Assembly (NCBI GenBank): GCA_946965045.2
Contig: OX337241.1
Location: 744,001-808,000 of the forward strand
Length of the DNA stretch: 64,000 nucleotides
Origin: Epithemia pelagica
Taxonomy: Eukaryota > Protista > Bacillariophyta
Direction of reading: 5' to 3'
The notes beneath the pieces were generated by a model. That model ran no database searches, had not been told where the DNA came from, and saw only the letters and a list, made by a program, of their open reading frames with translations. This document shows positions 1 through 64,000 of the stretch, piece by piece. The stretch's first letter is position 1; every line of letters starts with the position of its first letter. Made by a program: the position numbers and the translations under genes.

Positions 1-3000
1 TGCTTCACGAATTCGTTTTTCTTTGCTCATTTCAGCACAAACTTCAGGTGTTTCCAATCCACCAGACAAGAGAGAGCGTTCATCCTCGTCCTCAGAAAGT
101 TCCTCAAAGTACGTCATACCAATGGACTGATCGTTTGTGACTAGCCCCTTCTCTGCATCTGCTTTCTTGTTGTACTCCACATAACTCTGAGTTGCATCCC
201 TCATGCCACTCATCTGAACAAGAGCAGTTTGTCTTGTAGAGAAATCCTTGGTGGCCGCTTTCTCCTTTGTGGATGAATCCATAGTTGTGCCTGCCTCGTT
301 CAATGTATCAGACGTCTCGGAGTTACCAATTCCAACGTAGTGTGATATTTGTTGTTTAGTATTTCGTTGCAATTCCAACTCTCTGGCGATAATCTCCCGC
401 TTAAGTGACCTGGTTAGAAAATCCATTGTCCTCATTTCATAATGCTTCTTCAGCATATTCGCCATAAGTTTATTCTGTTGAAACCACGTTCCTAACGAAA
501 AAATGCGTTCCTGGAACGCATTGGTGGACGGCTTTGTGAGCCATATCATTGCCATCACATACATAAGAGGGAATTCTGTCTTGTGATCGCTCCACCAGGC
601 CATGATATCGAAATACTTTGATATCTGACAATAATTCGAATTCAAACAGGCTTTTCGAAAAGCAGTCTTCTCCTGTTCGTTCCATTTTGGTGCCTCGTTT
701 GAATATTTCTCTGTTGGATAGTCTGCAATGACCTTGGCCCATTGCTTGTCAATATGGACCCCACACATTCGTTTAAAGGAATCGAAGGCTTCTGTGCAAG
801 CATTTTTTAATGCCACCAGAACCTCGGTTTCTGTGCCTCCCATAGAGGCCGCTCCAGTGATCTGGAGAAGGGCCTGTTCTTTGAGTTCTCTTGTTCTGCG
901 TATGGACTCAAAAACATCTTCTTCTTCATACCGTTCCTTCTTCTTTCGTGAAGATCCTGTGTTGCCTGGGTTGGTAGGGGGAGTTGCTGTAGTCTCTTTG
1001 GGTGGAGTAGTTGGTTCCCCCTGGGATTGCTGTCGTTGTTTTTCAAGTAGCGCGCCAAGAGGTGAAGCCTTAGCGTTGCTGAACTTGGACATCATGTCGT
1101 CTAAGAAAATACGACGAGCCTTCCTTACTTTTTCGGAATCGAATATGGCCAAAGACTGGAACATGTTGTCATAAATATTCGCCAACATAGGATTGCAGCA
1201 AACTGCTTTCAACGCATCCTCATCTGTATCCAAAAGATAGATGCAGTACTCATGCAGAATCCGGCGAATGAGCTTCTTGGGACCATCACCCAATTCATTG
1301 TAAGACACTCCAATTCGCAATGCGTTCAACTCACTCATGGGTGCAGATGCATCCCATTTCTCGTCTTCTTCAAGATCCGCCTCGTTGACTGGAACGCAGG
1401 AGACTTTGCTCATCCTCATTCGTTCAGTCTTGAAATGAGAGAGATAAATCTCCAGAAGCGTGGCCGAACTGGCGCCAGGTTCGTCGGTTTGGAGCTGTAG
1501 AGCAACAGCCTTCAGAGGACTGAGGATACCTTCATATTGGGCCAGAAGGTCCCATTCGTCTTGAGTAGGATATAGAGAAACAAAAGTAGGGTCACTGAGT
1601 TTTGATGTCAGGACATAAAGATCGAAAAACCATTTGTTCCGCAGTAAAGCTTGGATGAGAATGACACATCCACCAACACGGGTGTCGTTTGGCATGGGGA
1701 TTAAGATCAACGTGAACCCCAGTTCTTCGGCCTTCTTCTTGAGTTTCTCCCAACGATGAAATGCGTGCTTGCTAGTCACCCACCCAGCCAGTTTCTTGAA
1801 TTTTCCATACAGTTCACAAAATTCTGGAAAAGAATCGATAAGAACACCTTTCCTGAACCGTTGCACAAGCCCTGTGGCGTGCTTGAGGACCAATTCGGCC
1901 CGATGCATATCGCATCGGCCAACCTTGGCATGATCTCCGACAATGTATTTACCGGCAAGGACAGCAGCTGATGTATTGTCATTTACCGAAGCCACAAGGT
2001 CGTCTTGATTGAAACCGACAGACATGAGTAGGGAGTGTGTTAGGTTAGCCACATCCACGGCCGCATGGCCCTTAGTTTCAGCCAAGCCAATGGGGATTCG
2101 ATATACAACACTATTGCGTGGGTCAGCAAACATGAGAGTGACCCCAAGGACATCATGACGTCGCGCCTGCCAAATGTCGTGGCAGACCGTGGCAAACGCA
2201 ATCTCTTTGCCACATAGGGTCTTGTATTCTTCTCGGACGTTCCTTGCTAGAGAGGCAACAGTTGAGACATAGTCCTTGTATGAATCCATTCGAAGCTTGG
2301 TGACCTGGCGGCGGCTCATGACTTCGGCACGGGTGTCCTTTAGTTGGCCACCATTTTGAAAAGCATATCGGAGGAGTTCCCGGAACTGGGGTTTTTCCAC
2401 GGTATTGGCGGGGAGACAACAATCATTTACAAACTCGTATATGAGCTGTCTTAATTGTCCAACGGCTTCCTTGCGAGGAGATAGGTCGGATGTGAACCCT
2501 TTTAGTGTAGATTGGTTCAACTTCTCTTCACTTGACACTCCAAATACTTTTTCGTCGCCCCCATGATGCTTGTCAATGTGCTGCTTCACATTGGATGGCT
2601 TCTCATCGCTGCAGGTAATGCAACATTTAAACAAAGGGACATCGGGGTTTTTAAAACAGAGCGGACAGAGAACCATTCGGTGAGCAAGTAATTTGTACTT
2701 GGCCTTGTACTCCTTGTTGGAAAGTTCTCCTTCAACAACAATAGGGAGAGGATTCCCATCGGCATCGTATTCTTGGTCTTGTACGGGTGGTTCTCCCAAG
2801 AACTCACCCATGATATCATGGATTTTCGAAAAGCCTCGAAAAGAGGCTGGAAGATCCTTCAGGGTGCCATCCCATACCCACTTGAATAGGGCTTGCCAAT
2901 CAACATGGAGAACCCAATCCCAACGTTTCGAGGGGCTGTTGGAGAATAAGAGGTTAGGCTTCCCCTTGTGGACAGGGATAAGTTCTTTTTCAGACAGGAT

Positions 3001-3120
3001 GAATTCTTGTTTGGCATTGACTTGGTCTTCGATCTCCTCCTGAACGATTTTGTTTCTTGCAGAAACGGCTGCCGATTGCTTTGGAAGAGGAGTCTTCTTC
3101 TTCTTCGACGAAGGTGACAT
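1..3120 (-). CDS. hAT transposase, copy 1, 3'-truncated by the window edge (at least 1040 aa)
   Basis: Not in the ORF track because there is no stop inside the window. Hand translation from ATG at 3120 is open to position 1. Motifs: BED-like CPLC..HIDKHH, CHDIWQ, VNDNTS, CDMH (CxxH), PNDTR, and hATC WWSDHKTEFP..PSTNAFQERIFS. Confidence 0.9.
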   Translation of the reverse strand, partial: MSPSSKKKKTPLPKQSAAVSARNKIVQEEIEDQVNAKQEFILSEKELIPVHKGKPNLLFSNSPSKRWDWVLHVDWQALFKWVWDGTLKDLPASFRGFSKIHDIMGEFLGEPPVQDQEYDADGNPLPIVVEGELSNKEYKAKYKLLAHRMVLCPLCFKNPDVPLFKCCITCSDEKPSNVKQHIDKHHGGDEKVFGVSSEEKLNQSTLKGFTSDLSPRKEAVGQLRQLIYEFVNDCCLPANTVEKPQFRELLRYAFQNGGQLKDTRAEVMSRRQVTKLRMDSYKDYVSTVASLARNVREEYKTLCGKEIAFATVCHDIWQARRHDVLGVTLMFADPRNSVVYRIPIGLAETKGHAAVDVANLTHSLLMSVGFNQDDLVASVNDNTSAAVLAGKYIVGDHAKVGRCDMHRAELVLKHATGLVQRFRKGVLIDSFPEFCELYGKFKKLAGWVTSKHAFHRWEKLKKKAEELGFTLILIPMPNDTRVGGCVILIQALLRNKWFFDLYVLTSKLSDPTFVSLYPTQDEWDLLAQYEGILSPLKAVALQLQTDEPGASSATLLEIYLSHFKTERMRMSKVSCVPVNEADLEEDEKWDASAPMSELNALRIGVSYNELGDGPKKLIRRILHEYCIYLLDTDEDALKAVCCNPMLANIYDNMFQSLAIFDSEKVRKARRIFLDDMMSKFSNAKASPLGALLEKQRQQSQGEPTTPPKETTATPPTNPGNTGSSRKKKERYEEEDVFESIRRTRELKEQALLQITGAASMGGTETEVLVALKNACTEAFDSFKRMCGVHIDKQWAKVIADYPTEKYSNEAPKWNEQEKTAFRKACLNSNYCQISKYFDIMAWWSDHKTEFPLMYVMAMIWLTKPSTNAFQERIFSLGTWFQQNKLMANMLKKHYEMRTMDFLTRSLKREIIARELELQRNTKQQISHYVGIGNSETSDTLNEAGTTMDSSTKEKAATKDFSTRQTALVQMSGMRDATQSYVEYNKKADAEKGLVTNDQSIGMTYFEELSEDEDERSLLSGGLETPEVCAEMSKEKRIREA

Positions 3121-3596
3121 GATTCTTGTTGTCAATAACTTCACCAACTAGTGATCAGGGATCGGTGGGAGAGTGAGTCTGATCCTGCGATGGAACTTTG
3201 GCTGATTGTTGAAGGTAAAGGTACGCAATCTTTGGAGGTGCAGTGACCATGTGATCCATTTCTCATCTGTTTGTTTTCAATAATAAGATTCGCAGAGGGG
3301 GGCAGTGTCTATCTTTGCGTCAGTTACTAAGGGTAAATACAGTGATTGCGGCGATGACACTATTAACTGACAAATGTCAGTAAATGATGTCATATTCGTA
3401 GGATGAGGATTAATTTGGTCAAGAACGGAGGCCAGACAATGAGGTCGTGAGGAATGTGGGGGGATATTACCCTACTAGAATGGTGGGTAATATCATTATA
3501 GAATATATGTGTATGGCGAGAGATATGAGGAATTAATTCTTAGAATAATTCATGGCAGGAAAAATGGGAGAATTAATTCGAAAAATATATGATATA

Positions 3597-3938
3597 TAAG
3601 ACTGGTTCCATTGTGGGCACGGATATTTCAGAGGGGTCCCAATTTGAGTTCGTTACATAGATCAACTCGTCTTTGAATGCTCTTTCGATTGGTTCAATAT
3701 ATGCCTCGCCAAATTAAGATATACACTTTGAAATATTGGGCTAAAGTATGGCCGGCAAAATTTTAGTATTCAAAACCCTAATGTGAGATGTGCTAAAAGG
3801 TACGTAAAAACGGTACTGCAGTCGCGCACGTGAATGACAATAGGGGTATATCGCGCGCATACCGCGCAAAACTTTCAAGCTTGATTTCTCGGAAAGTGGA
3901 TTTTTCAAATATCCCTGGTGACGATGGAATCAGTCTTA
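3597..3938. mobile_element. 342-bp MITE with TA TSD (Tc1/mariner-type) nested in hAT copy 1
   Basis: TAAGACTGGTTCCATTG at 3597-3613 versus the reverse complement of 3922-3938, TAAGACTGATTCCATCG (15/17). Flanked by TA (3595-3596, 3939-3940). No equivalent segment in the matching region of hAT copy 2. Confidence 0.75.
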
Positions 3939-4003
3939 TATGAATTTAATGACCAAATTACGTCAGATCAGTTGAAATATGAATAAGTAGCTTCACAACC
4001 CTG

Positions 4004-4085
4004 TTTATAGACTGCATGTCGTGGATAAGATGCAACTGCCGATGTCAATTTCCCTCAACTCTTCTATTCCCGGTTTCCGGGGTGT
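4004..4085. repeat. 82-bp inverted repeat, left arm (partner 11255-11336)
   Basis: TTTATAGACTGCATGTC...CCGGGGTGT is the exact reverse complement of 11255-11336 and starts at the base after the hAT copy-1 terminus. Confidence 0.95.
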
Positions 4086-4145
4086 GCTCGGTTTTTGGCT
4101 AGGCGCTCATCCCCAAAGGAGGTGCTATGGAGGCACTCATATGAC

Positions 4146-4167
4146 CTAGATATCAGGGTTGTGAAGT
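4146..4167 (+). repeat. TSD (CTAGATAT, 4146-4153) plus left TIR (CAGGGTTGTGAAGT, 4154-4167) of hAT copy 2
   Basis: Read directly from the sequence; matches the right end at 10919-10940. Confidence 0.95.
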
Positions 4168-4595
4168 ACCTTAACGACATATATGAATATAATTAGTGTA
4201 ATATATCCTGCGACCAAAAATAGTAGGATAAATTAATATCATATAATTCATATCTATCTACCTTTATGAATTTCATTTTTTCAAATATTCATTGCCTATA
4301 AAACCATTTTACTTCATTTCGGTTATATATTCATTTCTGAAAATCTAACGGAATTAATTTCTCTCATTAATTACTTCCTATAATTATGTCTTATTTCACT
4401 TTACTTAATTAAATGATGTGAATTAATTCTGCTCATTTTAGTAATTATATTCATTCCATTGTGTTTCACACACAATATCGCTATGGCTACGTGACTCGTG
4501 ACCGATCCAGTCATGTTACAGGACTGTAGGAGAGAACAGTACTTCCGAGGTGCTGCTTTTGCATCAACGCCTCACTTGTTGAACACCATGGCACC

Positions 4596-6497
4596 ATGGC
4601 ACTTGCTTCCCGTCCAAATGTTATTTTCGAATCGAAATGCTTTCCCCAATACCTCATGCATTGCAACCCTTCTTTATATACCATATTGATTGAATTGAAA
4701 GGCACACTTGCCTCGCAAAATCCTTCTGTCTCCCAAACATTACATGCCATTCAACGAAAAACCATACACTGGCTCATCCGTGTTGGTGGTCAAATCGAAT
4801 GTCCTCAACATGATACTGCCACACACAAATGCTGTATTCCCACTCTCTCTTTCCAAGATAAGCTCGACTTGATTTCCAGTATCATCCATCATACTCTTTT
4901 CCGAGGAACCCCCATCGCCAAGGACCCTTCCTTTCCTACTCAACACTATTGCATTGTGGATCAGCCCACTGCTTGCACGACCATCATTCTATCTCTTCGG
5001 TGCAATACACAATTTACAATTGTTGAAAACAATGCAATGACTGACTGTCTTCATTTCATAGAACACCAGCGCACGGTTTGTCCTACCACTTCTATCCATT
5101 CTCTTGTCACATCTTGGATGATCAGGAAGATGCCCCTTATTTGTGTCCGTCAAAGACCACAAGAAATGGATGGGTTCAATGTCCTTGATTTACCCATTTC
5201 TCCAAGAGATGAATGTTCACCTCAAACCGAGTTCTACATCCCCTCGACTGCAGCTCCTTTCCTTTCCTTGCTCGAGGATCATGCGAGCGCCACCACCTCT
5301 TGTGTCGCATCAAAAGAGGAAATAGAAATTGTTCATCCTAACCCTACACCAACTTGTCATGCAACAGGAATAACAAGTTATCAATCAGCTCTTCGATCTC
5401 CAACTCCTCCGCAACAACCAACCCACAGTCTTCAATCTTCATACGAGACTCCCCAACGGCCACAGGATCTGACCCACTCCGTATCAACTATGGCTGATGT
5501 TGCTACTCATTCACCCAAAAAGCAAAGAACCTTGAATCAAAACCTGTTTCCGGCTCATCGGTATTCAACTAGAGGTCAGAATGGTAAGATCACTGAATAC
5601 CTTCTGTCCATGTCACGGTCGAAGAAAACAATTCAGTATGTTGATGGCCAGACACAGAGACACATGCCCGGAGAAAAACCACTCCTCAAACAACACACAG
5701 AGACTCATGTACCACTTCCTGATTACGACAAACATCCAGAACTCAAACTGGAGCGGATTCTACAATTTTATTCCCTTCTAAACTTTTGGGAACCCTTGAA
5801 GAAGGACGGAATCGATGTTCCTCGCGATTCCTGGGAGGATTGGGTGGATTCATCTATTTCCCTAGATGACCCACAGGCCGACAGAGCTTTCATGTTCTTG
5901 ATGACAATCTGCATGAGCTCCAGTACCTCAGATGCTCAGCTCAGCACCATCATGCCGCGCGTGTTTTCATTTGGATTAACTTCTGCCACTGCCGTATCGG
6001 ATATTGCTTTTATGAATGCTTTCTGTTCCATCCTCTCTGAAGCAGGCCTTTTCTACAAAAACACTGAATGCATTCTCAATGCCGCTGATTACTTTATACA
6101 ACAATATAATGGCACGGTTCCCCCCAACATATCCATCGAAGAGCTCTCTACTTTGTATGGGATTGGGTATAAAACGGCTGCGATAGTGGTTGAAGCCTCT
6201 TTTGGTCGAACCGACGGAATTCCTTCGGACATCCATGTGATGCGATGGAGCAAGTATTTGGGCTGGACTGCAAGTACATCGAATGGCTATCATTGCTCTA
6301 AAGAATTGGAATCCTGGGTTCCCCGACATTTCTGGAATAGAGTCAATCCACTGCTTGGGTCACTCAGCCAAATGGCTGTGTCTTCTGAAGCACCCAAAGT
6401 TCGAGAGCTCCTTGTAGAGTACAAGCATATGTGCCCTGACTTCAAAGCCAAGGTATTGAGTCAATTCGACAGATATACTAAGAAGAGAAAGTCGTAG
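4596..6497 (+). CDS. 633-aa protein with a C-terminal endonuclease III (Nth)-like HhH-GPD DNA glycosylase/AP-lyase domain, inside the hAT element
   Basis: MSSSTSD (cf. Nth S-Q-T/A-x-D), HhH LYGIGYKTA with the catalytic Lys, GIPSDIHVMRWSKYLGW with the catalytic Asp, and LESWVP..W..VNPLLGSLSQ. No C-terminal 4Fe-4S Cys cluster. NLS-like KKRKS and PKKQR. The N-terminal ~390 aa are unassigned. Confidence 0.85.
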   Translation: MALASRPNVIFESKCFPQYLMHCNPSLYTILIELKGTLASQNPSVSQTLHAIQRKTIHWLIRVGGQIECPQHDTATHKCCIPTLSFQDKLDLISSIIHHTLFRGTPIAKDPSFPTQHYCIVDQPTACTTIILSLRCNTQFTIVENNAMTDCLHFIEHQRTVCPTTSIHSLVTSWMIRKMPLICVRQRPQEMDGFNVLDLPISPRDECSPQTEFYIPSTAAPFLSLLEDHASATTSCVASKEEIEIVHPNPTPTCHATGITSYQSALRSPTPPQQPTHSLQSSYETPQRPQDLTHSVSTMADVATHSPKKQRTLNQNLFPAHRYSTRGQNGKITEYLLSMSRSKKTIQYVDGQTQRHMPGEKPLLKQHTETHVPLPDYDKHPELKLERILQFYSLLNFWEPLKKDGIDVPRDSWEDWVDSSISLDDPQADRAFMFLMTICMSSSTSDAQLSTIMPRVFSFGLTSATAVSDIAFMNAFCSILSEAGLFYKNTECILNAADYFIQQYNGTVPPNISIEELSTLYGIGYKTAAIVVEASFGRTDGIPSDIHVMRWSKYLGWTASTSNGYHCSKELESWVPRHFWNRVNPLLGSLSQMAVSSEAPKVRELLVEYKHMCPDFKAKVLSQFDRYTKKRKS

Positions 6498-6612
6498 TAG
6501 TTTTCCTTCTACTTTTTTAATGTAACGTCAATCCACGTAATACTAATTCTTGTTAATCTCTCTTTGTTCTTGTTAATCTCTCCTGTCGTCATTACATCAT
6601 CACCTTGGAGTC

Positions 6613-9600
6613 TTAATCTTCATGATGATCATTATCTTCATGATCATTCTCTTCTTCCGCATCTGAATCGGACTCTAACTCTTTCAAGACATCGACAATT
6701 TTGTCGTATTCGGACTTATCATTCACACCCTCATCTTCATCGTCCTCTGCATTGTATTCCCGATCATCCTTCGGTGCACCCTTTCTCTGTTTGACAAGTG
6801 TCCTAATGTCCCCTTGACGCCGACCACCTTTGTCTTGTTGTTTCTCATCTATCTTTGGAGCACACGGAGAACCCACCTGCAGTTTGTCTTGTCTCTTAGT
6901 TTTGGCTTTGCGAGGAGGAGACCTACGAGTTGGCAGGAGCTTTTGTTGTTTTGTTTTCTTACGAGAAGATCCAGTTCCACTGCCACTGCCCTTACGCTTG
7001 ACCCCAGTGGTGTCTTCTGCAATAGTGAGATTAATCGTGTCCTGCACTACCGCATCCTCCAGTCCTTTCAACTCATCATCAAATACCTTGTTCATGGCGG
7101 CGTCGCTATCTTCGTCATCATCGTTGTCACTCTCGTCCGCAGATGAGTGTGGTGCTGAATCGTCATCTGGATGTCTGTCAAACCGCACTACTTTCACAGT
7201 GTCCCATTCAATGGGTTTCTTTTTGCCTTCTTGGACCAACTTTGAAAGCCGTTGTGCATGTTGAACTCTTTTCTTTTTCGCCATTTCAGCCCGGGCTTCT
7301 GGTGTTTCTAAACTTCCAATAACCTGCTGCAAGTCATCTTCATCGCTATCGTCACTGAGGTCTTCAAAATATTGGAAGTGTACTGACGCATCATTAGTGA
7401 CACGATCCTTTTCGGCGTCTGCCTTCTTATTGTAGGCAATAAAGCCCTGAGTTGCATCTCTCATGCCACTCATTTGCACCAGGGCCATTTGTTCTGTTGA
7501 GACTTTTTCCTTGACAGGTGGCGTCTTGGTATTTACTGTCCTCCCTTGTTCTGAACCCTCTTGTGCAGTACCGGCTTCTTCCGAGATGCCGACTCCGACA
7601 TAATGGCTTTGAGGTTTGTCGGAGGCCATCTGAAGCTCCATCTCCCTCTTAACAATCTCTCGTTTAATAGACCGCGTAAGACAATCAATGCTTCTCATTT
7701 CAAAATGTTTTTTGAGCAGGTTAGCCATCAGCTTGTTCTGTTGGAACCACGTTCCCAAAGAAAAAATACGCTCTTGAAACGCATTAGTAGATGGTTTGGT
7801 CAACCAAATCATGGCCATGACGTACATCATAGGAAATTCTTTCTTGTGTGAATTCCACCAGGCCATGATATCGAAATATTTGCCAATCTGGCAATAGTTG
7901 CCGTTCCGACACGCTTTATGAAAGAAGGACTTTTGTTCATCGTTCCAATCTGGTTCCTCATTCTTGTACAGCTTAGTAGGATATTGGGCGATTACTTCGG
8001 CCCACTTTTTATCCACGTGAACACCACACATTCTTTTGAAAGCGTCAATCGACTCCTGACACGCGTTTTTCAAAGCTAATAAGACTTCAGTCTCTGAACC
8101 AGCCAGGGATGCAGCACCAGAGATCTGCAGAAGGGCCTGTTCCTTCAGTTCTCTGGTGCGACGCATCGATTCGAAGACGTCTTCTTCTTGATAGCGTTCT
8201 TTTTTTTGGATCCGGCTTTGGATCCTGCTTTGGATGCAATTGGAGGAGTCATTGGGTTGTCGGTTTTTTCGTCGGAGTCTTTGTCGGATGGTTTTTGTTG
8301 CTTGTGGATAAGAGCACCAATAGGACTAGCCGTCCCACTGCTAAACTTTTTCATCATGTCGTCCAAGAAAACTTGGCGGGCTTTGCGTACCTTCTCCGAG
8401 TCGAACGCAGCAAGAGATTGGAAGGTATCTTCGTAAATATCTGCCAACATAGGGTTGCAGCAGACTGCCTTCAAAGCATCTTCGTCCGTATCAAGAAGAT
8501 ACATACGGTACTCATGAAGAATGCGGCGAATGAGTTTCCTGGGTCCATCACCCAGCTCATGATACGCCACTCCGACGCGCAATGAGTTTAGTTCACTAAT
8601 GGTTGCAGAAGCATCCCATTTCTCGTCTTCTTCCAGATCAACTTCGTTCACCGGAATGCAGGCCACTTTGCTCATCCTCATGCGTTCTGTTTGGAAGTGC
8701 AAAAGGTAGATTTCCAACAGCGTTGCCGAACTAGCGCCTGGGTCGTCAGATTGCAACGAGAGTCCAACTGCCTTCAATGGGCTCAAGATGCCTTCGTATT
8801 GTGCTAGAAGTTCCCATTCATCTTCAGTTGGATAAAGCCGAACAAAAGTTGGGTCACTTGCTTTCGAAGGGAGGACATACAAGTCGAAGAACCATTTGTT
8901 GCGCAGAAATGCTTGAATCAGAATGATGCAGCCCATAACGCGAGTGTCGTTAGGAATGGGTAGTAAGATCAGATGGTATCCCAGTTCTTCTGCCTTTTTC
9001 TTAAGCTTTTCCCAACGATGAAAGGCATGCTTGCTTGTTACCCAACCACCCAGTTTTTTAAATTTTCCATATAGGTCGCAAAAGTCAGGGAAAGAGTCAA
9101 TGAGAACTCCTTTCCTATACCTTTCTACGAGTCCTGTAGCATGCTTGAGGACCAACTCGGCCCTATGCATATCACACCGACCTGCCTTGGAATGATCACC
9201 CACAATGTACTTGCCCGCCAGTACCGCGGCCGACGTATTGTCGTTAACCGAAGCAATTAGGTCGTCTTGGTTGAAACCAACAGACAGCAAGAGTGAGTGT
9301 GTCAGGTTGGCTACATCAGCGGCCGAATGCCCTTTGGTTTCGGCCAAACTAATAGGGATTCGGTAGACGACACTGTTTCTTGGGTCACTGAACATTAATG
9401 TGACTCCTAATACGTCATGCCGTCTTGCCTGCCAAATGTCATGGCATACCGTCGCGAAGGGTATTTCCTGACCGCATAGAGTCTTGTATTCTTCGCGAAC
9501 ATTTCTAGCAAGTGCAGCAACGGTCGACACGTAGTCCTTATAGGAATCGACACGCAACTTTGTCACTTGTCGCCTGCTCATCGCTTCGGCCCGGGTGTCC

Positions 9601-10394
9601 TTAAGCTGTCCCCCATTGTTGAATGCATATCGGAGCAATTCGCGAAATTGGGGCTTTTCGATGGTGCTCGCAGGCAAACAACAATCATTAACGAATTCGT
9701 AGATAAGTTGTTGCAATTGACCAATGGCTTTCTTTCGGGGAGAAACTTCTGCCGTGAAACCTTCAAGTGTTGTTTGGTTCAATTTGTCTTCGATCACAAC
9801 TCCAAATACTTTTTCATCGCCACCATGATGTTTATCTGTGTGCTGTTTCACATTGGAAGGCTTGTTATCACTGCAACTAATGCAACATTTCGCCAAAGGG
9901 ATGTCCGGGTTTTTGAAACAAAGTGGACAAATTACCATTCGATGAGAAAGTGGCTTGTACTTGTCCTTGTATTCCTTGTCAGAAAGTTCTCCTTCAGGAT
10001 CAATTGGAAGAGGATTTCCATCATTATCATATTCGGCTTCTTGTTGTGGGGGTACTCCAAGGTAATCCTCCATGAGGTCGTGGAGCTTCACAAACCCTTT
10101 GAAGGTAGCGGGAAGATCTCTGACTGTGCCGTCCCAAAGCCATTTGAAAAATGCCTGCCAATCAACATGGAGAACCCAATCCCAACGTTTTGAAGGACTG
10201 TTGGAAAATAGAAGTTTGGGTTTCCCTTGATGAAGAGGGATGAGCTCTTTTTCGGCAAGGATGCGTTCTTGTTTTGCTCGGACTTGATCTTCTATCTCTT
10301 CTTGGACGACTTTGTTACGGGCAGCAATCGCAGACGCCTTCATCTTGGGAGGAGGAGGCTTCTTTTTCGAAGGCTTTTTGGAGGTAGGCGACAT
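6613..10394 (-). pseudogene. hAT transposase, copy 2, split by a 1-nt frameshift in an A8 run (plus-strand T 8200-8207); ~1260 aa if corrected
   Basis: ORF 8145-10418 has the BED-like finger, CHDIWQ, VNDNTS, CDMH and PNDTR. ORF 6613-8166 has hATC WWNSHKKEFP..PSTNAFQERIFS. One extra A gives KKKERYQEEDVFESMRRTRELKEQ, collinear with copy 1 KKKERYEEEDVFESIRRTRELKEQ. Confidence 0.85.
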
Positions 10395-10918
10395 GGAAGT
10401 TGTTGTTGTCAAGATCAATTGGCGGTCAGAGGCAGCTTGTGGCTGGTGATGCTATGGATGGAAAGGAATGTGGCTGATTGTTGAACAAGATAAAGGTACG
10501 ATCTTTGGAGGTGCAGCGATCATGTGTTTCATTTCTCATCTGTTTGTTCTTGTGAAACAAATTGTCAGAGGGTCAGTGGGTATCTTGTCGTCAGTTACTG
10601 TGGAAAAACAGGGTGATTGTTGCAATAGGACTATTAACTGACAAAGTGTCGGTAAATGATATAATATTCGTAGGATAAGGAGTGAATTGGGATAAGAACG
10701 GAGGCCAGACAATGATGAAGAATATCAGTAGGTAATATATTCCCGTGACGGGAATATGTAGAATTAATTTAAAAAATATATTCATGTGGAAAAATATGGG
10801 GAATTAATATGAAGAATATATTACGTGTATGGTGGTAAAGGGTAATTCATTTGAAGACAGAACTGATGGGTAATTAAATTACCAAAATGTATCAGATCAT
10901 TTGAAATATGAATAAGTA

Positions 10919-10940
10919 ACTTCACAACCCTGCTAGATAT
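10919..10940 (-). repeat. Right TIR (10919-10932) plus TSD (CTAGATAT, 10933-10940) of hAT copy 2
   Basis: ACTTCACAACCCTG followed by CTAGATAT. Confidence 0.95.
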
Positions 10941-11254
10941 GTGTCATATATGGGTGCAATGGGGTATCAAATAATGTTGATAGAGGATGTCTTGGAGAAG
11001 AACTTTGAGCATCCACACGTTGCCGTAGGCCTAATATTGATCATGTTCTATCTAGTTGAAACTATGTGCCCAAAGGGTCTTTCTAGGCCGAAATGGGCAC
11101 AACCCGAGACGAGGCACTAGTAGACTCGTACAGCAGCGAGTACAGAAAATAGAAAATAGAAAATACTCGTCTTTTGATAGAACAATGGAGAATTGATGGC
11201 GAACAGATTCCAGGCTCAAGACGCCATCAACCACAAAGACTTACCAGAAAAACA

Positions 11255-11336
11255 ACACCCCGGAAACCGGGAATAGAAGAGTTGAGGGAAATTGACATCG
11301 GCAGTTGCATCTTATCCACGACATGCAGTCTATAAA
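11255..11336. repeat. 82-bp inverted repeat, right arm (partner 4004-4085)
   Basis: Exact reverse complement of 4004-4085; ends 4 bp before the ATG at 11341. Confidence 0.95.
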
Positions 11337-11340
11337 ACAA

Positions 11341-12014
11341 ATGAACGCATCAGCAATTTCGCTGTTAGAACAGGGGCAGTTGGACGCGTCCTTATCCATA
11401 TTTTACAGTGCTTTGGAAATGGCTCGCAATTGCTGTTGTAACGATCTTACCGACGGAAACAAAACGGATGGTCGTCCTTACACGGTTAGCGCTGTTCGAT
11501 TATCCGACAACAAAAATCTGAGTCCACTGATACAGCGAGCTGGAGATGCATTTCTCTCGAACGACTTTGACATATTTCAAAGAGTCTTTGTGCTAACAAG
11601 GCATGGAGACGAGGAGTGTCAACAGGTGGATGACGTAGAGGTTCTCGTTCTGCTATACAATTTTGCCTTTACGCTGCACATGACAGGAATCATTAGCAAG
11701 GATGCAATTCGAAGAGAACGGGCATTCCGGAAGGCTCTTCATGTATACAAGATGACCAACGCGTGTGCGAGATCAATAAGGAAGATTATCCAGAGTTTTG
11801 CACATTGCTGCTGGCCCTCGCCACGAATCAAGGGTATATACACTCTTTTTTCTACCACCAAGAAGACGTACAAATACTGCACGAAAAAATTGTGAGCTTT
11901 CTCACCCTGACTAATGAAGCAGCAATGGCCCTGCTTGGACAAGATTATTATTTCTTTGAAGGTGTTGCAGTGTGTAGTGGCTTTGCCAAGACGAAACTGC
12001 CACCAGTGGCCTAG
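11341..12014 (+). pseudogene. Diatom-type hypothetical protein, apparently frameshifted near 11763
   Basis: MNASAISLLEQG..LYNFAFTLHMTG in one frame continues as ..LLLALATNQGYIH in the next frame. Removing 2 nt from GCGTGTGCG joins them. Family resemblance is from memory of diatom expanded proteins. Confidence 0.5.
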
Positions 12015-13580
12015 CTACCCACCTCATGAACAGTCACAAGTTTCCAACGCTGTGGAATTCGTCGTGTTGCATGTTTCACTTTTTTGATGTATGACTAGAA
12101 ATGACGGCAGCTTCATGTTGTATGCTTTTTGGAAGGCGAGAAAGATATCCGAAGCATCGGGTGCATGGTCTGCAAACAATCACGCTAGCTAAATAAGTAA
12201 TTTAACCCTCATTCATAATCCTAAAGCCATTGAAACATATTCCATTTGGATCATAGATTATCTCAGTCTTCCATACCTATAAAGCTCACACGAAATGTTG
12301 CATGAAGAAGTTTGGGCCGAGACTAGCAGCTGCCGTACATTTGGTCAAGTGCGGTTTACAATCTTGTTCCCTTAACACGACAGTGCCAAGCTGGCGCTAC
12401 CAAAATATTGCACTGGGTTTGCGTTGTACGAGGCAGAGCGAGTAGTAGTGACTCCAGAACCATATTACGAGCAAGTGCTGTGACCAGCCCTTCGCAAATA
12501 ATCAATGAACCAGATTTACGATCCCTCCGTTGTCATATGGACTGTTTCCTTTGATATCTTTCCATTTACTCTGTGTTGTTGATGACTTGTTGCTTGCTGT
12601 GTTTGTCAATTGTGAAGAGAGAAGAGCCAATACCCACATAATCTCAACCTTTGTCGTCAGTCGTCCACAGCGACGACGCTTGCCCCGGTCGCGGAGACCA
12701 CGCGGCGTATTTTGAGTCATTCGTTTTGTCTCCTCAATTGCATTTACCGAAGCCCTCCACACTGCCTACACGAACAAGTTTCTACATGTTCACCTTTCCA
12801 ATTAGACACCACCGTCCAGACGAACGATGGACGAAGACCAGAAGTTGCTCCGGTGCCTAATGATCTGTGGCCTCTCCATCTTGCTATCGTAGATGTACCA
12901 CAGAACGGACGTCCCTGTAAGTCACATTTTGGATCATCATTCACCCCTATCAAGATTGCTGTCCGTCACCATTCAACACACGTTGCGTGGCAAGGGCTAT
13001 CAACAAAGTTTCCAACGATCTGGTTGCTCGAGGCCAAGCCGATAGCTTGGCAATCATTCAAGAGAGATCGTTGAATGTTTCTTGACCTATTGTGTCATAA
13101 TTAGGTGGACACAAACAAACAATGCCCAAAAAATCGTCATCGACAGGTGTTAGACGTCAATTCACCACAAACAACAACTTGGTACATCACAACAATTCAA
13201 ATACATACATATCATGAAGGAAAATGAAACTGGAGGATGATCCAAACTATCAGGAACAAGACACCAAACTTTTGTTTTCCAGGGATCTTGTCCTCTGATG
13301 GATGGTGAACAGCGTTTGCAATATCACCACGCCATTGTCATTCATGAGAGACCAATGTCAGATTCTCACCAAATAACTGGAGAAGCAAGTACCAATCCAT
13401 TATTCACAGTGATGAATAAGAAGGTGAGAAGAAAGCGCTTCAGAAATCCCTACAACCGCCGCAATCGCACCATCGTCGACTTGTGGGATCTTGTAGCTGA
13501 AAGATACCTCGAGCGGCGTACAGACGACCGGACTTTGCAGAGAGTTCAAACCAACCAGAAAAAACTCTGCGGTCGTGACA

Positions 13581-14648
13581 ATGATGATGCAAGACCATCT
13601 GCAATCACAAAACTTCAACTTGGTCGTTCCCGGCCAATTGATTGCTGTGAGTCGAAAAGGAGACGAAGAATCATCCTTTCTACGTGGTCATGGCACATAT
13701 ATTGACGAAGACGAGAGCTCGACGAAACATCATGGCGATGGTGAACTTCACCTGCGTGCTTCTGTAACAGGGACAGTCCAACGGGTGAACAAGTTAATAT
13801 CGGTGATTCCCTTGGCAGTTCATCGCTACGATGGTAATGTGGGTGATTTGGTGGTGGGTCGGATCGTCTCTGTGGGATTGAATCGTTGGAAGGTCCAATT
13901 GTTGGCACATCAACCAGCCGCCGTGTTGCCCTTATCTGGTGTCCACCTACCTGGTGGTGTTCAGCGTATGCGAACACAGCAAGATGCTCGCGAAATGCGA
14001 CAGTATTTGACGGAAGGTGATATCGTATCGGCTGAAGTCCACAAATCCTTGTCGAACAAGGATGGGGCGTCAATGCAATTACATACTCGATCGACTCGGT
14101 ATGGGAAATTGGAAAATGGATGTTGGATCCAAGTTCCACCAGGTCGCATCCCAAGGAGAAAGCACCATTATGTCAACAATTTCCTACAAGGAAAATTCGA
14201 TATTCTTCTAGGGTGCAATGGATGGATCTGGATGCAACGAGCAACTCAGAAATCGTCACCTACGAATGCGCCCAGCACTGTACAGGACACGGAGACAAAA
14301 GGGGATGGAACAGAAGAACGAGGAGATGCAGCGAATGCGATCTCGGGACCCGAACTGGCTGAATTACATGAAGCTCAAAGGGCACTACATGCCGCATCGC
14401 CCTACAGTCAGGACGAACGCCTGGCCTTGGCGAGGTTGCGCAATGTCGTAGAATCACTGCGCTATGGAGGGTCTGTACCAATCACGGTAGAATCCCTGGA
14501 ACAAGCATACCAGTTCTCCTTGGACCAAAATTGGAAACCCACCGATTTGTTGCTTCCTCAAAATGTTGTAATCTTGACCACCCACCTGTGTCGCAAAACC
14601 ACATACTACCCTCAACACCAACAGTCACTACCGACAACAGCGCATTGA
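13581..14648 (+). CDS. RRP4: Exosome complex component RRP4 (EXOSC2)
   Basis: VVPG..FLRGHGTY, ASVTGTVQRVNKLISV, S1 domain GDLVVGRI..RWKV, LPGGVQR, GDIVSAEV, LHTRSTRYGKL, KH domain GCNGWIW. Confidence 0.93.
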   Translation: MMMQDHLQSQNFNLVVPGQLIAVSRKGDEESSFLRGHGTYIDEDESSTKHHGDGELHLRASVTGTVQRVNKLISVIPLAVHRYDGNVGDLVVGRIVSVGLNRWKVQLLAHQPAAVLPLSGVHLPGGVQRMRTQQDAREMRQYLTEGDIVSAEVHKSLSNKDGASMQLHTRSTRYGKLENGCWIQVPPGRIPRRKHHYVNNFLQGKFDILLGCNGWIWMQRATQKSSPTNAPSTVQDTETKGDGTEERGDAANAISGPELAELHEAQRALHAASPYSQDERLALARLRNVVESLRYGGSVPITVESLEQAYQFSLDQNWKPTDLLLPQNVVILTTHLCRKTTYYPQHQQSLPTTAH

Positions 14649-15212
14649 CAGAAGCGTAGATGATTTGGAAGAACGAAAATTACACATTGCGAACAACAAT
14701 AATCAATGCCGTTTGGAACTTTTCAAGATGTCTGCAAGATGTTCAAACATACCCCGATTCCTCCCAACGATTGCTGGTTTTGAATGACTCTGATTCCATC
14801 ATCACATGTTTTGTTTGATCTTGATCAGATGAAGAGAATATGCCGTGGTCATACCCTTTGATTTGGTTTTCGAACTGCCAAACACGAAGTTGACTCTTGT
14901 GTGAACACTAGAGGAGTACCGTTAGCTGTGCTGGCCGCCATGGTAGCTACGTCATGTTCAAAATTCAAAACCTGGCTCTTCTTGGGTCTTGGGGGAAGAC
15001 GGGAAGACCGCGTTGTACACTAAATCCTATAGTGACATCCGTGTGACTGTTTGAAAGATCCGGTACCACATCACGAACTGGCAGCCTACACGTCCAAGTC
15101 CAACGCAACCAAGGCCCAATTCCATTCGGTTCTGTTCTCTTGTCATTCAGTTGCATCATCCGTAGCATCAAAAAGCCTGAGCCCTTTTTCGCGTCTGGTT
15201 CACTATCAAGCC

Positions 15213-16481
15213 ATGAGGCGCTCAAACTCAACTGAAATGAGGCAACATACACAAAGTACGTTTAGTTTTACCATGGAAGACGGTGGTGGGTGCTCTTGTC
15301 CGCCGGAGGGCAAAGTTCGCCAACGACATCATACTGGCGACGCTACTTCTGGTTCGTCTTTTTTCTCATGGAGTTGGTTCTCGCTCCCTGGCGTTCGCGG
15401 ATCACCGAGACATGCACAATCCCAAGGATCTGATAATGAGGTCGAGGGAAATGACATATATCCTTTGATTACCAAAACAAAAAATCTTGACTATGAATAT
15501 ACATCCCAGAGTAGTGACAGCGCAGATTCGTTCGATTCGGTATCCTTTGATTTGGAAAACCAAAGACCCCAGACGTTTCCTGACAAAGTGAAGAGACCAA
15601 CGCGCCCCTTGGGAAAATTGCGAGAATCAATTAAAGAGAAATCAAAGCCACTTGACGTGAACGAATACGCTGCCTGTCGTGAAATGACCAAGACTCAAGA
15701 ACTTTGGAACGCCGTATCTATGGTTCCACCTACTGTCTATTGTTTCGTCTACATGTGCACCACCGCCTGGTGGATCAATGCTGACTTATTGGCCAAGGCT
15801 GAAGAAGACTATGTCTCAGATCCCCAGAATTTTATTGCTCAAGTGTCTGGCCAAACTACAGAGAACGCGACCTGGGGCAACTTCAGAGCAGCGCAGTTTA
15901 GTCCTGGGTGTTTGCACTCTGATGTGTTACCGGCGCTTCCTCCCCTGACCGTTTTGGCTGTTATTGCTGGAACGGCATTGCACATGCCTTGTTCCTTTCT
16001 CTATCATTGGAAATATTCCCACACATTGGACCGTATTGCCAGGTTGAATCACTGGAGTCGACGACTGGATCATGCAATGATTCATTTGTGCTCGGCCTTG
16101 TATGCTTATGGGTCGTCTGGGAGTCTCGATTTTTTCCTCGCATCTGCTCTGTTCAATCTTCATTGCATGTACCGTCATTTCTTTCTTCCTCACTCTCGAC
16201 CTCGAAGCAACCAGCTTCGCGTCGCGATTGCGATTATCGCCTACTCCTTACCAATCCTCCGACGAGGAGATGTATGGATATTTGTTCTCTTTTGGGCCAT
16301 TGTTGGCTTTGGTCTATGGCTTTTTTCACAATATCCCATTGGAGGATGGTCCCATTGCGCCTTTCACCTGGTGATTGGTTGTGTCCCTGTGCTCCTACTG
16401 GAAGTGGCAAAGGCATTACCTGTGGCACAGCCTGAGCTTATGCTAGCGGCACAGTGCTCTGTTCTGAACCAGCACTCATAG
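15213..16481 (+). CDS. Multi-pass membrane protein, PAQR/haemolysin-III (CREST)-like; start uncertain
   Basis: SFLYH..RRLDHAMIH..HCAFHLV metal-binding pattern in a hydrophobic C-terminal half. Confidence 0.65.
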   Translation: MRRSNSTEMRQHTQSTFSFTMEDGGGCSCPPEGKVRQRHHTGDATSGSSFFSWSWFSLPGVRGSPRHAQSQGSDNEVEGNDIYPLITKTKNLDYEYTSQSSDSADSFDSVSFDLENQRPQTFPDKVKRPTRPLGKLRESIKEKSKPLDVNEYAACREMTKTQELWNAVSMVPPTVYCFVYMCTTAWWINADLLAKAEEDYVSDPQNFIAQVSGQTTENATWGNFRAAQFSPGCLHSDVLPALPPLTVLAVIAGTALHMPCSFLYHWKYSHTLDRIARLNHWSRRLDHAMIHLCSALYAYGSSGSLDFFLASALFNLHCMYRHFFLPHSRPRSNQLRVAIAIIAYSLPILRRGDVWIFVLFWAIVGFGLWLFSQYPIGGWSHCAFHLVIGCVPVLLLEVAKALPVAQPELMLAAQCSVLNQHS

Positions 16482-17359
16482 GACACAAACCGCAAAACGA
16501 ACCTTCAGCGTAGAGATTGCAAACTTCTGTCCATATGACACTCAGAATTCTGTTGGTGCCTCCACTTCAACAATATTAGCTTTTAGTATAGAGTGGTTCT
16601 TAACATGGTATATCTCCGCTTACCCTTTCATGGGCGTACATCCCTGACTTCCTGGGATTGTTGGATGATTCCTACGCCTACCTATCTAGTAGGAACGCGG
16701 ACGAAAGGATACCTATTCCCGCGAGTATCTATTCCTGCGTGTATCTCCCCCGCAAGATTGTCGGGTAGCCCGCGAGAAGACGGAGACTCCATGCCGAAAG
16801 TGACAGATGTTGTTGTTGACGTTTGACGCTTGACAGCAACCAGCGCTTGAACGAACGTAAGTTGCAGATTGCAGTTGCGAAAGGTGTCCGGGTGCGGGAT
16901 AGCAATTCCCGACCAATCACCTGCCATGGCGGGTATGGTTTAACGGGAATCCGAACCCTCATAGTCATCGTGATTGGTCCGTGCGTGTCCGCGCCGGTAT
17001 CGTTCTTCATGCTCGCCTCAACTTTCGATAAAAGCAGGGCAGGCGGCAAACCCACATGCTACCTTCTGCCTTGCGTTCGTGTGATGCACAGACAGACTCG
17101 CCTGTCATCGGTCCGGATTTGCAGCTTTTCTGCGTATGCTGATTTGTGCGGTTCAGAAAGATTTGCACTTTTGTATGGAGGGTACACGCGGTACGGATTT
17201 ATTGGTCCAGAATTCTCTTCCAGCAAAAAGTTGGGAAGAAAATTTTGTTCTTACCTCACTCTACTGAAATTTTTGTGGCTCGGTGATGGTGGTGACCGCC
17301 ATCGTCCACTACAACGTTGTTGAAAGTTATAGGACCGCCATTCATTGATCTCATCAATT

Positions 17360-18537
17360 ATGTTTCGTTTTCATGCTTCATGTGGTGTTGTGGCAAGAGA
17401 ATGGAAAGGCGTTGTAATTGGAGGTATACGAACGGAGCGATCAAGAATAGTGACTTCACGGTACCTCCGACAATCTGCGGCCACCACAGCCATCCGTTTT
17501 TATCACAGAACCAACAACAGGGACCACCGACCGGTATTACAGGATCTCAGTGATACTGAGATCGTATGCATATGGAATAATGGAACAGTGTGTATGATGG
17601 GTGATGATATGATAAGTCAGGGACCATTGATTGTTGAACGCCTTCGAAAAATCCTACCAAAAAATAAAGAGGTGAGTGTGATCTCTGCGTATCTTTTGTG
17701 TCAGTGCTGCCTTGACCTCTCATTTCTGACATGGGAATATGTGAAAAGGTGCAAGAAGAGACAGTAATTGGCTTCGCCGGAACTACAGCAGCAGCATTGA
17801 GTCTCTTGAATAGATTAGAATTTTATCTCGGTGAGAATTCTGGTCGGATAGATCGATCTTGTGTACGACTAGCTAGAAGATGGCGGACAGAGAAAGATTT
17901 ACGGTATCTGCACGCTGCTATCATTGTGGCGAACAAGAATTTGTCGCTAGATGTAAATGTGAAAGGAGACATTGTGGAACAGTACGATGGAATAATTGGT
18001 GTTGGAAGAGGGCCCTATGCTATTGGTAAGCATCCACAAACTTGACTCAGACAGTTGATAGATTTGAGACGTTCTTACACTCTGTGTGTACCGCTGTTCC
18101 TACACGGACTTTGTGTCCTGTCTTCAGCCATTGCAAAAGTTTTGATGGACAGCCCTGAATTGAGCTCCGTAGATTTGGATGTTGCACGGAAATCGATGGA
18201 TGTTGCGACAGACCTCTGCGTCCATCCTCAGCACGATTTTCGATTTGGTTTTCTTGACTCCTTGGAGGGGCAAGACGGAAAATTGAGTGCCCTCTCCGAT
18301 TCTGTCGGGAGACAAGCGACTGAAGTTGAGTATAAAAGTGTTGCCGATGTAATGAAGGAGAAAGAAGAAGAAAGGAAGAAAGGCCTCTCTGACGCAATTA
18401 AGAAGACCGTTGTTGAATCGGTGAAGGAACACAAGCAGGCGGAGAAGGATCTGGAGAAGGATTTATCGGAAACCATGAGATTCACTGGTATGCTCGCGGT
18501 TGGAATATTCGCAGCTGCCTATGTATGGCTCCAATAG
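17360..18537 (+). CDS. Divergent HslV (ClpQ)-like protein with a transit-peptide-like N-terminus and C-terminal coiled coil/TM; join(17360..17671,17749..18025,18128..18537), 332 aa
   Basis: GT-AG introns restore one frame: TEIVCIWNNGTVCMMGD..LRKI..VIGFAGTTAAA..LARRWRTEKDLRYL..IIGVGRGPYAIAIAKVL..ARKSMDVATDLCVH, collinear with HslV. Confidence 0.8.
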
Positions 18538-21110
18538 CCAGCTTGTACAGTTGTTACAAAGAGGCCGGCATACCACCAACAAAGAAGTTGATTGAGAGTA
18601 CTTTGCTTACTGTGATTTCCTCTTTTTTGGAGCTCAATTCCACGCAACAAAGTTTGTGCGACTCGGCCCTATCATATTTTCTATTGTCCTTTACTTATAG
18701 CAGCAGATATCTTGGTGAGGAATCATCAGGCTCCACCGTTGACAGGAAATGGAGGGAGTTACATTGCACGCGTGACGTTGACAGCGCACTGAGAACGATC
18801 AATACTGGGTAGGGCCATCTCGATAAAGAACTCCACTAAATGGGCTTTTACCTCATCCGCTGTTCCATTTCGTTTGGTAGACTTGCGACCAGTACGCTCA
18901 AGCGTGTGTTCCCGAGTCCGGCTATTGTATGTAGTCGAGGCGATTCGAAACCAGATTGCTTTCCCGCCGGGGGCAGTGACCAGTCGCGCATCGTCTTCTC
19001 TGTAGGAAGAGCAGTGGGCAAACTCAAAATGAACGTCTACGAAATGAAGTGGAAAACAGGAAGCTGGAACCATAGTTAACACTGGTATCTGGTCAGATGT
19101 GTTCCGTTCTCATTGGCAACTGAACAAAAACAGTTGATCGTGCTTTGTTTCTCATCAAATTTGCACAAAGACAAAGGGAAGAAAGAAGAAAAAGAGAGGA
19201 AGAAAAATCAAGGACGCGGGACGAAGAATTGTAAGATGGCACAAGTTTGAGGGACGTAGAATCAAGACATGGGGCGATGATTCAAGATGAAGGGAGAAAG
19301 AAGAAATGGAAGAAACGCGTTTTTACAGGGCGGTGTGCGAAGCAGCGAGCAGTGACAAAACGCGAATGGCTAATGATGAAAACATGAAGCAGTTAGCTCT
19401 TTGTCCCTCGGGAAATGGACTCAATGATCGACGAAAGGGACATTTCATAGAATTTTTAGTCAATGGGACTAGGAGCTCGTCTTTTCCATAGGCATTGTGG
19501 TCATAAGCGAAGATGTCAAAGAGGACTGGATACTCGTGGGACAACAGCGGGCGAACTGAGATTATATATGGGAATCAGGGAGCACCAGGCGCAACGAGAG
19601 ATTTGTTCCGCAATCGCTTTTCGCTGGCGACGACTTGGAAAAGAAAGGGTGGTGCCATGTCGTGACTGATCGCCCCCTTTGGAGGAAAGGGTTGTTCTGG
19701 GAAAGAAGATATGGTGATCGGAAGAAATAATATCCATGCAATTTGCGGAAAGTGAATATGAGTCTTCATTGTGTCGGGTGCAGCTCGGCGAACCATTTGG
19801 ACGAAGTCGAACGTGCCGCGAGCCTTGTCACTTGTCACCCGTGGAACTGGGTCGGAGTACGGCGAATCGATTGGCAACGGTGAGTATACAGCGTATCGAT
19901 GGGAATTGAATGCTTCGATGGGAATTGATTCACATGGCACAAAAGCAAGAGCCTAAATATTTTTCTTCCACAGCAACAAGTAAAATCATTTGAAACATAC
20001 AAGCATCCCCGCGATTTGTTTGAGTTGGAGCATGTCCGTGGTCAAATTTGGCTTTTACTTCAAAGCATCTGCTGAAAAGCAGCACCACAGCGTTTTCATC
20101 CCTGCAATCCGATAGAAAAGAGGATGAACAAGATTCGACAGAGACAACAAGCTTACCACAACTATGTTGGAGTTGGATTAAGCTTGCTGGGTTTTGTCGG
20201 ATCTTTTTCATCACTCCTTTTCTATCACATTGCAGGGATGAATAACTTGAAAGATGACAGGGAATCGGGTGACGGTGTTCCGAAGCTTCGGCTCCAAGTA
20301 CTTGAAGATAACTATGAATTGACTGTTTCGAGTGTTGTGATCTCTACAGTTCAGGAGCTACTTAGTAATATGGCATCCCGTGAAGAAGAATCCGCCAGCT
20401 GCTACCCAAATACACCCTCATCCCCACCAAGCTCAAGCAAAACCTACCAAAACACGAAAGGTGCCCCATATTCGTATTAGATGCCTCCATTGTAAATTTT
20501 ATCGTGGCATTTGATGGGATGACTTTTGAGAAAAGAACCGACAAGAAGAGGAACTGTGTGCTGCCTCAGTCCCCAAAACAACAGCAAGCATCCAACTCCA
20601 GAACCTACTTGTGGACGGTCGTCAATGAAACATGTGTGAATGAATATCGCAAAAATCTGGAGCTACTTGTTTCTATAATCCAAGCAATTCCGTTTCAATA
20701 CTTCTTCCAAACAACAACGGCCAGATGGCTCAAATGGGGCAATAATGGCTTTTCGTGGCCAGCGACACTGTGACAAGAGTATCCATTGGATTCGCAGACT
20801 TGTCATGAATACAACCAGATTGCTTGGCAAATGATGCAAGACCATAACATTTCCGTTGCGGATGCCAACTAGTTTACCTTGAGCCGACCTGATCATCGAC
20901 AAACATGCCGAAAATATGCGCAGCAGAAGTTAGTTCATATTGGTTTGGATCATGTCTTGTTGTATGGCTCAGCTTGGTGATCTTGTGGGACAAACTCATT
21001 GAGCTCCAGCAGGAATGAAGCAAAGGAATGCAGCTCAACTCCACTTCACGTGGATCCTAAAAGCTAGTTAGAAAGATACTGTATCAAAATTTGGTCTGAA
21101 TTATTTGATG

Positions 21111-21815
21111 TCAAGATGCCTCTAGTTGTGCTCGTGCCAAATGCTGTGAAAACAACCGTGCAGGTCGACTGAGCGATAAACTTGATCTGTGCACCTCATC
21201 TGCCAGACATGTCGTCTTGTTTACGCCCTCGCCACCTCGGTCGTCATCATGCGTGTCATGTTTTGGGTGAGTATTTTCCAGAAGGGTGAGCAGATGTGCA
21301 CGTTTACGGTGCATATCTCTCCTTATCTCTCGTGCAATGCGGTTTTCCAAACCAACTCGTAGAAATCCACCTGTTTGCTGGAACAAACCAAGCAGTTGCT
21401 TTTCCTCCTCCTCAGTAAGTGCATCTCTTGGATCACTACTTTCATGGTCCATTTCGCAACAGGACTTGTATATTCGGTCAAGCACGTTAAGGAACGAGTT
21501 GGGGTTGGTCTTGCTTGACATTGTCTCACCAAACAAGATCGTTTTCACCAAAGCATCTGTCGAATTACGAAAACGTTCGTAGTCTTTCGCATGAAGCCAT
21601 GTTTCGCTGCATTCATCCTGACATCGAAGTATATCTGGGAAAATGCAGTTATGTTCTTCGTTTATTGTCACTCTGCGATGACGTCGACCAAGTCGGAGGG
21701 TTCTCAGTTCCTCCTGATCATCATCGCTTTCCCGATGGGACTCAAAATTGTCCGTTCGATCAATATGAGAAAGCATTGGACTTTTATCACAGAGTTCCTT
21801 GACATGTATCGCCAT
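21111..21815 (-). CDS. Hypothetical protein, diatom-type family (234 aa)
   Basis: Open 234-aa frame with an RRVTI..TW..DYERF..GLE..SLSRPARLF..LA pattern typical of an expanded diatom family (recognised from memory). Confidence 0.65.
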   Translation of the reverse strand: MAIHVKELCDKSPMLSHIDRTDNFESHRESDDDQEELRTLRLGRRHRRVTINEEHNCIFPDILRCQDECSETWLHAKDYERFRNSTDALVKTILFGETMSSKTNPNSFLNVLDRIYKSCCEMDHESSDPRDALTEEEEKQLLGLFQQTGGFLRVGLENRIAREIRRDMHRKRAHLLTLLENTHPKHDTHDDDRGGEGVNKTTCLADEVHRSSLSLSRPARLFSQHLARAQLEAS

Positions 21816-22340
21816 GATCTTTCCTTGTTATCTAAGTGGCAAATTTGAAGGGGACAGAAATCCTTCATGGATCATGGTCGACATCCGCGTACAACCTATC
21901 GGGATGGGAAGAACATACAGTTCAGTCAAACTTGTCAAACTGAAATCCGCCATTAGAATTCATTCCGTTCAAACGCTGGATTTTCTGTCAATGCCGTGAC
22001 GCGTGACTCATGACTGGATATACCCCACCACCGCTATTCTCATCATGATATCTTGTTTCCCTATTACTCCTAACAACTCCATTCTTAAACTGTGAGACGG
22101 ACATTGGCACAAGCTCTATATCCCTGGTTTCCCTGGATGGAAACGTCCCTTCAGAGCTAACATCCGAGAAATGATAGACTATTGTATCAAGTTTGAGGTG
22201 CTTTCCCGTATTTGGCGGTCATTTTACCCAAAATGCTGTTTTGTTCCCATGTCGTGAAAATGAAAATCGGGGTTAAATCCCATCAGTGACTTCAAAAATG
22301 AATGCACCCGATCAGTGTCTCTGTGTTCATTGCATTATAT

Positions 22341-23693
22341 TCATTCGCTCGAACTAGCTGTTGCTGTTTTATCGCGAGCTTTCTTGAGTGTTCCTGCGAT
22401 ACGCCATCCGGCGGCGTCTGCTCCATGATAATAATCTTTACCTGTCCATCTATAACGAAGTTTTCTATCACCATCCGCTGTTCCTTCGTCCTCTCCTTCA
22501 TCAGCGTTGTCATTTCTTGGCAATTCCGGCTCGGCAACTCGATCGTTCTTCTCTTTCTTTTTCGTCTTTTTATTCTTCGCATCTTCAACCTGCAACGGCT
22601 CGTTCTTTTCGAGTGATTTGGTCATCAAATCTTCCTCCAGAAGGGCATCTCCTGCTGTGGGCGGTGGAGGAGGAGGTGGCGTGGGTTCTGGCAATTCCAA
22701 TTCCCAGCACCAACTATCATAGTCAGAAACACTGGAGAGATCTGTAACAGACAATTCATCGCTGATTTTGATCAATCGCAAGGGAAGATCAAGACCGTAG
22801 ATTTCCACCTTTTCGAACCGTTGTGGGGATGGAATGGGTTCTTGTCTTTCATCCAACTCGTCCAAGTCCCCTCCACGCGTCTTGCCTCTCTTTCCCTTCT
22901 TATTTTTTCCAGAGTATGACTTTGGTGGAGGTTCTTGCTGGGACGGTCTTGACTCCAGTCGAATTTCCTCCGATGCATCCCGGTCGGATTCGGTATCATC
23001 ATTGTACAAGGACTTGACCCGTGGAGGCTCCGGTTCTGAAGCTTGAGCTTCGGTAATTTCAAAGAATTCATCATCATCTGCCCGCAAAATCTTGCGACAT
23101 CTCAAGATTGCCTTGTCCAATCCTAAATCAGTGCCCATTATTTGATAAAAGACTTGCACTTTGTTCCAATAGCGATCCATCTCTTCCAACAGAAGTCGAT
23201 CCGCGACATTCTTGAGGGTAATGTCCTTCATGTACAACAAGATTTCATTGCAAATGCACAAACGATCATACTCCACGAAACCGTCGCGGACAAGAACGGC
23301 TCCCATGTCGAACTTGGTATAGCCCGCTTCTCGTTCCATTTCATACGTGCCTGGAACCAGGGCCTCCGTGTGTCTTATCATACCAGTCAAAGCCTTTTGC
23401 AATTCGGTCAAGCTCTGCCGCGCCTTGACCGTACAATGACTACTGGAGCACTCCCCGGTACTGATGAGACCTTCTAGCTTTTTGAGTAAAAGCGCCATAC
23501 GATCCAAACGCCTAGCAAAGGAATGGTATTTTTGGCCCGCTTTGGTAACATTGGTGCCTTCCAAATGCACCTCAAATTGTTCAAGAAATTGTGATTTCCA
23601 TTTCGCAAATCCCCGCCTCGTTTCGATCCGATCCAACTGTTTCAACAACTCCTTGAGAAGAGGATCTTCCTCTAATGGGTTTGTCAATCTCAT
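22341..23693 (-). CDS. Hypothetical protein (450 aa), helical N-terminal half, Pro/charged low-complexity C-terminal half
   Basis: Long ORF with an ATG start and protein-like composition; no family recognised. Confidence 0.75.
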   Translation of the reverse strand: MRLTNPLEEDPLLKELLKQLDRIETRRGFAKWKSQFLEQFEVHLEGTNVTKAGQKYHSFARRLDRMALLLKKLEGLISTGECSSSHCTVKARQSLTELQKALTGMIRHTEALVPGTYEMEREAGYTKFDMGAVLVRDGFVEYDRLCICNEILLYMKDITLKNVADRLLLEEMDRYWNKVQVFYQIMGTDLGLDKAILRCRKILRADDDEFFEITEAQASEPEPPRVKSLYNDDTESDRDASEEIRLESRPSQQEPPPKSYSGKNKKGKRGKTRGGDLDELDERQEPIPSPQRFEKVEIYGLDLPLRLIKISDELSVTDLSSVSDYDSWCWELELPEPTPPPPPPPTAGDALLEEDLMTKSLEKNEPLQVEDAKNKKTKKKEKNDRVAEPELPRNDNADEGEDEGTADGDRKLRYRWTGKDYYHGADAAGWRIAGTLKKARDKTATASSSE

Positions 23694-24073
23694 GGTAACT
23701 CAACAACCACGGTACAAAAAGGTTTGGTCAAATCCTTGCAAGGAGCACAACCACAGGGATGAGAGCTGGACAGGTGGTTGTCATTCGCCTGTCATCGTGA
23801 CCAAAGCGATATCTTGCATTAGTACTACCTACGAGAACTCGTGTGTGGTCTGTGCTCTTTAAAAAGTTGATCTTGATCGTGGGGCAATTAAAAAAGAGCA
23901 CATGGAGTCTTTTCTCTACACAACTCCTCGTCCCAGAATGAAAAAATCTATTTGGAGTTAATCGATATTTTATTTCTAGAAAGATAGGTAGTATTGAAAG
24001 CTCCCCAAAGAGTCATAGTTGGACCGGTTTCGGGTTTCGGGTCGGGCCGTCCCCCCCCCCCATTTTCCTCAAT

Positions 24074-25555
24074 GGAGGAAAACGGTTTGACCTAAAATCC
24101 TAAAAAACCTATTCTTAGCCAATCAGATCGCTCCAAATCGTACGACGTTCAGACGCATTTGGCCTCCAGTTTAGGCGTGAAAGGCCTCTTGTTTAGGAGT
24201 TTCGATCGGTCATCTTCTGGAAGCAGTCGAAAGACCTAAACGAATCCTAAACGATTTGGAACCAAAATCTCCATCCAACGGCCCACAAATTTCGCCATGT
24301 CGACTTCCGAATCTTCCTCTTGCCACGCTGTCATTCATCAATATGACAGCTTAGCACTTTCGGGTTCTACAGTTGCTGCTGTTGTCGGTGTGATTCATGC
24401 AGTGCATGTTTTGGGAAGTGAATCAGTTCATTTGTGGATTGTGATTCTCTGCTTGTCGCGTCAAAACTCACCCAATCCACCTTGGTTTCGCTTGTTGTTC
24501 ACAGAATCCTTGCCACTTTAACAGAAGAAAAGTTCATTGATCCGAACAAACGAAATTTCGTTCTCCAGGACTGGTGGCACTGGTTTGGTATATTCCATAC
24601 TGATGTCGCCTTGGCTGCGCAAAGGACTGAATTTTCGTCGGAACAACAACAACCATAGAGGGAGAGCATCCTTCGAACCAACAACCAACCAAGCCAACCT
24701 TCCGTTTGACTACCCATGAAGCTCAGTGCGCCGTCACTGTCGACTGCCGGTGGTGTCACAGACTTCCACAATGCGGTTACGGCGTACTTTCAAGCTTTGC
24801 CAACATGGCTCAGTCAATCCTTGCGCTGAGCTTCTTTTGTTCGAGTTTTGTCGGCGATCCTCGTGGTCCAAACCATGGTCTTGTTTGTTGGGTGCCTTGG
24901 CAAACTATCGCCATGACAAATTCATCCGTATGCTCGTGGCTATGCTTTCTGGCTGCTCTTGTGATGTCAGGGTTAACGACAAGTTTTGGATCCGTGGTCT
25001 ACTGCGGCTTGGTTGGCGGTGTAGCTCAGCTGACATGTCGAGCGAAAACCTAATGCAACAAGCCGCTCTGATGATGAACAATTTGATGAAGAACAAGAAG
25101 TAGAGGAAAATGATGATAAGGAAGAAGTACATGACTAGCAACAGACCGAATCTTCATTAGTTCTACTCTAGCATGTTTTCTATAGAACTGGATGGCTTGG
25201 AGAACGACATCAAGCTTGTCTCCCATTGTTTCAATGCACTGCATTGCAGCACTGGAAGTCTCTGCAGCTGGGACTACAATACAGCCGCAGTGGACAATTC
25301 CTGTGCCGCGATCATATCCTTGATCTTCTTCGCTTGGTTTGATCTTCCGTTGGCATTGTTCGGGAAAAATGGGATCGCATTGACAAATTCTCGTGGGAAT
25401 CTTGACTTCATTCGGAACCTACATAGAGGTGCTAGCTCCTACGAAGGTCAGACTACGAATAAGTTTAGGTTAAATTGGGGGTCAACACGGTTTGTCCTAA
25501 AATCCTATTTGAGGGGGGAAGGAGTTTAGGATTTTAGGTCAAACCGTTTTCCTCC
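24074..25555. mobile_element. 1,482-bp non-autonomous TIR element with 3-bp AAT TSD (PIF/Harbinger-PHIS-like)
   Basis: Perfect 31-bp TIR GGAGGAAAACGGTTTGACCTAAAATCCTAAA (24074-24104 and 25525-25555), flanked by AAT (24071-24073, 25556-25558). No intact internal ORF. Confidence 0.85.
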
Positions 25556-25759
25556 AATGCCACAAGGGAAACGGTACCCTCACAAGATACACTTGCGTGG
25601 CTTGTGTGTTACGTACAAGGAGGGTGACGAACATGCGAGGCGACTGAGCCAAAGATGCGAAGAGCGAAACAGAATTCGATGTTGACTCTACCTCAAGATA
25701 GGAGCTCAGCAAGAAGCTTGATGCCCTACGAAACCAAATTTCAATTACTTTGATCTCCA

Positions 25760-26473
25760 ATGTTGTCGCTACTTCGAACAAGGAAAATCTCCGGTTCGAC
25801 CCTTTCCAGGCACTTGGCCATTGCGCCAGCTTCTCGGTTGGCATCCGTCATTGGAGACTCGTCGGCTTTTGTCAGGCTGATACATCATGGACCCTCGCGT
25901 CCCAGCGATCGCAGTAGTCCCTGGGAGCGCAAGGCAACTCAAGTAAAGAACACGGATGTAACGAATCCATATCTGGAACTCATTCGGGAAACACATGACC
26001 CATCAATGCAACTGAAAACGTTGGAAGAAGAACTGAAGGGCACAATCGGCAAGGCCCTTGGTAAGCAAGGCGAGAAGATTCTGCATGCCTTGAGACGCAT
26101 GCAAGAAGGACTTCGTCGCTACGAAACGACATTACAAGAACACGGCAATGTTGCTCACCATCCAATGGTTGTCGAACGTGCGCAACAGTACAATCTGATA
26201 CGTGAGGAAGCTCTTAAAGCTCGTTGGGAACTTTTGGTCCATCGACAAGCCGTTGGTTTGATTGTCAATAACCATAAATACGTCATACAACATTACCCAA
26301 TTGGCGAAGCACTACCGATACCAAAAGATGGGGATGGCGACAGTGCCCCGGAATCATCACTGACTGACGGACCAAACAATAAATCAACATTGAAGAAAAC
26401 TACATTGGAGGAAAAGCCAAAAGTCTTTGGAGATCAACTGAGTTGGTGGCAGAACATTGGTAGATGGCGCTGA
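25760..26473 (+). CDS. Hypothetical protein with a mitochondrial-transit-like N-terminus (237 aa)
   Basis: Arg/Ser/Leu-rich N-terminus and a helical core EEELKGTIGKALGKQG..ARWELLVHRQAVG. Confidence 0.75.
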   Translation: MLSLLRTRKISGSTLSRHLAIAPASRLASVIGDSSAFVRLIHHGPSRPSDRSSPWERKATQVKNTDVTNPYLELIRETHDPSMQLKTLEEELKGTIGKALGKQGEKILHALRRMQEGLRRYETTLQEHGNVAHHPMVVERAQQYNLIREEALKARWELLVHRQAVGLIVNNHKYVIQHYPIGEALPIPKDGDGDSAPESSLTDGPNNKSTLKKTTLEEKPKVFGDQLSWWQNIGRWR

Positions 26474-27121
26474 GAATGAGCCAGAGAAGGGTTCTCTTTT
26501 TCTTGGAGGTACCGACCTACTTGACGGATGAAATGCAACATCTCTTTCGATCGTTCTCAGAAATGTGTCGTCCTTTGACTTGCTTCGCAGAACACTATGG
26601 CAGCGTGTCGCTACTTGTTTTTTGGGACACTGTCAAACGAGTACTAGGGTCCATGAGTTTAACTTCTATTCGGGGTGTCATTTATTTCGCATCATTGTAC
26701 CCATCCTGACTGCCACAAGCCATTGTTGTACCGATGGATCTACTCTGTAAGTTCTAAGCGCAACTATGTTGTATCAAGTCATCCGGGGTCCACACTTTAG
26801 GGACAAGAAGGACCATCGCCCTATTCCGCGGCCAGTCGCTTCTATACCTAACCTATAATTGATCATGTCTAATATTTCTCTTGAATGGTGAGTTCCGCGG
26901 CTTAAGACATATTCCTAAAGGACTTCGAGTATATCATGGTAAATGGTAACAAACTCCACAACAAAAAGGTTAGTGCAACCGAAAGCATGAGCAAGAAAAA
27001 GATACTTCCCAAGACTCAACGGATATCAAGACCAAAAACCAAGACCAAAACGGTAGCGTGCCAACAACCCAACACCCGACATCCAAAAAATGGGCCCACA
27101 TTTTGAGGGGAAAAACGGACA

Positions 27122-29687
27122 ATGATACGGCAGGAGACATGGATTGCTTATATGTTCATTGCTGCTTTTCTTGCATCCGGAGAGTCCCATGTTCGTCGAA
27201 GAAGAAACCGTGAGCACAAGAATCAGTTCTTGTCTCAGTCATATCGAAAGTCTCTCGAAGTCCACATAGATCGACCAAGGCATCATGGACATGCGGAATA
27301 CGCGTGGGATGAAAAATTGCGTCGTGAGCAAAGTCTTGATTCAACGTCTGATATCGACGACCTCATAGTTACTGTGAGCATTGGGATCCAAAAAATTCCG
27401 GAAGGAGAGAACCACGATGATATACGAGATAGGACTATTGCGTCCATCGCGGAGCAGCTGGCCACAAACTGTAAAGAGATCTCCATTGATTATGCCACTG
27501 AGGCCATAACACGAGGGTACATTGACATTCCGCGTTCGGTACGCCATTTCCACGTGTTCCTATGTGCACTGTGCATATCATGCTTGTCTCACCAGTTCCT
27601 AATCTTGTACATTTCAGATGATCTCGCTTTTGGATTCACTTCCTGAGGTACGATATGCCGAAGAAGACAACCTTATCTCAATCCACGAAGACGTTGTTTA
27701 TGCCCAGGGAGAGACCATTCCTGGTAGCATCGACCTTGCCAATGGCGATACATATCCGGGATTTCCGTACCCACGTAGTGCCACCAATAATTGTTCCAGC
27801 GCCGATGCCATCAGAATCGCTGTTGTGGATGGAGGTACGTATTCTTGTCCATTGTTCGTCAGTAAGTCGAACAGATCTAACATTGGTTTAAACACAACAA
27901 GGTTTGGACTGTGGACACTGGGATTTTGAATTCTGTGGAGTCAACCCAGTCACTGGAGAAGCAATCGAGGGACAGGAAGTACGCTGCATGGGCAAGCAAT
28001 TTCTTCCGCCAGGAGCACAGTTTGTAGGGCAAGATTGGTGTAACTCACGTCGAAGCCATGGCGTTCATGTTGCCGGTCTTGTTGCTGCGTCCGGTGTTAA
28101 TGGAGTGGGAGTTGCGGGAATGCTACCAGACAAGGACTTTTGTTTAATGATCGTGCGTGTGTTCGCAGATAACGGGGCAGCTTCGATGATAAAACTGAAA
28201 GAGGGCATCGACTGGGCGGTGGAAAACGGTGCTAAGGTTATCAATATGTCCCTTGGCACTTACTCAAACTCGTCCACCCTCCGGGATGCCATAGACAATG
28301 CCCGAAAGAATGACGTTCTGCTGGTTGGTTCAGCCGGAAACAGAAACACCAACAGTCACAATTATCCTGCAGCCTATGAAGATGTCTTGGGTGTGGCTTC
28401 TGTTGATGCAAACAATAACAAGGCTTGGTTTAGCAATTACGGTGACTACATTGACATTGCTGCAGCTGGTGTAAGTGTCTTATCAACGATGCCGAGAATC
28501 GACGAGCAACCAGAAACCGTTATTGAAGTCATGGAATCTTCCGACATCACGGCTGCTACTCTTTCAGGTGAGCTGATAATCTATTCAAGCTACATTGGAC
28601 TAGTGGGTGTAGAAGGAGCTCTTATTGACTGCGGTTATGGCGACTCGATATGCCCGGGAAATGGTGGTCATGTATGCCTCATTCAACAAAGGTAAGTTGT
28701 ACTCAAGAGAAGCGCTTATGTGCACAGTGTTGACACTCATTTCAACTGTTTTCAGTGGGGGAGGACCTGCTTATATGGAGGCTCAGAACTGTGTTGATAG
28801 CAATGGAGCTGGTGTAATCCTTTATGATTACGTGAATGGTGAGTTTCGTATGGGCTTTGACTTGGTCAACTCCCATATCTTTTCCTGCTTACACCTCGTA
28901 CCATCGTTTGCTCATTGATTTTTTTCTTGGACACTATTTGCGGGCCATAAAAGGAACACTCGGAGTCGATGCGGAGTTAACTCCACAATGGGTCCCCATT
29001 CCTGTCATTGGAGTGAGCAATGAGACAGGAAGTGTGTTGCAAAATTTTGAAGGCAAAACTGTGCAGCTGTACAACCTAATCGAAGATGCATCAGGCACGA
29101 CAGTCGGCTATGGACGAAAACATGGAACTAGTATGTCGTAAGTTATTGGTTTTATGCGATGGTTTCGTATTGCTATGTGCATCCCCCCTCACTTTGAGTT
29201 ACCTAGTGCACCTTTGGTGGCAGGAGCAGCCGCATATCTTTGGAGGTAAGAAGAGTGGACACTGGCTGTAGCCCTGGAGACTCGTTTGAAAGCATGGCTA
29301 ACTAGTGCCTCTGTGTTGATTTCTTGAAATGTTGTTCGCTCGCCAACCAGACAATGTCCCGACTGTTCTAGTGACAATGTAACGCACTGTCTGTTAAGCA
29401 CCGCCAAGGATCCAGCCAACGGTAACAATATCGATCATTATGGAAACGGTATTCTGCAAACAGATTTGGCTTTCCATTGCATGGTCGACCTGTCATGTTG
29501 CCCATACGACTTCTCTGAAAGCCCCTCAATTTCTCCTTCTGATGTGCCTTCAGCTTTACCATCAGAGTCAGTATCGCCAACAAACTCAGTGAAACCCTCT
29601 CACAAACCATCCCGTTTTCCGTCGTGGGCACCGTCCGGAGCTCCTACGATTGTCCCGTCCCTTACACCATCTTCCCGTCCATCCTAG
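27122..29687 (+). CDS. Secreted subtilisin-like serine protease (S8) with PA-like insert and Pro/Ser tail; join(27122..27538,27618..27834,27902..28691,28756..28838,28954..29137,29207..29245,29351..29687)
   Basis: Catalytic VVDGG (Asp), HGVHVAG (His), SAGN (oxyanion Asn) and GTSMSAPLVAG (Ser). Six phase-consistent GT-AG introns and a hydrophobic N-terminal signal. Confidence 0.9.
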
Positions 29688-30527
29688 CCCAATATATACA
29701 CCAAGGAGTAGTTTTTGCGTAACTTGCTTTGTTAGGATCATGATCATGTATGGGGAGTTAATGAAGAAGATTTCGGAGGTGATCTTACAAGAAGCGTACA
29801 TCTTGTGCATTTATAGTTCATACAGCTCTTCAAAGGTCATATTGTGATCCCTCAACGACTAGGTAGTTGTGCTTTCTTGCCATCATTTGGACAGACATAG
29901 CTACCAGGGCAGGTCCTTTCCGGAGAGCGAGATAACCGAGCAGAAATATCTTTCCGACGACAATAAACGGCGGAGATCAATTCGACATCACGGACAGAAA
30001 GAAAACAATCTGGGAAATTGCTCTCGCTCCAACTCTTTGATGTTTCGTGTTGCAGCTCTAACATTTCGTCGATGACGGCCACCAAATTTGTGAGCGCGGC
30101 CTTGTCTTGTTGCAAGGCTTGACTTTGACTACGGGACCCGAATCAAGACTAAGAAGTCACGGACTTATTAAATAATGGTGGTATCTGAATGGGTAGCACG
30201 TGCGATAGAGCATGGCGGGCTACATTCACGCACAATTCTCAGATCCACAAGATCCGTTCTTTCGAGGTTTCTTCGAAACAGGAATGCAAGACATGCCTCT
30301 AATAGAAATTTGGTGGTTGCTTACATGAAACCTACTTTTTACTTCAAGACTTGGTCATGAAGGGAACAAAACATCAAGACTGCCGCATAGACAAGATCAG
30401 GGCCTTTGCATTACTCCGCGAACAATTCAGATTGAGAGCACGAGCTCCTGAATAACGCCAAAGAGGGGATCACAAAAGAAATTGAGCTTGATCGAAACCG
30501 TTTCCTACGTGAAACTCATATTCTACC

Positions 30528-31868
30528 ATGCCGGCACCTTCCAACAACAACGATCGCGGCTCCGTGGCTAAAAAGCATTCGTCGCGACGCCGTCATCCTT
30601 CCAGGTCCAGTCAAGGAACAGGTTTCTATGATAGCGGTCCACCAAAAGAAGTCATTGTGAAACGAATCGGTGATGCAGAGGGCGCCACAGGAGCGGACAA
30701 AGTGCTTGATGAGTTGTTGATGAACGATGATCAGAGTGAGGTCAGCAGCCTCGGCGTTGGAGAAGCACGGGCTGTAGTCTCTTCCAGACAAAAGCCTGAT
30801 CTCGATCGAGTGTTGGGTGATCCGGATGAAGATGTGGATGAGAAACACGATCAAAAACGCAAGTCTGAGAATGGGGTTGGAACGCGAGGTCTAGAAGCTG
30901 CGCGAGAAAGGTACAGAGCCCAATCGTCCTCCCGACATCATTCAAGAGATACGCCGTTGATCCAGCTTGTCTCGCCCACAGCGAGTGAGGACGAGCTAAT
31001 TGAGGTAGAACAGGTGTCCCTGGGCGAGCCAATGAAAATGGGTGGCTCGCACATAGAGGTCATTGATGTTGAAGAAATTGAAGAGTCCAGAAAGAATGAA
31101 GGGGCGCAAACTATCACCATTGAGAAGAGAAATGCACCTTCCGACGACACGTCCAAAACAGCCAGTGGGACTGATGATTCTCCTGCACACATGACACGAA
31201 AGGTGCCTCCGCGTCCCGAAGCTCCAATGCATACAAAGCGTAAGTCAGCAATCGCTGCCAGTGGACAAGAAGACCAAAAACCAAAAATGGAACCAGAGAT
31301 CGACGATGAAGAGGGCGATGAACAGTCCACGGCATCCGATGACTCGTCGGACGAGGGGACAAAGGATTTGTTGGATCGTGCACACGATCGACTTGCGGTC
31401 CAAATATTACAGGGCGAGTTGGATGATCTAAAGCATATTGTGGAGAAGAAGAATGAAGAAATCAAGATACTCGCAGGTCAACTTCGCCGTGCGGTTGAGA
31501 CCAAGTACGATCTAGTTTTGGCGCATACTGAAATGGAGCAATACCACGAATTCACCATGCAAGTCAAGGAAGAACAGGCTCACCAGCTAGTTCGGGCGAA
31601 CTTTGGACTTCAAGAAGGAGTAGCCAGTGTGGAGCGAGACTTGATCAATGAAATTGTCCGCTTGCAAGTGACAATGCAAGATGCTAAGAAACAGCATGTG
31701 CAGGAGTTGCAAGACTGGGAACGTATGCACAAGAACGAAATGTTAGAGCGAGACTGCGAAATTGCTCGTCTCAAAGCGGAGGTACACAAACTTATTCTGA
31801 TGCGGAATCCTCTCACGTCATCGATGATGGCGGGTGAACCCATTCCCACGGAACTGATTGAATGTTGA
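30528..31868 (+). CDS. Hypothetical protein (446 aa), disordered N-terminus and C-terminal coiled coil
   Basis: Long ORF with an ATG start and a heptad-rich C-terminal third. Confidence 0.8.
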   Translation: MPAPSNNNDRGSVAKKHSSRRRHPSRSSQGTGFYDSGPPKEVIVKRIGDAEGATGADKVLDELLMNDDQSEVSSLGVGEARAVVSSRQKPDLDRVLGDPDEDVDEKHDQKRKSENGVGTRGLEAARERYRAQSSSRHHSRDTPLIQLVSPTASEDELIEVEQVSLGEPMKMGGSHIEVIDVEEIEESRKNEGAQTITIEKRNAPSDDTSKTASGTDDSPAHMTRKVPPRPEAPMHTKRKSAIAASGQEDQKPKMEPEIDDEEGDEQSTASDDSSDEGTKDLLDRAHDRLAVQILQGELDDLKHIVEKKNEEIKILAGQLRRAVETKYDLVLAHTEMEQYHEFTMQVKEEQAHQLVRANFGLQEGVASVERDLINEIVRLQVTMQDAKKQHVQELQDWERMHKNEMLERDCEIARLKAEVHKLILMRNPLTSSMMAGEPIPTELIEC

Positions 31869-32363
31869 ATGTGAGAGCAAGAGAGCACTGGAGATAATGT
31901 TTGTCGCCACAAATAATGAATCGATCGTTGAGTGTAAAAGTTGAATTTAGAGACTAACTCCCAAGACTATATTAATTCCATCTGTCGTTGACTATCCGTA
32001 GGATAAGGAACCTGTGACTCGGATGTTGTAATTGGTGTACCATGTGGTCCTGGTGCGGTGACAATATCCGTATGCCTAGAGAACAAAAGGCGCTCAGTTT
32101 CGTGACCAGCAGCAATGTGTTAGCTAAGGTTACCTCCAAACTCAAGGCCGACAACGAGATCCTTTCTCTGCTTATGACATGGATCTGTGTACTCCTACCC
32201 TAACATGGTGGGTTCGATTCAATCATGCTCTTCTCAATAGCGCACATAGTGCACATAGCCGAAAGTCCATCGGCTGACTTACAGACGCTCATTCATCGAC
32301 ACCCCAAGATTTCGCCTTCGGTTCCAAACTCCAAACTGCGGATTCGACCGCGTTACGACAACC

Positions 32364-33530
32364 ATGGCAACTTCGATGAGTTTATCCGAAAGGTCATATC
32401 TGTTGGCTGGTTGTCGCGTCAACTGCCGTGTTGATGGTCGAACATGCTCTTCCTTTCGTCCTTACGTATTACAAATCGATCAGGTTCAAGGTTCGGCCTC
32501 CGATCAAAACAGTTCTGGTGGCGATGATAGTCTGTTGCCTTTGTGTCACGGTTCTGGTCGACTAATGGGATCAACTGGCCATACTTCGAATGAACAACAG
32601 CAATTAATATGCACTGTCAAGGCTGATCTAGTTCGACCTTCCTTGCACCAGCCAACCGAAGGTCGAGTTGAACTGCACGTTCATTTTGCTTCCAGTGCCA
32701 GCAACAGTAACATCCATCGACTCGAAACTGAGCAACAAACGCAAGCAATTCTTTCTCATTTAATACTTCCGCATTTAGTGGATACCAGTGCGCTTTGTTT
32801 ACATCCTGGACACCTTTCATGGCGGTTGGCCGTGGATGTGCATATACTGGAAGCGGCAGGGGGATCTCTCCTGGATTGTGCTACAAGACTAATCAGCGCT
32901 ACCCTCTTGCATGCAACACGGTTACCACACGTCGTGGTGAACCCCCCTACCACCCCATCAACGACTGCTACGAAGGAAGCTGGCCATGGAAAGAACACTC
33001 CAAACGCTACTGTCTCGTTTACTGTTGACGGTGATTGGGCCAAAGCCAAACCAGTGCCCGGGCTTTCATCACATGGCGACTCAATGTCTGCTTCCTCCAG
33101 TGTCATTGCCATAACGGTGGCTGTCCTATTGGATCAAGATCTTACTAGAAAACAGCGACCTGTGTACTCGTTCGTAGTCGATCCCACGGTCCAAGAAGAG
33201 GACTGTTCCATGGCATTGGTACATGTCGCCCTGTTGGCTCCCAAGTCGGATGAAGGTGAAGCAGATTATACGGTTGTGGGAGTGCACAAGACTCGTGCTG
33301 GTGCGCTTCCCATGTCTTTGCTACCTGATATTTGTCAAACTGCCAAGGAAGCTGTTTCGCAAGCAAATGATTCATTTATCATTCAAAAGGCATCTACTGC
33401 TGGAACTTCAAAGATCTCATCCATGGGTGATGATGGTATGACCAATCACCACCCTTCCACAATGTTCCGACAACAGTTTGAATGGTACGGTCCCGAGAGC
33501 CAAGTAGGATATGAATTGTCAACGACCTGA
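32364..33530 (+). CDS. RRP42: Exosome complex component RRP42 (EXOSC7), RNase PH fold
   Basis: LSERSYL..RVDGR..FRP, HGSGRL, VKADLVRP..PTEGRVEL, LCLHPGHLSWRLAVDVHILE..GSLLD. Confidence 0.85.
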   Translation: MATSMSLSERSYLLAGCRVNCRVDGRTCSSFRPYVLQIDQVQGSASDQNSSGGDDSLLPLCHGSGRLMGSTGHTSNEQQQLICTVKADLVRPSLHQPTEGRVELHVHFASSASNSNIHRLETEQQTQAILSHLILPHLVDTSALCLHPGHLSWRLAVDVHILEAAGGSLLDCATRLISATLLHATRLPHVVVNPPTTPSTTATKEAGHGKNTPNATVSFTVDGDWAKAKPVPGLSSHGDSMSASSSVIAITVAVLLDQDLTRKQRPVYSFVVDPTVQEEDCSMALVHVALLAPKSDEGEADYTVVGVHKTRAGALPMSLLPDICQTAKEAVSQANDSFIIQKASTAGTSKISSMGDDGMTNHHPSTMFRQQFEWYGPESQVGYELSTT

Positions 33531-34371
33531 AGTGGCAACAAGTTGTGCACACTCCTTGTTGGCTTTCTCCGCGTGCATATGGATATTCTTTGACGTGGGG
33601 CAAGCGCTAAAACTTCTTCTGATCGTGAGCGAACTTTTTAGAAAGTTGTCCTACATGGTTTTGGAAGCAGAAAGCTCTGGTCAGCTTTGATAAGGGCGAC
33701 ACTACGCCCTACGAAAACGTATCACAGGGTATCGGCTTGTCAAGAGCTACGCGTGTGTCTCTGAAAAATCATATCTAGTATTTCCTTCAAAGTCACGCGG
33801 ATGTCCGCAAATCGACGGTGTCCCGGTTTTTCACTTGTTCGTAACTCTTGATTAGTTCAAAGGGGATTGTTACTACTACATCTTCAACACCATGAAAGAT
33901 CGGCTTATGCTCGTTCCGATTCTAGTTAACCTACGAGCATTATTGTCAATACACATCATGGTCAAGATAAAGTGTGCGATAGAGGGTGAAGGTTTGGCCG
34001 GTTTCAGCGCTGGGAGAGCGCACGAGTACGAGCGGTATCTTTCCGAGCGTGCCGGTGGCAATTCTTTGCGATGCGCCAACCTATCCGGGACTCGTGATTC
34101 GGAGATAAATCCCACGTAGTACCACGCGCCCCCTTTTGTTTTTGTGTTCCCCCAAAAGTGGATTATGTATGACGTCAGGTATCCAATGTTCACCTTTGGC
34201 TGCTCGTTTCTGGTGCCCTTCTCTTTTCACTTTGCGTCCGTCTCCTTGGGTCTGCTCTTGTGCCGCATATCGTTTAGATACTTCGGATAGTGCTCGTCAC
34301 GAACTCTCTGTGCATTCATATCGTGTTATCACTTGTCATCAGTACCAAGTACTCCAATCCAATACGCAAAG

Positions 34372-35058
34372 ATGGAGCCTGCAGATGAAAACAAGGATTT
34401 TGAATTAGGAACAATTGACACAACAGAAGCTAGCAAATCAAAAGGAGATTCGGATGAAAGCAGTGGAGAAGGAAGCAGCTCAGTGAAAAAAGAGATCATC
34501 GACGCGGCTGATTTGGTACTGATATCCAGAACAAGCGATAACAGCATTGCGTCCGCAGACAATACACCTTACCGAAGACACGCTCGATTGCTTCTCGCCG
34601 CTGTGGTCCTAGTTGTAATGATCGCCGTGGGAAGACTGACGGCAGGGCTTGTGGTAATTGGCTTGAAGGAAGAAGAAAGCAGACCAGTAGCTGAGTCGAA
34701 CATTCCACCACCTCCAACAATATCATTTCCCAGTGGTAGTGGTTTCACTCAAAACGAAAATAAGAAGAAAAAGAACAACCAGCTTCAATTAAGACCCAGC
34801 AGAACATCTCGCGCGCCCAATGATGCGTATTATTTTGTCGACTACACCTGTACATTTGACAGTGATTGCGCGCCCAAGGACGTCGGAAATTGTTGTGGAT
34901 CACATATCAAATGTGTTAACAGTGCATTCAACCCAGACTTCAGCAAACGATGCCAACATACCGGAGCCAGCATGTGTGGATGGACAGAAATCGATCGGTG
35001 TATTTGCGAGGGAGGGCAATGCCACGGATATCAAGAACCTCTACGCATACCGCCCTGA
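34372..35058 (+). CDS. Type II membrane protein with a C-terminal 10-Cys domain, paralog 1
   Basis: Acidic N-terminus, one TM (LLLAAVVLVVMIAVG), then YFVDYTCTFDSDCAPKDVGNCCG..CGWTEIDRCICEGGQCHG. Confidence 0.85.
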   Translation: MEPADENKDFELGTIDTTEASKSKGDSDESSGEGSSSVKKEIIDAADLVLISRTSDNSIASADNTPYRRHARLLLAAVVLVVMIAVGRLTAGLVVIGLKEEESRPVAESNIPPPPTISFPSGSGFTQNENKKKKNNQLQLRPSRTSRAPNDAYYFVDYTCTFDSDCAPKDVGNCCGSHIKCVNSAFNPDFSKRCQHTGASMCGWTEIDRCICEGGQCHGYQEPLRIPP

Positions 35059-36030
35059 GCAAAACGCGATAGATGAAGAAACAGTCTCTTTTTCATCCCA
35101 CTTCAAATTTTGGTGAAGACTGGAATTGGCTGCAGTGGTTGTTTTGGTATTTTCAATACAACTTCCCACCGCAAAGCGTGTACAGATGCCTCTTCCACCA
35201 CACCAGCAACTCCTCTCGTGGGTGACTCAATTTTGACATCATTATTCTCTAAGCTAGCGTTGAGATTTGTATTTTTAAAGACTACATCTCGGATATCCTA
35301 AAAGCATCATGTGCTAATGCTAGGAGTTGTTTTGACCACCGGACTACGCTAAACGATAAGGAAAAGATTAAGTGCTCATAGTAATGAATAAGCTTGCGAT
35401 CGACCTGGACTAAAATTCTCGCTCATTGTTAGTCATGATCATCTGATGGAAAGATGAGGGACAGTAGACAGTAGTGAATCTCCTGTTTCCGATAACTTGG
35501 CGGAAGAGCCAAAGTAAGAAATGTGATGGAGCCGTTGTTGGATGGTGGATGAGAGAAGCGATGACAGATGGCTTGGTTGCTGAAATTCGTGTCCAATGGC
35601 CTCCTTATTTTTTTCGGAGGAGGGACGACCGGCAAACACCGGTATTCGACAAGTCCACAAGAGAAAAAGAGAACACATTCTGAATGGATCACTTCGCTGT
35701 CCGATGTCTGAGTGTGACACCCACGTGGGAGTGCGTGTTGGCGCGATGCATGCGATCATCCAGCAACTGCAACTCCATGCAACTGCACGACCCCTCCAAT
35801 CAGTTTTTGGGGCACCGCGATCGCGCGGCGAATGGTGGACTGACCGAGGAGGTGCGCCAAGGTGTCTTGTTTCCGTCCGGCCATGTCGGTTCAGCCCAGT
35901 ATTGGGTCCCGTATCCGCGCCCGCATCGTCCTACAAAATCATCCGTTCTGCAAATTGCCAAAATCCACAATGGGAACTCCTTTCTCACTTATTCACGCAT
36001 CATCCGATACTGTTTGAAGACAAGTTCACC

Positions 36031-36825
36031 ATGTCGAAAGATTCCGAGAATTCAATCTCAAGTGACACTGAACAGAGCGGGATAAGAGAAGAGGAGGACG
36101 TGGGGATCGATGTTGTGGAAGAAGGCACGTTGAATCCTGTCGTCGGATACGAAGGCGAACATACGACGGGTTCTTCAGTGGAAAAGGGCGCCGCTCCAAA
36201 AATTCGAAATCAACGTTGGCTAATTGCAGTGGTAACGCTGCTTTCTTTCGCCATTGTTGGTTTGGTTGTTGGACTGGCTGTCGGTTTATCAAAGAATAAA
36301 GGGGACGATAACAACAAATCAGTCAGTTCAGTGCAGAACCAGAACTCTAACTCCACGGTTGTCGAAGAAACACCGGATGACAACGTTGAAAACAATCAAG
36401 GAGACACAGGGTCTGACGTTGTTGATACGAACGATGGTTCGACAAATGACGTTGATAACACTGGTGGGAACTCCACAGAAGCGACCAACGACTTGACTGG
36501 CGATGCAAATGACCAAGGTGACCAAAACGCAACCTCAGTGGAAGATACACAAGGTGATGAGGGCATTGAAGGTTCCAGTACCGGTACTGATGAATATATC
36601 GTCGATTACAATTGTAACACAGATGATGACTGTGCCATTAAGGATGTCGGGAACTGTTGTGGAACTTACTACGAATGTGCGAATATTAATTTCCCTGCCG
36701 ATCCCACGAGAGCTTGCGCTGATGGTGGCGGCGGTGATCTTCTGGCCGGGGTTTGTGGATGGAACGTCATTCACTTTTGTCTCTGTGAAAATGGGAGATG
36801 TAAAGGAATGCAGAATCAGCCATAG
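36031..36825 (+). CDS. Type II membrane protein with a C-terminal 10-Cys domain, paralog 2 (long Asn/Asp/Thr stalk)
   Basis: TM WLIAVVTLLSFAIVGLVVGLAVGL, then YIVDYNCNTDDDCAIKDVGNCCG..CGWNVIHFCLCENGRCKG. ATG 36031 chosen by analogy with the paralogs. Confidence 0.85.
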   Translation: MSKDSENSISSDTEQSGIREEEDVGIDVVEEGTLNPVVGYEGEHTTGSSVEKGAAPKIRNQRWLIAVVTLLSFAIVGLVVGLAVGLSKNKGDDNNKSVSSVQNQNSNSTVVEETPDDNVENNQGDTGSDVVDTNDGSTNDVDNTGGNSTEATNDLTGDANDQGDQNATSVEDTQGDEGIEGSSTGTDEYIVDYNCNTDDDCAIKDVGNCCGTYYECANINFPADPTRACADGGGGDLLAGVCGWNVIHFCLCENGRCKGMQNQP

Positions 36826-37475
36826 CTGCGACACGACCAATGGCTGCAGAAGAATTGGGCCACGCACTGGGTAAATGTCCCAGCGACCGGTTCCTCTTTG
36901 CGGTTTTAAATCACATTCGTTGGACTACGATATTGTACTCTTACTTGGATCACTCCATTCAACGATGAGTTATCAATACTCGATGCATATTTTTCCATTC
37001 TCTCTGCGCTTGTTCTGAGTCTCCCACGTGGTATCAGGTAAAATTGAACTCGTTTTCGTCTGCCGCGGAGACAGGAACAGATGCGTGTGTAACATTTCCG
37101 TATTTGCATAAAACAAGTAATCCTTTCAATTCGAGCTACCGTTGTCCTCTCAAAATCGCATGATTATTGCGATTACTCCTAGTCCTAGCTAGAGGAGTAC
37201 TTACCTCTACCAGTAACATTGTTGTAAGATGTAGCAGCAAAAAGCGCAAAGATCTATGGGGGCGTAAATAATAATATATTTTATTGTTTTCGAATTTAAA
37301 TGCGAAGACCCATTTTGACACGATCCTTTTCTCGCGGCTCACACCCATTTTGACACGATCCTTTTCTCGCGGCTCACCATCCCCACCATGTCTCTGGCAC
37401 TTGTTGATGGGTCACAATCACAACCACTCAAGACTACAATCATAGATTTCCAAATATACATCGAAGAAGGTCAAA

Positions 37476-37955
37476 ATGGATACCGAGCTCAGCAAACCAA
37501 AAGAAGTGAATGGGAGAAGAAAAGATGATATTGAAGATGCAACTATGTTGGAGGACGATGGTGCAGAGGTCACAAGCAAAACAACCACCCGAAAGGCAAC
37601 AAAGTGGTGGATACTGATCACCGTTCTCGTGTCCTTGGCGATCGCGGTCGTTCTTGCTATTACTTTGACGGGATCAGCACAAGAGGAATCGGCGTCGCCC
37701 ATCAAAAGCGGAAACCAGGTCACAGAAGAATCGCCTTATTCTGTGGACTATTCCTGTCAAACTGACAGTGACTGTTCTGTAAAAGATGTTGGCAATTGCT
37801 GTGGCTCATATTTTGAATGTGTCAATGACGATTTTATTCCAGATCGAAGCAAGAGTTGCCCGGAAGAAGGCATGGCTAGCATTTGTGGTTGGGCGGAAAT
37901 TGACCGATGCATCTGTCAAGAAGGCCGATGTGAAGGATATCAAAGTCCACCGTAG
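37476..37955 (+). CDS. Cys-rich type II membrane protein, array copy 1 (159 aa)
   Basis: TM WWILITVLVSLAIAVVLAITL plus the 10-Cys domain. Confidence 0.85.
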   Translation: MDTELSKPKEVNGRRKDDIEDATMLEDDGAEVTSKTTTRKATKWWILITVLVSLAIAVVLAITLTGSAQEESASPIKSGNQVTEESPYSVDYSCQTDSDCSVKDVGNCCGSYFECVNDDFIPDRSKSCPEEGMASICGWAEIDRCICQEGRCEGYQSPP

Positions 37956-39134
37956 TGAAAGGAGCAGATCATCTTTCACCACTTATCGGAAGTACCACTG
38001 CATTCCTGGAGAGTTTCATTAATTGATGATGTAAGATTTGCTGCACCAGGAGATGACAAGTCATCGATAAAGACCATACCTGACGGAAGGGATCTCCTGG
38101 TACACCAGAGGACTCACATAGCATAATCGGGTGTGAGCAAGATAGTGCACAAAGTCAACGACGTGACCCTAGACTTCTCGCAAGTTTCCTCCCAGAGAAA
38201 AGACGGCCAGATTCCTATATCACTACTATTATTACGTTAGATAAAGAGTCGAATAAGAGAATAACTTGTTTTGTACGTTCACCACCCCACCGTATTGAGC
38301 AATTTGGTTATATGAGAGTGTTATTTCGTAAGAAGGAACTAGAGAACAACAATTGATCGAGCACACAGCAAAGCATTATCGGAGCAGAGCAGAGCTTCAA
38401 CAATATTAGAGTGGGTGATAGTGCGAGATTAATGACACTGCTCACGTCGAGAAGCCGAACGGGTCAATATATAATGACAAACACTAGTACATGTGCTAAT
38501 ACCAGAACGCTAGATAAAGAATATGACGATTGCGATGAAGCGTTTCAACAGGAATTGATAAATGAACGTCCTCTCGGAATCTGTACTAGTCTCGCAACGG
38601 ACTGCGAGGAAGAATGTCAACCCAAGCTTCGTGAGGCTTGATTGTCATGGTCATGACATAAAACGGACGCGAAAATCCATCGCATATTTTTCCATTCTCT
38701 CTGCGCTTGTTCTGAGTCTCCCACGTGGTATCAGGCAAAATTGAACTCGTTTTCGTCTGCCGCGGAGACAGGAACAGATGCGTGTGTAACATTTCCGTAT
38801 TTGCATAAAACAAGTAATCCTTTCATTTCGAGCTACCGTTGTCCTCTCAAAATCGCATGATTATTGCGATTACTCCTACCTAGTCCTAGCTAGAAGAGTA
38901 CTTACCTCTACCAGTAACATTGTGGTAAGGTGTAAGGTAGCAAAAATCTATGGGGGCGTAAATAATAATATATTTTATTGTTTTCGAATTTAAATGCGAA
39001 GACCCATTTTGACACGATCCTTTTCTCGCGGCTCACCATCCCCACCATGTCTCTGGCACTTGTTGATGGGTCACAATCACAACCACTCAAGACTACAATC
39101 ATAGATTTCCAAATATACATCGAAGAAGGTCAAA

Positions 39135-39614
39135 ATGGATACCGAGCTCAGCAAACCAAAAGAAGTGAATGGGAGAAGAAAAGATGATATTGAAGATGCA
39201 ACTATGTTGGAGGACGATGGTGCAGAGGTCACAAGCAAAACAACCACCCGAAAGGCAACAAAGTGGTGGATACTGATCACCGTTCTCGTGTCCTTGGCGA
39301 TCGCGGTCGTTCTTGCTATTACTTTGACGGGATCAGCACAAGAGGAATCGGCGTCGCCCATCAAAAGCGGAAACCAGGTCACAGAAGAATCGCCTTATTC
39401 TGTGGACTATTCCTGTCAAACTGACAGTGACTGTTCTGTAAAAGATGTTGGCAATTGCTGTGGCTCATATTTTGAATGTGTCAATGACGATTTTATTCCA
39501 GATCGAAGCAAGAGTTGCCCGGAAGAAGGCATGGCTAGCATTTGTGGTTGGGCGGAAATTGACCGATGCATCTGTCAAGAAGGCCGATGTGAAGGATATC
39601 AAAGTCCACCGTAG
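39135..39614 (+). CDS. Cys-rich type II membrane protein, array copy 2 (159 aa)
   Basis: Protein identical to array copy 1. Confidence 0.85.
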   Translation: MDTELSKPKEVNGRRKDDIEDATMLEDDGAEVTSKTTTRKATKWWILITVLVSLAIAVVLAITLTGSAQEESASPIKSGNQVTEESPYSVDYSCQTDSDCSVKDVGNCCGSYFECVNDDFIPDRSKSCPEEGMASICGWAEIDRCICQEGRCEGYQSPP

Positions 39615-40806
39615 TGAAAGGAGCAGATCATCTTTCACCACTTATCGGAAGTACCACTGCATTCCTGGAGAGTTTCATTAATTGATGATATAAGATTTGC
39701 TGCACCAGGAGATGACAAGTCATCGATAAAGACCATACCTGACGGAAGGGATCTCCTGGTACACCAGAGGACTCACATAGCATAATCGGGTGTGAGCAAG
39801 ATAGTGCACAAAGTCAACGACGTGACCCTAGACTTCTCGCAAGTTTCCTCCCAGAGAAAAGACGGCCAGATTCCTATATCACTACTATTATTACGTTAGA
39901 TAAAGAGTCGAATAAGAGAATAACTTGTTTTGTACGTTCACCACCCCACCGTATTGAGCAATTTGGTTATATGAGAGTGTTATTTCGTAAGAAGGAACTA
40001 GAGAACAACAATTGATCGAGCACACAGCAAAGCATTATCGGAGCAGAGCAGAGCTTCAACAATATTAGAGTGGGTGATAGTGCGAGATTAATGACACTGC
40101 TCACGTCGAGAAGCCGAACGGGTCAATATATAATGACAAACACTAGTACATGTGCTAATACCAGAACGCTAGATAAAGAATATGACGATTGCGATGAAGC
40201 GTTTCAACAGGAATTGATAAATGAACGTCCTCTCGGAATCTGTACTAGTCTCGCAACGGACTGCGAGGAAGAATGTCAACCCAAGCTTCGTGAGGCTTGA
40301 TTGTCATGGTCATGACATAAAACGGACGCGAAAATCCATCGCATATTTTTCCATTCTCTCTGCGCTTGTTCTGAGTCTCCCACGTGGTATCAGGCAAAAT
40401 TGAACTCGTTTTCGTCTGCCGCGGAGACAGGAACAGATGCGTGTGTAACATTTCCGTATTTGCATAAAACAAGTAATCCTTTCATTTCGAGCTACCGTTG
40501 TCCTCTCAAAATCGCATGATTATTGCGATTACTCCTACCTAGTCCTAGCTAGAAGAGTACTTACCTCTACCAGTAACATTGTGGTAAGGTGTAAGGTAGC
40601 AAAAATCTATGGGGGCGTAAATAATAATATATTTTATTGTTTTCGAATTTAAATGCGAAGAGCGAAGACCCATTTTGACACGATCCTTTTCTCGCGGCTC
40701 ACCATCCCCACCACCACCATGTGTCTGGCACTTGTTGATGGGTCACAATCACAACAACTCAAGACTACAATCATAGATTTCCAAATATACATCGAAGAAG
40801 GTCAAA

Positions 40807-41286
40807 ATGGATACCGAGCTCAGCAAACCAAAAGAAGTGAATGGGAGAAGAAAAGATGATATTGAAGATGCAACTATGTTGGAGGACGATGGTGCAGAGG
40901 TCACAAGCAAAACAACCACCCGAAAGGCAACAAAGTGGTGGATACTGATCACCGTTCTCGCATCCTTGGCGATCGCGGTCGTTCTTGCTATTACTTTGAC
41001 GGGATCAGCACAAGAGGAATCGGCGTCGCCCATCAAAAGTGGAAACCAGGTCACAGAAGAATCGCCTTATTCTGTGGACTATTCCTGTCAAACTGACAGT
41101 GACTGTTCTGTAAAAGATGTTGGCAATTGCTGTGGCTCATATTTTGAATGTGTCAATGACGATTTTATTCCAGATCGAAGCAAGAGTTGCCCGGAAGAAG
41201 GCATGGCTAGCATTTGTGGTTGGGCGGAAATTGACCGATGCATCTGTCAAGAAGGCCGATGTGAAGGATATCAAAGTCCACCGTAG
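40807..41286 (+). CDS. Cys-rich type II membrane protein, array copy 3 (159 aa)
   Basis: As copy 1, with V to A in the TM. Confidence 0.85.
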   Translation: MDTELSKPKEVNGRRKDDIEDATMLEDDGAEVTSKTTTRKATKWWILITVLASLAIAVVLAITLTGSAQEESASPIKSGNQVTEESPYSVDYSCQTDSDCSVKDVGNCCGSYFECVNDDFIPDRSKSCPEEGMASICGWAEIDRCICQEGRCEGYQSPP

Positions 41287-42465
41287 TGAAAGGAGCAGAT
41301 CATCTTTCACCACTTATCGGAAGTACCACTGCATTCCTGGAGAGTTTCATTAATTGATGATATAAGATTTGCTGCACCAGGAGATGACAAGTCATCGATA
41401 AAGACCATACCTGACGGAAGGGATCTCCTGGTACACCAGAGGACTCACATAGCATAATCGGGTGTGAGCAAGATAGTGCACAAAGTCAACGACGTGACCC
41501 TAGACTTCTCGCAAGTTTCCTCCCAGAGAAAAGACGGCCAGATTCCTATATCACTACTATTATTACGTTAGATAAAGAGTCGAATAAGAGAATAACTTGT
41601 TTTGTACGTTCACCACCCCACCGTATTGAGCAATTTGGTTATATGAGAGTGTTATTTCGTAAGAAGGAACTAGAGAACAACAATTGATCGAGCACACAGC
41701 AAAGCATTATCGGAGCAGAGCAGAGCTTCAACAATATTAGAGTGGGTGATAGTGCGAGATCAATGACACTGCTCACGTCGAGAAGCCGAACGGGTCAATA
41801 TATAATGACAAACACTAGTACATGTGCTAATACCAGAACGCTAGATAAAGAATATGACGATTGCGATGAAGCGTTTCAACAGGAATTGATAAATGAACGT
41901 CCTCTCGGAATCTGTACTAGTCTCGCAACGGACTGCGAGGAAGAATGTCAACCCAAGCTTCGTGAGGCTTGATTGTCATGGTCATGACATAAAACGGACG
42001 CGAAAATCCATCGCATATTTTTCCATTCTCTCTGCGCTTGTTCTGAGTCTCCCACGTGGTATCAGGTAAAATTGAACTCGTTTTCGTCTGCCGCGGAGAC
42101 AGGAACAGATGCGTGTGTAACATTTCCGTATTTGCATAAAACAAGTAATCCTTTCATTTCGAGCTACCGTTGTCCTCTCAAAATCGCATGATTATTGCGA
42201 TTACTCCTACCTAGTCCTAGCTAGAAGAGTACTTACCTCTACCAGTAACATTGTGGTAAGGTGTAAGGTAGCAAAAATCTATGGGGGCGTAAATAATAAT
42301 ATATTTTATTGTTTTCGAATTTAAATGCGAAGACCCATTTTGACACGATCCTTTTCTCGCGGCTCACCATCCCCACCATGTCTCTGGCACTTGTTGATGG
42401 GTCACAATCACAACCACTCAAGATTACAATCATAGATTTCCAAATATACATCGAAGAAGGTCAAA

Positions 42466-42945
42466 ATGGATACCGAGCTCAGCAAACCAAAAGGAGTTAA
42501 TGGGAGAAGAAAAGATGATATTGAAGATGCAACTATGTTGGAGGACGATGGTGCGGAGGTCACAAGCAAAACAACCACCCGAAAGGCAACAAAGTGGTGG
42601 ATACTGATCACCGTTCTCGCATCCTTGGCGATCGCGGTCGTTCTTGCTATTACTTTGACGGGATCAGCACAAGAGGAATCGGCGTCGCCCATCAAAAGTG
42701 GAAACCAGGTCACAGAAGAATCGCCTTATTCTGTGGACTATTCCTGTCAAACTGACAGTGACTGTTCTGTAAAAGATGTTGGCAATTGCTGTGGCTCATA
42801 TTTTGAATGTGTCAATGACGATTTTATTCCAGATCGAAGCAAGAGTTGCCCGGAAGAAGGCATGGCTAGCATTTGTGGTTGGGCGGAAATTGACCGATGC
42901 ATCTGTCAAGAAGGCCGATGTGAAGGATATCAAAGTCCACCGTAG
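42466..42945 (+). CDS. Cys-rich type II membrane protein, array copy 4 (159 aa)
   Basis: As copy 3, plus E to G near the N-terminus. Confidence 0.85.
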   Translation: MDTELSKPKGVNGRRKDDIEDATMLEDDGAEVTSKTTTRKATKWWILITVLASLAIAVVLAITLTGSAQEESASPIKSGNQVTEESPYSVDYSCQTDSDCSVKDVGNCCGSYFECVNDDFIPDRSKSCPEEGMASICGWAEIDRCICQEGRCEGYQSPP

Positions 42946-43575
42946 TGAAAGGAGCAGATCATCTTTCACCACTTATCGGAAGTACCACTGCATTCCTGGA
43001 GAGTTTCATTAATTGATGATATAAGATTTGCTGCACCAGGAGATGACAAGTCATCGATAAAGACCATACCTGACGGAAGGGATCTCCTGGTACACCAGAG
43101 GACTCACATAGCATAATCGGGTGTGAGCAAGATAGTGCACAAAGTCAACGACGTGACCCTAGACTTCTCGCAAGTTTCCTCCCAGAGAAAAGACGGCCAG
43201 ATTCCTATATCACTACTATTATTACGTTAGATAAAGAGTCGAATAAGAGAATAACTTGTTTTGTACGTTCACCACCCCACCGTATTGAGCAATTTGGTTA
43301 TATGAGAGTGTTATTTCGTAAGAAGGAACTAGAGAACAACAATTGATCGAGCACACAGCAAAGCATTATCGGAGCAGAGCAGAGCTTCAACAATATTTGA
43401 GTGGGTGATAGTGCGAGATCAATGACACTGCTCACGTCGAGAAGCCGAACGGGTCAATATATAATGACAAACACTAGTACATGTGCTAATACCAGAACGC
43501 TAGATAAAGAATATGACGATTGCGATGAAGCGTTTCAACAGGAATTGATAAATGAACGTCCTCTCGGAATCTGTA

Positions 43576-45494
43576 CTAGTCTCGCAACGGACTGCGAGGA
43601 AGAATGTCAACCCAAGCTTCGTGAGGCTTGATTGTCATGGTCATGACATAAAACGGACGCGAAAATCCATCGACTGGATCATCAGGCCCGGTGCTAGATG
43701 GTGGTTTCAACTGATACCGTCCCACTAAGTGAAACAAAATTGATTTTGCCTCGGCCATGGCCATTGGTTGTCCCACACTGAAGACTCAAAGAGGTCGATC
43801 GTAGAGTCAAGTGAGCCACGGAATGCCATTTACAAGGTCAGGTGTGACACACCAAAACTTTCCACTTACCAATTTCTTGGACCAACAGAAAATGGAAAGA
43901 ACCACTCTTTGTTTGTTCCTGATTTCTCTGTCTCCTCATCCCGACGAAGAAACCTGTCTGGTTGAAACATGGCGCTATCGTATTCCTCCTCCGAGTCACC
44001 TCCCACTGAACCATTGGGGCCCCACTCCGGTGTATACATTCTCTGCCCATACATAGGTAATATGTACATTTTCGTTCCTGTTGGAATAAAAATGGTGCGA
44101 TTGCTATCCATCGGATGTTGCAATTCAATGTCATCAATGGCCACGCGTGCCACAGGTGCAGGGCAATGCAATCGCAGCGATTCGCGAACCACTGCGTCTA
44201 AGTATGGCAACGATGCAATGGTTTTGTACGACGTTTTACCGTCATTTTCCTTCTTGTTCATGACATCCCTGATTTCGGCGTACAACTTCTCCTGGATGCC
44301 TTGATTGTTGGACAACTCCCAAAGCGCCCAGGCCACTGTTGCGGCTGTGGTGTCATGTCCCGCAAAAAGCAGCATACGGACGTTGGCAAACAGCGAATCA
44401 AAGGACATGCGCTCATTCGTTTCTGGATCCCTCTCTAGCATGTAAGATAAAATATCCTTGTGTGTTGTCGAAGTGTCACCGTTAGTCGATGCAATCTGGG
44501 CAGTACGTTCTCTTTCCTCTACGACCCGGAGACGCTCCTTCACAATGTCGCGAATCACACCATTGAGCCGATTCGTGGCACGACGAAAGCGCCGGTTTTC
44601 TTCCGTTGGAAGGTATTGGCGAAATGGTAGGGAAGGAGTGTTTCGCAATCCCAGAATTGACAAAATTGTGCCGTAGGTGTCATACAGATTCTCTCCCCGA
44701 TTGTCAGTGCTGTTCAGACTCTTACCATGGCCCGCAAAAGACTCCAATCCACCAAAACTACACGAAAAAGATGCGAGCCCCATGACATCCAGAGCCAATC
44801 GCGCACTCCATTCCATCGTCTCCAATCGATGAGAAAATTCATTGCTTCCATTCTCTTCACATTTGTCGTAGCGCGGGAAAAAGTGATTCTCGAGAAGATC
44901 AAAGACGGTATCATGGACATGCTGCAGAAAACTGGAATTGAATGCAGGAGCAACCATTTTGCGTTGGTGCTTCCATTTCGGTCCATCAGATAAAGCCAAG
45001 AAACTGGACCCTACCAAACTCTTTGCAATCGTGTAGATTCTCTTCTCTTTGTCAATCTTTTGCTGGTTTGCCTTCTCTGTCAAGAGCTGCCGTACAAGCT
45101 TTGGGTGCAAAATCATCACCGTCGTTCGAGCTAGGAATGGGACGTAGTACGGATGAAACACCCAGACACGAAAGATTCCATCTTCCTTGTATCCAGGAAT
45201 GCGTTCAAAGAACCAACCAACCGCATAAGGGACTTTTGGTCGATTCGGAATGGTGCCAACTGTATCAAGGAGAGACTTGATATGACCGTAAAAGAAATGC
45301 AAGTCTTTCCATGGTGGACCAGGTAAGGCATTCACATGTTTGACGAATTGCCGATAGCGCTGGATCCGACGAATGGTGTAGATTGTCAACGCCGACCCGA
45401 TGCCCACAAGACACGCCATCAAAACCGATGAGCCTCCGACATGGGAAAGATCAAGCAAACCAACTGTCATGAGCCTACTTTCCTTTCCGTTCAT
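43576..45494 (-). CDS. Cytochrome P450, gene 1; join(45494..43870,43777..43576)
   Basis: N-terminal anchor, LFAGHDTT (I helix), ESLR (ExxR), FQPDRF, and FSVGPRN-C-VG with the heme Cys codon split TG|T by a GT-AG intron. Confidence 0.95.
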
Positions 45495-46057
45495 TCTTAT
45501 GGTTTATCGAACTATCGAATGATTCGCAACTGAACATTCCTGGATGAAGGGAATTGTCCACGCGTCATTTCGTCATTGAGATTTGAAACGTGTTGAATTC
45601 GAGCTGTAGACATCATAGATGGGGTAGATGAATCTTGTACGGAGCTGTGGACTGTGGAACATAGATGCGCTTCTAAGATAAGGAAAGGATGGCCATTGAT
45701 GAATACATGAAATGATCTCATGGTTGCAAATAACATGGAACCATGAGAAATAGCAGCATGATAATGACACATGGATAGGAATGGCTCTATGGCCAATGCT
45801 CGTATAGCTATATCCGTTTCATGGATGGACAGCTATTTCTTCATCTGCTCTGTAACAATGTTCTTGTTGCTTGCTACTCTAGGAGTGATAATGAATGAAC
45901 CTCAATGCTGTCCAGTTGCTTCTGACATCATCTGTGTAGGTAGACGACTGGTCGCAGAAACCACGATATACAGGATCTCGTTGTCTTCAGGTAACGAAGA
46001 CCATCAAGCCAAGTTGAATAATGGAAACGTCCTGGCGAGACCTGAAGAAAAACCAAT

Positions 46058-48049
46058 CTAAGAGCCCGTTGTTCCGGACCGACGATGAAGATCAACCCAA
46101 GCCTCATTCAGTTTGATCGTTAGTTGAACAACATGGTATGGTTTCTCAAAGCCATGAACTGGGTCATTCGGACCACTACTAACCGGTGGTTTCAAATGAT
46201 ACCGTCTCACAATATGAAACAATATGGACTTTGCTTCCGCCATTGCCATGGGTTGACCAACGCTGTCACCGACCGAACAAGCAAACAAGGATACAAGGAA
46301 GAAACAGAAGTGTTGGAAAAAGAACATGTCGTTTGGATTCTGACGTCACCTTTGGTCTAGGATGACTTACCAATTCCTTGGACCAACAGAAAACGGAAGG
46401 AACCAATGCTGTCCAGCGGAGGGCGATCCTTTATTATTTTGTCGGACAAGAAACCGTTCGGGATAAAATCTGTTCCCCTCCTCCATTTCATTGACATTGT
46501 CGGATGTGGAATCTCCGAGTTGCGGTGCATACAAGCGGTGAACATAGAGAGGAATCATAAACAACTTGGCTCCCTTGGGAAGAAGCACGGTGCGGTCCGT
46601 ATCGGTAGGATGTCGCAGCTCAATATCTTTGGTCACGACCCGACCAATGGGTGCGGGACAATGCAACCGCAAGGATTCGCGCACCACGGCATCCAAATAC
46701 GGCAAGGCCGCAATTGTCTTGTACGACCACTTTGGTGTTGAATCCCTGCTCACACTGGCAATCTCTGCATATAATTTTTCTTGAATCTCTGGATTATTGG
46801 ACAATTCCCAAAGCGCCCATGCAACTGTGGAAGCTGTGGTATCATGACCAGCAAAGAGCAGCATTCGGACGTTGGCAAACAACACATGTTGTGACATGCG
46901 TTTCCCGGTATCCGGGTCTCGTTTCAACATGTACGACAAAATGTCCTGGGGAGTGCCTTGTTTCGTCTCATTCTCATTATTAGGTGCTGATCGTCCATTT
47001 GCAAGATGTCCCGACTGTTCTTGCTCTTGCTCCATTCGCAAACGTTCTTCCACAATTTTATGGATTGTGCCATCTAATCGCTTGGTGGCCTGACCAAACA
47101 GACGGTTCTCCTGCGTTGGCAAATACTGCCGAAACGGGAGGGGAGAAATGTTGCGCAAGGCCACTGTCGATAAAATGGTGACAAAATCGTCGTAGAGTGT
47201 GTCTCCTTCGGTACTGCTGCTGCTATTGCTATTGCCATGACTCGTTTTGCCATTGTCTTCCGAAACATGTTGTTGTTCCACTTGTTGTCGTTGAGCGGCC
47301 GTAAAAGATTCGACCGCCCCAAAGTAATACGAGAAGGCGACCAAACCCAAAACGTCCATGGTAAAGCGTGCACTCCATTCGGTCGCTTCCAGACGATGGG
47401 CCGTGACAAAAGGTTCCTTACTGGCATTCTTGTTGTTGTTGTCATACAAGGGAAAGACGTGATCCTCCAACAATTTCAAAACAGTATCATGAACATGCTG
47501 GACAAAGTGTGCATTAAAGGCAGGGGCCGCCATTTTGCGCTGATGTTTCCATTCGGGTCCATCCGAGAGCGCCAAGAAACTGGAACCAATGAGACTCTTG
47601 GCAATGGTGTAAATGCGCTTTTCCTTGTCCAGACATTGATAATAAGCTTTCTCGGTCAACAGCTGACGTATCCATTTGGGTTCCAAAATCAAGACTCCAT
47701 TTCGGCATAGAAATGGCAAGTAGAAGGGATGAAACATCCACGCCCGAAAAATGCCCTTGTCTTTGTACTGCGGAAGGCGTGGTAAGTACCATCCGACCAA
47801 GTTGACACTCTTGGGACGATTGGGAATCGTTCCAAATGTGTCCATTAAGGATTTGAAGTGACCAAAAATGGGATGCATGTCATCCCAGGATGGACCAGGA
47901 ATGTCATTGATGCGCTTCACGTACAATCGGTATCGTTGGACACGTCTCCAAAGATAAACGGCTGATACTGTGGAAAGAACCACCCACAAAGTAGTTGTGG
48001 CAGCGTCCCGCTCCTTCCCCGTGTTGAACTGCATGGACAGAAAGGACAT
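46058..48049 (-). CDS. Cytochrome P450, gene 2 (tandem paralog); join(48049..46371,46262..46058)
   Basis: LFAGHDTT, ESLR, FYPERF, and FSVGPRN-C-VG with the same split-Cys intron (TG|C). Confidence 0.95.
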
Positions 48050-48553
48050 GGTACGTAACTTGTCTCTCTTTTATGAACGAGGGTTCTCACAACTGACACA
48101 ATGGATATGTGATGGATGGAATGTGGACACAAATGTTATGAGTTGTGAGACGGCGACAGACGAATCTTTGGGCCCTCTCATCCGCCAGCCACGTCACCGT
48201 CTGAAAGGGGGTGGAAAAAGGGGCGCCCCCGAAAATGGACGTAATGAAAACTGGGAAAAGGAACGGGACCTGCTATCAAAGTAATTCGTCGTTGCCATAT
48301 CCCGTCGCTCTCCATAATGGAGAATGTAGCTGCTCCTATAAACGATGGTTTCAGATATTCATAGTGTCATGTTCATGGTAGAACGCAAGATGGGATAAGC
48401 AGACGTGGAACGAATCCCGTCGCTCCTCACCATCGTGGTTCGGTGCATTCTAGTAGATTCCTTTCTTTATGCTGTGATGATATTGATTCCGTCCCACTCG
48501 GAACTGTTGCACCTCGTATATATGTTCCAATGGCATTCGTATCATCCGACTAC

Positions 48554-49963
48554 TTAGTCGACCCACTTGGTCAAGATCTCGTCCTTCTTGGCGGTGACTT
48601 CCTTTTCGACATCGGCACCCGACATGGAGGCATAGGAGGAGAGATCGACGGCATCTTCCCAGGAGAAGAATTTGATGCCATCCTTTTCGTAGGGTTCACG
48701 TCCGAAATGGCAGTAGGCGGCCGTGACATTGTACTTGGGCTCACGCAAGGCCAAATCACGGGCCAAGGCACCAGGACGGCAGTCAAAGTTGATCTTTACA
48801 ATGTCGGTAATAAGCTTGGCGGTCAATCCTTCCTTCTCGGAACCGTACGTCTCGACGAACAAACTCAAGGGCTTGGCCACACCAATGGCGTAACTCAATT
48901 GGACCAAGGCGCGCTTGCACAATCCAGCCTTGACCACACTCTTGGCCATCCATCGACTGGCGTAGGCGGCCGAACGGTCAACCTTAGTGGGATCCTTTCC
49001 CGAAAAGGCACCTCCTCCGTGAGCACCCCATCCACCGTAGGTATCAATGATAATCTTGCGGCCGGTCAAACCAGCGTCTCCTTGAGGACCACCAATAATG
49101 AATTTACGACTGGGGTTGATGTGAAGGTTGCACGTCTCGCGGTCGTAAATGGAGTAGGCGGATTCGCCGTTCTTGAGCTTGATGGACTTGAGGGTGGCGA
49201 CAATGACATGTTCATGGATCATTTCGTCCATTTCTTCCATGGAGGGAGCAATTTCTTCGTCACCCGTGTAGGCGGGACGGTTGTCCTTGCCGGATTGTTC
49301 TTCGGTACGTTTGGCGCGGGACGGCTCGGCATGTTGGGTGGCAATGACGACCGTGTGGATCTTGATGGGAGTGACACTTCCGTCCGTGTTTTGCTTGTAT
49401 TCGATCGTGACTTGGGTCTTTCCGTCCGGTCGCAACCACCACAAGGTACCGTCCTTGCGCACATCGGTGAGACGCTTGCCAATTTGCGTGGCCATCATGT
49501 GTGTCAAGGGCATGCAGTTTTCCGTCTCGTCCGACGCGTAGCCAAACATGATTCCTTGATCACCGGCACCGACATCCAAATCGGCCTTGCCCACGTGGAC
49601 TCCGCCGGCAATATCGGGCGATTGCTTGTTGATACGGACCAAGACTTCACAGGTATCGCAGCTCAATCCCTTGGATTTGACGGAACTCAAATCGTCTTCA
49701 AAGCTATCGAAACCAATTTCACGCACTTGCGCTCGCACAATGCTTTCATAGTCAATCTTACCGGAGGTGGTAATTTCACCAAAGACCATGACCATGTTGT
49801 CTTTCGTGGCGGTTTCGCAGGCAACTTTGGAGAAGGGATCGGCCTTGAGACAAGCGTCCAAGACGGCATCGGATACTTGATCGCACACCTTGTCGGGGTG
49901 ACCTTCGTTCACAGATTCTGACGAAAACAAAAAGTTACGTTCTTCAGCAGCAACCTTACTCAT
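48554..49963 (-). CDS. MATX: S-adenosylmethionine synthetase, divergent MATX type (469 aa, intronless)
   Basis: [28 protein letters not shown]. Extra segments relative to the canonical neighbour ([13 protein letters not shown]; [16 protein letters not shown]; [13 protein letters not shown]) and a C-terminal extension, as expected for MATX. Confidence 0.9.
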
Positions 49964-50539
49964 GATGGGATTGATCCAAGGATTCTTCTTGTAAAAGAGG
50001 GAAAGTGGCGGTACTGGTGTGTGGTCGACAAAACACGAGAGGATAATTTTTGCGGATTGGCAAAAAAATGCTCTCTTTTCGTCGTGTGTGGGTGCGTATC
50101 TTTGTCTTCGTACCTCATTGGCGCGTACCAAAGGTACGAGGACGAGGGCACATACGTAAGCTTTGCGTCCGACGCGGGAGGCGGAGGCGGAGGTCTGGAC
50201 GGTTTGGTCGCGGCACGTGCAACCGCAACGGCACGTTCTCGTTAGCGCGTCCATCCAACGTCACGGGTCCCGACATGACGACGGTCCATTCATGCCAGCT
50301 GGGTTTTTGTGTGTCGCGGTTCCCCCAATCACCAATGACGAGACGACACACCAATGACGCAAGGAAGATCGACGTACAGACGGGCGGAAATGAGTTTTGG
50401 TTTTCGGCAACAATTATTTCAACAAAAAGCGAAAAACAAAAAACGCAAATCCTCAAGGGTCTGTCATTGCATCGACGGCCAACAACAAGCAAGACAATCG
50501 ATCCTCGATCTTGTTGCTGTGCATACTACCTCCGTCACC
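49964..50539. promoter_or_regulatory. 576-bp divergent intergenic region shared by MATX and MAT
   Basis: Head-to-head start codons. CCAAT at ~50325 and the direct repeat ACCAATGACG at 50331-50340 and 50350-50359. Regulatory function is inferred. Confidence 0.55.
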
Positions 50540-51940
50540 ATGGCAACCGAGTCCTTCTTGTTCACGTCCGAATCGGTCAATGAGGGTCATCCTGGTGAGT
50601 GCGCATACGTGTGGTGGGAACCTGTCATGGTCGTAGAGTTTGGTGTTGACGTGTCGAACCGCGACATGTGTGTCCATTGGCAGTCGTGCTACCTAGGTAG
50701 ATGTGTTCTTTGGTTGGAGCATTCAATGTGTGTCCGAATGGTCCTTCATAGCTCATGGTCATGCTTGCTACCTTCACTTTTGTTTCGTGTTTGAAACCCT
50801 TCCATTTTGCTCCACCACCACCACCACACAGACAAATTTTGCGATCAAGTATCCGATGCGGTCTTGGACGCCTGTGTGAGTGGTGACGAAATGTCACGGG
50901 TGGCCTGTGAAACCTGTTGCAAGACGGGCATGGTGATGATTTTTGGAGAAATTACCACCGCCACGACGGTCAATTACGAGCAAGTCATTCGCGATGCCAT
51001 TAAAGATATTGGCTACGACGACCCGGCCAAGGGCTTTGATTACAAAACCTGCAATGTCATTGTCGCCATTGAAGAGCAATCGCCCGACATTGCCCAATCG
51101 GTCGATGCGGTCAAACCCGAAGACATTGGTGCCGGTGATCAAGGGATCATGTTTGGTTACGCCTCGGACGAGACGGATGAATTCATGCCCCTCACACACA
51201 TGTTGGCCACGCAATTGGGGTCCAAATTGACGGAAGTACGCAAGAATGGGACCTGCGATTGGGTCCGTCCGGATGGGAAAACACAAGTCACGTGTGAATA
51301 CAAGCTCATCAAGGGCGTCCCCGTTCCGCAACGGGTACACACCATTGTCATTTCCACCCAACATTCCGAAGATGTCACACAAGAACAAATTGCCTCCGAC
51401 TTGATGGAACATGTCATCAAACCGGTCGTCCCGGAAAAGTATCTGGATGACAAGACCATCTATCACTTGAATCCATCCGGTCGATTTGTCATTGGAGGCC
51501 CTCACGGAGATGCTGGTTTGACCGGTCGCAAGATTATTATCGATACCTACGGTGGATGGGGTGCCCATGGTGGAGGGGCCTTTTCCGGCAAGGATACCAC
51601 CAAGGTGGATCGTAGTGCGGCCTACGCCGCTCGTTGGGTGGCCAAATCCTTGGTGGCAGCCAAGTTGTGCAAACGAGCTTTGGTGCAATTAAGCTATGCC
51701 ATTGGGGTCCCTCATCCTCTTTCGGTCTATGTCAATTCGTATGGCACCGTCTTGAAGGAAGGCATGACGGATGCCGATTTGACACAAATTGTCAACAAAA
51801 ATTTTGATTTGCGACCGGGATGTATCATTCGTGATTTGAATCTGCGACGACCCGTCATGCGCAAAACGGCCGCCTATGGCCATTTTGGACGCATGGATCC
51901 AGATTTCACCTGGGAGTTCCCCAAGGAATTGCAGTTGTAG
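50540..51940 (+). CDS. MAT: S-adenosylmethionine synthetase, canonical MAT; join(50540..50594,50832..51940), 387 aa
   Basis: [11 protein letters not shown]|DKFCDQ across a phase-1 GT-AG intron, [38 protein letters not shown]. Confidence 0.97.
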
Positions 51941-52326
51941 GTATGTTGGTAGGAGCAACGTATCGTCACGAAACCAGTCTGTTGTTGACACGGGAAAATT
52001 ACCAGATAGAACTAGCGAATAAGACATAAAGCTCAAAAGATTTGTCATGCTGAAATGTTCCATAGAGTTTAAGCTATATGTAGTGTCAAAATGCAACGAC
52101 TTGTGGAAACGACAACTTCTTCAACGCTTGTAAAAATGCAAAAGCTTCGTGATACGACATGGACTGTGGAGTTCTGGTGACTCCATTCCTGGAGGTCAAT
52201 CTTTGCCTGTACAAAACAAAGTGTCTTGACATGGAGCGACCTGCAACCGCGTACAGGAAAAACGTTCGTGGAGAAGTGACCAGAATGGAAACGATTCATC
52301 CTTCACCGAGACCAAAGATCGAGACT

Positions 52327-52671
52327 TCACTGGGAACACGAATGTTGGATGCTAGCCGGACTCGATGATTGTTCGGAATTTGGCATGCCCACCGCTTCCA
52401 ACAACAGCCTTCGCTTGATACGGCGCAACTTGGTGCTCAGTCGCATAACCTTGGCAGAGGATGAGATCACTCGTGGTAAGGCTTCAGCTCCTCCTTGTGG
52501 ATCGTCCGTTTTGTTCAAGCACATGGAAGAGTCGGAGAGGGCTGCCACAAGAAATTCTTCTGGGGCAACAACTGGATGAAGTTTGGGTCCATCGGTTTGT
52601 TCCAGAATCTTGGGTTGAGCAAAGGTAGGAGAACTCTCAATGTCTTGACCAGACTTCATTGCAAGGACCAT
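52327..52671 (-). CDS. Small hypothetical protein with motif LSTKLRRIKRRLLLEAVG
   Basis: Shares a ~17-aa motif with ORF 54038-54295; start uncertain. Confidence 0.45.
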   Translation of the reverse strand: MVLAMKSGQDIESSPTFAQPKILEQTDGPKLHPVVAPEEFLVAALSDSSMCLNKTDDPQGGAEALPRVISSSAKVMRLSTKLRRIKRRLLLEAVGMPNSEQSSSPASIQHSCSQ

Positions 52672-54037
52672 GTTGTTTCTTTCCTTTACAAGGTTCGTTA
52701 TATGGAAAAAAGCACTTGCCCCGTTGGATCCTAGAGAGAGCTATTGTCTCCCACTTCGGTTGGATCAAAATTGTGCCATCGAGAGCAAATTCCCAATATC
52801 TTTTTCGTTGTTCTCTCGGTGATGGTGATGGCTTCGTTGAGGATGACACCCGTATGTGACAGGCGACATTTCTCGAAGTATAGAGATTTCAGTATAGAAG
52901 ACATGTATCTTTGCTCTACTGTGAGGAAATGAGTCGTAGGAAAGAAGCTGACAGCACATAATCAATAATGATTTAAGAGGCTTACACAACCAATCACATC
53001 GTGTCTCTCTCAATTCCCCCCCACCGCCGAGCTACCCATAAGGAATACGTGAATACGAGTGGTAGTAAGCTCTTAATGCCGACAAATTTATCTTCTTTAC
53101 CACTGACATGCTTCTGAAGCTGGGATCCATTTTTTCGTCGCAACAACTACCTAGGTCGGTGAAGGGAATGTTTCTTCGTTCTGGTCTCTTACCACAGTCA
53201 GGTTTCCACTTGGGCTATCAACAATCAACATATCGTCTTCTTTCACGTAGCGCTATTGTTTGTGCTGTCGCTCTTGGCTCTCAGATTACCTAGGTAACTT
53301 GATCCGGAATCGATGCTGCCTTTTCGCTCAGTTACCTTGCTTCTCTCAAAGTGAGAGCCTGGTATATGAGCCTTTATCATCGATGATTCAGCATATGCTA
53401 GGAGCAATAGCGCACGAGGTCTATGCATCAATATTTCTAGCTACCGTGAGATGGCGAATGGCGTCGCTGCCAAATTTCCGCAGACTAATGGTAGTGGAGC
53501 TACCAAAATCCATATGATTGGCAAGTACATTAGATTCTGGTTGGGATTTGAGAGTTGGGTCTTAGGTCTTAGGATTGACTCCACTAACACTCCTACCTGA
53601 TAGTCAACGTTTGGAGTTGCGCTGTTCCGGACACCATATCTCAATCTCCATAGGTAATCTTCTTGGGCTTCGATCAAATTTGGAACATCATCAATCGTAG
53701 TTTCACAAAAACAATTGCACTGAATAGACAATAGACATGAATTCGGAAGGACAATGTCGGTAAAACCTTTTTCTACCTATTCTTTAGAACACATTGTTTA
53801 AGCGTCATGAAAAGAGGAACCTTTTGTCTGAGAACTGAGCAATCCATACATGCGCGAAATGAAGCAGCCTTCGGGTGTACTGTTCGTGCCGAATTCCTGA
53901 GTACTTCTTGGCATAAATCACCTTGGAGAAGGAGCGTCTACATGTGGCTCTATAGATCAACGTGAACTTAAACATGGATCGAACAGAAATGTGAACGAGC
54001 AAAGTTGTCGTCGAGGCTTCCTTCGGTTGACGAGAGC

Positions 54038-54295
54038 TCATTGACAAGGCTGTGGACGACTTCGAGTAGAGGAGGAACTGAACTCACTCCGGAAGATAGC
54101 TTCATCATAATCCAGCCCGACGGCTTCAAGGAGAAGGCGTCGCTTCATGCGCCTTAATTTCGTTGCCAAACCGATGGATGAGTTTGAGGACCCCATCTCG
54201 TATGCATGATGGACTTGGGAAATGCCTCGAGAAGCCTTCTCGATCCTGTTCACCGGGTCTTGTGCAATAGTGACTCCCCGCTCTTCCGCTGCCAT
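54038..54295 (-). CDS. Small hypothetical protein with motif LATKLRRMKRRLLLEAVG
   Basis: Motif shared with 52327-52671 and encoded with different codons. Confidence 0.45.
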   Translation of the reverse strand: MAAEERGVTIAQDPVNRIEKASRGISQVHHAYEMGSSNSSIGLATKLRRMKRRLLLEAVGLDYDEAIFRSEFSSSSTRSRPQPCQ

Positions 54296-56252
54296 TTGAT
54301 TCGCCTTGGTTTAGACCATCTTCGTAGCTTTGACTCTTTGTAATCCTTATTATCTCTTCTTTTTGTGGGGCAAGTTCGTATTTGATAGACTTGTCCAAAT
54401 TGTGATGGAAAGATCGTGATGCTTGACAACAAGAAAGACAAGGAAGAACACAGACGTACTTGTTGTCCTATGACTGCTGTTTTTGACAACAAGACACTCA
54501 TTTAAATGAGGAATACCTTTGAAAGAGTTCTCAGAAAGGAGAACTGAGTGATTTCTTCAAAACCGATTCAGACATAGTAGTGTATGGCCAATCAAACATA
54601 TTCCTTTCTCGAAGCTGATACACGTTGCGGAAGCCAAGGAAGCAGCAACTAACTGCGACTACGGTTTGCTCCTGGAGCAGTCGCATACAATACACCGGCA
54701 CTCGCTCGGTCACCCAAAAATAATCAATACCGATGCGAGCCTGTCGCACTCGCACTCCACCGAGCATTGATGATTGATAGTATTGTACGAGTATACGCTC
54801 TCCTACTAGGAGTATATTATTTCGATCCTGGTAATATGCACTCTAATCTCTAAATGGACACTGTTACTGCGCGACCACGTTCGAAGTAATTCATGTTGCT
54901 GCAGAAATTTGAAATAAACTAATCAAAGAAAAAGATACCGAAGGTGGGAGGGTTGGTATTCAAGAAGGTCGACAGGTCTTCAATCATGACTGTAGCGAGT
55001 TCCCATATGGAAGGTGCTCCGCCTTGTGCCAGGAGACTCTCTGAAGTCGTTTGTTGAGGTGTTCCATATGATGACCTAGCGTTCGGTATCAACGTTTTCG
55101 TGTTCAATGCGATCATGAGATTGTTCTTCCTCGCATCCTTGAAGTGAGTGTTCCTCTTCGTAGCCGACATCGGAGAGTATACATGGCGGGCTGTCCAAAT
55201 GGCTTGCGTATGAATTCTCGATTTTCTGGTCTTCCAGTATCCGATTCCATCCTTGGAGTGCCCCAGTGGCTTTTTCATGAATGTCATAGCCTCCTCGAAA
55301 AATATTTCCCAGAGTACTTGATGTCGTCTTGTGCGATGAGGAACTCACCAACGGTTCGGTCGCTGTATATCGTGAAGCAGTGAGAGGAGACACAGTGCGA
55401 TAACCGAAATGTGAAACATTTAGTTGGTCCGATACGCCACCACCAATGTCTTGCATTGAAAGGCACGGTTCGTTGAAACTGTGGAGCAATCGTTTGGAAT
55501 TTCCACTCGCCTTGGAGGATCGCAAAAGAACGCAACCAAGTCTTCTGGGCAATCCATTACCGGAGGAAGGGAACGATCGGTTCAAGATGGTTGTATTCAT
55601 GGCTTATCTTTTGCTGTGTCTTGCAGATATCGGTGGCAAAGGATTTTTGAGAATATCCAATCGATGTTTTGATGTCTCTCTTGCTGATGTTTGATGTTTG
55701 CGAATACCCCAGACACACCAACCAAATTGTGAGGGAAACAAGATGGCACACAAGAAGAGAACTCATTCGGTTCGGCATCAACTCTACGTGGTCGTTCGGT
55801 CGTCGGAGTACTTCTTTTTCTATAGTAAACAACAAGCGCCCCCCCGGTCCATCACAATGAGGCTGACGTGGTACTTGACCAGATGGGCTGGTTCCCATAT
55901 TTGGAATTTTAAATTCGTCTGGACAGACGGGCAATCCTCCTTGCTCCTTGCACATTTTTAGATCGCTTAAGCGTCGCCTTTATTTTATTTAGAGCGACTT
56001 TCATGCGACCTTTCCAAATCCGAAGCTCCACGCGCCGAGAACAAACAGCGATCTTTACTATCCACCAAACAGTAGACTCGGGACTCAAGACAACGGAAGC
56101 ATCTTTGCGGTCCAATGTTGTCTCACACCAAGTTTCTCATTGCATCTTTTGGCAGTGTCCCATGTCCACTCGAGATGGATTTGAGCTCGGTGGCTTTCAG
56201 ATAAGCAAAGCGAGGATCTTGGTTCGTGCTTGTCATCAAACATATTGACGGT

Positions 56253-59129
56253 ATGGCAGAAAGGGTTGTTGAGACACGTCGGTCGTCTCGACCAAGGGCT
56301 CCCATTCATTACTTGAGGGAGGAGGAGGCAATGGATTCAACGGCAACTGCAACGAAGCAATCATCACTGGCAAACTCGAGAAAGAGATCTTCTGGTAGCA
56401 AGGCCAGTCAATCCAGAAAGAAAGCCAAGAAGATTTCATCCTCTCAAGTTCGGGTAAGTTATCAAATCATTGGATCAGTCCGTCTCTGCCAGTGTAGTCC
56501 GTTGAATGATGGAGTTCGGATTGATGCAGCGAAATCTGTCATGTGGAGCTCGTAAAGATGCTCAAATATTGAATGGTTTGTGCTTTGGTTACAGAGGAAT
56601 CCTAAAAGAAAAAGTACGCCCAAGAATCTGGAAGACTGCGAAGGAAACGAAGTGTTTGTCGCCGCCTTGAATTTACAAGACATTCAGAGAGCCTTTCGAA
56701 CCAAGAAGCACCCTCATTGCGGAAGTATTTTTGGGAGAAAGCAGAAACGACAGTATTTGCATACTATATCATCTCCTTCCCAACGAGAGGTGGTATATGA
56801 TCGAGCTTCCAAGGCCTTGCAAGACATTGAGACTTGCTTGTTGCCCAGCTACGGAGGACGTCGATGGAAAGTACACGTTACCGTCACAGATCCAACGACA
56901 ACGTCCCACAATGGAACAAAGAAAAAGATTGAATCTCCCTACTTTGTGTTCGGTAGCAAGGGGGCGTTGGAATTGGCTGCTTGGCCGCAAATTTTATCAA
57001 AAATACCAAGTCCACCAAAATTCCCTGGTTATTACTCCTCTTCACAGAGCAAAGAACTTGCTAAACAACAACGCAAAAAACAACATAAACAGGAACAGCA
57101 ACAACAACAACCAAATTCTGAGGGATTGAATGAAATATCCGGAGACTCTGAGGCACCTGTGGGCGGAGGCCAATCAGCGGATCTCGTCGACGAGGATGAA
57201 GAAGAAGAAGAAGAGGATGACGAGTCGCCACTTGTCGGTGTAACTGAGTACGAAATGGAGTTGATATCTGACTTACAAGAGCGTGATGTGACCCCAATTT
57301 CTGAGCTTGCTTTCAAAGAACGATGGCGGGTACCGCTGCCCAACATTTCCATCAAATGGGTCTCACCGCTACGAGAGATTTTCAATAGCCGAAAATCCGC
57401 CTGGGATCATGCCGTTGCCTTGTGTAAACAGGAAGTATGGTTGGGGAAAGTGTTACTTGGTTTTGACACTGTGCGCAACCGTCCCTTGCCTCTTTCTTCC
57501 AGATCTGGTGTCGTATCATCTTTGCCGCCGAAAAAAGTGTTGGAAGCAGGGTTGATGCGTTTTCAACGAGATGGTTTATGGGTCGTTGGACAAGAGGAGA
57601 TGTGGAAAGAGGAACGCGACAGTGAAGAAAACTACAACAATCATCAAGAACCTCGAGTCGTACCTCAGTCACGTCCGCTGTCTGGTTTGCAGTTTTATAT
57701 ACAGTGCAATCGAATGCAAATGCAAATGAGGCGGCAAAAAGAATTGGATCAGGATGCCAAGTCGTTGGCGTGTCGGAAACTAGAAATGGGGGGAGAATGC
57801 AATGGACAGGAGGAGACTTTAGTTCCTACGAAAGCTGCAAAGTTCACGCTTCGACAAGCAGACAACGAATTACGTGACACGTGGAAAAACTTATCACTGG
57901 AGGAACAACAGCGATGGAAGGACAAATCCGTTCACGAGTTTGAAAACAACGAATGTCACAAAGACAACGTTGTGTCGCTCGATCAATCCGCTACAGCCAT
58001 GACAAAAACACAAGGAGATGCTGTCGGAAGTCCAATCCATCTCACTTGTGAGGAGGGTCAAGAGTCGCATGCAGAGACAGCACGCAATATAGAAACAACA
58101 CAAATCAGCCGAATTGCTCTACCTGTTACTCCTGAGGAGAGTTCTTGTGTTGTGGATATCGAACCATCGGCGAACCCATGCAAACCAACCAACGCCGTGA
58201 TTAAGAACGAAGGACGCGTCACCCCGTCCTCTGTCGAAGAAGAACAATCTTTCGGCGCGACAACAAATACGATGCGAAATGACTCAAATGCTCGAAAATC
58301 TGTTTCAACAGCCCAAACCATACGAAAGATGACACCACCAGCAGCTCGTAAACTGACAACCAGTAAGAAAACAGCCCCCTGGACTAAATGGTGTTTGAAT
58401 ACTGACCAGGTCCAGCTCTGTTACGAAGCTGGGTTGGATCACTACGACACTGTGATTGAGACAGTTAAGGCTCGCGACCTGCATAGGGAGCTACAAGATG
58501 GCTTTGATGTCTTGAGAGAGCGAGGACGTGGGCGGTTTGACATGGAATTACCTGCTTTTGACACTGATGCATTCAAGTTTCTAACGGATCTCTCTGTGGC
58601 TCCATGGATGCCTGTCGTTCGCCAGATCCTGGGGAAAGATGTGGTTCTGATTCACAAGGGTATGTTCTTGTCTATGCCAGGCGCAGAAGCACAACCATAC
58701 CATCAAGATGGCGTACATCTTACAACGCAGACGCAACGGGAATGCCATGCGGTTAATGTGTTTGTCCCCTTGGTGGATTTGACAATAAAGCATGGCCCCA
58801 CAGAGTTTTGTTTGGGGACGCACATCTTGGGACAAGAAGAGTACAAAGCCAAGTTCGCTGAAACTCCACTGGTGAAGGCTGGTACTCCAATTTTGTTTGA
58901 TTATCGTCTCGGTCACAAAGGATTGGCGAACAACAGTGGAACTTGTCGTCCCATTCTTTACTGCACCTACGCTAAGAGAAGTTTGGGAAAGGCAGAATTT
59001 CGTGACAAGGTCAATTTTTCACGTTCTCGTTATCATCGAATCGGCGATCTTGTTAGTTACAGAAAGAACCCCTCTCGCGAAGAGCGGGCCGAAAAGCGCA
59101 ACCAACTGCAGCAAGAAGCAGTATATTAA
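56253..59129 (+). CDS. Large protein with an HMG-box-like region and a C-terminal PhyH-like 2OG-Fe(II) dioxygenase; join(56253..56453,56595..59129), 911 aa
   Basis: LSGLQFYIQ..WKNLSLEEQQRW (HMG-like). QPYHQDG..VFVPLVD..GPTEF..GTH..LFDYRLGHKGLAN..RPILY gives HxD..H..R. Phase-0 GT-AG intron. Confidence 0.85.
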
Positions 59130-59442
59130 TGGTTTACATGCTGAGATGACCTAAAGTTACGAATAAGTTCTAAGGGAAGGTAACAATATCAATGATGATG
59201 AACTCCATTCAAAGCGGCAGGTAGTTCTTCCCCTCCATCGCGTCTTGGTCTTGGTCGTGATTACATTCAGTCGCGCAGAGAGCAGACGCGGAAGTTCCGC
59301 CATTTTTGTTGTTCCGCGTTCTTGATCTCTTGATGTTCTCCATTCATGGTCAATCGGGCAGCGAACATCCCGTTGACATCTTTATCAGGGCCAGCCATGT
59401 TGTGGACAAAGTTTCGTTCATTCCAGACTCGAAAGGCTCACG

Positions 59443-60232
59443 ATGAAAGAGGCAGATACGATGTTGAATGACAGCGGATGTTGGGGTGGTCACTCGCCGT
59501 ATGCCGAGGATCTCACACTTGATGACTTGATTGAGGCACTTCCTCGAACAATACGCTTGCAAAAGCGCCTTGAAATCACCCCAGGTTGTACCGGTGATCC
59601 ACTTGTGGACTTGCTTCGGTGAGAAAAACGTACCGCTTCACAATGAATGGGGTTCATTTGTGCTTTGTTCATCTTGCCCTCATTTGTTTGGATTCTCCTT
59701 GATATGTACAACTTTTTGAGCAGACGCGTTCAAATCGATTTAGAAGACATGCATCGATATGCCTTCATCGACTTCGATCAAAAGTATACTCGAAACCTCA
59801 TCTCTACGGACAACGAACTGTACACCCTGTTACTGCTATGTTGGTCTCCAGGTCAAGCTTCACCTATACACGATCACCCCTGTGATGGATGCTGGATGCG
59901 CGTGGTTCATGGTCAGGTTTGCGAAAGTCGTTATAAGGAAGTGAAGCATGACTCATTTTCGAGCGACGATGATTCATCGTCTACATATTGGAATACAACT
60001 ATATCTCCTCTGAAATGTACTCACAGTGAAACATACACACAAGGACAAGTCGCTTTTATCAGATTCCATCGGTTTTCACAAAATATCCAATCCCACTTCG
60101 GAGCTTACCGTGTCTCTGCATTTGTATTGTCCACCTTTCGAGGAATGTCGCACGTGGTTGGAACCTCATACGAAAGCATCGCGAACAACTGTTGGTTACT
60201 ATTCTGCTTACGGCCATCTGCTTTCGGGATAG
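59443..60232 (+). pseudogene. CDO: Cysteine dioxygenase type I, with an intron at 59619-59723 and an apparent frameshift near 60061
   Basis: YTRNLI..LLLLCWSPGQASPIHDHPCDGCW in one frame, and DSIGFHKISN..SLHLYCPPF in another, with no splice site between them. Confidence 0.8.
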
Positions 60233-60748
60233 CACAAGGTCTTGTATTGTTAAAGTTTCCTTCATGGCGTAGGTTGTTCGATCACCTGATGGAATCATAC
60301 GCGATCCGGCCCTTTCGCCACTAGCTCGCACATCATGACATCAAGTTCTTCTTACGGCCCAGGTTTATACAATCACCCCGCCCACAGCCACGACAAACAG
60401 ACTCTCATAATCACGCAGACATTAAAAGAGGCGTTATTTCCTTGTGTATCACATTCTACTTCTTATTTGCCTTCGAAGACGACCTACATGTACCACATGG
60501 CTCCTTGATGTGGCTTCGTCTCCCGTGGTAGTTTTCCCAAGCAATTCATGATTTCAGGTAAGCCGATGAAACACCGCTGGCGATTTGTTATTACGTAGCG
60601 ATATATCGAAAACGAAGAAATATAAAAGCACCTAGAAATAATGATCTTTTTGTCATTTCGCATTATCGATAGACATGAATATATAACATCTGTCTGTCCA
60701 TTCTCATATCGTTTGTTGATATGGTAGCAATGGATTAGACTATGTCAC

Positions 60749-61327
60749 TTATTTGATCTTTTTATTTTTCTTCGTCCTTCGACTGAGTAGCTTCATTCGC
60801 TTCTTGTACTTGTGTTTCGATATCTTTTTTCGACGTCGCTTGAGCGTGCTGATATTCCATACTGCGAGATCTTCATTCTGTTCTGGTAGAATGGTATGGA
60901 CAGACAGAGAAGAGAAGGCACAAACCGTACGGATCCATATCCAAAACATTGAGTATCGCTGAGGCAGCCCGATAGAACTTTCCTCACGAGATCGTTGCAT
61001 ATCCGAACACCCCTCGTTGTCGTCATCACTTTCTTCTCCTTCTGTTTTTGCAAAGCCGTCTCCCCAAAATGAAAAGTGCATGGCATTGAAATCCCCCTCC
61101 AATCGTTTTCCCTCTACAATTCCAATGCCAGCGGTGTTGGTTGTTGACCTGTTGAATGGATTTATTGGTCTGGTCAAGGACAAACAACCATCAGACATTG
61201 GGTCGTCGCCTGGATCAGGTTCGTGTGAAAGCGCTTCGCGACGACAATCCGCCATACGCCACAGGAGGTTCCATGTAGACGCCTTCTCTGGTTTGAGAAT
61301 AGTGCTGATCCTTCTGAAACCCAGCAT
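60749..61327 (-). CDS. Mitochondrial small ribosomal subunit mS38 / COX24 / AURKAIP1-like protein
   Basis: Basic C-terminal motif ISTLKRRRKKISKHKYKKRMK and a transit-like N-terminus MLGFRRISTIL. Confidence 0.75.
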   Translation of the reverse strand: MLGFRRISTILKPEKASTWNLLWRMADCRREALSHEPDPGDDPMSDGCLSLTRPINPFNRSTTNTAGIGIVEGKRLEGDFNAMHFSFWGDGFAKTEGEESDDDNEGCSDMQRSREESSIGLPQRYSMFWIWIRTVCAFSSLSVHTILPEQNEDLAVWNISTLKRRRKKISKHKYKKRMKLLSRRTKKNKKIK

Positions 61328-61620
61328 TCTTTCTCTCTTGTTGGAAGCACACCGTCCCGAGATGGTGATGGTCCGTTGATGACTTGCTGACAAAAGATCT
61401 CTCGGTCAAAAAGACGTCTGTACGTCGAACGTATATTCGAATTCCACAGGTAGCTACCCTTATTGCTCTACCGTATCGTGAGGATTGCTCTAACTCCTTC
61501 GTCACTTTCTGGTCACGGTCTATGTAAGCCAACAATGGGTACCTAATTGTTTTACTATTCCCATGCATCATACAATGGCTGCTTATCAGCAAAGCCACAC
61601 TAATCTTGAGTGTTGTTCAT

Positions 61621-62283
61621 TTACACCTCGGCTACTGGTGGCTTTGCAAAGTTCATATCTTCGGTGTGATCTTCGCTGGTGGAGACTTCAGTATCTTCAA
61701 AGGTTTCTCCCACATCTTTCACTTCGTCAGTCTGGGGTTCGGGTTCACCTCCGTCACCCCCACCACCCCCAATCGCATCTTCCATCTTTTCAAAAGCGTC
61801 AAGGATGTCCATTTTGTGAGTCCCATGGCATTCAATGGTGCCATCACGAAGGACCAACAGCTTTTTGCCACCGTAGCTGGTTTGAAAGAAGAGATCCTTG
61901 GCTCGGAATTTTTGGGATCTGGGTATGTTTTTCCACAACTGCTGCGCTTGCACGCGTTTCCCCCGTGCGAGCGAGATTGCCTGTTGCTTGTTCGTGTTCC
62001 ACTGCCAATTGCACAAGAACCAGATGGCGGCAATATCGGCAAGGATCAACAGCACGCCAAAGGACAGTCCAGCAGGACCTCCGACAATCGCAATTATGAT
62101 GGCGATCAAGAGAAAGACCAAAAGTGCGATCCAAAGAACGAGTAACCAGGAGAACGAAGGGAACCAGCCCCATTGAATGTCACCCTCCTTGGCAACAGGT
62201 GCAAGCACAGGAGCGCATTCACTTTCTTGCGCATAGTTGCTGAAGATGAAGCGTCTCTGTGCGGTTGTGGATCCTTTTCCCAT
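61621..62283 (-). CDS. Hypothetical two-TM membrane protein (~220 aa)
   Basis: Two hydrophobic stretches (WLLVLWIALLVFLLIAIIIAIV; LSFGVLLILADIAAIWFL) and an acidic tail. Confidence 0.7.
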   Translation of the reverse strand: MGKGSTTAQRRFIFSNYAQESECAPVLAPVAKEGDIQWGWFPSFSWLLVLWIALLVFLLIAIIIAIVGGPAGLSFGVLLILADIAAIWFLCNWQWNTNKQQAISLARGKRVQAQQLWKNIPRSQKFRAKDLFFQTSYGGKKLLVLRDGTIECHGTHKMDILDAFEKMEDAIGGGGGDGGEPEPQTDEVKDVGETFEDTEVSTSEDHTEDMNFAKPPVAEV

Positions 62284-63584
62284 GTTGACAGGTCTCGTTT
62301 CGAGGTCAAAGATTTCAGATTTCAGGATGTGAAATTGTGAGACGAGATTCACAACCGGAAGGAGGTGCGGGACGTGCGCCGTGTCGCATAGCGCGACTGG
62401 GGCTCTGCGTAGAATCTGGTAGAGAACCTACGCGAAAGGACAATTCGGAATGCATTCAAGATCTCAAGAAAATTCTCGATTTCGCAATCGCCCAATACAC
62501 ACATGAAAAATCGACGAGTTAGACATGTGATCTCCCAACAAAGGACGCTCATTATTTAGAAGCGGGTCTTGCATCTGTCATCATTGCCCAAGAACGCACG
62601 TGAACGCATATCTCTGCTTCTCTTATGAGCGCGACTGGGCCAACGTAGAATCTGGTATGAAATCAACGAACGAAAAGATGGGTTGATCAGAATCGTAGTC
62701 CCACACGTAACACATACACAATATCAAGTTTCTTCTGTTGCGCTCGTTGTCTGTCAGGCACACGAAAGAACATATGGCAGAGATCTGCATCTGCAAAATA
62801 TCCCCAATCCCCACCGAGAATGAGACACGAGATTGTCTCTGTTGCGCACTGCTCATAGGCTGGGACGAAATGGCACCGCCCAACCTACTCCGACCACATC
62901 ATGGACGCCGATCGCGAGAACGCGGCTGCAGCCCACTGAACATATGACCTGATACTGCTGCTTTGAAAATCTTTATCCGGCTTGATGGCAATGCTTCCAA
63001 CGACTTTGTCGTTTTCAGTATTGACTTACTCTACTTTATGATAAAAGAGATACTGATTTTTGAGGTGTAGTGGTCGGTATTCGTCGCAGATAATGAGACG
63101 TGAGACGTGAGAGCCGATCTTGCTCGTCCGTGGCTTGAAAAATAATGCGACTACCCGGTCGCTTAAAAATAAGTATGGTCGGCGGGCGTAACGTTCTAAT
63201 ACGGGATATTTACAATTTTAGTTATGATAACAATTATTCTTTCCTTAAATAATCATGGTACACGCATTGTCACCTTTCGACGCACAAAGCAGCGAAGCTC
63301 CTCTCATATTTACGAACGTTTCTATCCCATCTTCGAGAATCGCAACAGTCGTTTCATCTGAAGACACAGTAAACAAACCTTTGAATCTCTATTGATTGAC
63401 AAACTTGGTCTTCACCAACATCGACACTCTCGACTCTCGAACAATAATTTCAATCATCTCGTAATAGTAAGTCTCTTTCTCCTCTTTCGTTTGCTACACT
63501 GTCCACGAAAGAAAAGAGCAACTCAAACAAAACTTTTCTCTCTCTCTCTCGATTCTCATTAATCCAGCAGAAAGCGGAACCACA

Positions 63585-64000
63585 ATGACGAAATCAGCCG
63601 TCGATTACGAACACTTGATAGATACGTCGTTTTCTGACGCCAACCAAGCTGTGCGAACAACCGTTGTTCCACGATGGGAACGGAAAAAGCAGAAAAAGCT
63701 GCAACAACAGCCTCAAGATCAACAAACAAATGGCCAACAACAAGCATCCACATCCGCGAAAGCAGGGAGCTCCACTTCTTCGGAGTCCTTGAATACATCC
63801 GGGGATCGGTTTATTCCCACTCGAAGTGGAATGAACATGGAAATATCCAAACATTTGATGAGATCCTGTACCATTGGCGGAGAAGAAAACGTGGTGCCGG
63901 AGGAGCAGCGCTCAATTGCCGACTCCAAGAAAGATGCATACAGCAACACTCTTAGCTCTGCTCTTTTGGGTGTGGAAGATATGCAGGATGCCGCAAACAA
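63585..64000 (+). CDS. CDC20: APC/C activator CDC20/Fizzy family, N-terminal part (runs off the window)
   Basis: Hand translation from ATG 63585 is open to the end: VPRWERKK and the C-box GDRFIPTR. The WD40 domain lies outside the window, so CDH1 is not formally excluded. Confidence 0.8.
   Translation, partial: MTKSAVDYEHLIDTSFSDANQAVRTTVVPRWERKKQKKLQQQPQDQQTNGQQQASTSAKAGSSTSSESLNTSGDRFIPTRSGMNMEISKHLMRSCTIGGEENVVPEEQRSIADSKKDAYSNTLSSALLGVEDMQDAAN

What the first reader, a model, noticed from the sequence alone, without database searches (positions are those of the whole stretch)
4154..10932. A complete hAT transposon carries an intact endonuclease III-like DNA glycosylase gene
Seen: perfect 14-bp TIRs and an 8-bp TSD enclose two convergent genes (stops 115 bp apart), the transposase and an uninterrupted 633-aa ORF. 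The ORF's last ~240 aa have the HhH-GPD signature with both catalytic residues (LYGIGYKTA Lys, SDIH Asp) and NLS-like basic motifs. Established: hAT elements normally encode only a transposase; HhH-GPD enzymes include Nth and the plant 5mC-excising DEMETER/ROS1; Arabidopsis VANDAL elements encode VANC anti-silencing proteins; diatoms methylate transposons. Inference: this may be a transposon-encoded base-excision enzyme that counters 5mC silencing or processes excision/insertion intermediates. I know of no described hAT family with this cargo. Passive capture of a host gene is the main alternative.
Basis: partly seen in the sequence, partly recalled or inferred. Interest (0 to 1): 0.92.

Follow-up and report, generated by a model that had tools for sequence, protein, structure and literature searches.

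The report
hAT transposon with its own glycosylase
This cut-and-paste jumping gene belongs to an old, diversified family that carries, beside its transposase, a conserved DNA base-excision enzyme derived from endonuclease III; no such transposon gene appears in the literature I could search, and it may let the element remove silencing marks or damage from DNA.

Summary
Window 4154-10932 is a 6,779-bp hAT element with perfect 14-bp TIRs, an 8-bp TSD (CTAGATAT) and two convergent genes whose stops lie 115 bp apart. One caveat: as assembled, the transposase is split by a 1-nt shorter T-run at 8200-8207.

The 633-aa ORF has three parts: a well-folded N-terminal domain with no known relative, a disordered linker, and a C-terminal endonuclease III fold (NTHL1 Z 18.7). 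The catalytic Lys526 and Asp545 are present. The [4Fe-4S] cluster is absent.

It is not a one-off capture.
- The same glycosylase/transposase pair lies inside TIR+TSD-bounded elements at seven or more other sites of this genome, at 34-97% protein identity.
- The pair also occurs on metagenome contigs from other samples.
- All these glycosylases form one clade apart from canonical Nth.
- They diverge in step with their transposases.
- dN/dS between subfamilies is about 0.2.

Function is untested; no RNA run was listed. My best guess (about 0.35-0.4) is excision of a silencing-related base, 5mC or a derivative, from element DNA. CpG transitions are 8-12-fold enriched between copies, which suggests the host methylates these elements.

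Eight literature searches found no report. The closest analogue is TET/JBP genes in fungal DNA transposons. This scan had already flagged the same family at other loci of this genome.

The parts
4146..4153 (.). left target-site duplication CTAGATAT
   Evidence: identical 8-mer at 10933-10940
4154..4167 (+). left terminal inverted repeat CAGGGTTGTGAAGT
   Evidence: exact reverse complement at 10919-10932; same TIR core in L001-L008
4596..6497 (+). glycosylase gene, 633 aa, intact ORF
   Evidence: the blastn alignment to subfamily L002 starts 5 bp before the ATG and ends 5 bp after the stop
4596..5330 (+). N-terminal family-specific domain (aa 1-245), two beta-beta-alpha-alpha-beta modules
   Evidence: AF2 pLDDT mostly above 90 with the 121-row alignment; no fold match above Z 5.4, only weak winged-helix-like hits
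5331..5558 (+). disordered Pro/Ser/Thr/Gln-rich linker (aa 246-321)
   Evidence: pLDDT below 50; not alignable between subfamilies
5559..6494 (+). conserved basic lead-in (STR...SRSKKTIQY...RHMPGE) plus Nth-type HhH-GPD glycosylase domain without Fe-S cluster (aa 322-633)
   Evidence: NTHL1 7rdt Z 18.7, EndoIII 2abk Z 15.3; Foldseek E 9e-8; TIGR01083 nth E 5.8e-18; 0/50 family rows have the Cys4 motif
6171..6173 (+). codon of Lys526, predicted Schiff-base nucleophile (GIGYKTA)
   Evidence: aligned to the NTHL1 GVGPK Lys; Lys in 44/44 family rows
6228..6230 (+). codon of Asp545, catalytic Asp of the GPD motif (SDIH)
   Evidence: aligned to NTHL1 VDTH; Asp in 98% of family rows
6498..6612 (.). 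115-bp spacer between the convergent stop codons
   Evidence: the spacer is 34-226 bp in all related loci
6613..8166 (-). transposase, C-terminal reading frame (517 aa): hAT dimerisation domain (7753-7935) and long charged tail
   Evidence: Pfam PF05699 30.8 bits, above cut-off 21.4
8145..10418 (-). transposase, N-terminal reading frame (757 aa): BED-like CxxC...HxxxxHH motif and catalytic core
   Evidence: 79%, 45% and 38-40% identical to transposases of L002, L004, L011/L012
8200..8207 (.). T8 homopolymer where the transposase frame breaks (one base shorter than in intact relatives)
   Evidence: extra T in runs X2/X3, not in X1
10919..10932 (-). right terminal inverted repeat
10933..10940 (.). 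right target-site duplication CTAGATAT
1..4003 (-). 3' two thirds of a second element of the same family (subfamily of L002/L003, 99.6% identical); its glycosylase gene lies left of the window
   Evidence: right TIR 3990-4003 with one mismatch

Best explanation
Window 4154-10932 is one copy of an old, diversified lineage of hAT transposons whose autonomous members encode two proteins: the transposase and, convergent with it, a roughly 600-aa DNA glycosylase. The glycosylase is an integral, selected transposon gene acquired once, long ago, from an endonuclease III/NTH-type ancestor. It keeps the Lys/Asp pair of a bifunctional glycosylase/AP-lyase. It has lost the [4Fe-4S] cluster and has changed several DNA- and lesion-contacting positions (Gln to Ser at 443, GxGPKM to GxGYKT). 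It is fused through a disordered linker to a lineage-specific N-terminal domain. Shown: the anatomy, mobility with the element, single origin, co-divergence with the transposase, purifying selection, fold and catalytic residues. Inferred: the enzyme flips out and excises a modified pyrimidine from DNA and nicks the site, so that host base-excision repair restores an unmodified base. The most likely target is 5-methylcytosine or a derivative on copies of the element, which would counter methylation-based silencing. The faster-evolving N-terminal domain possibly directs it to the element's own DNA. I put about 0.9 on the 'integral conserved transposon gene encoding an active Nth-derived glycosylase' part and about 0.35-0.4 on the anti-silencing mechanism. 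The confidence given is for the whole statement.
For: TIR plus perfect 8-bp TSD enclose both genes here and in L002, L003, L004, L006 and L007. L005 is nested in a short relative, and L008 has TIRs. L002 and L003 are 99.96% identical elements at different sites. The same convergent pair occurs in every locus whose context could be seen: L001-L008 from one assembly, JGI metagenome L011, a sediment metagenome L012, and the partial contigs L009 and L014. A profile search of 1.84e9 representatives gave 41 family hits at E<1e-30, then a gap down to ordinary Nth. In the tree, 39 family rows form one clade (SH-aLRT 99, stem 0.79), with canonical Nth on the other side. Glycosylase identity (97/60/43/39%) follows the same order as transposase identity (97/79/45/~43%). 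dN/dS is 0.20 (W-L002) and 0.17 (W-L004). In the C-domain, aa identity exceeds nt identity. The DNA alignment between subfamilies is confined to the ORFs. Fold: NTHL1 Z 18.7. Lys is present in 44/44 and Asp in 98% of family rows. For the silencing idea: CpG o/e is 0.71-0.84 in seven elements against 0.86-0.98 in their flanks. The transition rate at CpG sites is 8-12x that elsewhere between close copies, against about 0-3x in a tandem-repeat control from the same window. Diatom DNMT5 methylates and represses TEs (PMC9998398). DNA transposons, including hAT7, that carry a demethylation enzyme (TET/JBP) are known in fungi (PMC12730594). The N-domain evolves faster than the catalytic domain (omega 0.30 vs below 0.2).
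Against: There is no transcription evidence: the only runs listed hold genomic contigs. There is no biochemical or methylome data. The substrate cannot be read from the sequence. The domain is closer to Nth/NTHL1 (Z 15-19) than to the 5mC glycosylase ROS1 (Z 11.5). The CpG-decay signature shows that the copies compared were not protected from methylation. All loci were found through the glycosylase, so 'every autonomous copy carries it' is not shown. The transposase-first scan of metagenomes gave only one weak locus, and contexts of the transposase hits could not be fetched. The N-domain has no recognisable DNA-binding fold (Z 5.4 or less). That the host is a diatom comes from earlier scan notes and was not verified here.
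Confidence: 0.45

Rival explanations
1. The glycosylase is a conserved transposon gene, but it works in repair rather than anti-silencing. As an Nth-like glycosylase/AP-lyase it removes oxidised or deaminated pyrimidines, or processes AP or dRP ends, near excision and integration sites. Alternatively it protects element DNA from mutational decay, raising the survival of transposition events.
For: The nearest relatives by sequence and fold are genuine repair enzymes, NTHL1 and EndoIII. The Lys nucleophile that gives lyase activity is invariant. hAT transposition leaves breaks and gaps that the host must repair (established knowledge).
Against: hAT chemistry (hairpin on the flank, 3'-OH attack) creates no damaged bases, and the host presumably already has BER. 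A generic repair enzyme acting in trans gives little advantage to the element that encodes it. Family-specific replacement of lesion- and DNA-contact positions and loss of the Fe-S cluster argue for a changed role. CpG decay between copies shows no special protection.
Confidence: 0.25
2. The protein is a catalytically silent, or rarely catalytic, DNA-binding accessory factor. An HhH scaffold plus the N-domain would help assemble the transpososome or regulate the transposase, like the second proteins of PIF/Harbinger or CACTA elements.
For: Two-protein DNA transposons are known (established knowledge). The N-terminal domain is large, well folded and family-specific. The convergent layout with a spacer of 34-226 bp is invariant.
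Against: The catalytic Lys and Asp, and the surrounding Nth core residues (S441, T444, D446, H547, W557, N584, Q592), are kept in 95-100% of about 45 diverged members. That is not expected if only binding mattered.
Confidence: 0.1
3. Passive, recent capture of a host NTH gene by this copy or subfamily, with no function for the element.
For: DNA transposons do capture host fragments. The close pair W-L001 has dN/dS 0.58 overall and about 1 in the N-terminal part, as expected for copies drifting after insertion.
Against: The gene is present in all subfamilies seen, down to 34% identity, and in other samples. The family has a single clade with a long stem away from canonical Nth. It co-diverges with the transposase. 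Omega between subfamilies is about 0.2. Every member has a 320-aa N-terminal extension and lacks the Fe-S motif that 41/71 canonical rows show. NCBIfam nth scores 65 bits against an equivalog cut-off of 212.
Confidence: 0.03

Closest known systems
Fungal DNA transposons that encode a TET/JBP dioxygenase (Kyakuja/Dileera/Zisupton, hAT7, Harbinger, EnSpm and others; PMC12730594)
   Same: An autonomous cut-and-paste transposon, including a hAT lineage, carries a second gene for an enzyme that acts on modified DNA bases. The gene sits next to the transposase inside the TIRs. It is proposed to act against methylation.
   Different: The enzyme class is different: an oxidative dioxygenase there, a base-excision glycosylase/lyase here. 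According to that paper the TET genes moved often between transposon superfamilies. Here the gene has one origin and co-diverges with one hAT lineage. The host is an alga, not a fungus. The TSD is 8 bp, not 7 bp.
Endonuclease III / NTHL1 (canonical Nth, TIGR01083; PDB 7rdt, 2abk, 1orn)
   Same: Same fold (Z 15-19). Same HhH-GPD motif with a Lys nucleophile and catalytic Asp. Many core residues are shared.
   Different: No [4Fe-4S] cluster. The Gln at position 443 (Gln in 85% of canonical rows; from memory, this is the residue that plugs the gap left by the flipped-out base in EndoIII) is replaced by Ser. GxGPKM is replaced by GxGYKT. There is a 320-aa N-terminal extension. It is encoded by a transposon. 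It scores far below the equivalog cut-off (65 vs 212 bits).
DEMETER/ROS1 5-methylcytosine glycosylases of plants (PDB 7yho)
   Same: An Nth-related bifunctional HhH-GPD enzyme with a large non-catalytic N-terminal region. This is the only known class of glycosylase that erases 5mC directly, which is the function proposed here.
   Different: The structural match is weaker (Z 11.5 against 18.7 for NTHL1). There is no Fe-S cluster, no split glycosylase domain and no DME C-terminal domain. It is not a host gene.
VANC anti-silencing proteins of Arabidopsis VANDAL (MULE) transposons (from memory; not tested here)
   Same: A transposon-encoded accessory protein that causes loss of methylation at its own family. 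It evolves fast together with the element.
   Different: VANC is not an enzyme of base excision, and no sequence or fold relation was seen. The transposon superfamily is different.
Clusterless MutYX (PDB 8uuc)
   Same: An HhH-GPD enzyme of the Nth/MutY group that has lost the Fe-S cluster yet still binds DNA. The structural match is Z 14.8.
   Different: It is a bacterial adenine glycosylase without the Lys nucleophile context, and it is not transposon-borne.
Classical hAT elements (Ac, hobo, Hermes, Tol2)
   Same: 8-bp TSD, short TIRs beginning CAG, a transposase with the C-terminal hAT dimerisation domain, and a BED-like zinc-finger motif.
   Different: They encode a single protein. Here a second conserved gene is present, and the transposase carries a charged tail of about 400 aa after the dimerisation domain.

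Membership tests
hAT superfamily of DNA transposons | 8-bp target-site duplication | tested here: met
   CTAGATAT on both sides. Perfect 8-bp TSDs also in L002, L003, L004, L006 and L007.
hAT superfamily of DNA transposons | short terminal inverted repeats | tested here: met
   14/14 complementary, CAGGGTTGTGAAGT.
hAT superfamily of DNA transposons | transposase with hAT C-terminal dimerisation domain (PF05699) | tested here: met
   30.8 bits against cut-off 21.4 in the window. 26.7-30.9 bits in L004, L011 and L012.
hAT superfamily of DNA transposons | RNase-H-like DDE catalytic core with insertion domain | tested here: inconclusive
   No sequence match to Hermes or any other solved transposase and no Pfam hit for the 757-aa part. 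The structure was not modelled.
hAT superfamily of DNA transposons | one uninterrupted transposase reading frame (autonomous copy) | tested here: not met
   The frame breaks at the T8 run 8200-8207. Relatives L002-L004 and L006-L008 are single-frame. This may be an assembly error.
HhH-GPD superfamily, endonuclease III (Nth) type | HhH-GPD fold | tested here: met
   AF2 pLDDT above 90 over residues 325-633. NTHL1 Z 18.7 with 213 residues aligned. EndoIII Z 15.3. Foldseek E 9e-8.
HhH-GPD superfamily, endonuclease III (Nth) type | catalytic Asp of the GPD motif and Lys nucleophile after the hairpin (bifunctional type) | tested here: met
   K526 and D545 align to the NTHL1 residues. They are kept in 100% and 98% of family rows.
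HhH-GPD superfamily, endonuclease III (Nth) type | C-terminal Cys-x6-Cys-x2-Cys-x5-Cys [4Fe-4S] cluster | tested here: not met
   0 of 50 family rows have the motif against 41 of 71 canonical rows. NTHL1's Cys positions align to non-Cys residues.
HhH-GPD superfamily, endonuclease III (Nth) type | reaches curated family thresholds (Pfam PF00730 gathering score; NCBIfam TIGR01083 equivalog) | tested here: not met
   Pfam 20.4 vs 26.2 bits; only 1 of 11 members tested passes. TIGR01083 65 vs 211.7 bits. It is homologous to Nth but not an equivalog.
HhH-GPD superfamily, endonuclease III (Nth) type | excises oxidised pyrimidines and cleaves AP sites | not testable with these tools
   Needs an enzyme assay.
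DEMETER/ROS1 5mC glycosylases | discontinuous glycosylase domain, Fe-S cluster and DME-specific C-terminal domain | tested here: not met
   The domain is continuous and has no Cys4 motif. ROS1 matches less well than Nth (Z 11.5). ROS1 did not appear among PDB sequence hits.
DEMETER/ROS1 5mC glycosylases | 5-methylcytosine excision activity | not testable with these tools
   Needs an enzyme assay or a methylome.
Transposon-encoded accessory (second) gene, as opposed to captured passenger | present across diverged subfamilies, co-diverging with the transposase, under purifying selection | tested here: met
Transposon-encoded accessory (second) gene, as opposed to captured passenger | present in all autonomous copies when these are found independently of the gene | tested here: inconclusive
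   The transposase-first metagenome scan gave one weak locus. The transposase protein search found 32 clusters, 11 of them on contigs that also hold a glycosylase, but the contexts of the rest could not be fetched.
Transposon-encoded accessory (second) gene, as opposed to captured passenger | transcribed | tested here: inconclusive
   No RNA run was listed. X1-X3 are genomic contigs.

The most novel reading that the evidence does not exclude
A transposon lineage invented its own base-excision 'demethylase'. The Nth-derived, cluster-less glycosylase excises 5-methylcytosine, or a derivative, from copies of its own family. The fast-evolving N-terminal domain guides it there. Host BER then restores unmethylated cytosine and the element is reactivated. 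This would be a third, independent route to transposon anti-silencing, after VANC and TET/JBP. It would also be a second, independent origin of a DEMETER-like 5mC glycosylase, in a lineage where no active DNA demethylase is known to me.
Probability: 0.3. Interest if true: 0.92.

Novelty: new variant of a known kind. Interest (0 to 1): 0.8.

Why it matters
Transposons that carry enzymes acting on DNA modifications are rare windows into the arms race between mobile DNA and epigenetic silencing. So far the known cases are VANC, which is non-enzymatic, and the TET/JBP dioxygenases of fungal elements. A glycosylase maintained for a long time by a hAT lineage adds a new enzyme class to that list. 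It also gives a compact, testable candidate for active DNA demethylation or targeted base excision in an ecologically important group of algae. The enzyme is of interest in its own right: an Nth-type catalytic core that works without the Fe-S cluster and is fused to an unknown, confidently folded domain. That makes it useful for understanding what the cluster is for, and perhaps as a small programmable base-excision module. Most members fall below Pfam's threshold and none of the 20 clusters checked is in NCBI or UniProt, so the family is effectively unannotated.

Tried and rejected
- RNA evidence: two run searches listed only three runs, whose contigs reach 509 kb, so they are genomic. None was listed with 'RNA' in the library description. 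Transcription remains untested.
- First AF2 model with 5 sequences: pLDDT 49.7, so its fold search was meaningless. It was replaced by a 121-row alignment (pLDDT 83.5).
- N-terminal domain: feature search in the ESM Atlas gave a best score of 0.64 (SPOUT methyltransferases), which I rejected as noise. AFDB, Atlas and PDB fold searches gave nothing beyond Z 4-5 winged-helix-like fragments. No conserved Cys/His tetrad is present across the family, so a zinc-finger reading is rejected.
- Unbiased census from the transposase side: the metagenome scan with a 9-row transposase alignment gave one 24%-identical fragment. The protein search gave 32 clusters but no contexts.
- The 196-aa ORF right of the element has a same-sized ORF at the same distance in L002. 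The two are unrelated, so this is coincidence.
- Host identification through MAT showed only 'eukaryote'.
- Hermes-type catalytic core by sequence: no hit.
- Literature: eight searches covered hAT/glycosylase/diatom, transposon-encoded glycosylase, HhH-GPD plus transposase, second ORF, TET/JBP, diatom TE methylation, and a run accession. None found a report of a glycosylase-carrying transposon. PMC4860697 looked for TE-mediated expansion of plant HhH-GPD genes and, by its own account, found essentially none.

Full report
**Observation**

- CAGGGTTGTGAAGT at 4154-4167 is matched by its exact reverse complement at 10919-10932.
- Both ends are flanked by CTAGATAT, at 4146-4153 and 10933-10940.
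- Inside, the + strand ORF 4596-6497 (633 aa) converges on the transposase. The transposase stop is at 6613-6615, so the stops are 115 bp apart.
- The break is a T8 run at 8200-8207. That run is one base longer in the 98.3%-identical copy L001 and in contigs of runs X2/X3, but not in X1.
- With the extra base the two parts read through as one protein of about 1,270 aa, like the 1,208-1,345-aa single-frame transposases of the relatives.
- I cannot tell a real frameshift from a homopolymer error.

**What the ORF encodes**

- Sequence matches. Pfam HhH-GPD alone is sub-threshold (20.4 vs 26.2 bits). But residues 418-605 match human NTHL1 at E 3.5e-16 and TIGR01083 (nth) at E 5.8e-18.
- Model. With a 121-row alignment, AlphaFold gave a confident model (mean pLDDT 83.5) with three parts:
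  - a compact N-terminal domain (1-245, pLDDT mostly above 90) built of two beta-beta-alpha-alpha-beta modules;
  - a disordered linker (246-321);
  - a C-terminal region (about 325-633, pLDDT above 90).
- Fold of the C-terminal region. It superposes on NTHL1 (Z 18.7, 213 residues), E. coli EndoIII (15.3), MutY (14.9), a cluster-less MutYX (14.8) and, less well, ROS1 (11.5).
- Catalytic residues. Lys526 (GIGYKTA) and Asp545 (SDIH) align with the Schiff-base Lys and catalytic Asp of NTHL1.
- Fe-S cluster. The four Cys ligands are absent. None of 50 family sequences has the Cys4 motif, against 41 of 71 canonical Nth sequences in the same alignment.
- N-terminal domain. It has no convincing relative in PDB, AFDB clusters or the ESM Atlas. 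The only matches are winged-helix-like fragments at Z 4-5. It has no conserved metal-binding tetrad.

**Is it cargo of one copy or a gene of the family?**

- A word-indexed search of 5.8e9 proteins found four relatives, at 97, 58, 40 and 34% identity. An exhaustive profile search of 1.84e9 representatives found 41 family members at E<1e-30, followed by a clear drop to ordinary Nth proteins.
- Every locus whose context I could fetch has the same layout: the glycosylase on one strand and a hAT transposase converging on it, 34-226 bp apart. This covers:
  - L001-L008, all from assembly ERZ21939226;
  - L011, from JGI metagenome 3300048584;
  - L012, from a sediment metagenome (ERZ935987);
  - the short contigs L009 and L014, which end inside a convergent K/E-rich ORF like the transposase tail.
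- TIRs of the CAGGGTTGTG type with perfect 8-bp TSDs enclose both genes in:
  - L002 (TTGTTCAC);
  - L003 (ATTCAGGC);
  - L004 (ATCGACAC);
  - L006 (CTTAAAAG);
  - L007 (GTCCGCAC).
- L005 sits 12 bp inside a short non-autonomous relative that has its own TSD. L008 has diverged TIRs.
- L002 and L003 differ at 3 of 6,798 positions but lie at different sites, so the whole two-gene unit has transposed recently.
- The partial element at the left of this window (1-4003) is 99.6% identical to L002/L003 over 3,597 bp.

**Origin and selection**

- In a maximum-likelihood tree of the catalytic domain (111 rows), 39 family members form one clade (SH-aLRT 99, stem length 0.79; 90 with one more row). The canonical Nth proteins lie on the other side (99). 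This points to a single, old acquisition.
- Glycosylase identity to the window copy (97, 60, 43, 39%) falls in the same order as transposase identity (97, 79, 45, about 43%) for L001, L002, L004 and L005.
- The metagenomic transposases are 38-40% identical to the window's over 500-640 residues. So the two genes have travelled together.
- Between subfamilies dN/dS is 0.20 (W-L002, dS 1.4) and 0.17 (W-L004). In the catalytic domain dS is saturated and aa identity (72%) exceeds nt identity (69%). The N-terminal part has omega 0.30.
- The nucleotide alignment between the W and L002 subfamilies begins 5 bp before the ATG, ends 5 bp after the stop, and skips only the linker. The 5' non-coding 440 bp do not align.
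- The close pair W-L001 has omega 0.58 (about 1 in the N-terminal part, 0.28 in the C-domain). This is what is expected once individual insertions drift.

**What distinguishes the enzyme**

- The Nth scaffold residues are kept in 95-100% of family rows: S441, T444, D446, G522, G524, K526, D545, H547, W557, W574, P576, W580, N584 and Q592.
- Several positions that are conserved in canonical Nth are replaced by a different conserved residue:
  - Gln to Ser at 443. From memory of the EndoIII-DNA structures, this Gln is the residue that fills the gap left by the flipped base;
  - Pro to Tyr at 525 and Met to Thr at 527, so GxGPKM becomes GxGYKT;
  - Lys to Asn at 489;
  - Arg to Ser at 568.
- Together with the loss of the cluster and the added domain, this looks like a neofunctionalised but catalytically competent bifunctional glycosylase/AP-lyase.

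**How it most likely works**

- What is shown stops at 'a conserved, probably active, Nth-derived glycosylase encoded by the transposon'.
- My preferred inference (about 0.35-0.4) is that it removes a silencing-related base, 5mC or a derivative, from element DNA, with host BER completing the replacement.
- The support is circumstantial:
  - Seven elements have lower CpG o/e (0.71-0.84) than their flanks (0.86-0.98).
  - Between close copies the transition rate at CpG sites is 8x (22 of 114 substitutions, W-L001) and 12x (copy 1-L002) the rate elsewhere. A 4-unit tandem array in the same window shows 0-3.4x. This is the signature of CpG methylation of these elements.
  - DNMT5-dependent methylation represses TEs in the diatom Phaeodactylum (PMC9998398).
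  - Fungal DNA transposons, including hAT7, carry TET/JBP genes (PMC12730594).
  - The faster-evolving N-terminal domain could supply family specificity, as VANC does in VANDAL elements (from memory).
- Against it:
  - The domain resembles Nth more than ROS1.
  - The compared copies clearly did suffer CpG decay.
  - Nothing is known about expression.
- The main rival (0.25) is a repair or transposition-support role. A non-catalytic accessory factor (0.1) is made unlikely by the invariant Lys/Asp. Recent passive capture (0.03) is contradicted.

**Mobility in the sequenced material**

- Runs X1-X3 are genomic and belong to the organism of ERZ21939226, because L002's flank appears as a loose end at 4005.
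- They also show other junctions of both subfamilies' ends with different flanks (loose ends at 4003 and 4154).
- In X1 and X2 a contig reads left flank, a single CTAGATAT, then right flank (ATGACCTAGATATGTCATAT). It differs from the expected empty site by a missing GT and a 30-bp indel.
- This suggests that the insertion at 4154 is polymorphic or heterozygous. It rests on 19-20 loose letters.

**Limits**

- All loci were ascertained through the glycosylase. A transposase-first scan of metagenomes failed.
- The transposase protein search found 32 clusters. Eleven are on contigs that also hold a glycosylase. I could not fetch the other contexts. So 'always carried' is not proven.
- That the host is a diatom comes from earlier scan notes. 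I showed only that it is a eukaryote.
- The window copy itself may not be autonomous because of the frameshift. L001, its nearest relative, lacks the right 114 bp including the TIR and has a stop near the transposase N-terminus.

**Novelty**

- Eight full-text searches found no transposon-encoded HhH-GPD glycosylase.
- None of the 20 family clusters checked occurs in NCBI or UniProt. The few named ones are metagenome calls labelled 'endonuclease III'.
- Most members fall below Pfam's threshold.
- This scan has already flagged and followed up the same family at other places in this genome (s1-232827, s1-242207 and several first-reader notes). My results agree with those notes. I add:
  - the fold model;
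  - the family-specific active-site changes;
  - the cluster loss;
  - the CpG-decay control;
  - the frameshift;
  - the read-level polymorphism.
- I class it as a new variant of a known kind: a DNA transposon with an accessory DNA-modification enzyme.

Noticed in passing
window 4004-4085 and 11255-11336: An 82-bp perfect inverted repeat whose left arm starts exactly after the right TIR of the neighbouring element (4003). In runs X1/X3 the 82-bp unitig connects to both contexts. The element|arm junction contig has depth 70-85 against about 260-300 for its neighbours. This may be a polymorphic insertion of that element at 11336/11337 in reverse orientation, an inversion, or a mis-join.
   Followed up: partly
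window 3598-3937: A MITE-like insertion of about 340 bp (TIRs AAGACTGGTTCC / GGAATCAGTCTT, TA-rich 4-5-bp duplication) lies in the subterminal region of the left element. It is absent from the 99.6%-identical copies L002/L003 and from some contigs of runs X1-X3.
   Followed up: partly
window 4110-4153 with 10941-10949: A possible empty-site allele of the element. Contigs in X1 and X2 continue from 4110 into ATGACCTAGATATGTCATAT, which is left flank, one copy of the TSD, then right flank. Differences are a 30-bp indel and a missing GT.
   Followed up: partly
window 36985-43672: A tandem array of four units of about 1.66 kb, 96-98% identical. It was used only as a control for the substitution spectrum. 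Its content was not examined.
   Followed up: no
window 6613-7750 (- strand) and the equivalent part of L004, L011, L012: The transposase continues for about 400-450 residues after the hAT dimerisation domain as a highly charged Asp/Glu/Lys-rich tail. This is unusual, because that domain normally ends hAT transposases.
   Followed up: no
L005 9535-16844: An autonomous element (9547-16214) is inserted 12 bp inside the left TIR of a non-autonomous relative of about 640 bp, which has its own TSD ATCCCAAA.
   Followed up: partly
L001 16201 onward and 13614-15833: The closest relative of the window element lacks the last 114 bp, including the right TIR, and has a stop in the N-terminal part of its transposase. 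So neither copy of this subfamily seen here is clearly autonomous.
   Followed up: partly
window 48443-51940: An S-adenosylmethionine synthetase gene (50807-51940, Atlas score 0.96) lies next to overlapping long ORFs on both strands at 48443-50254.
   Followed up: no
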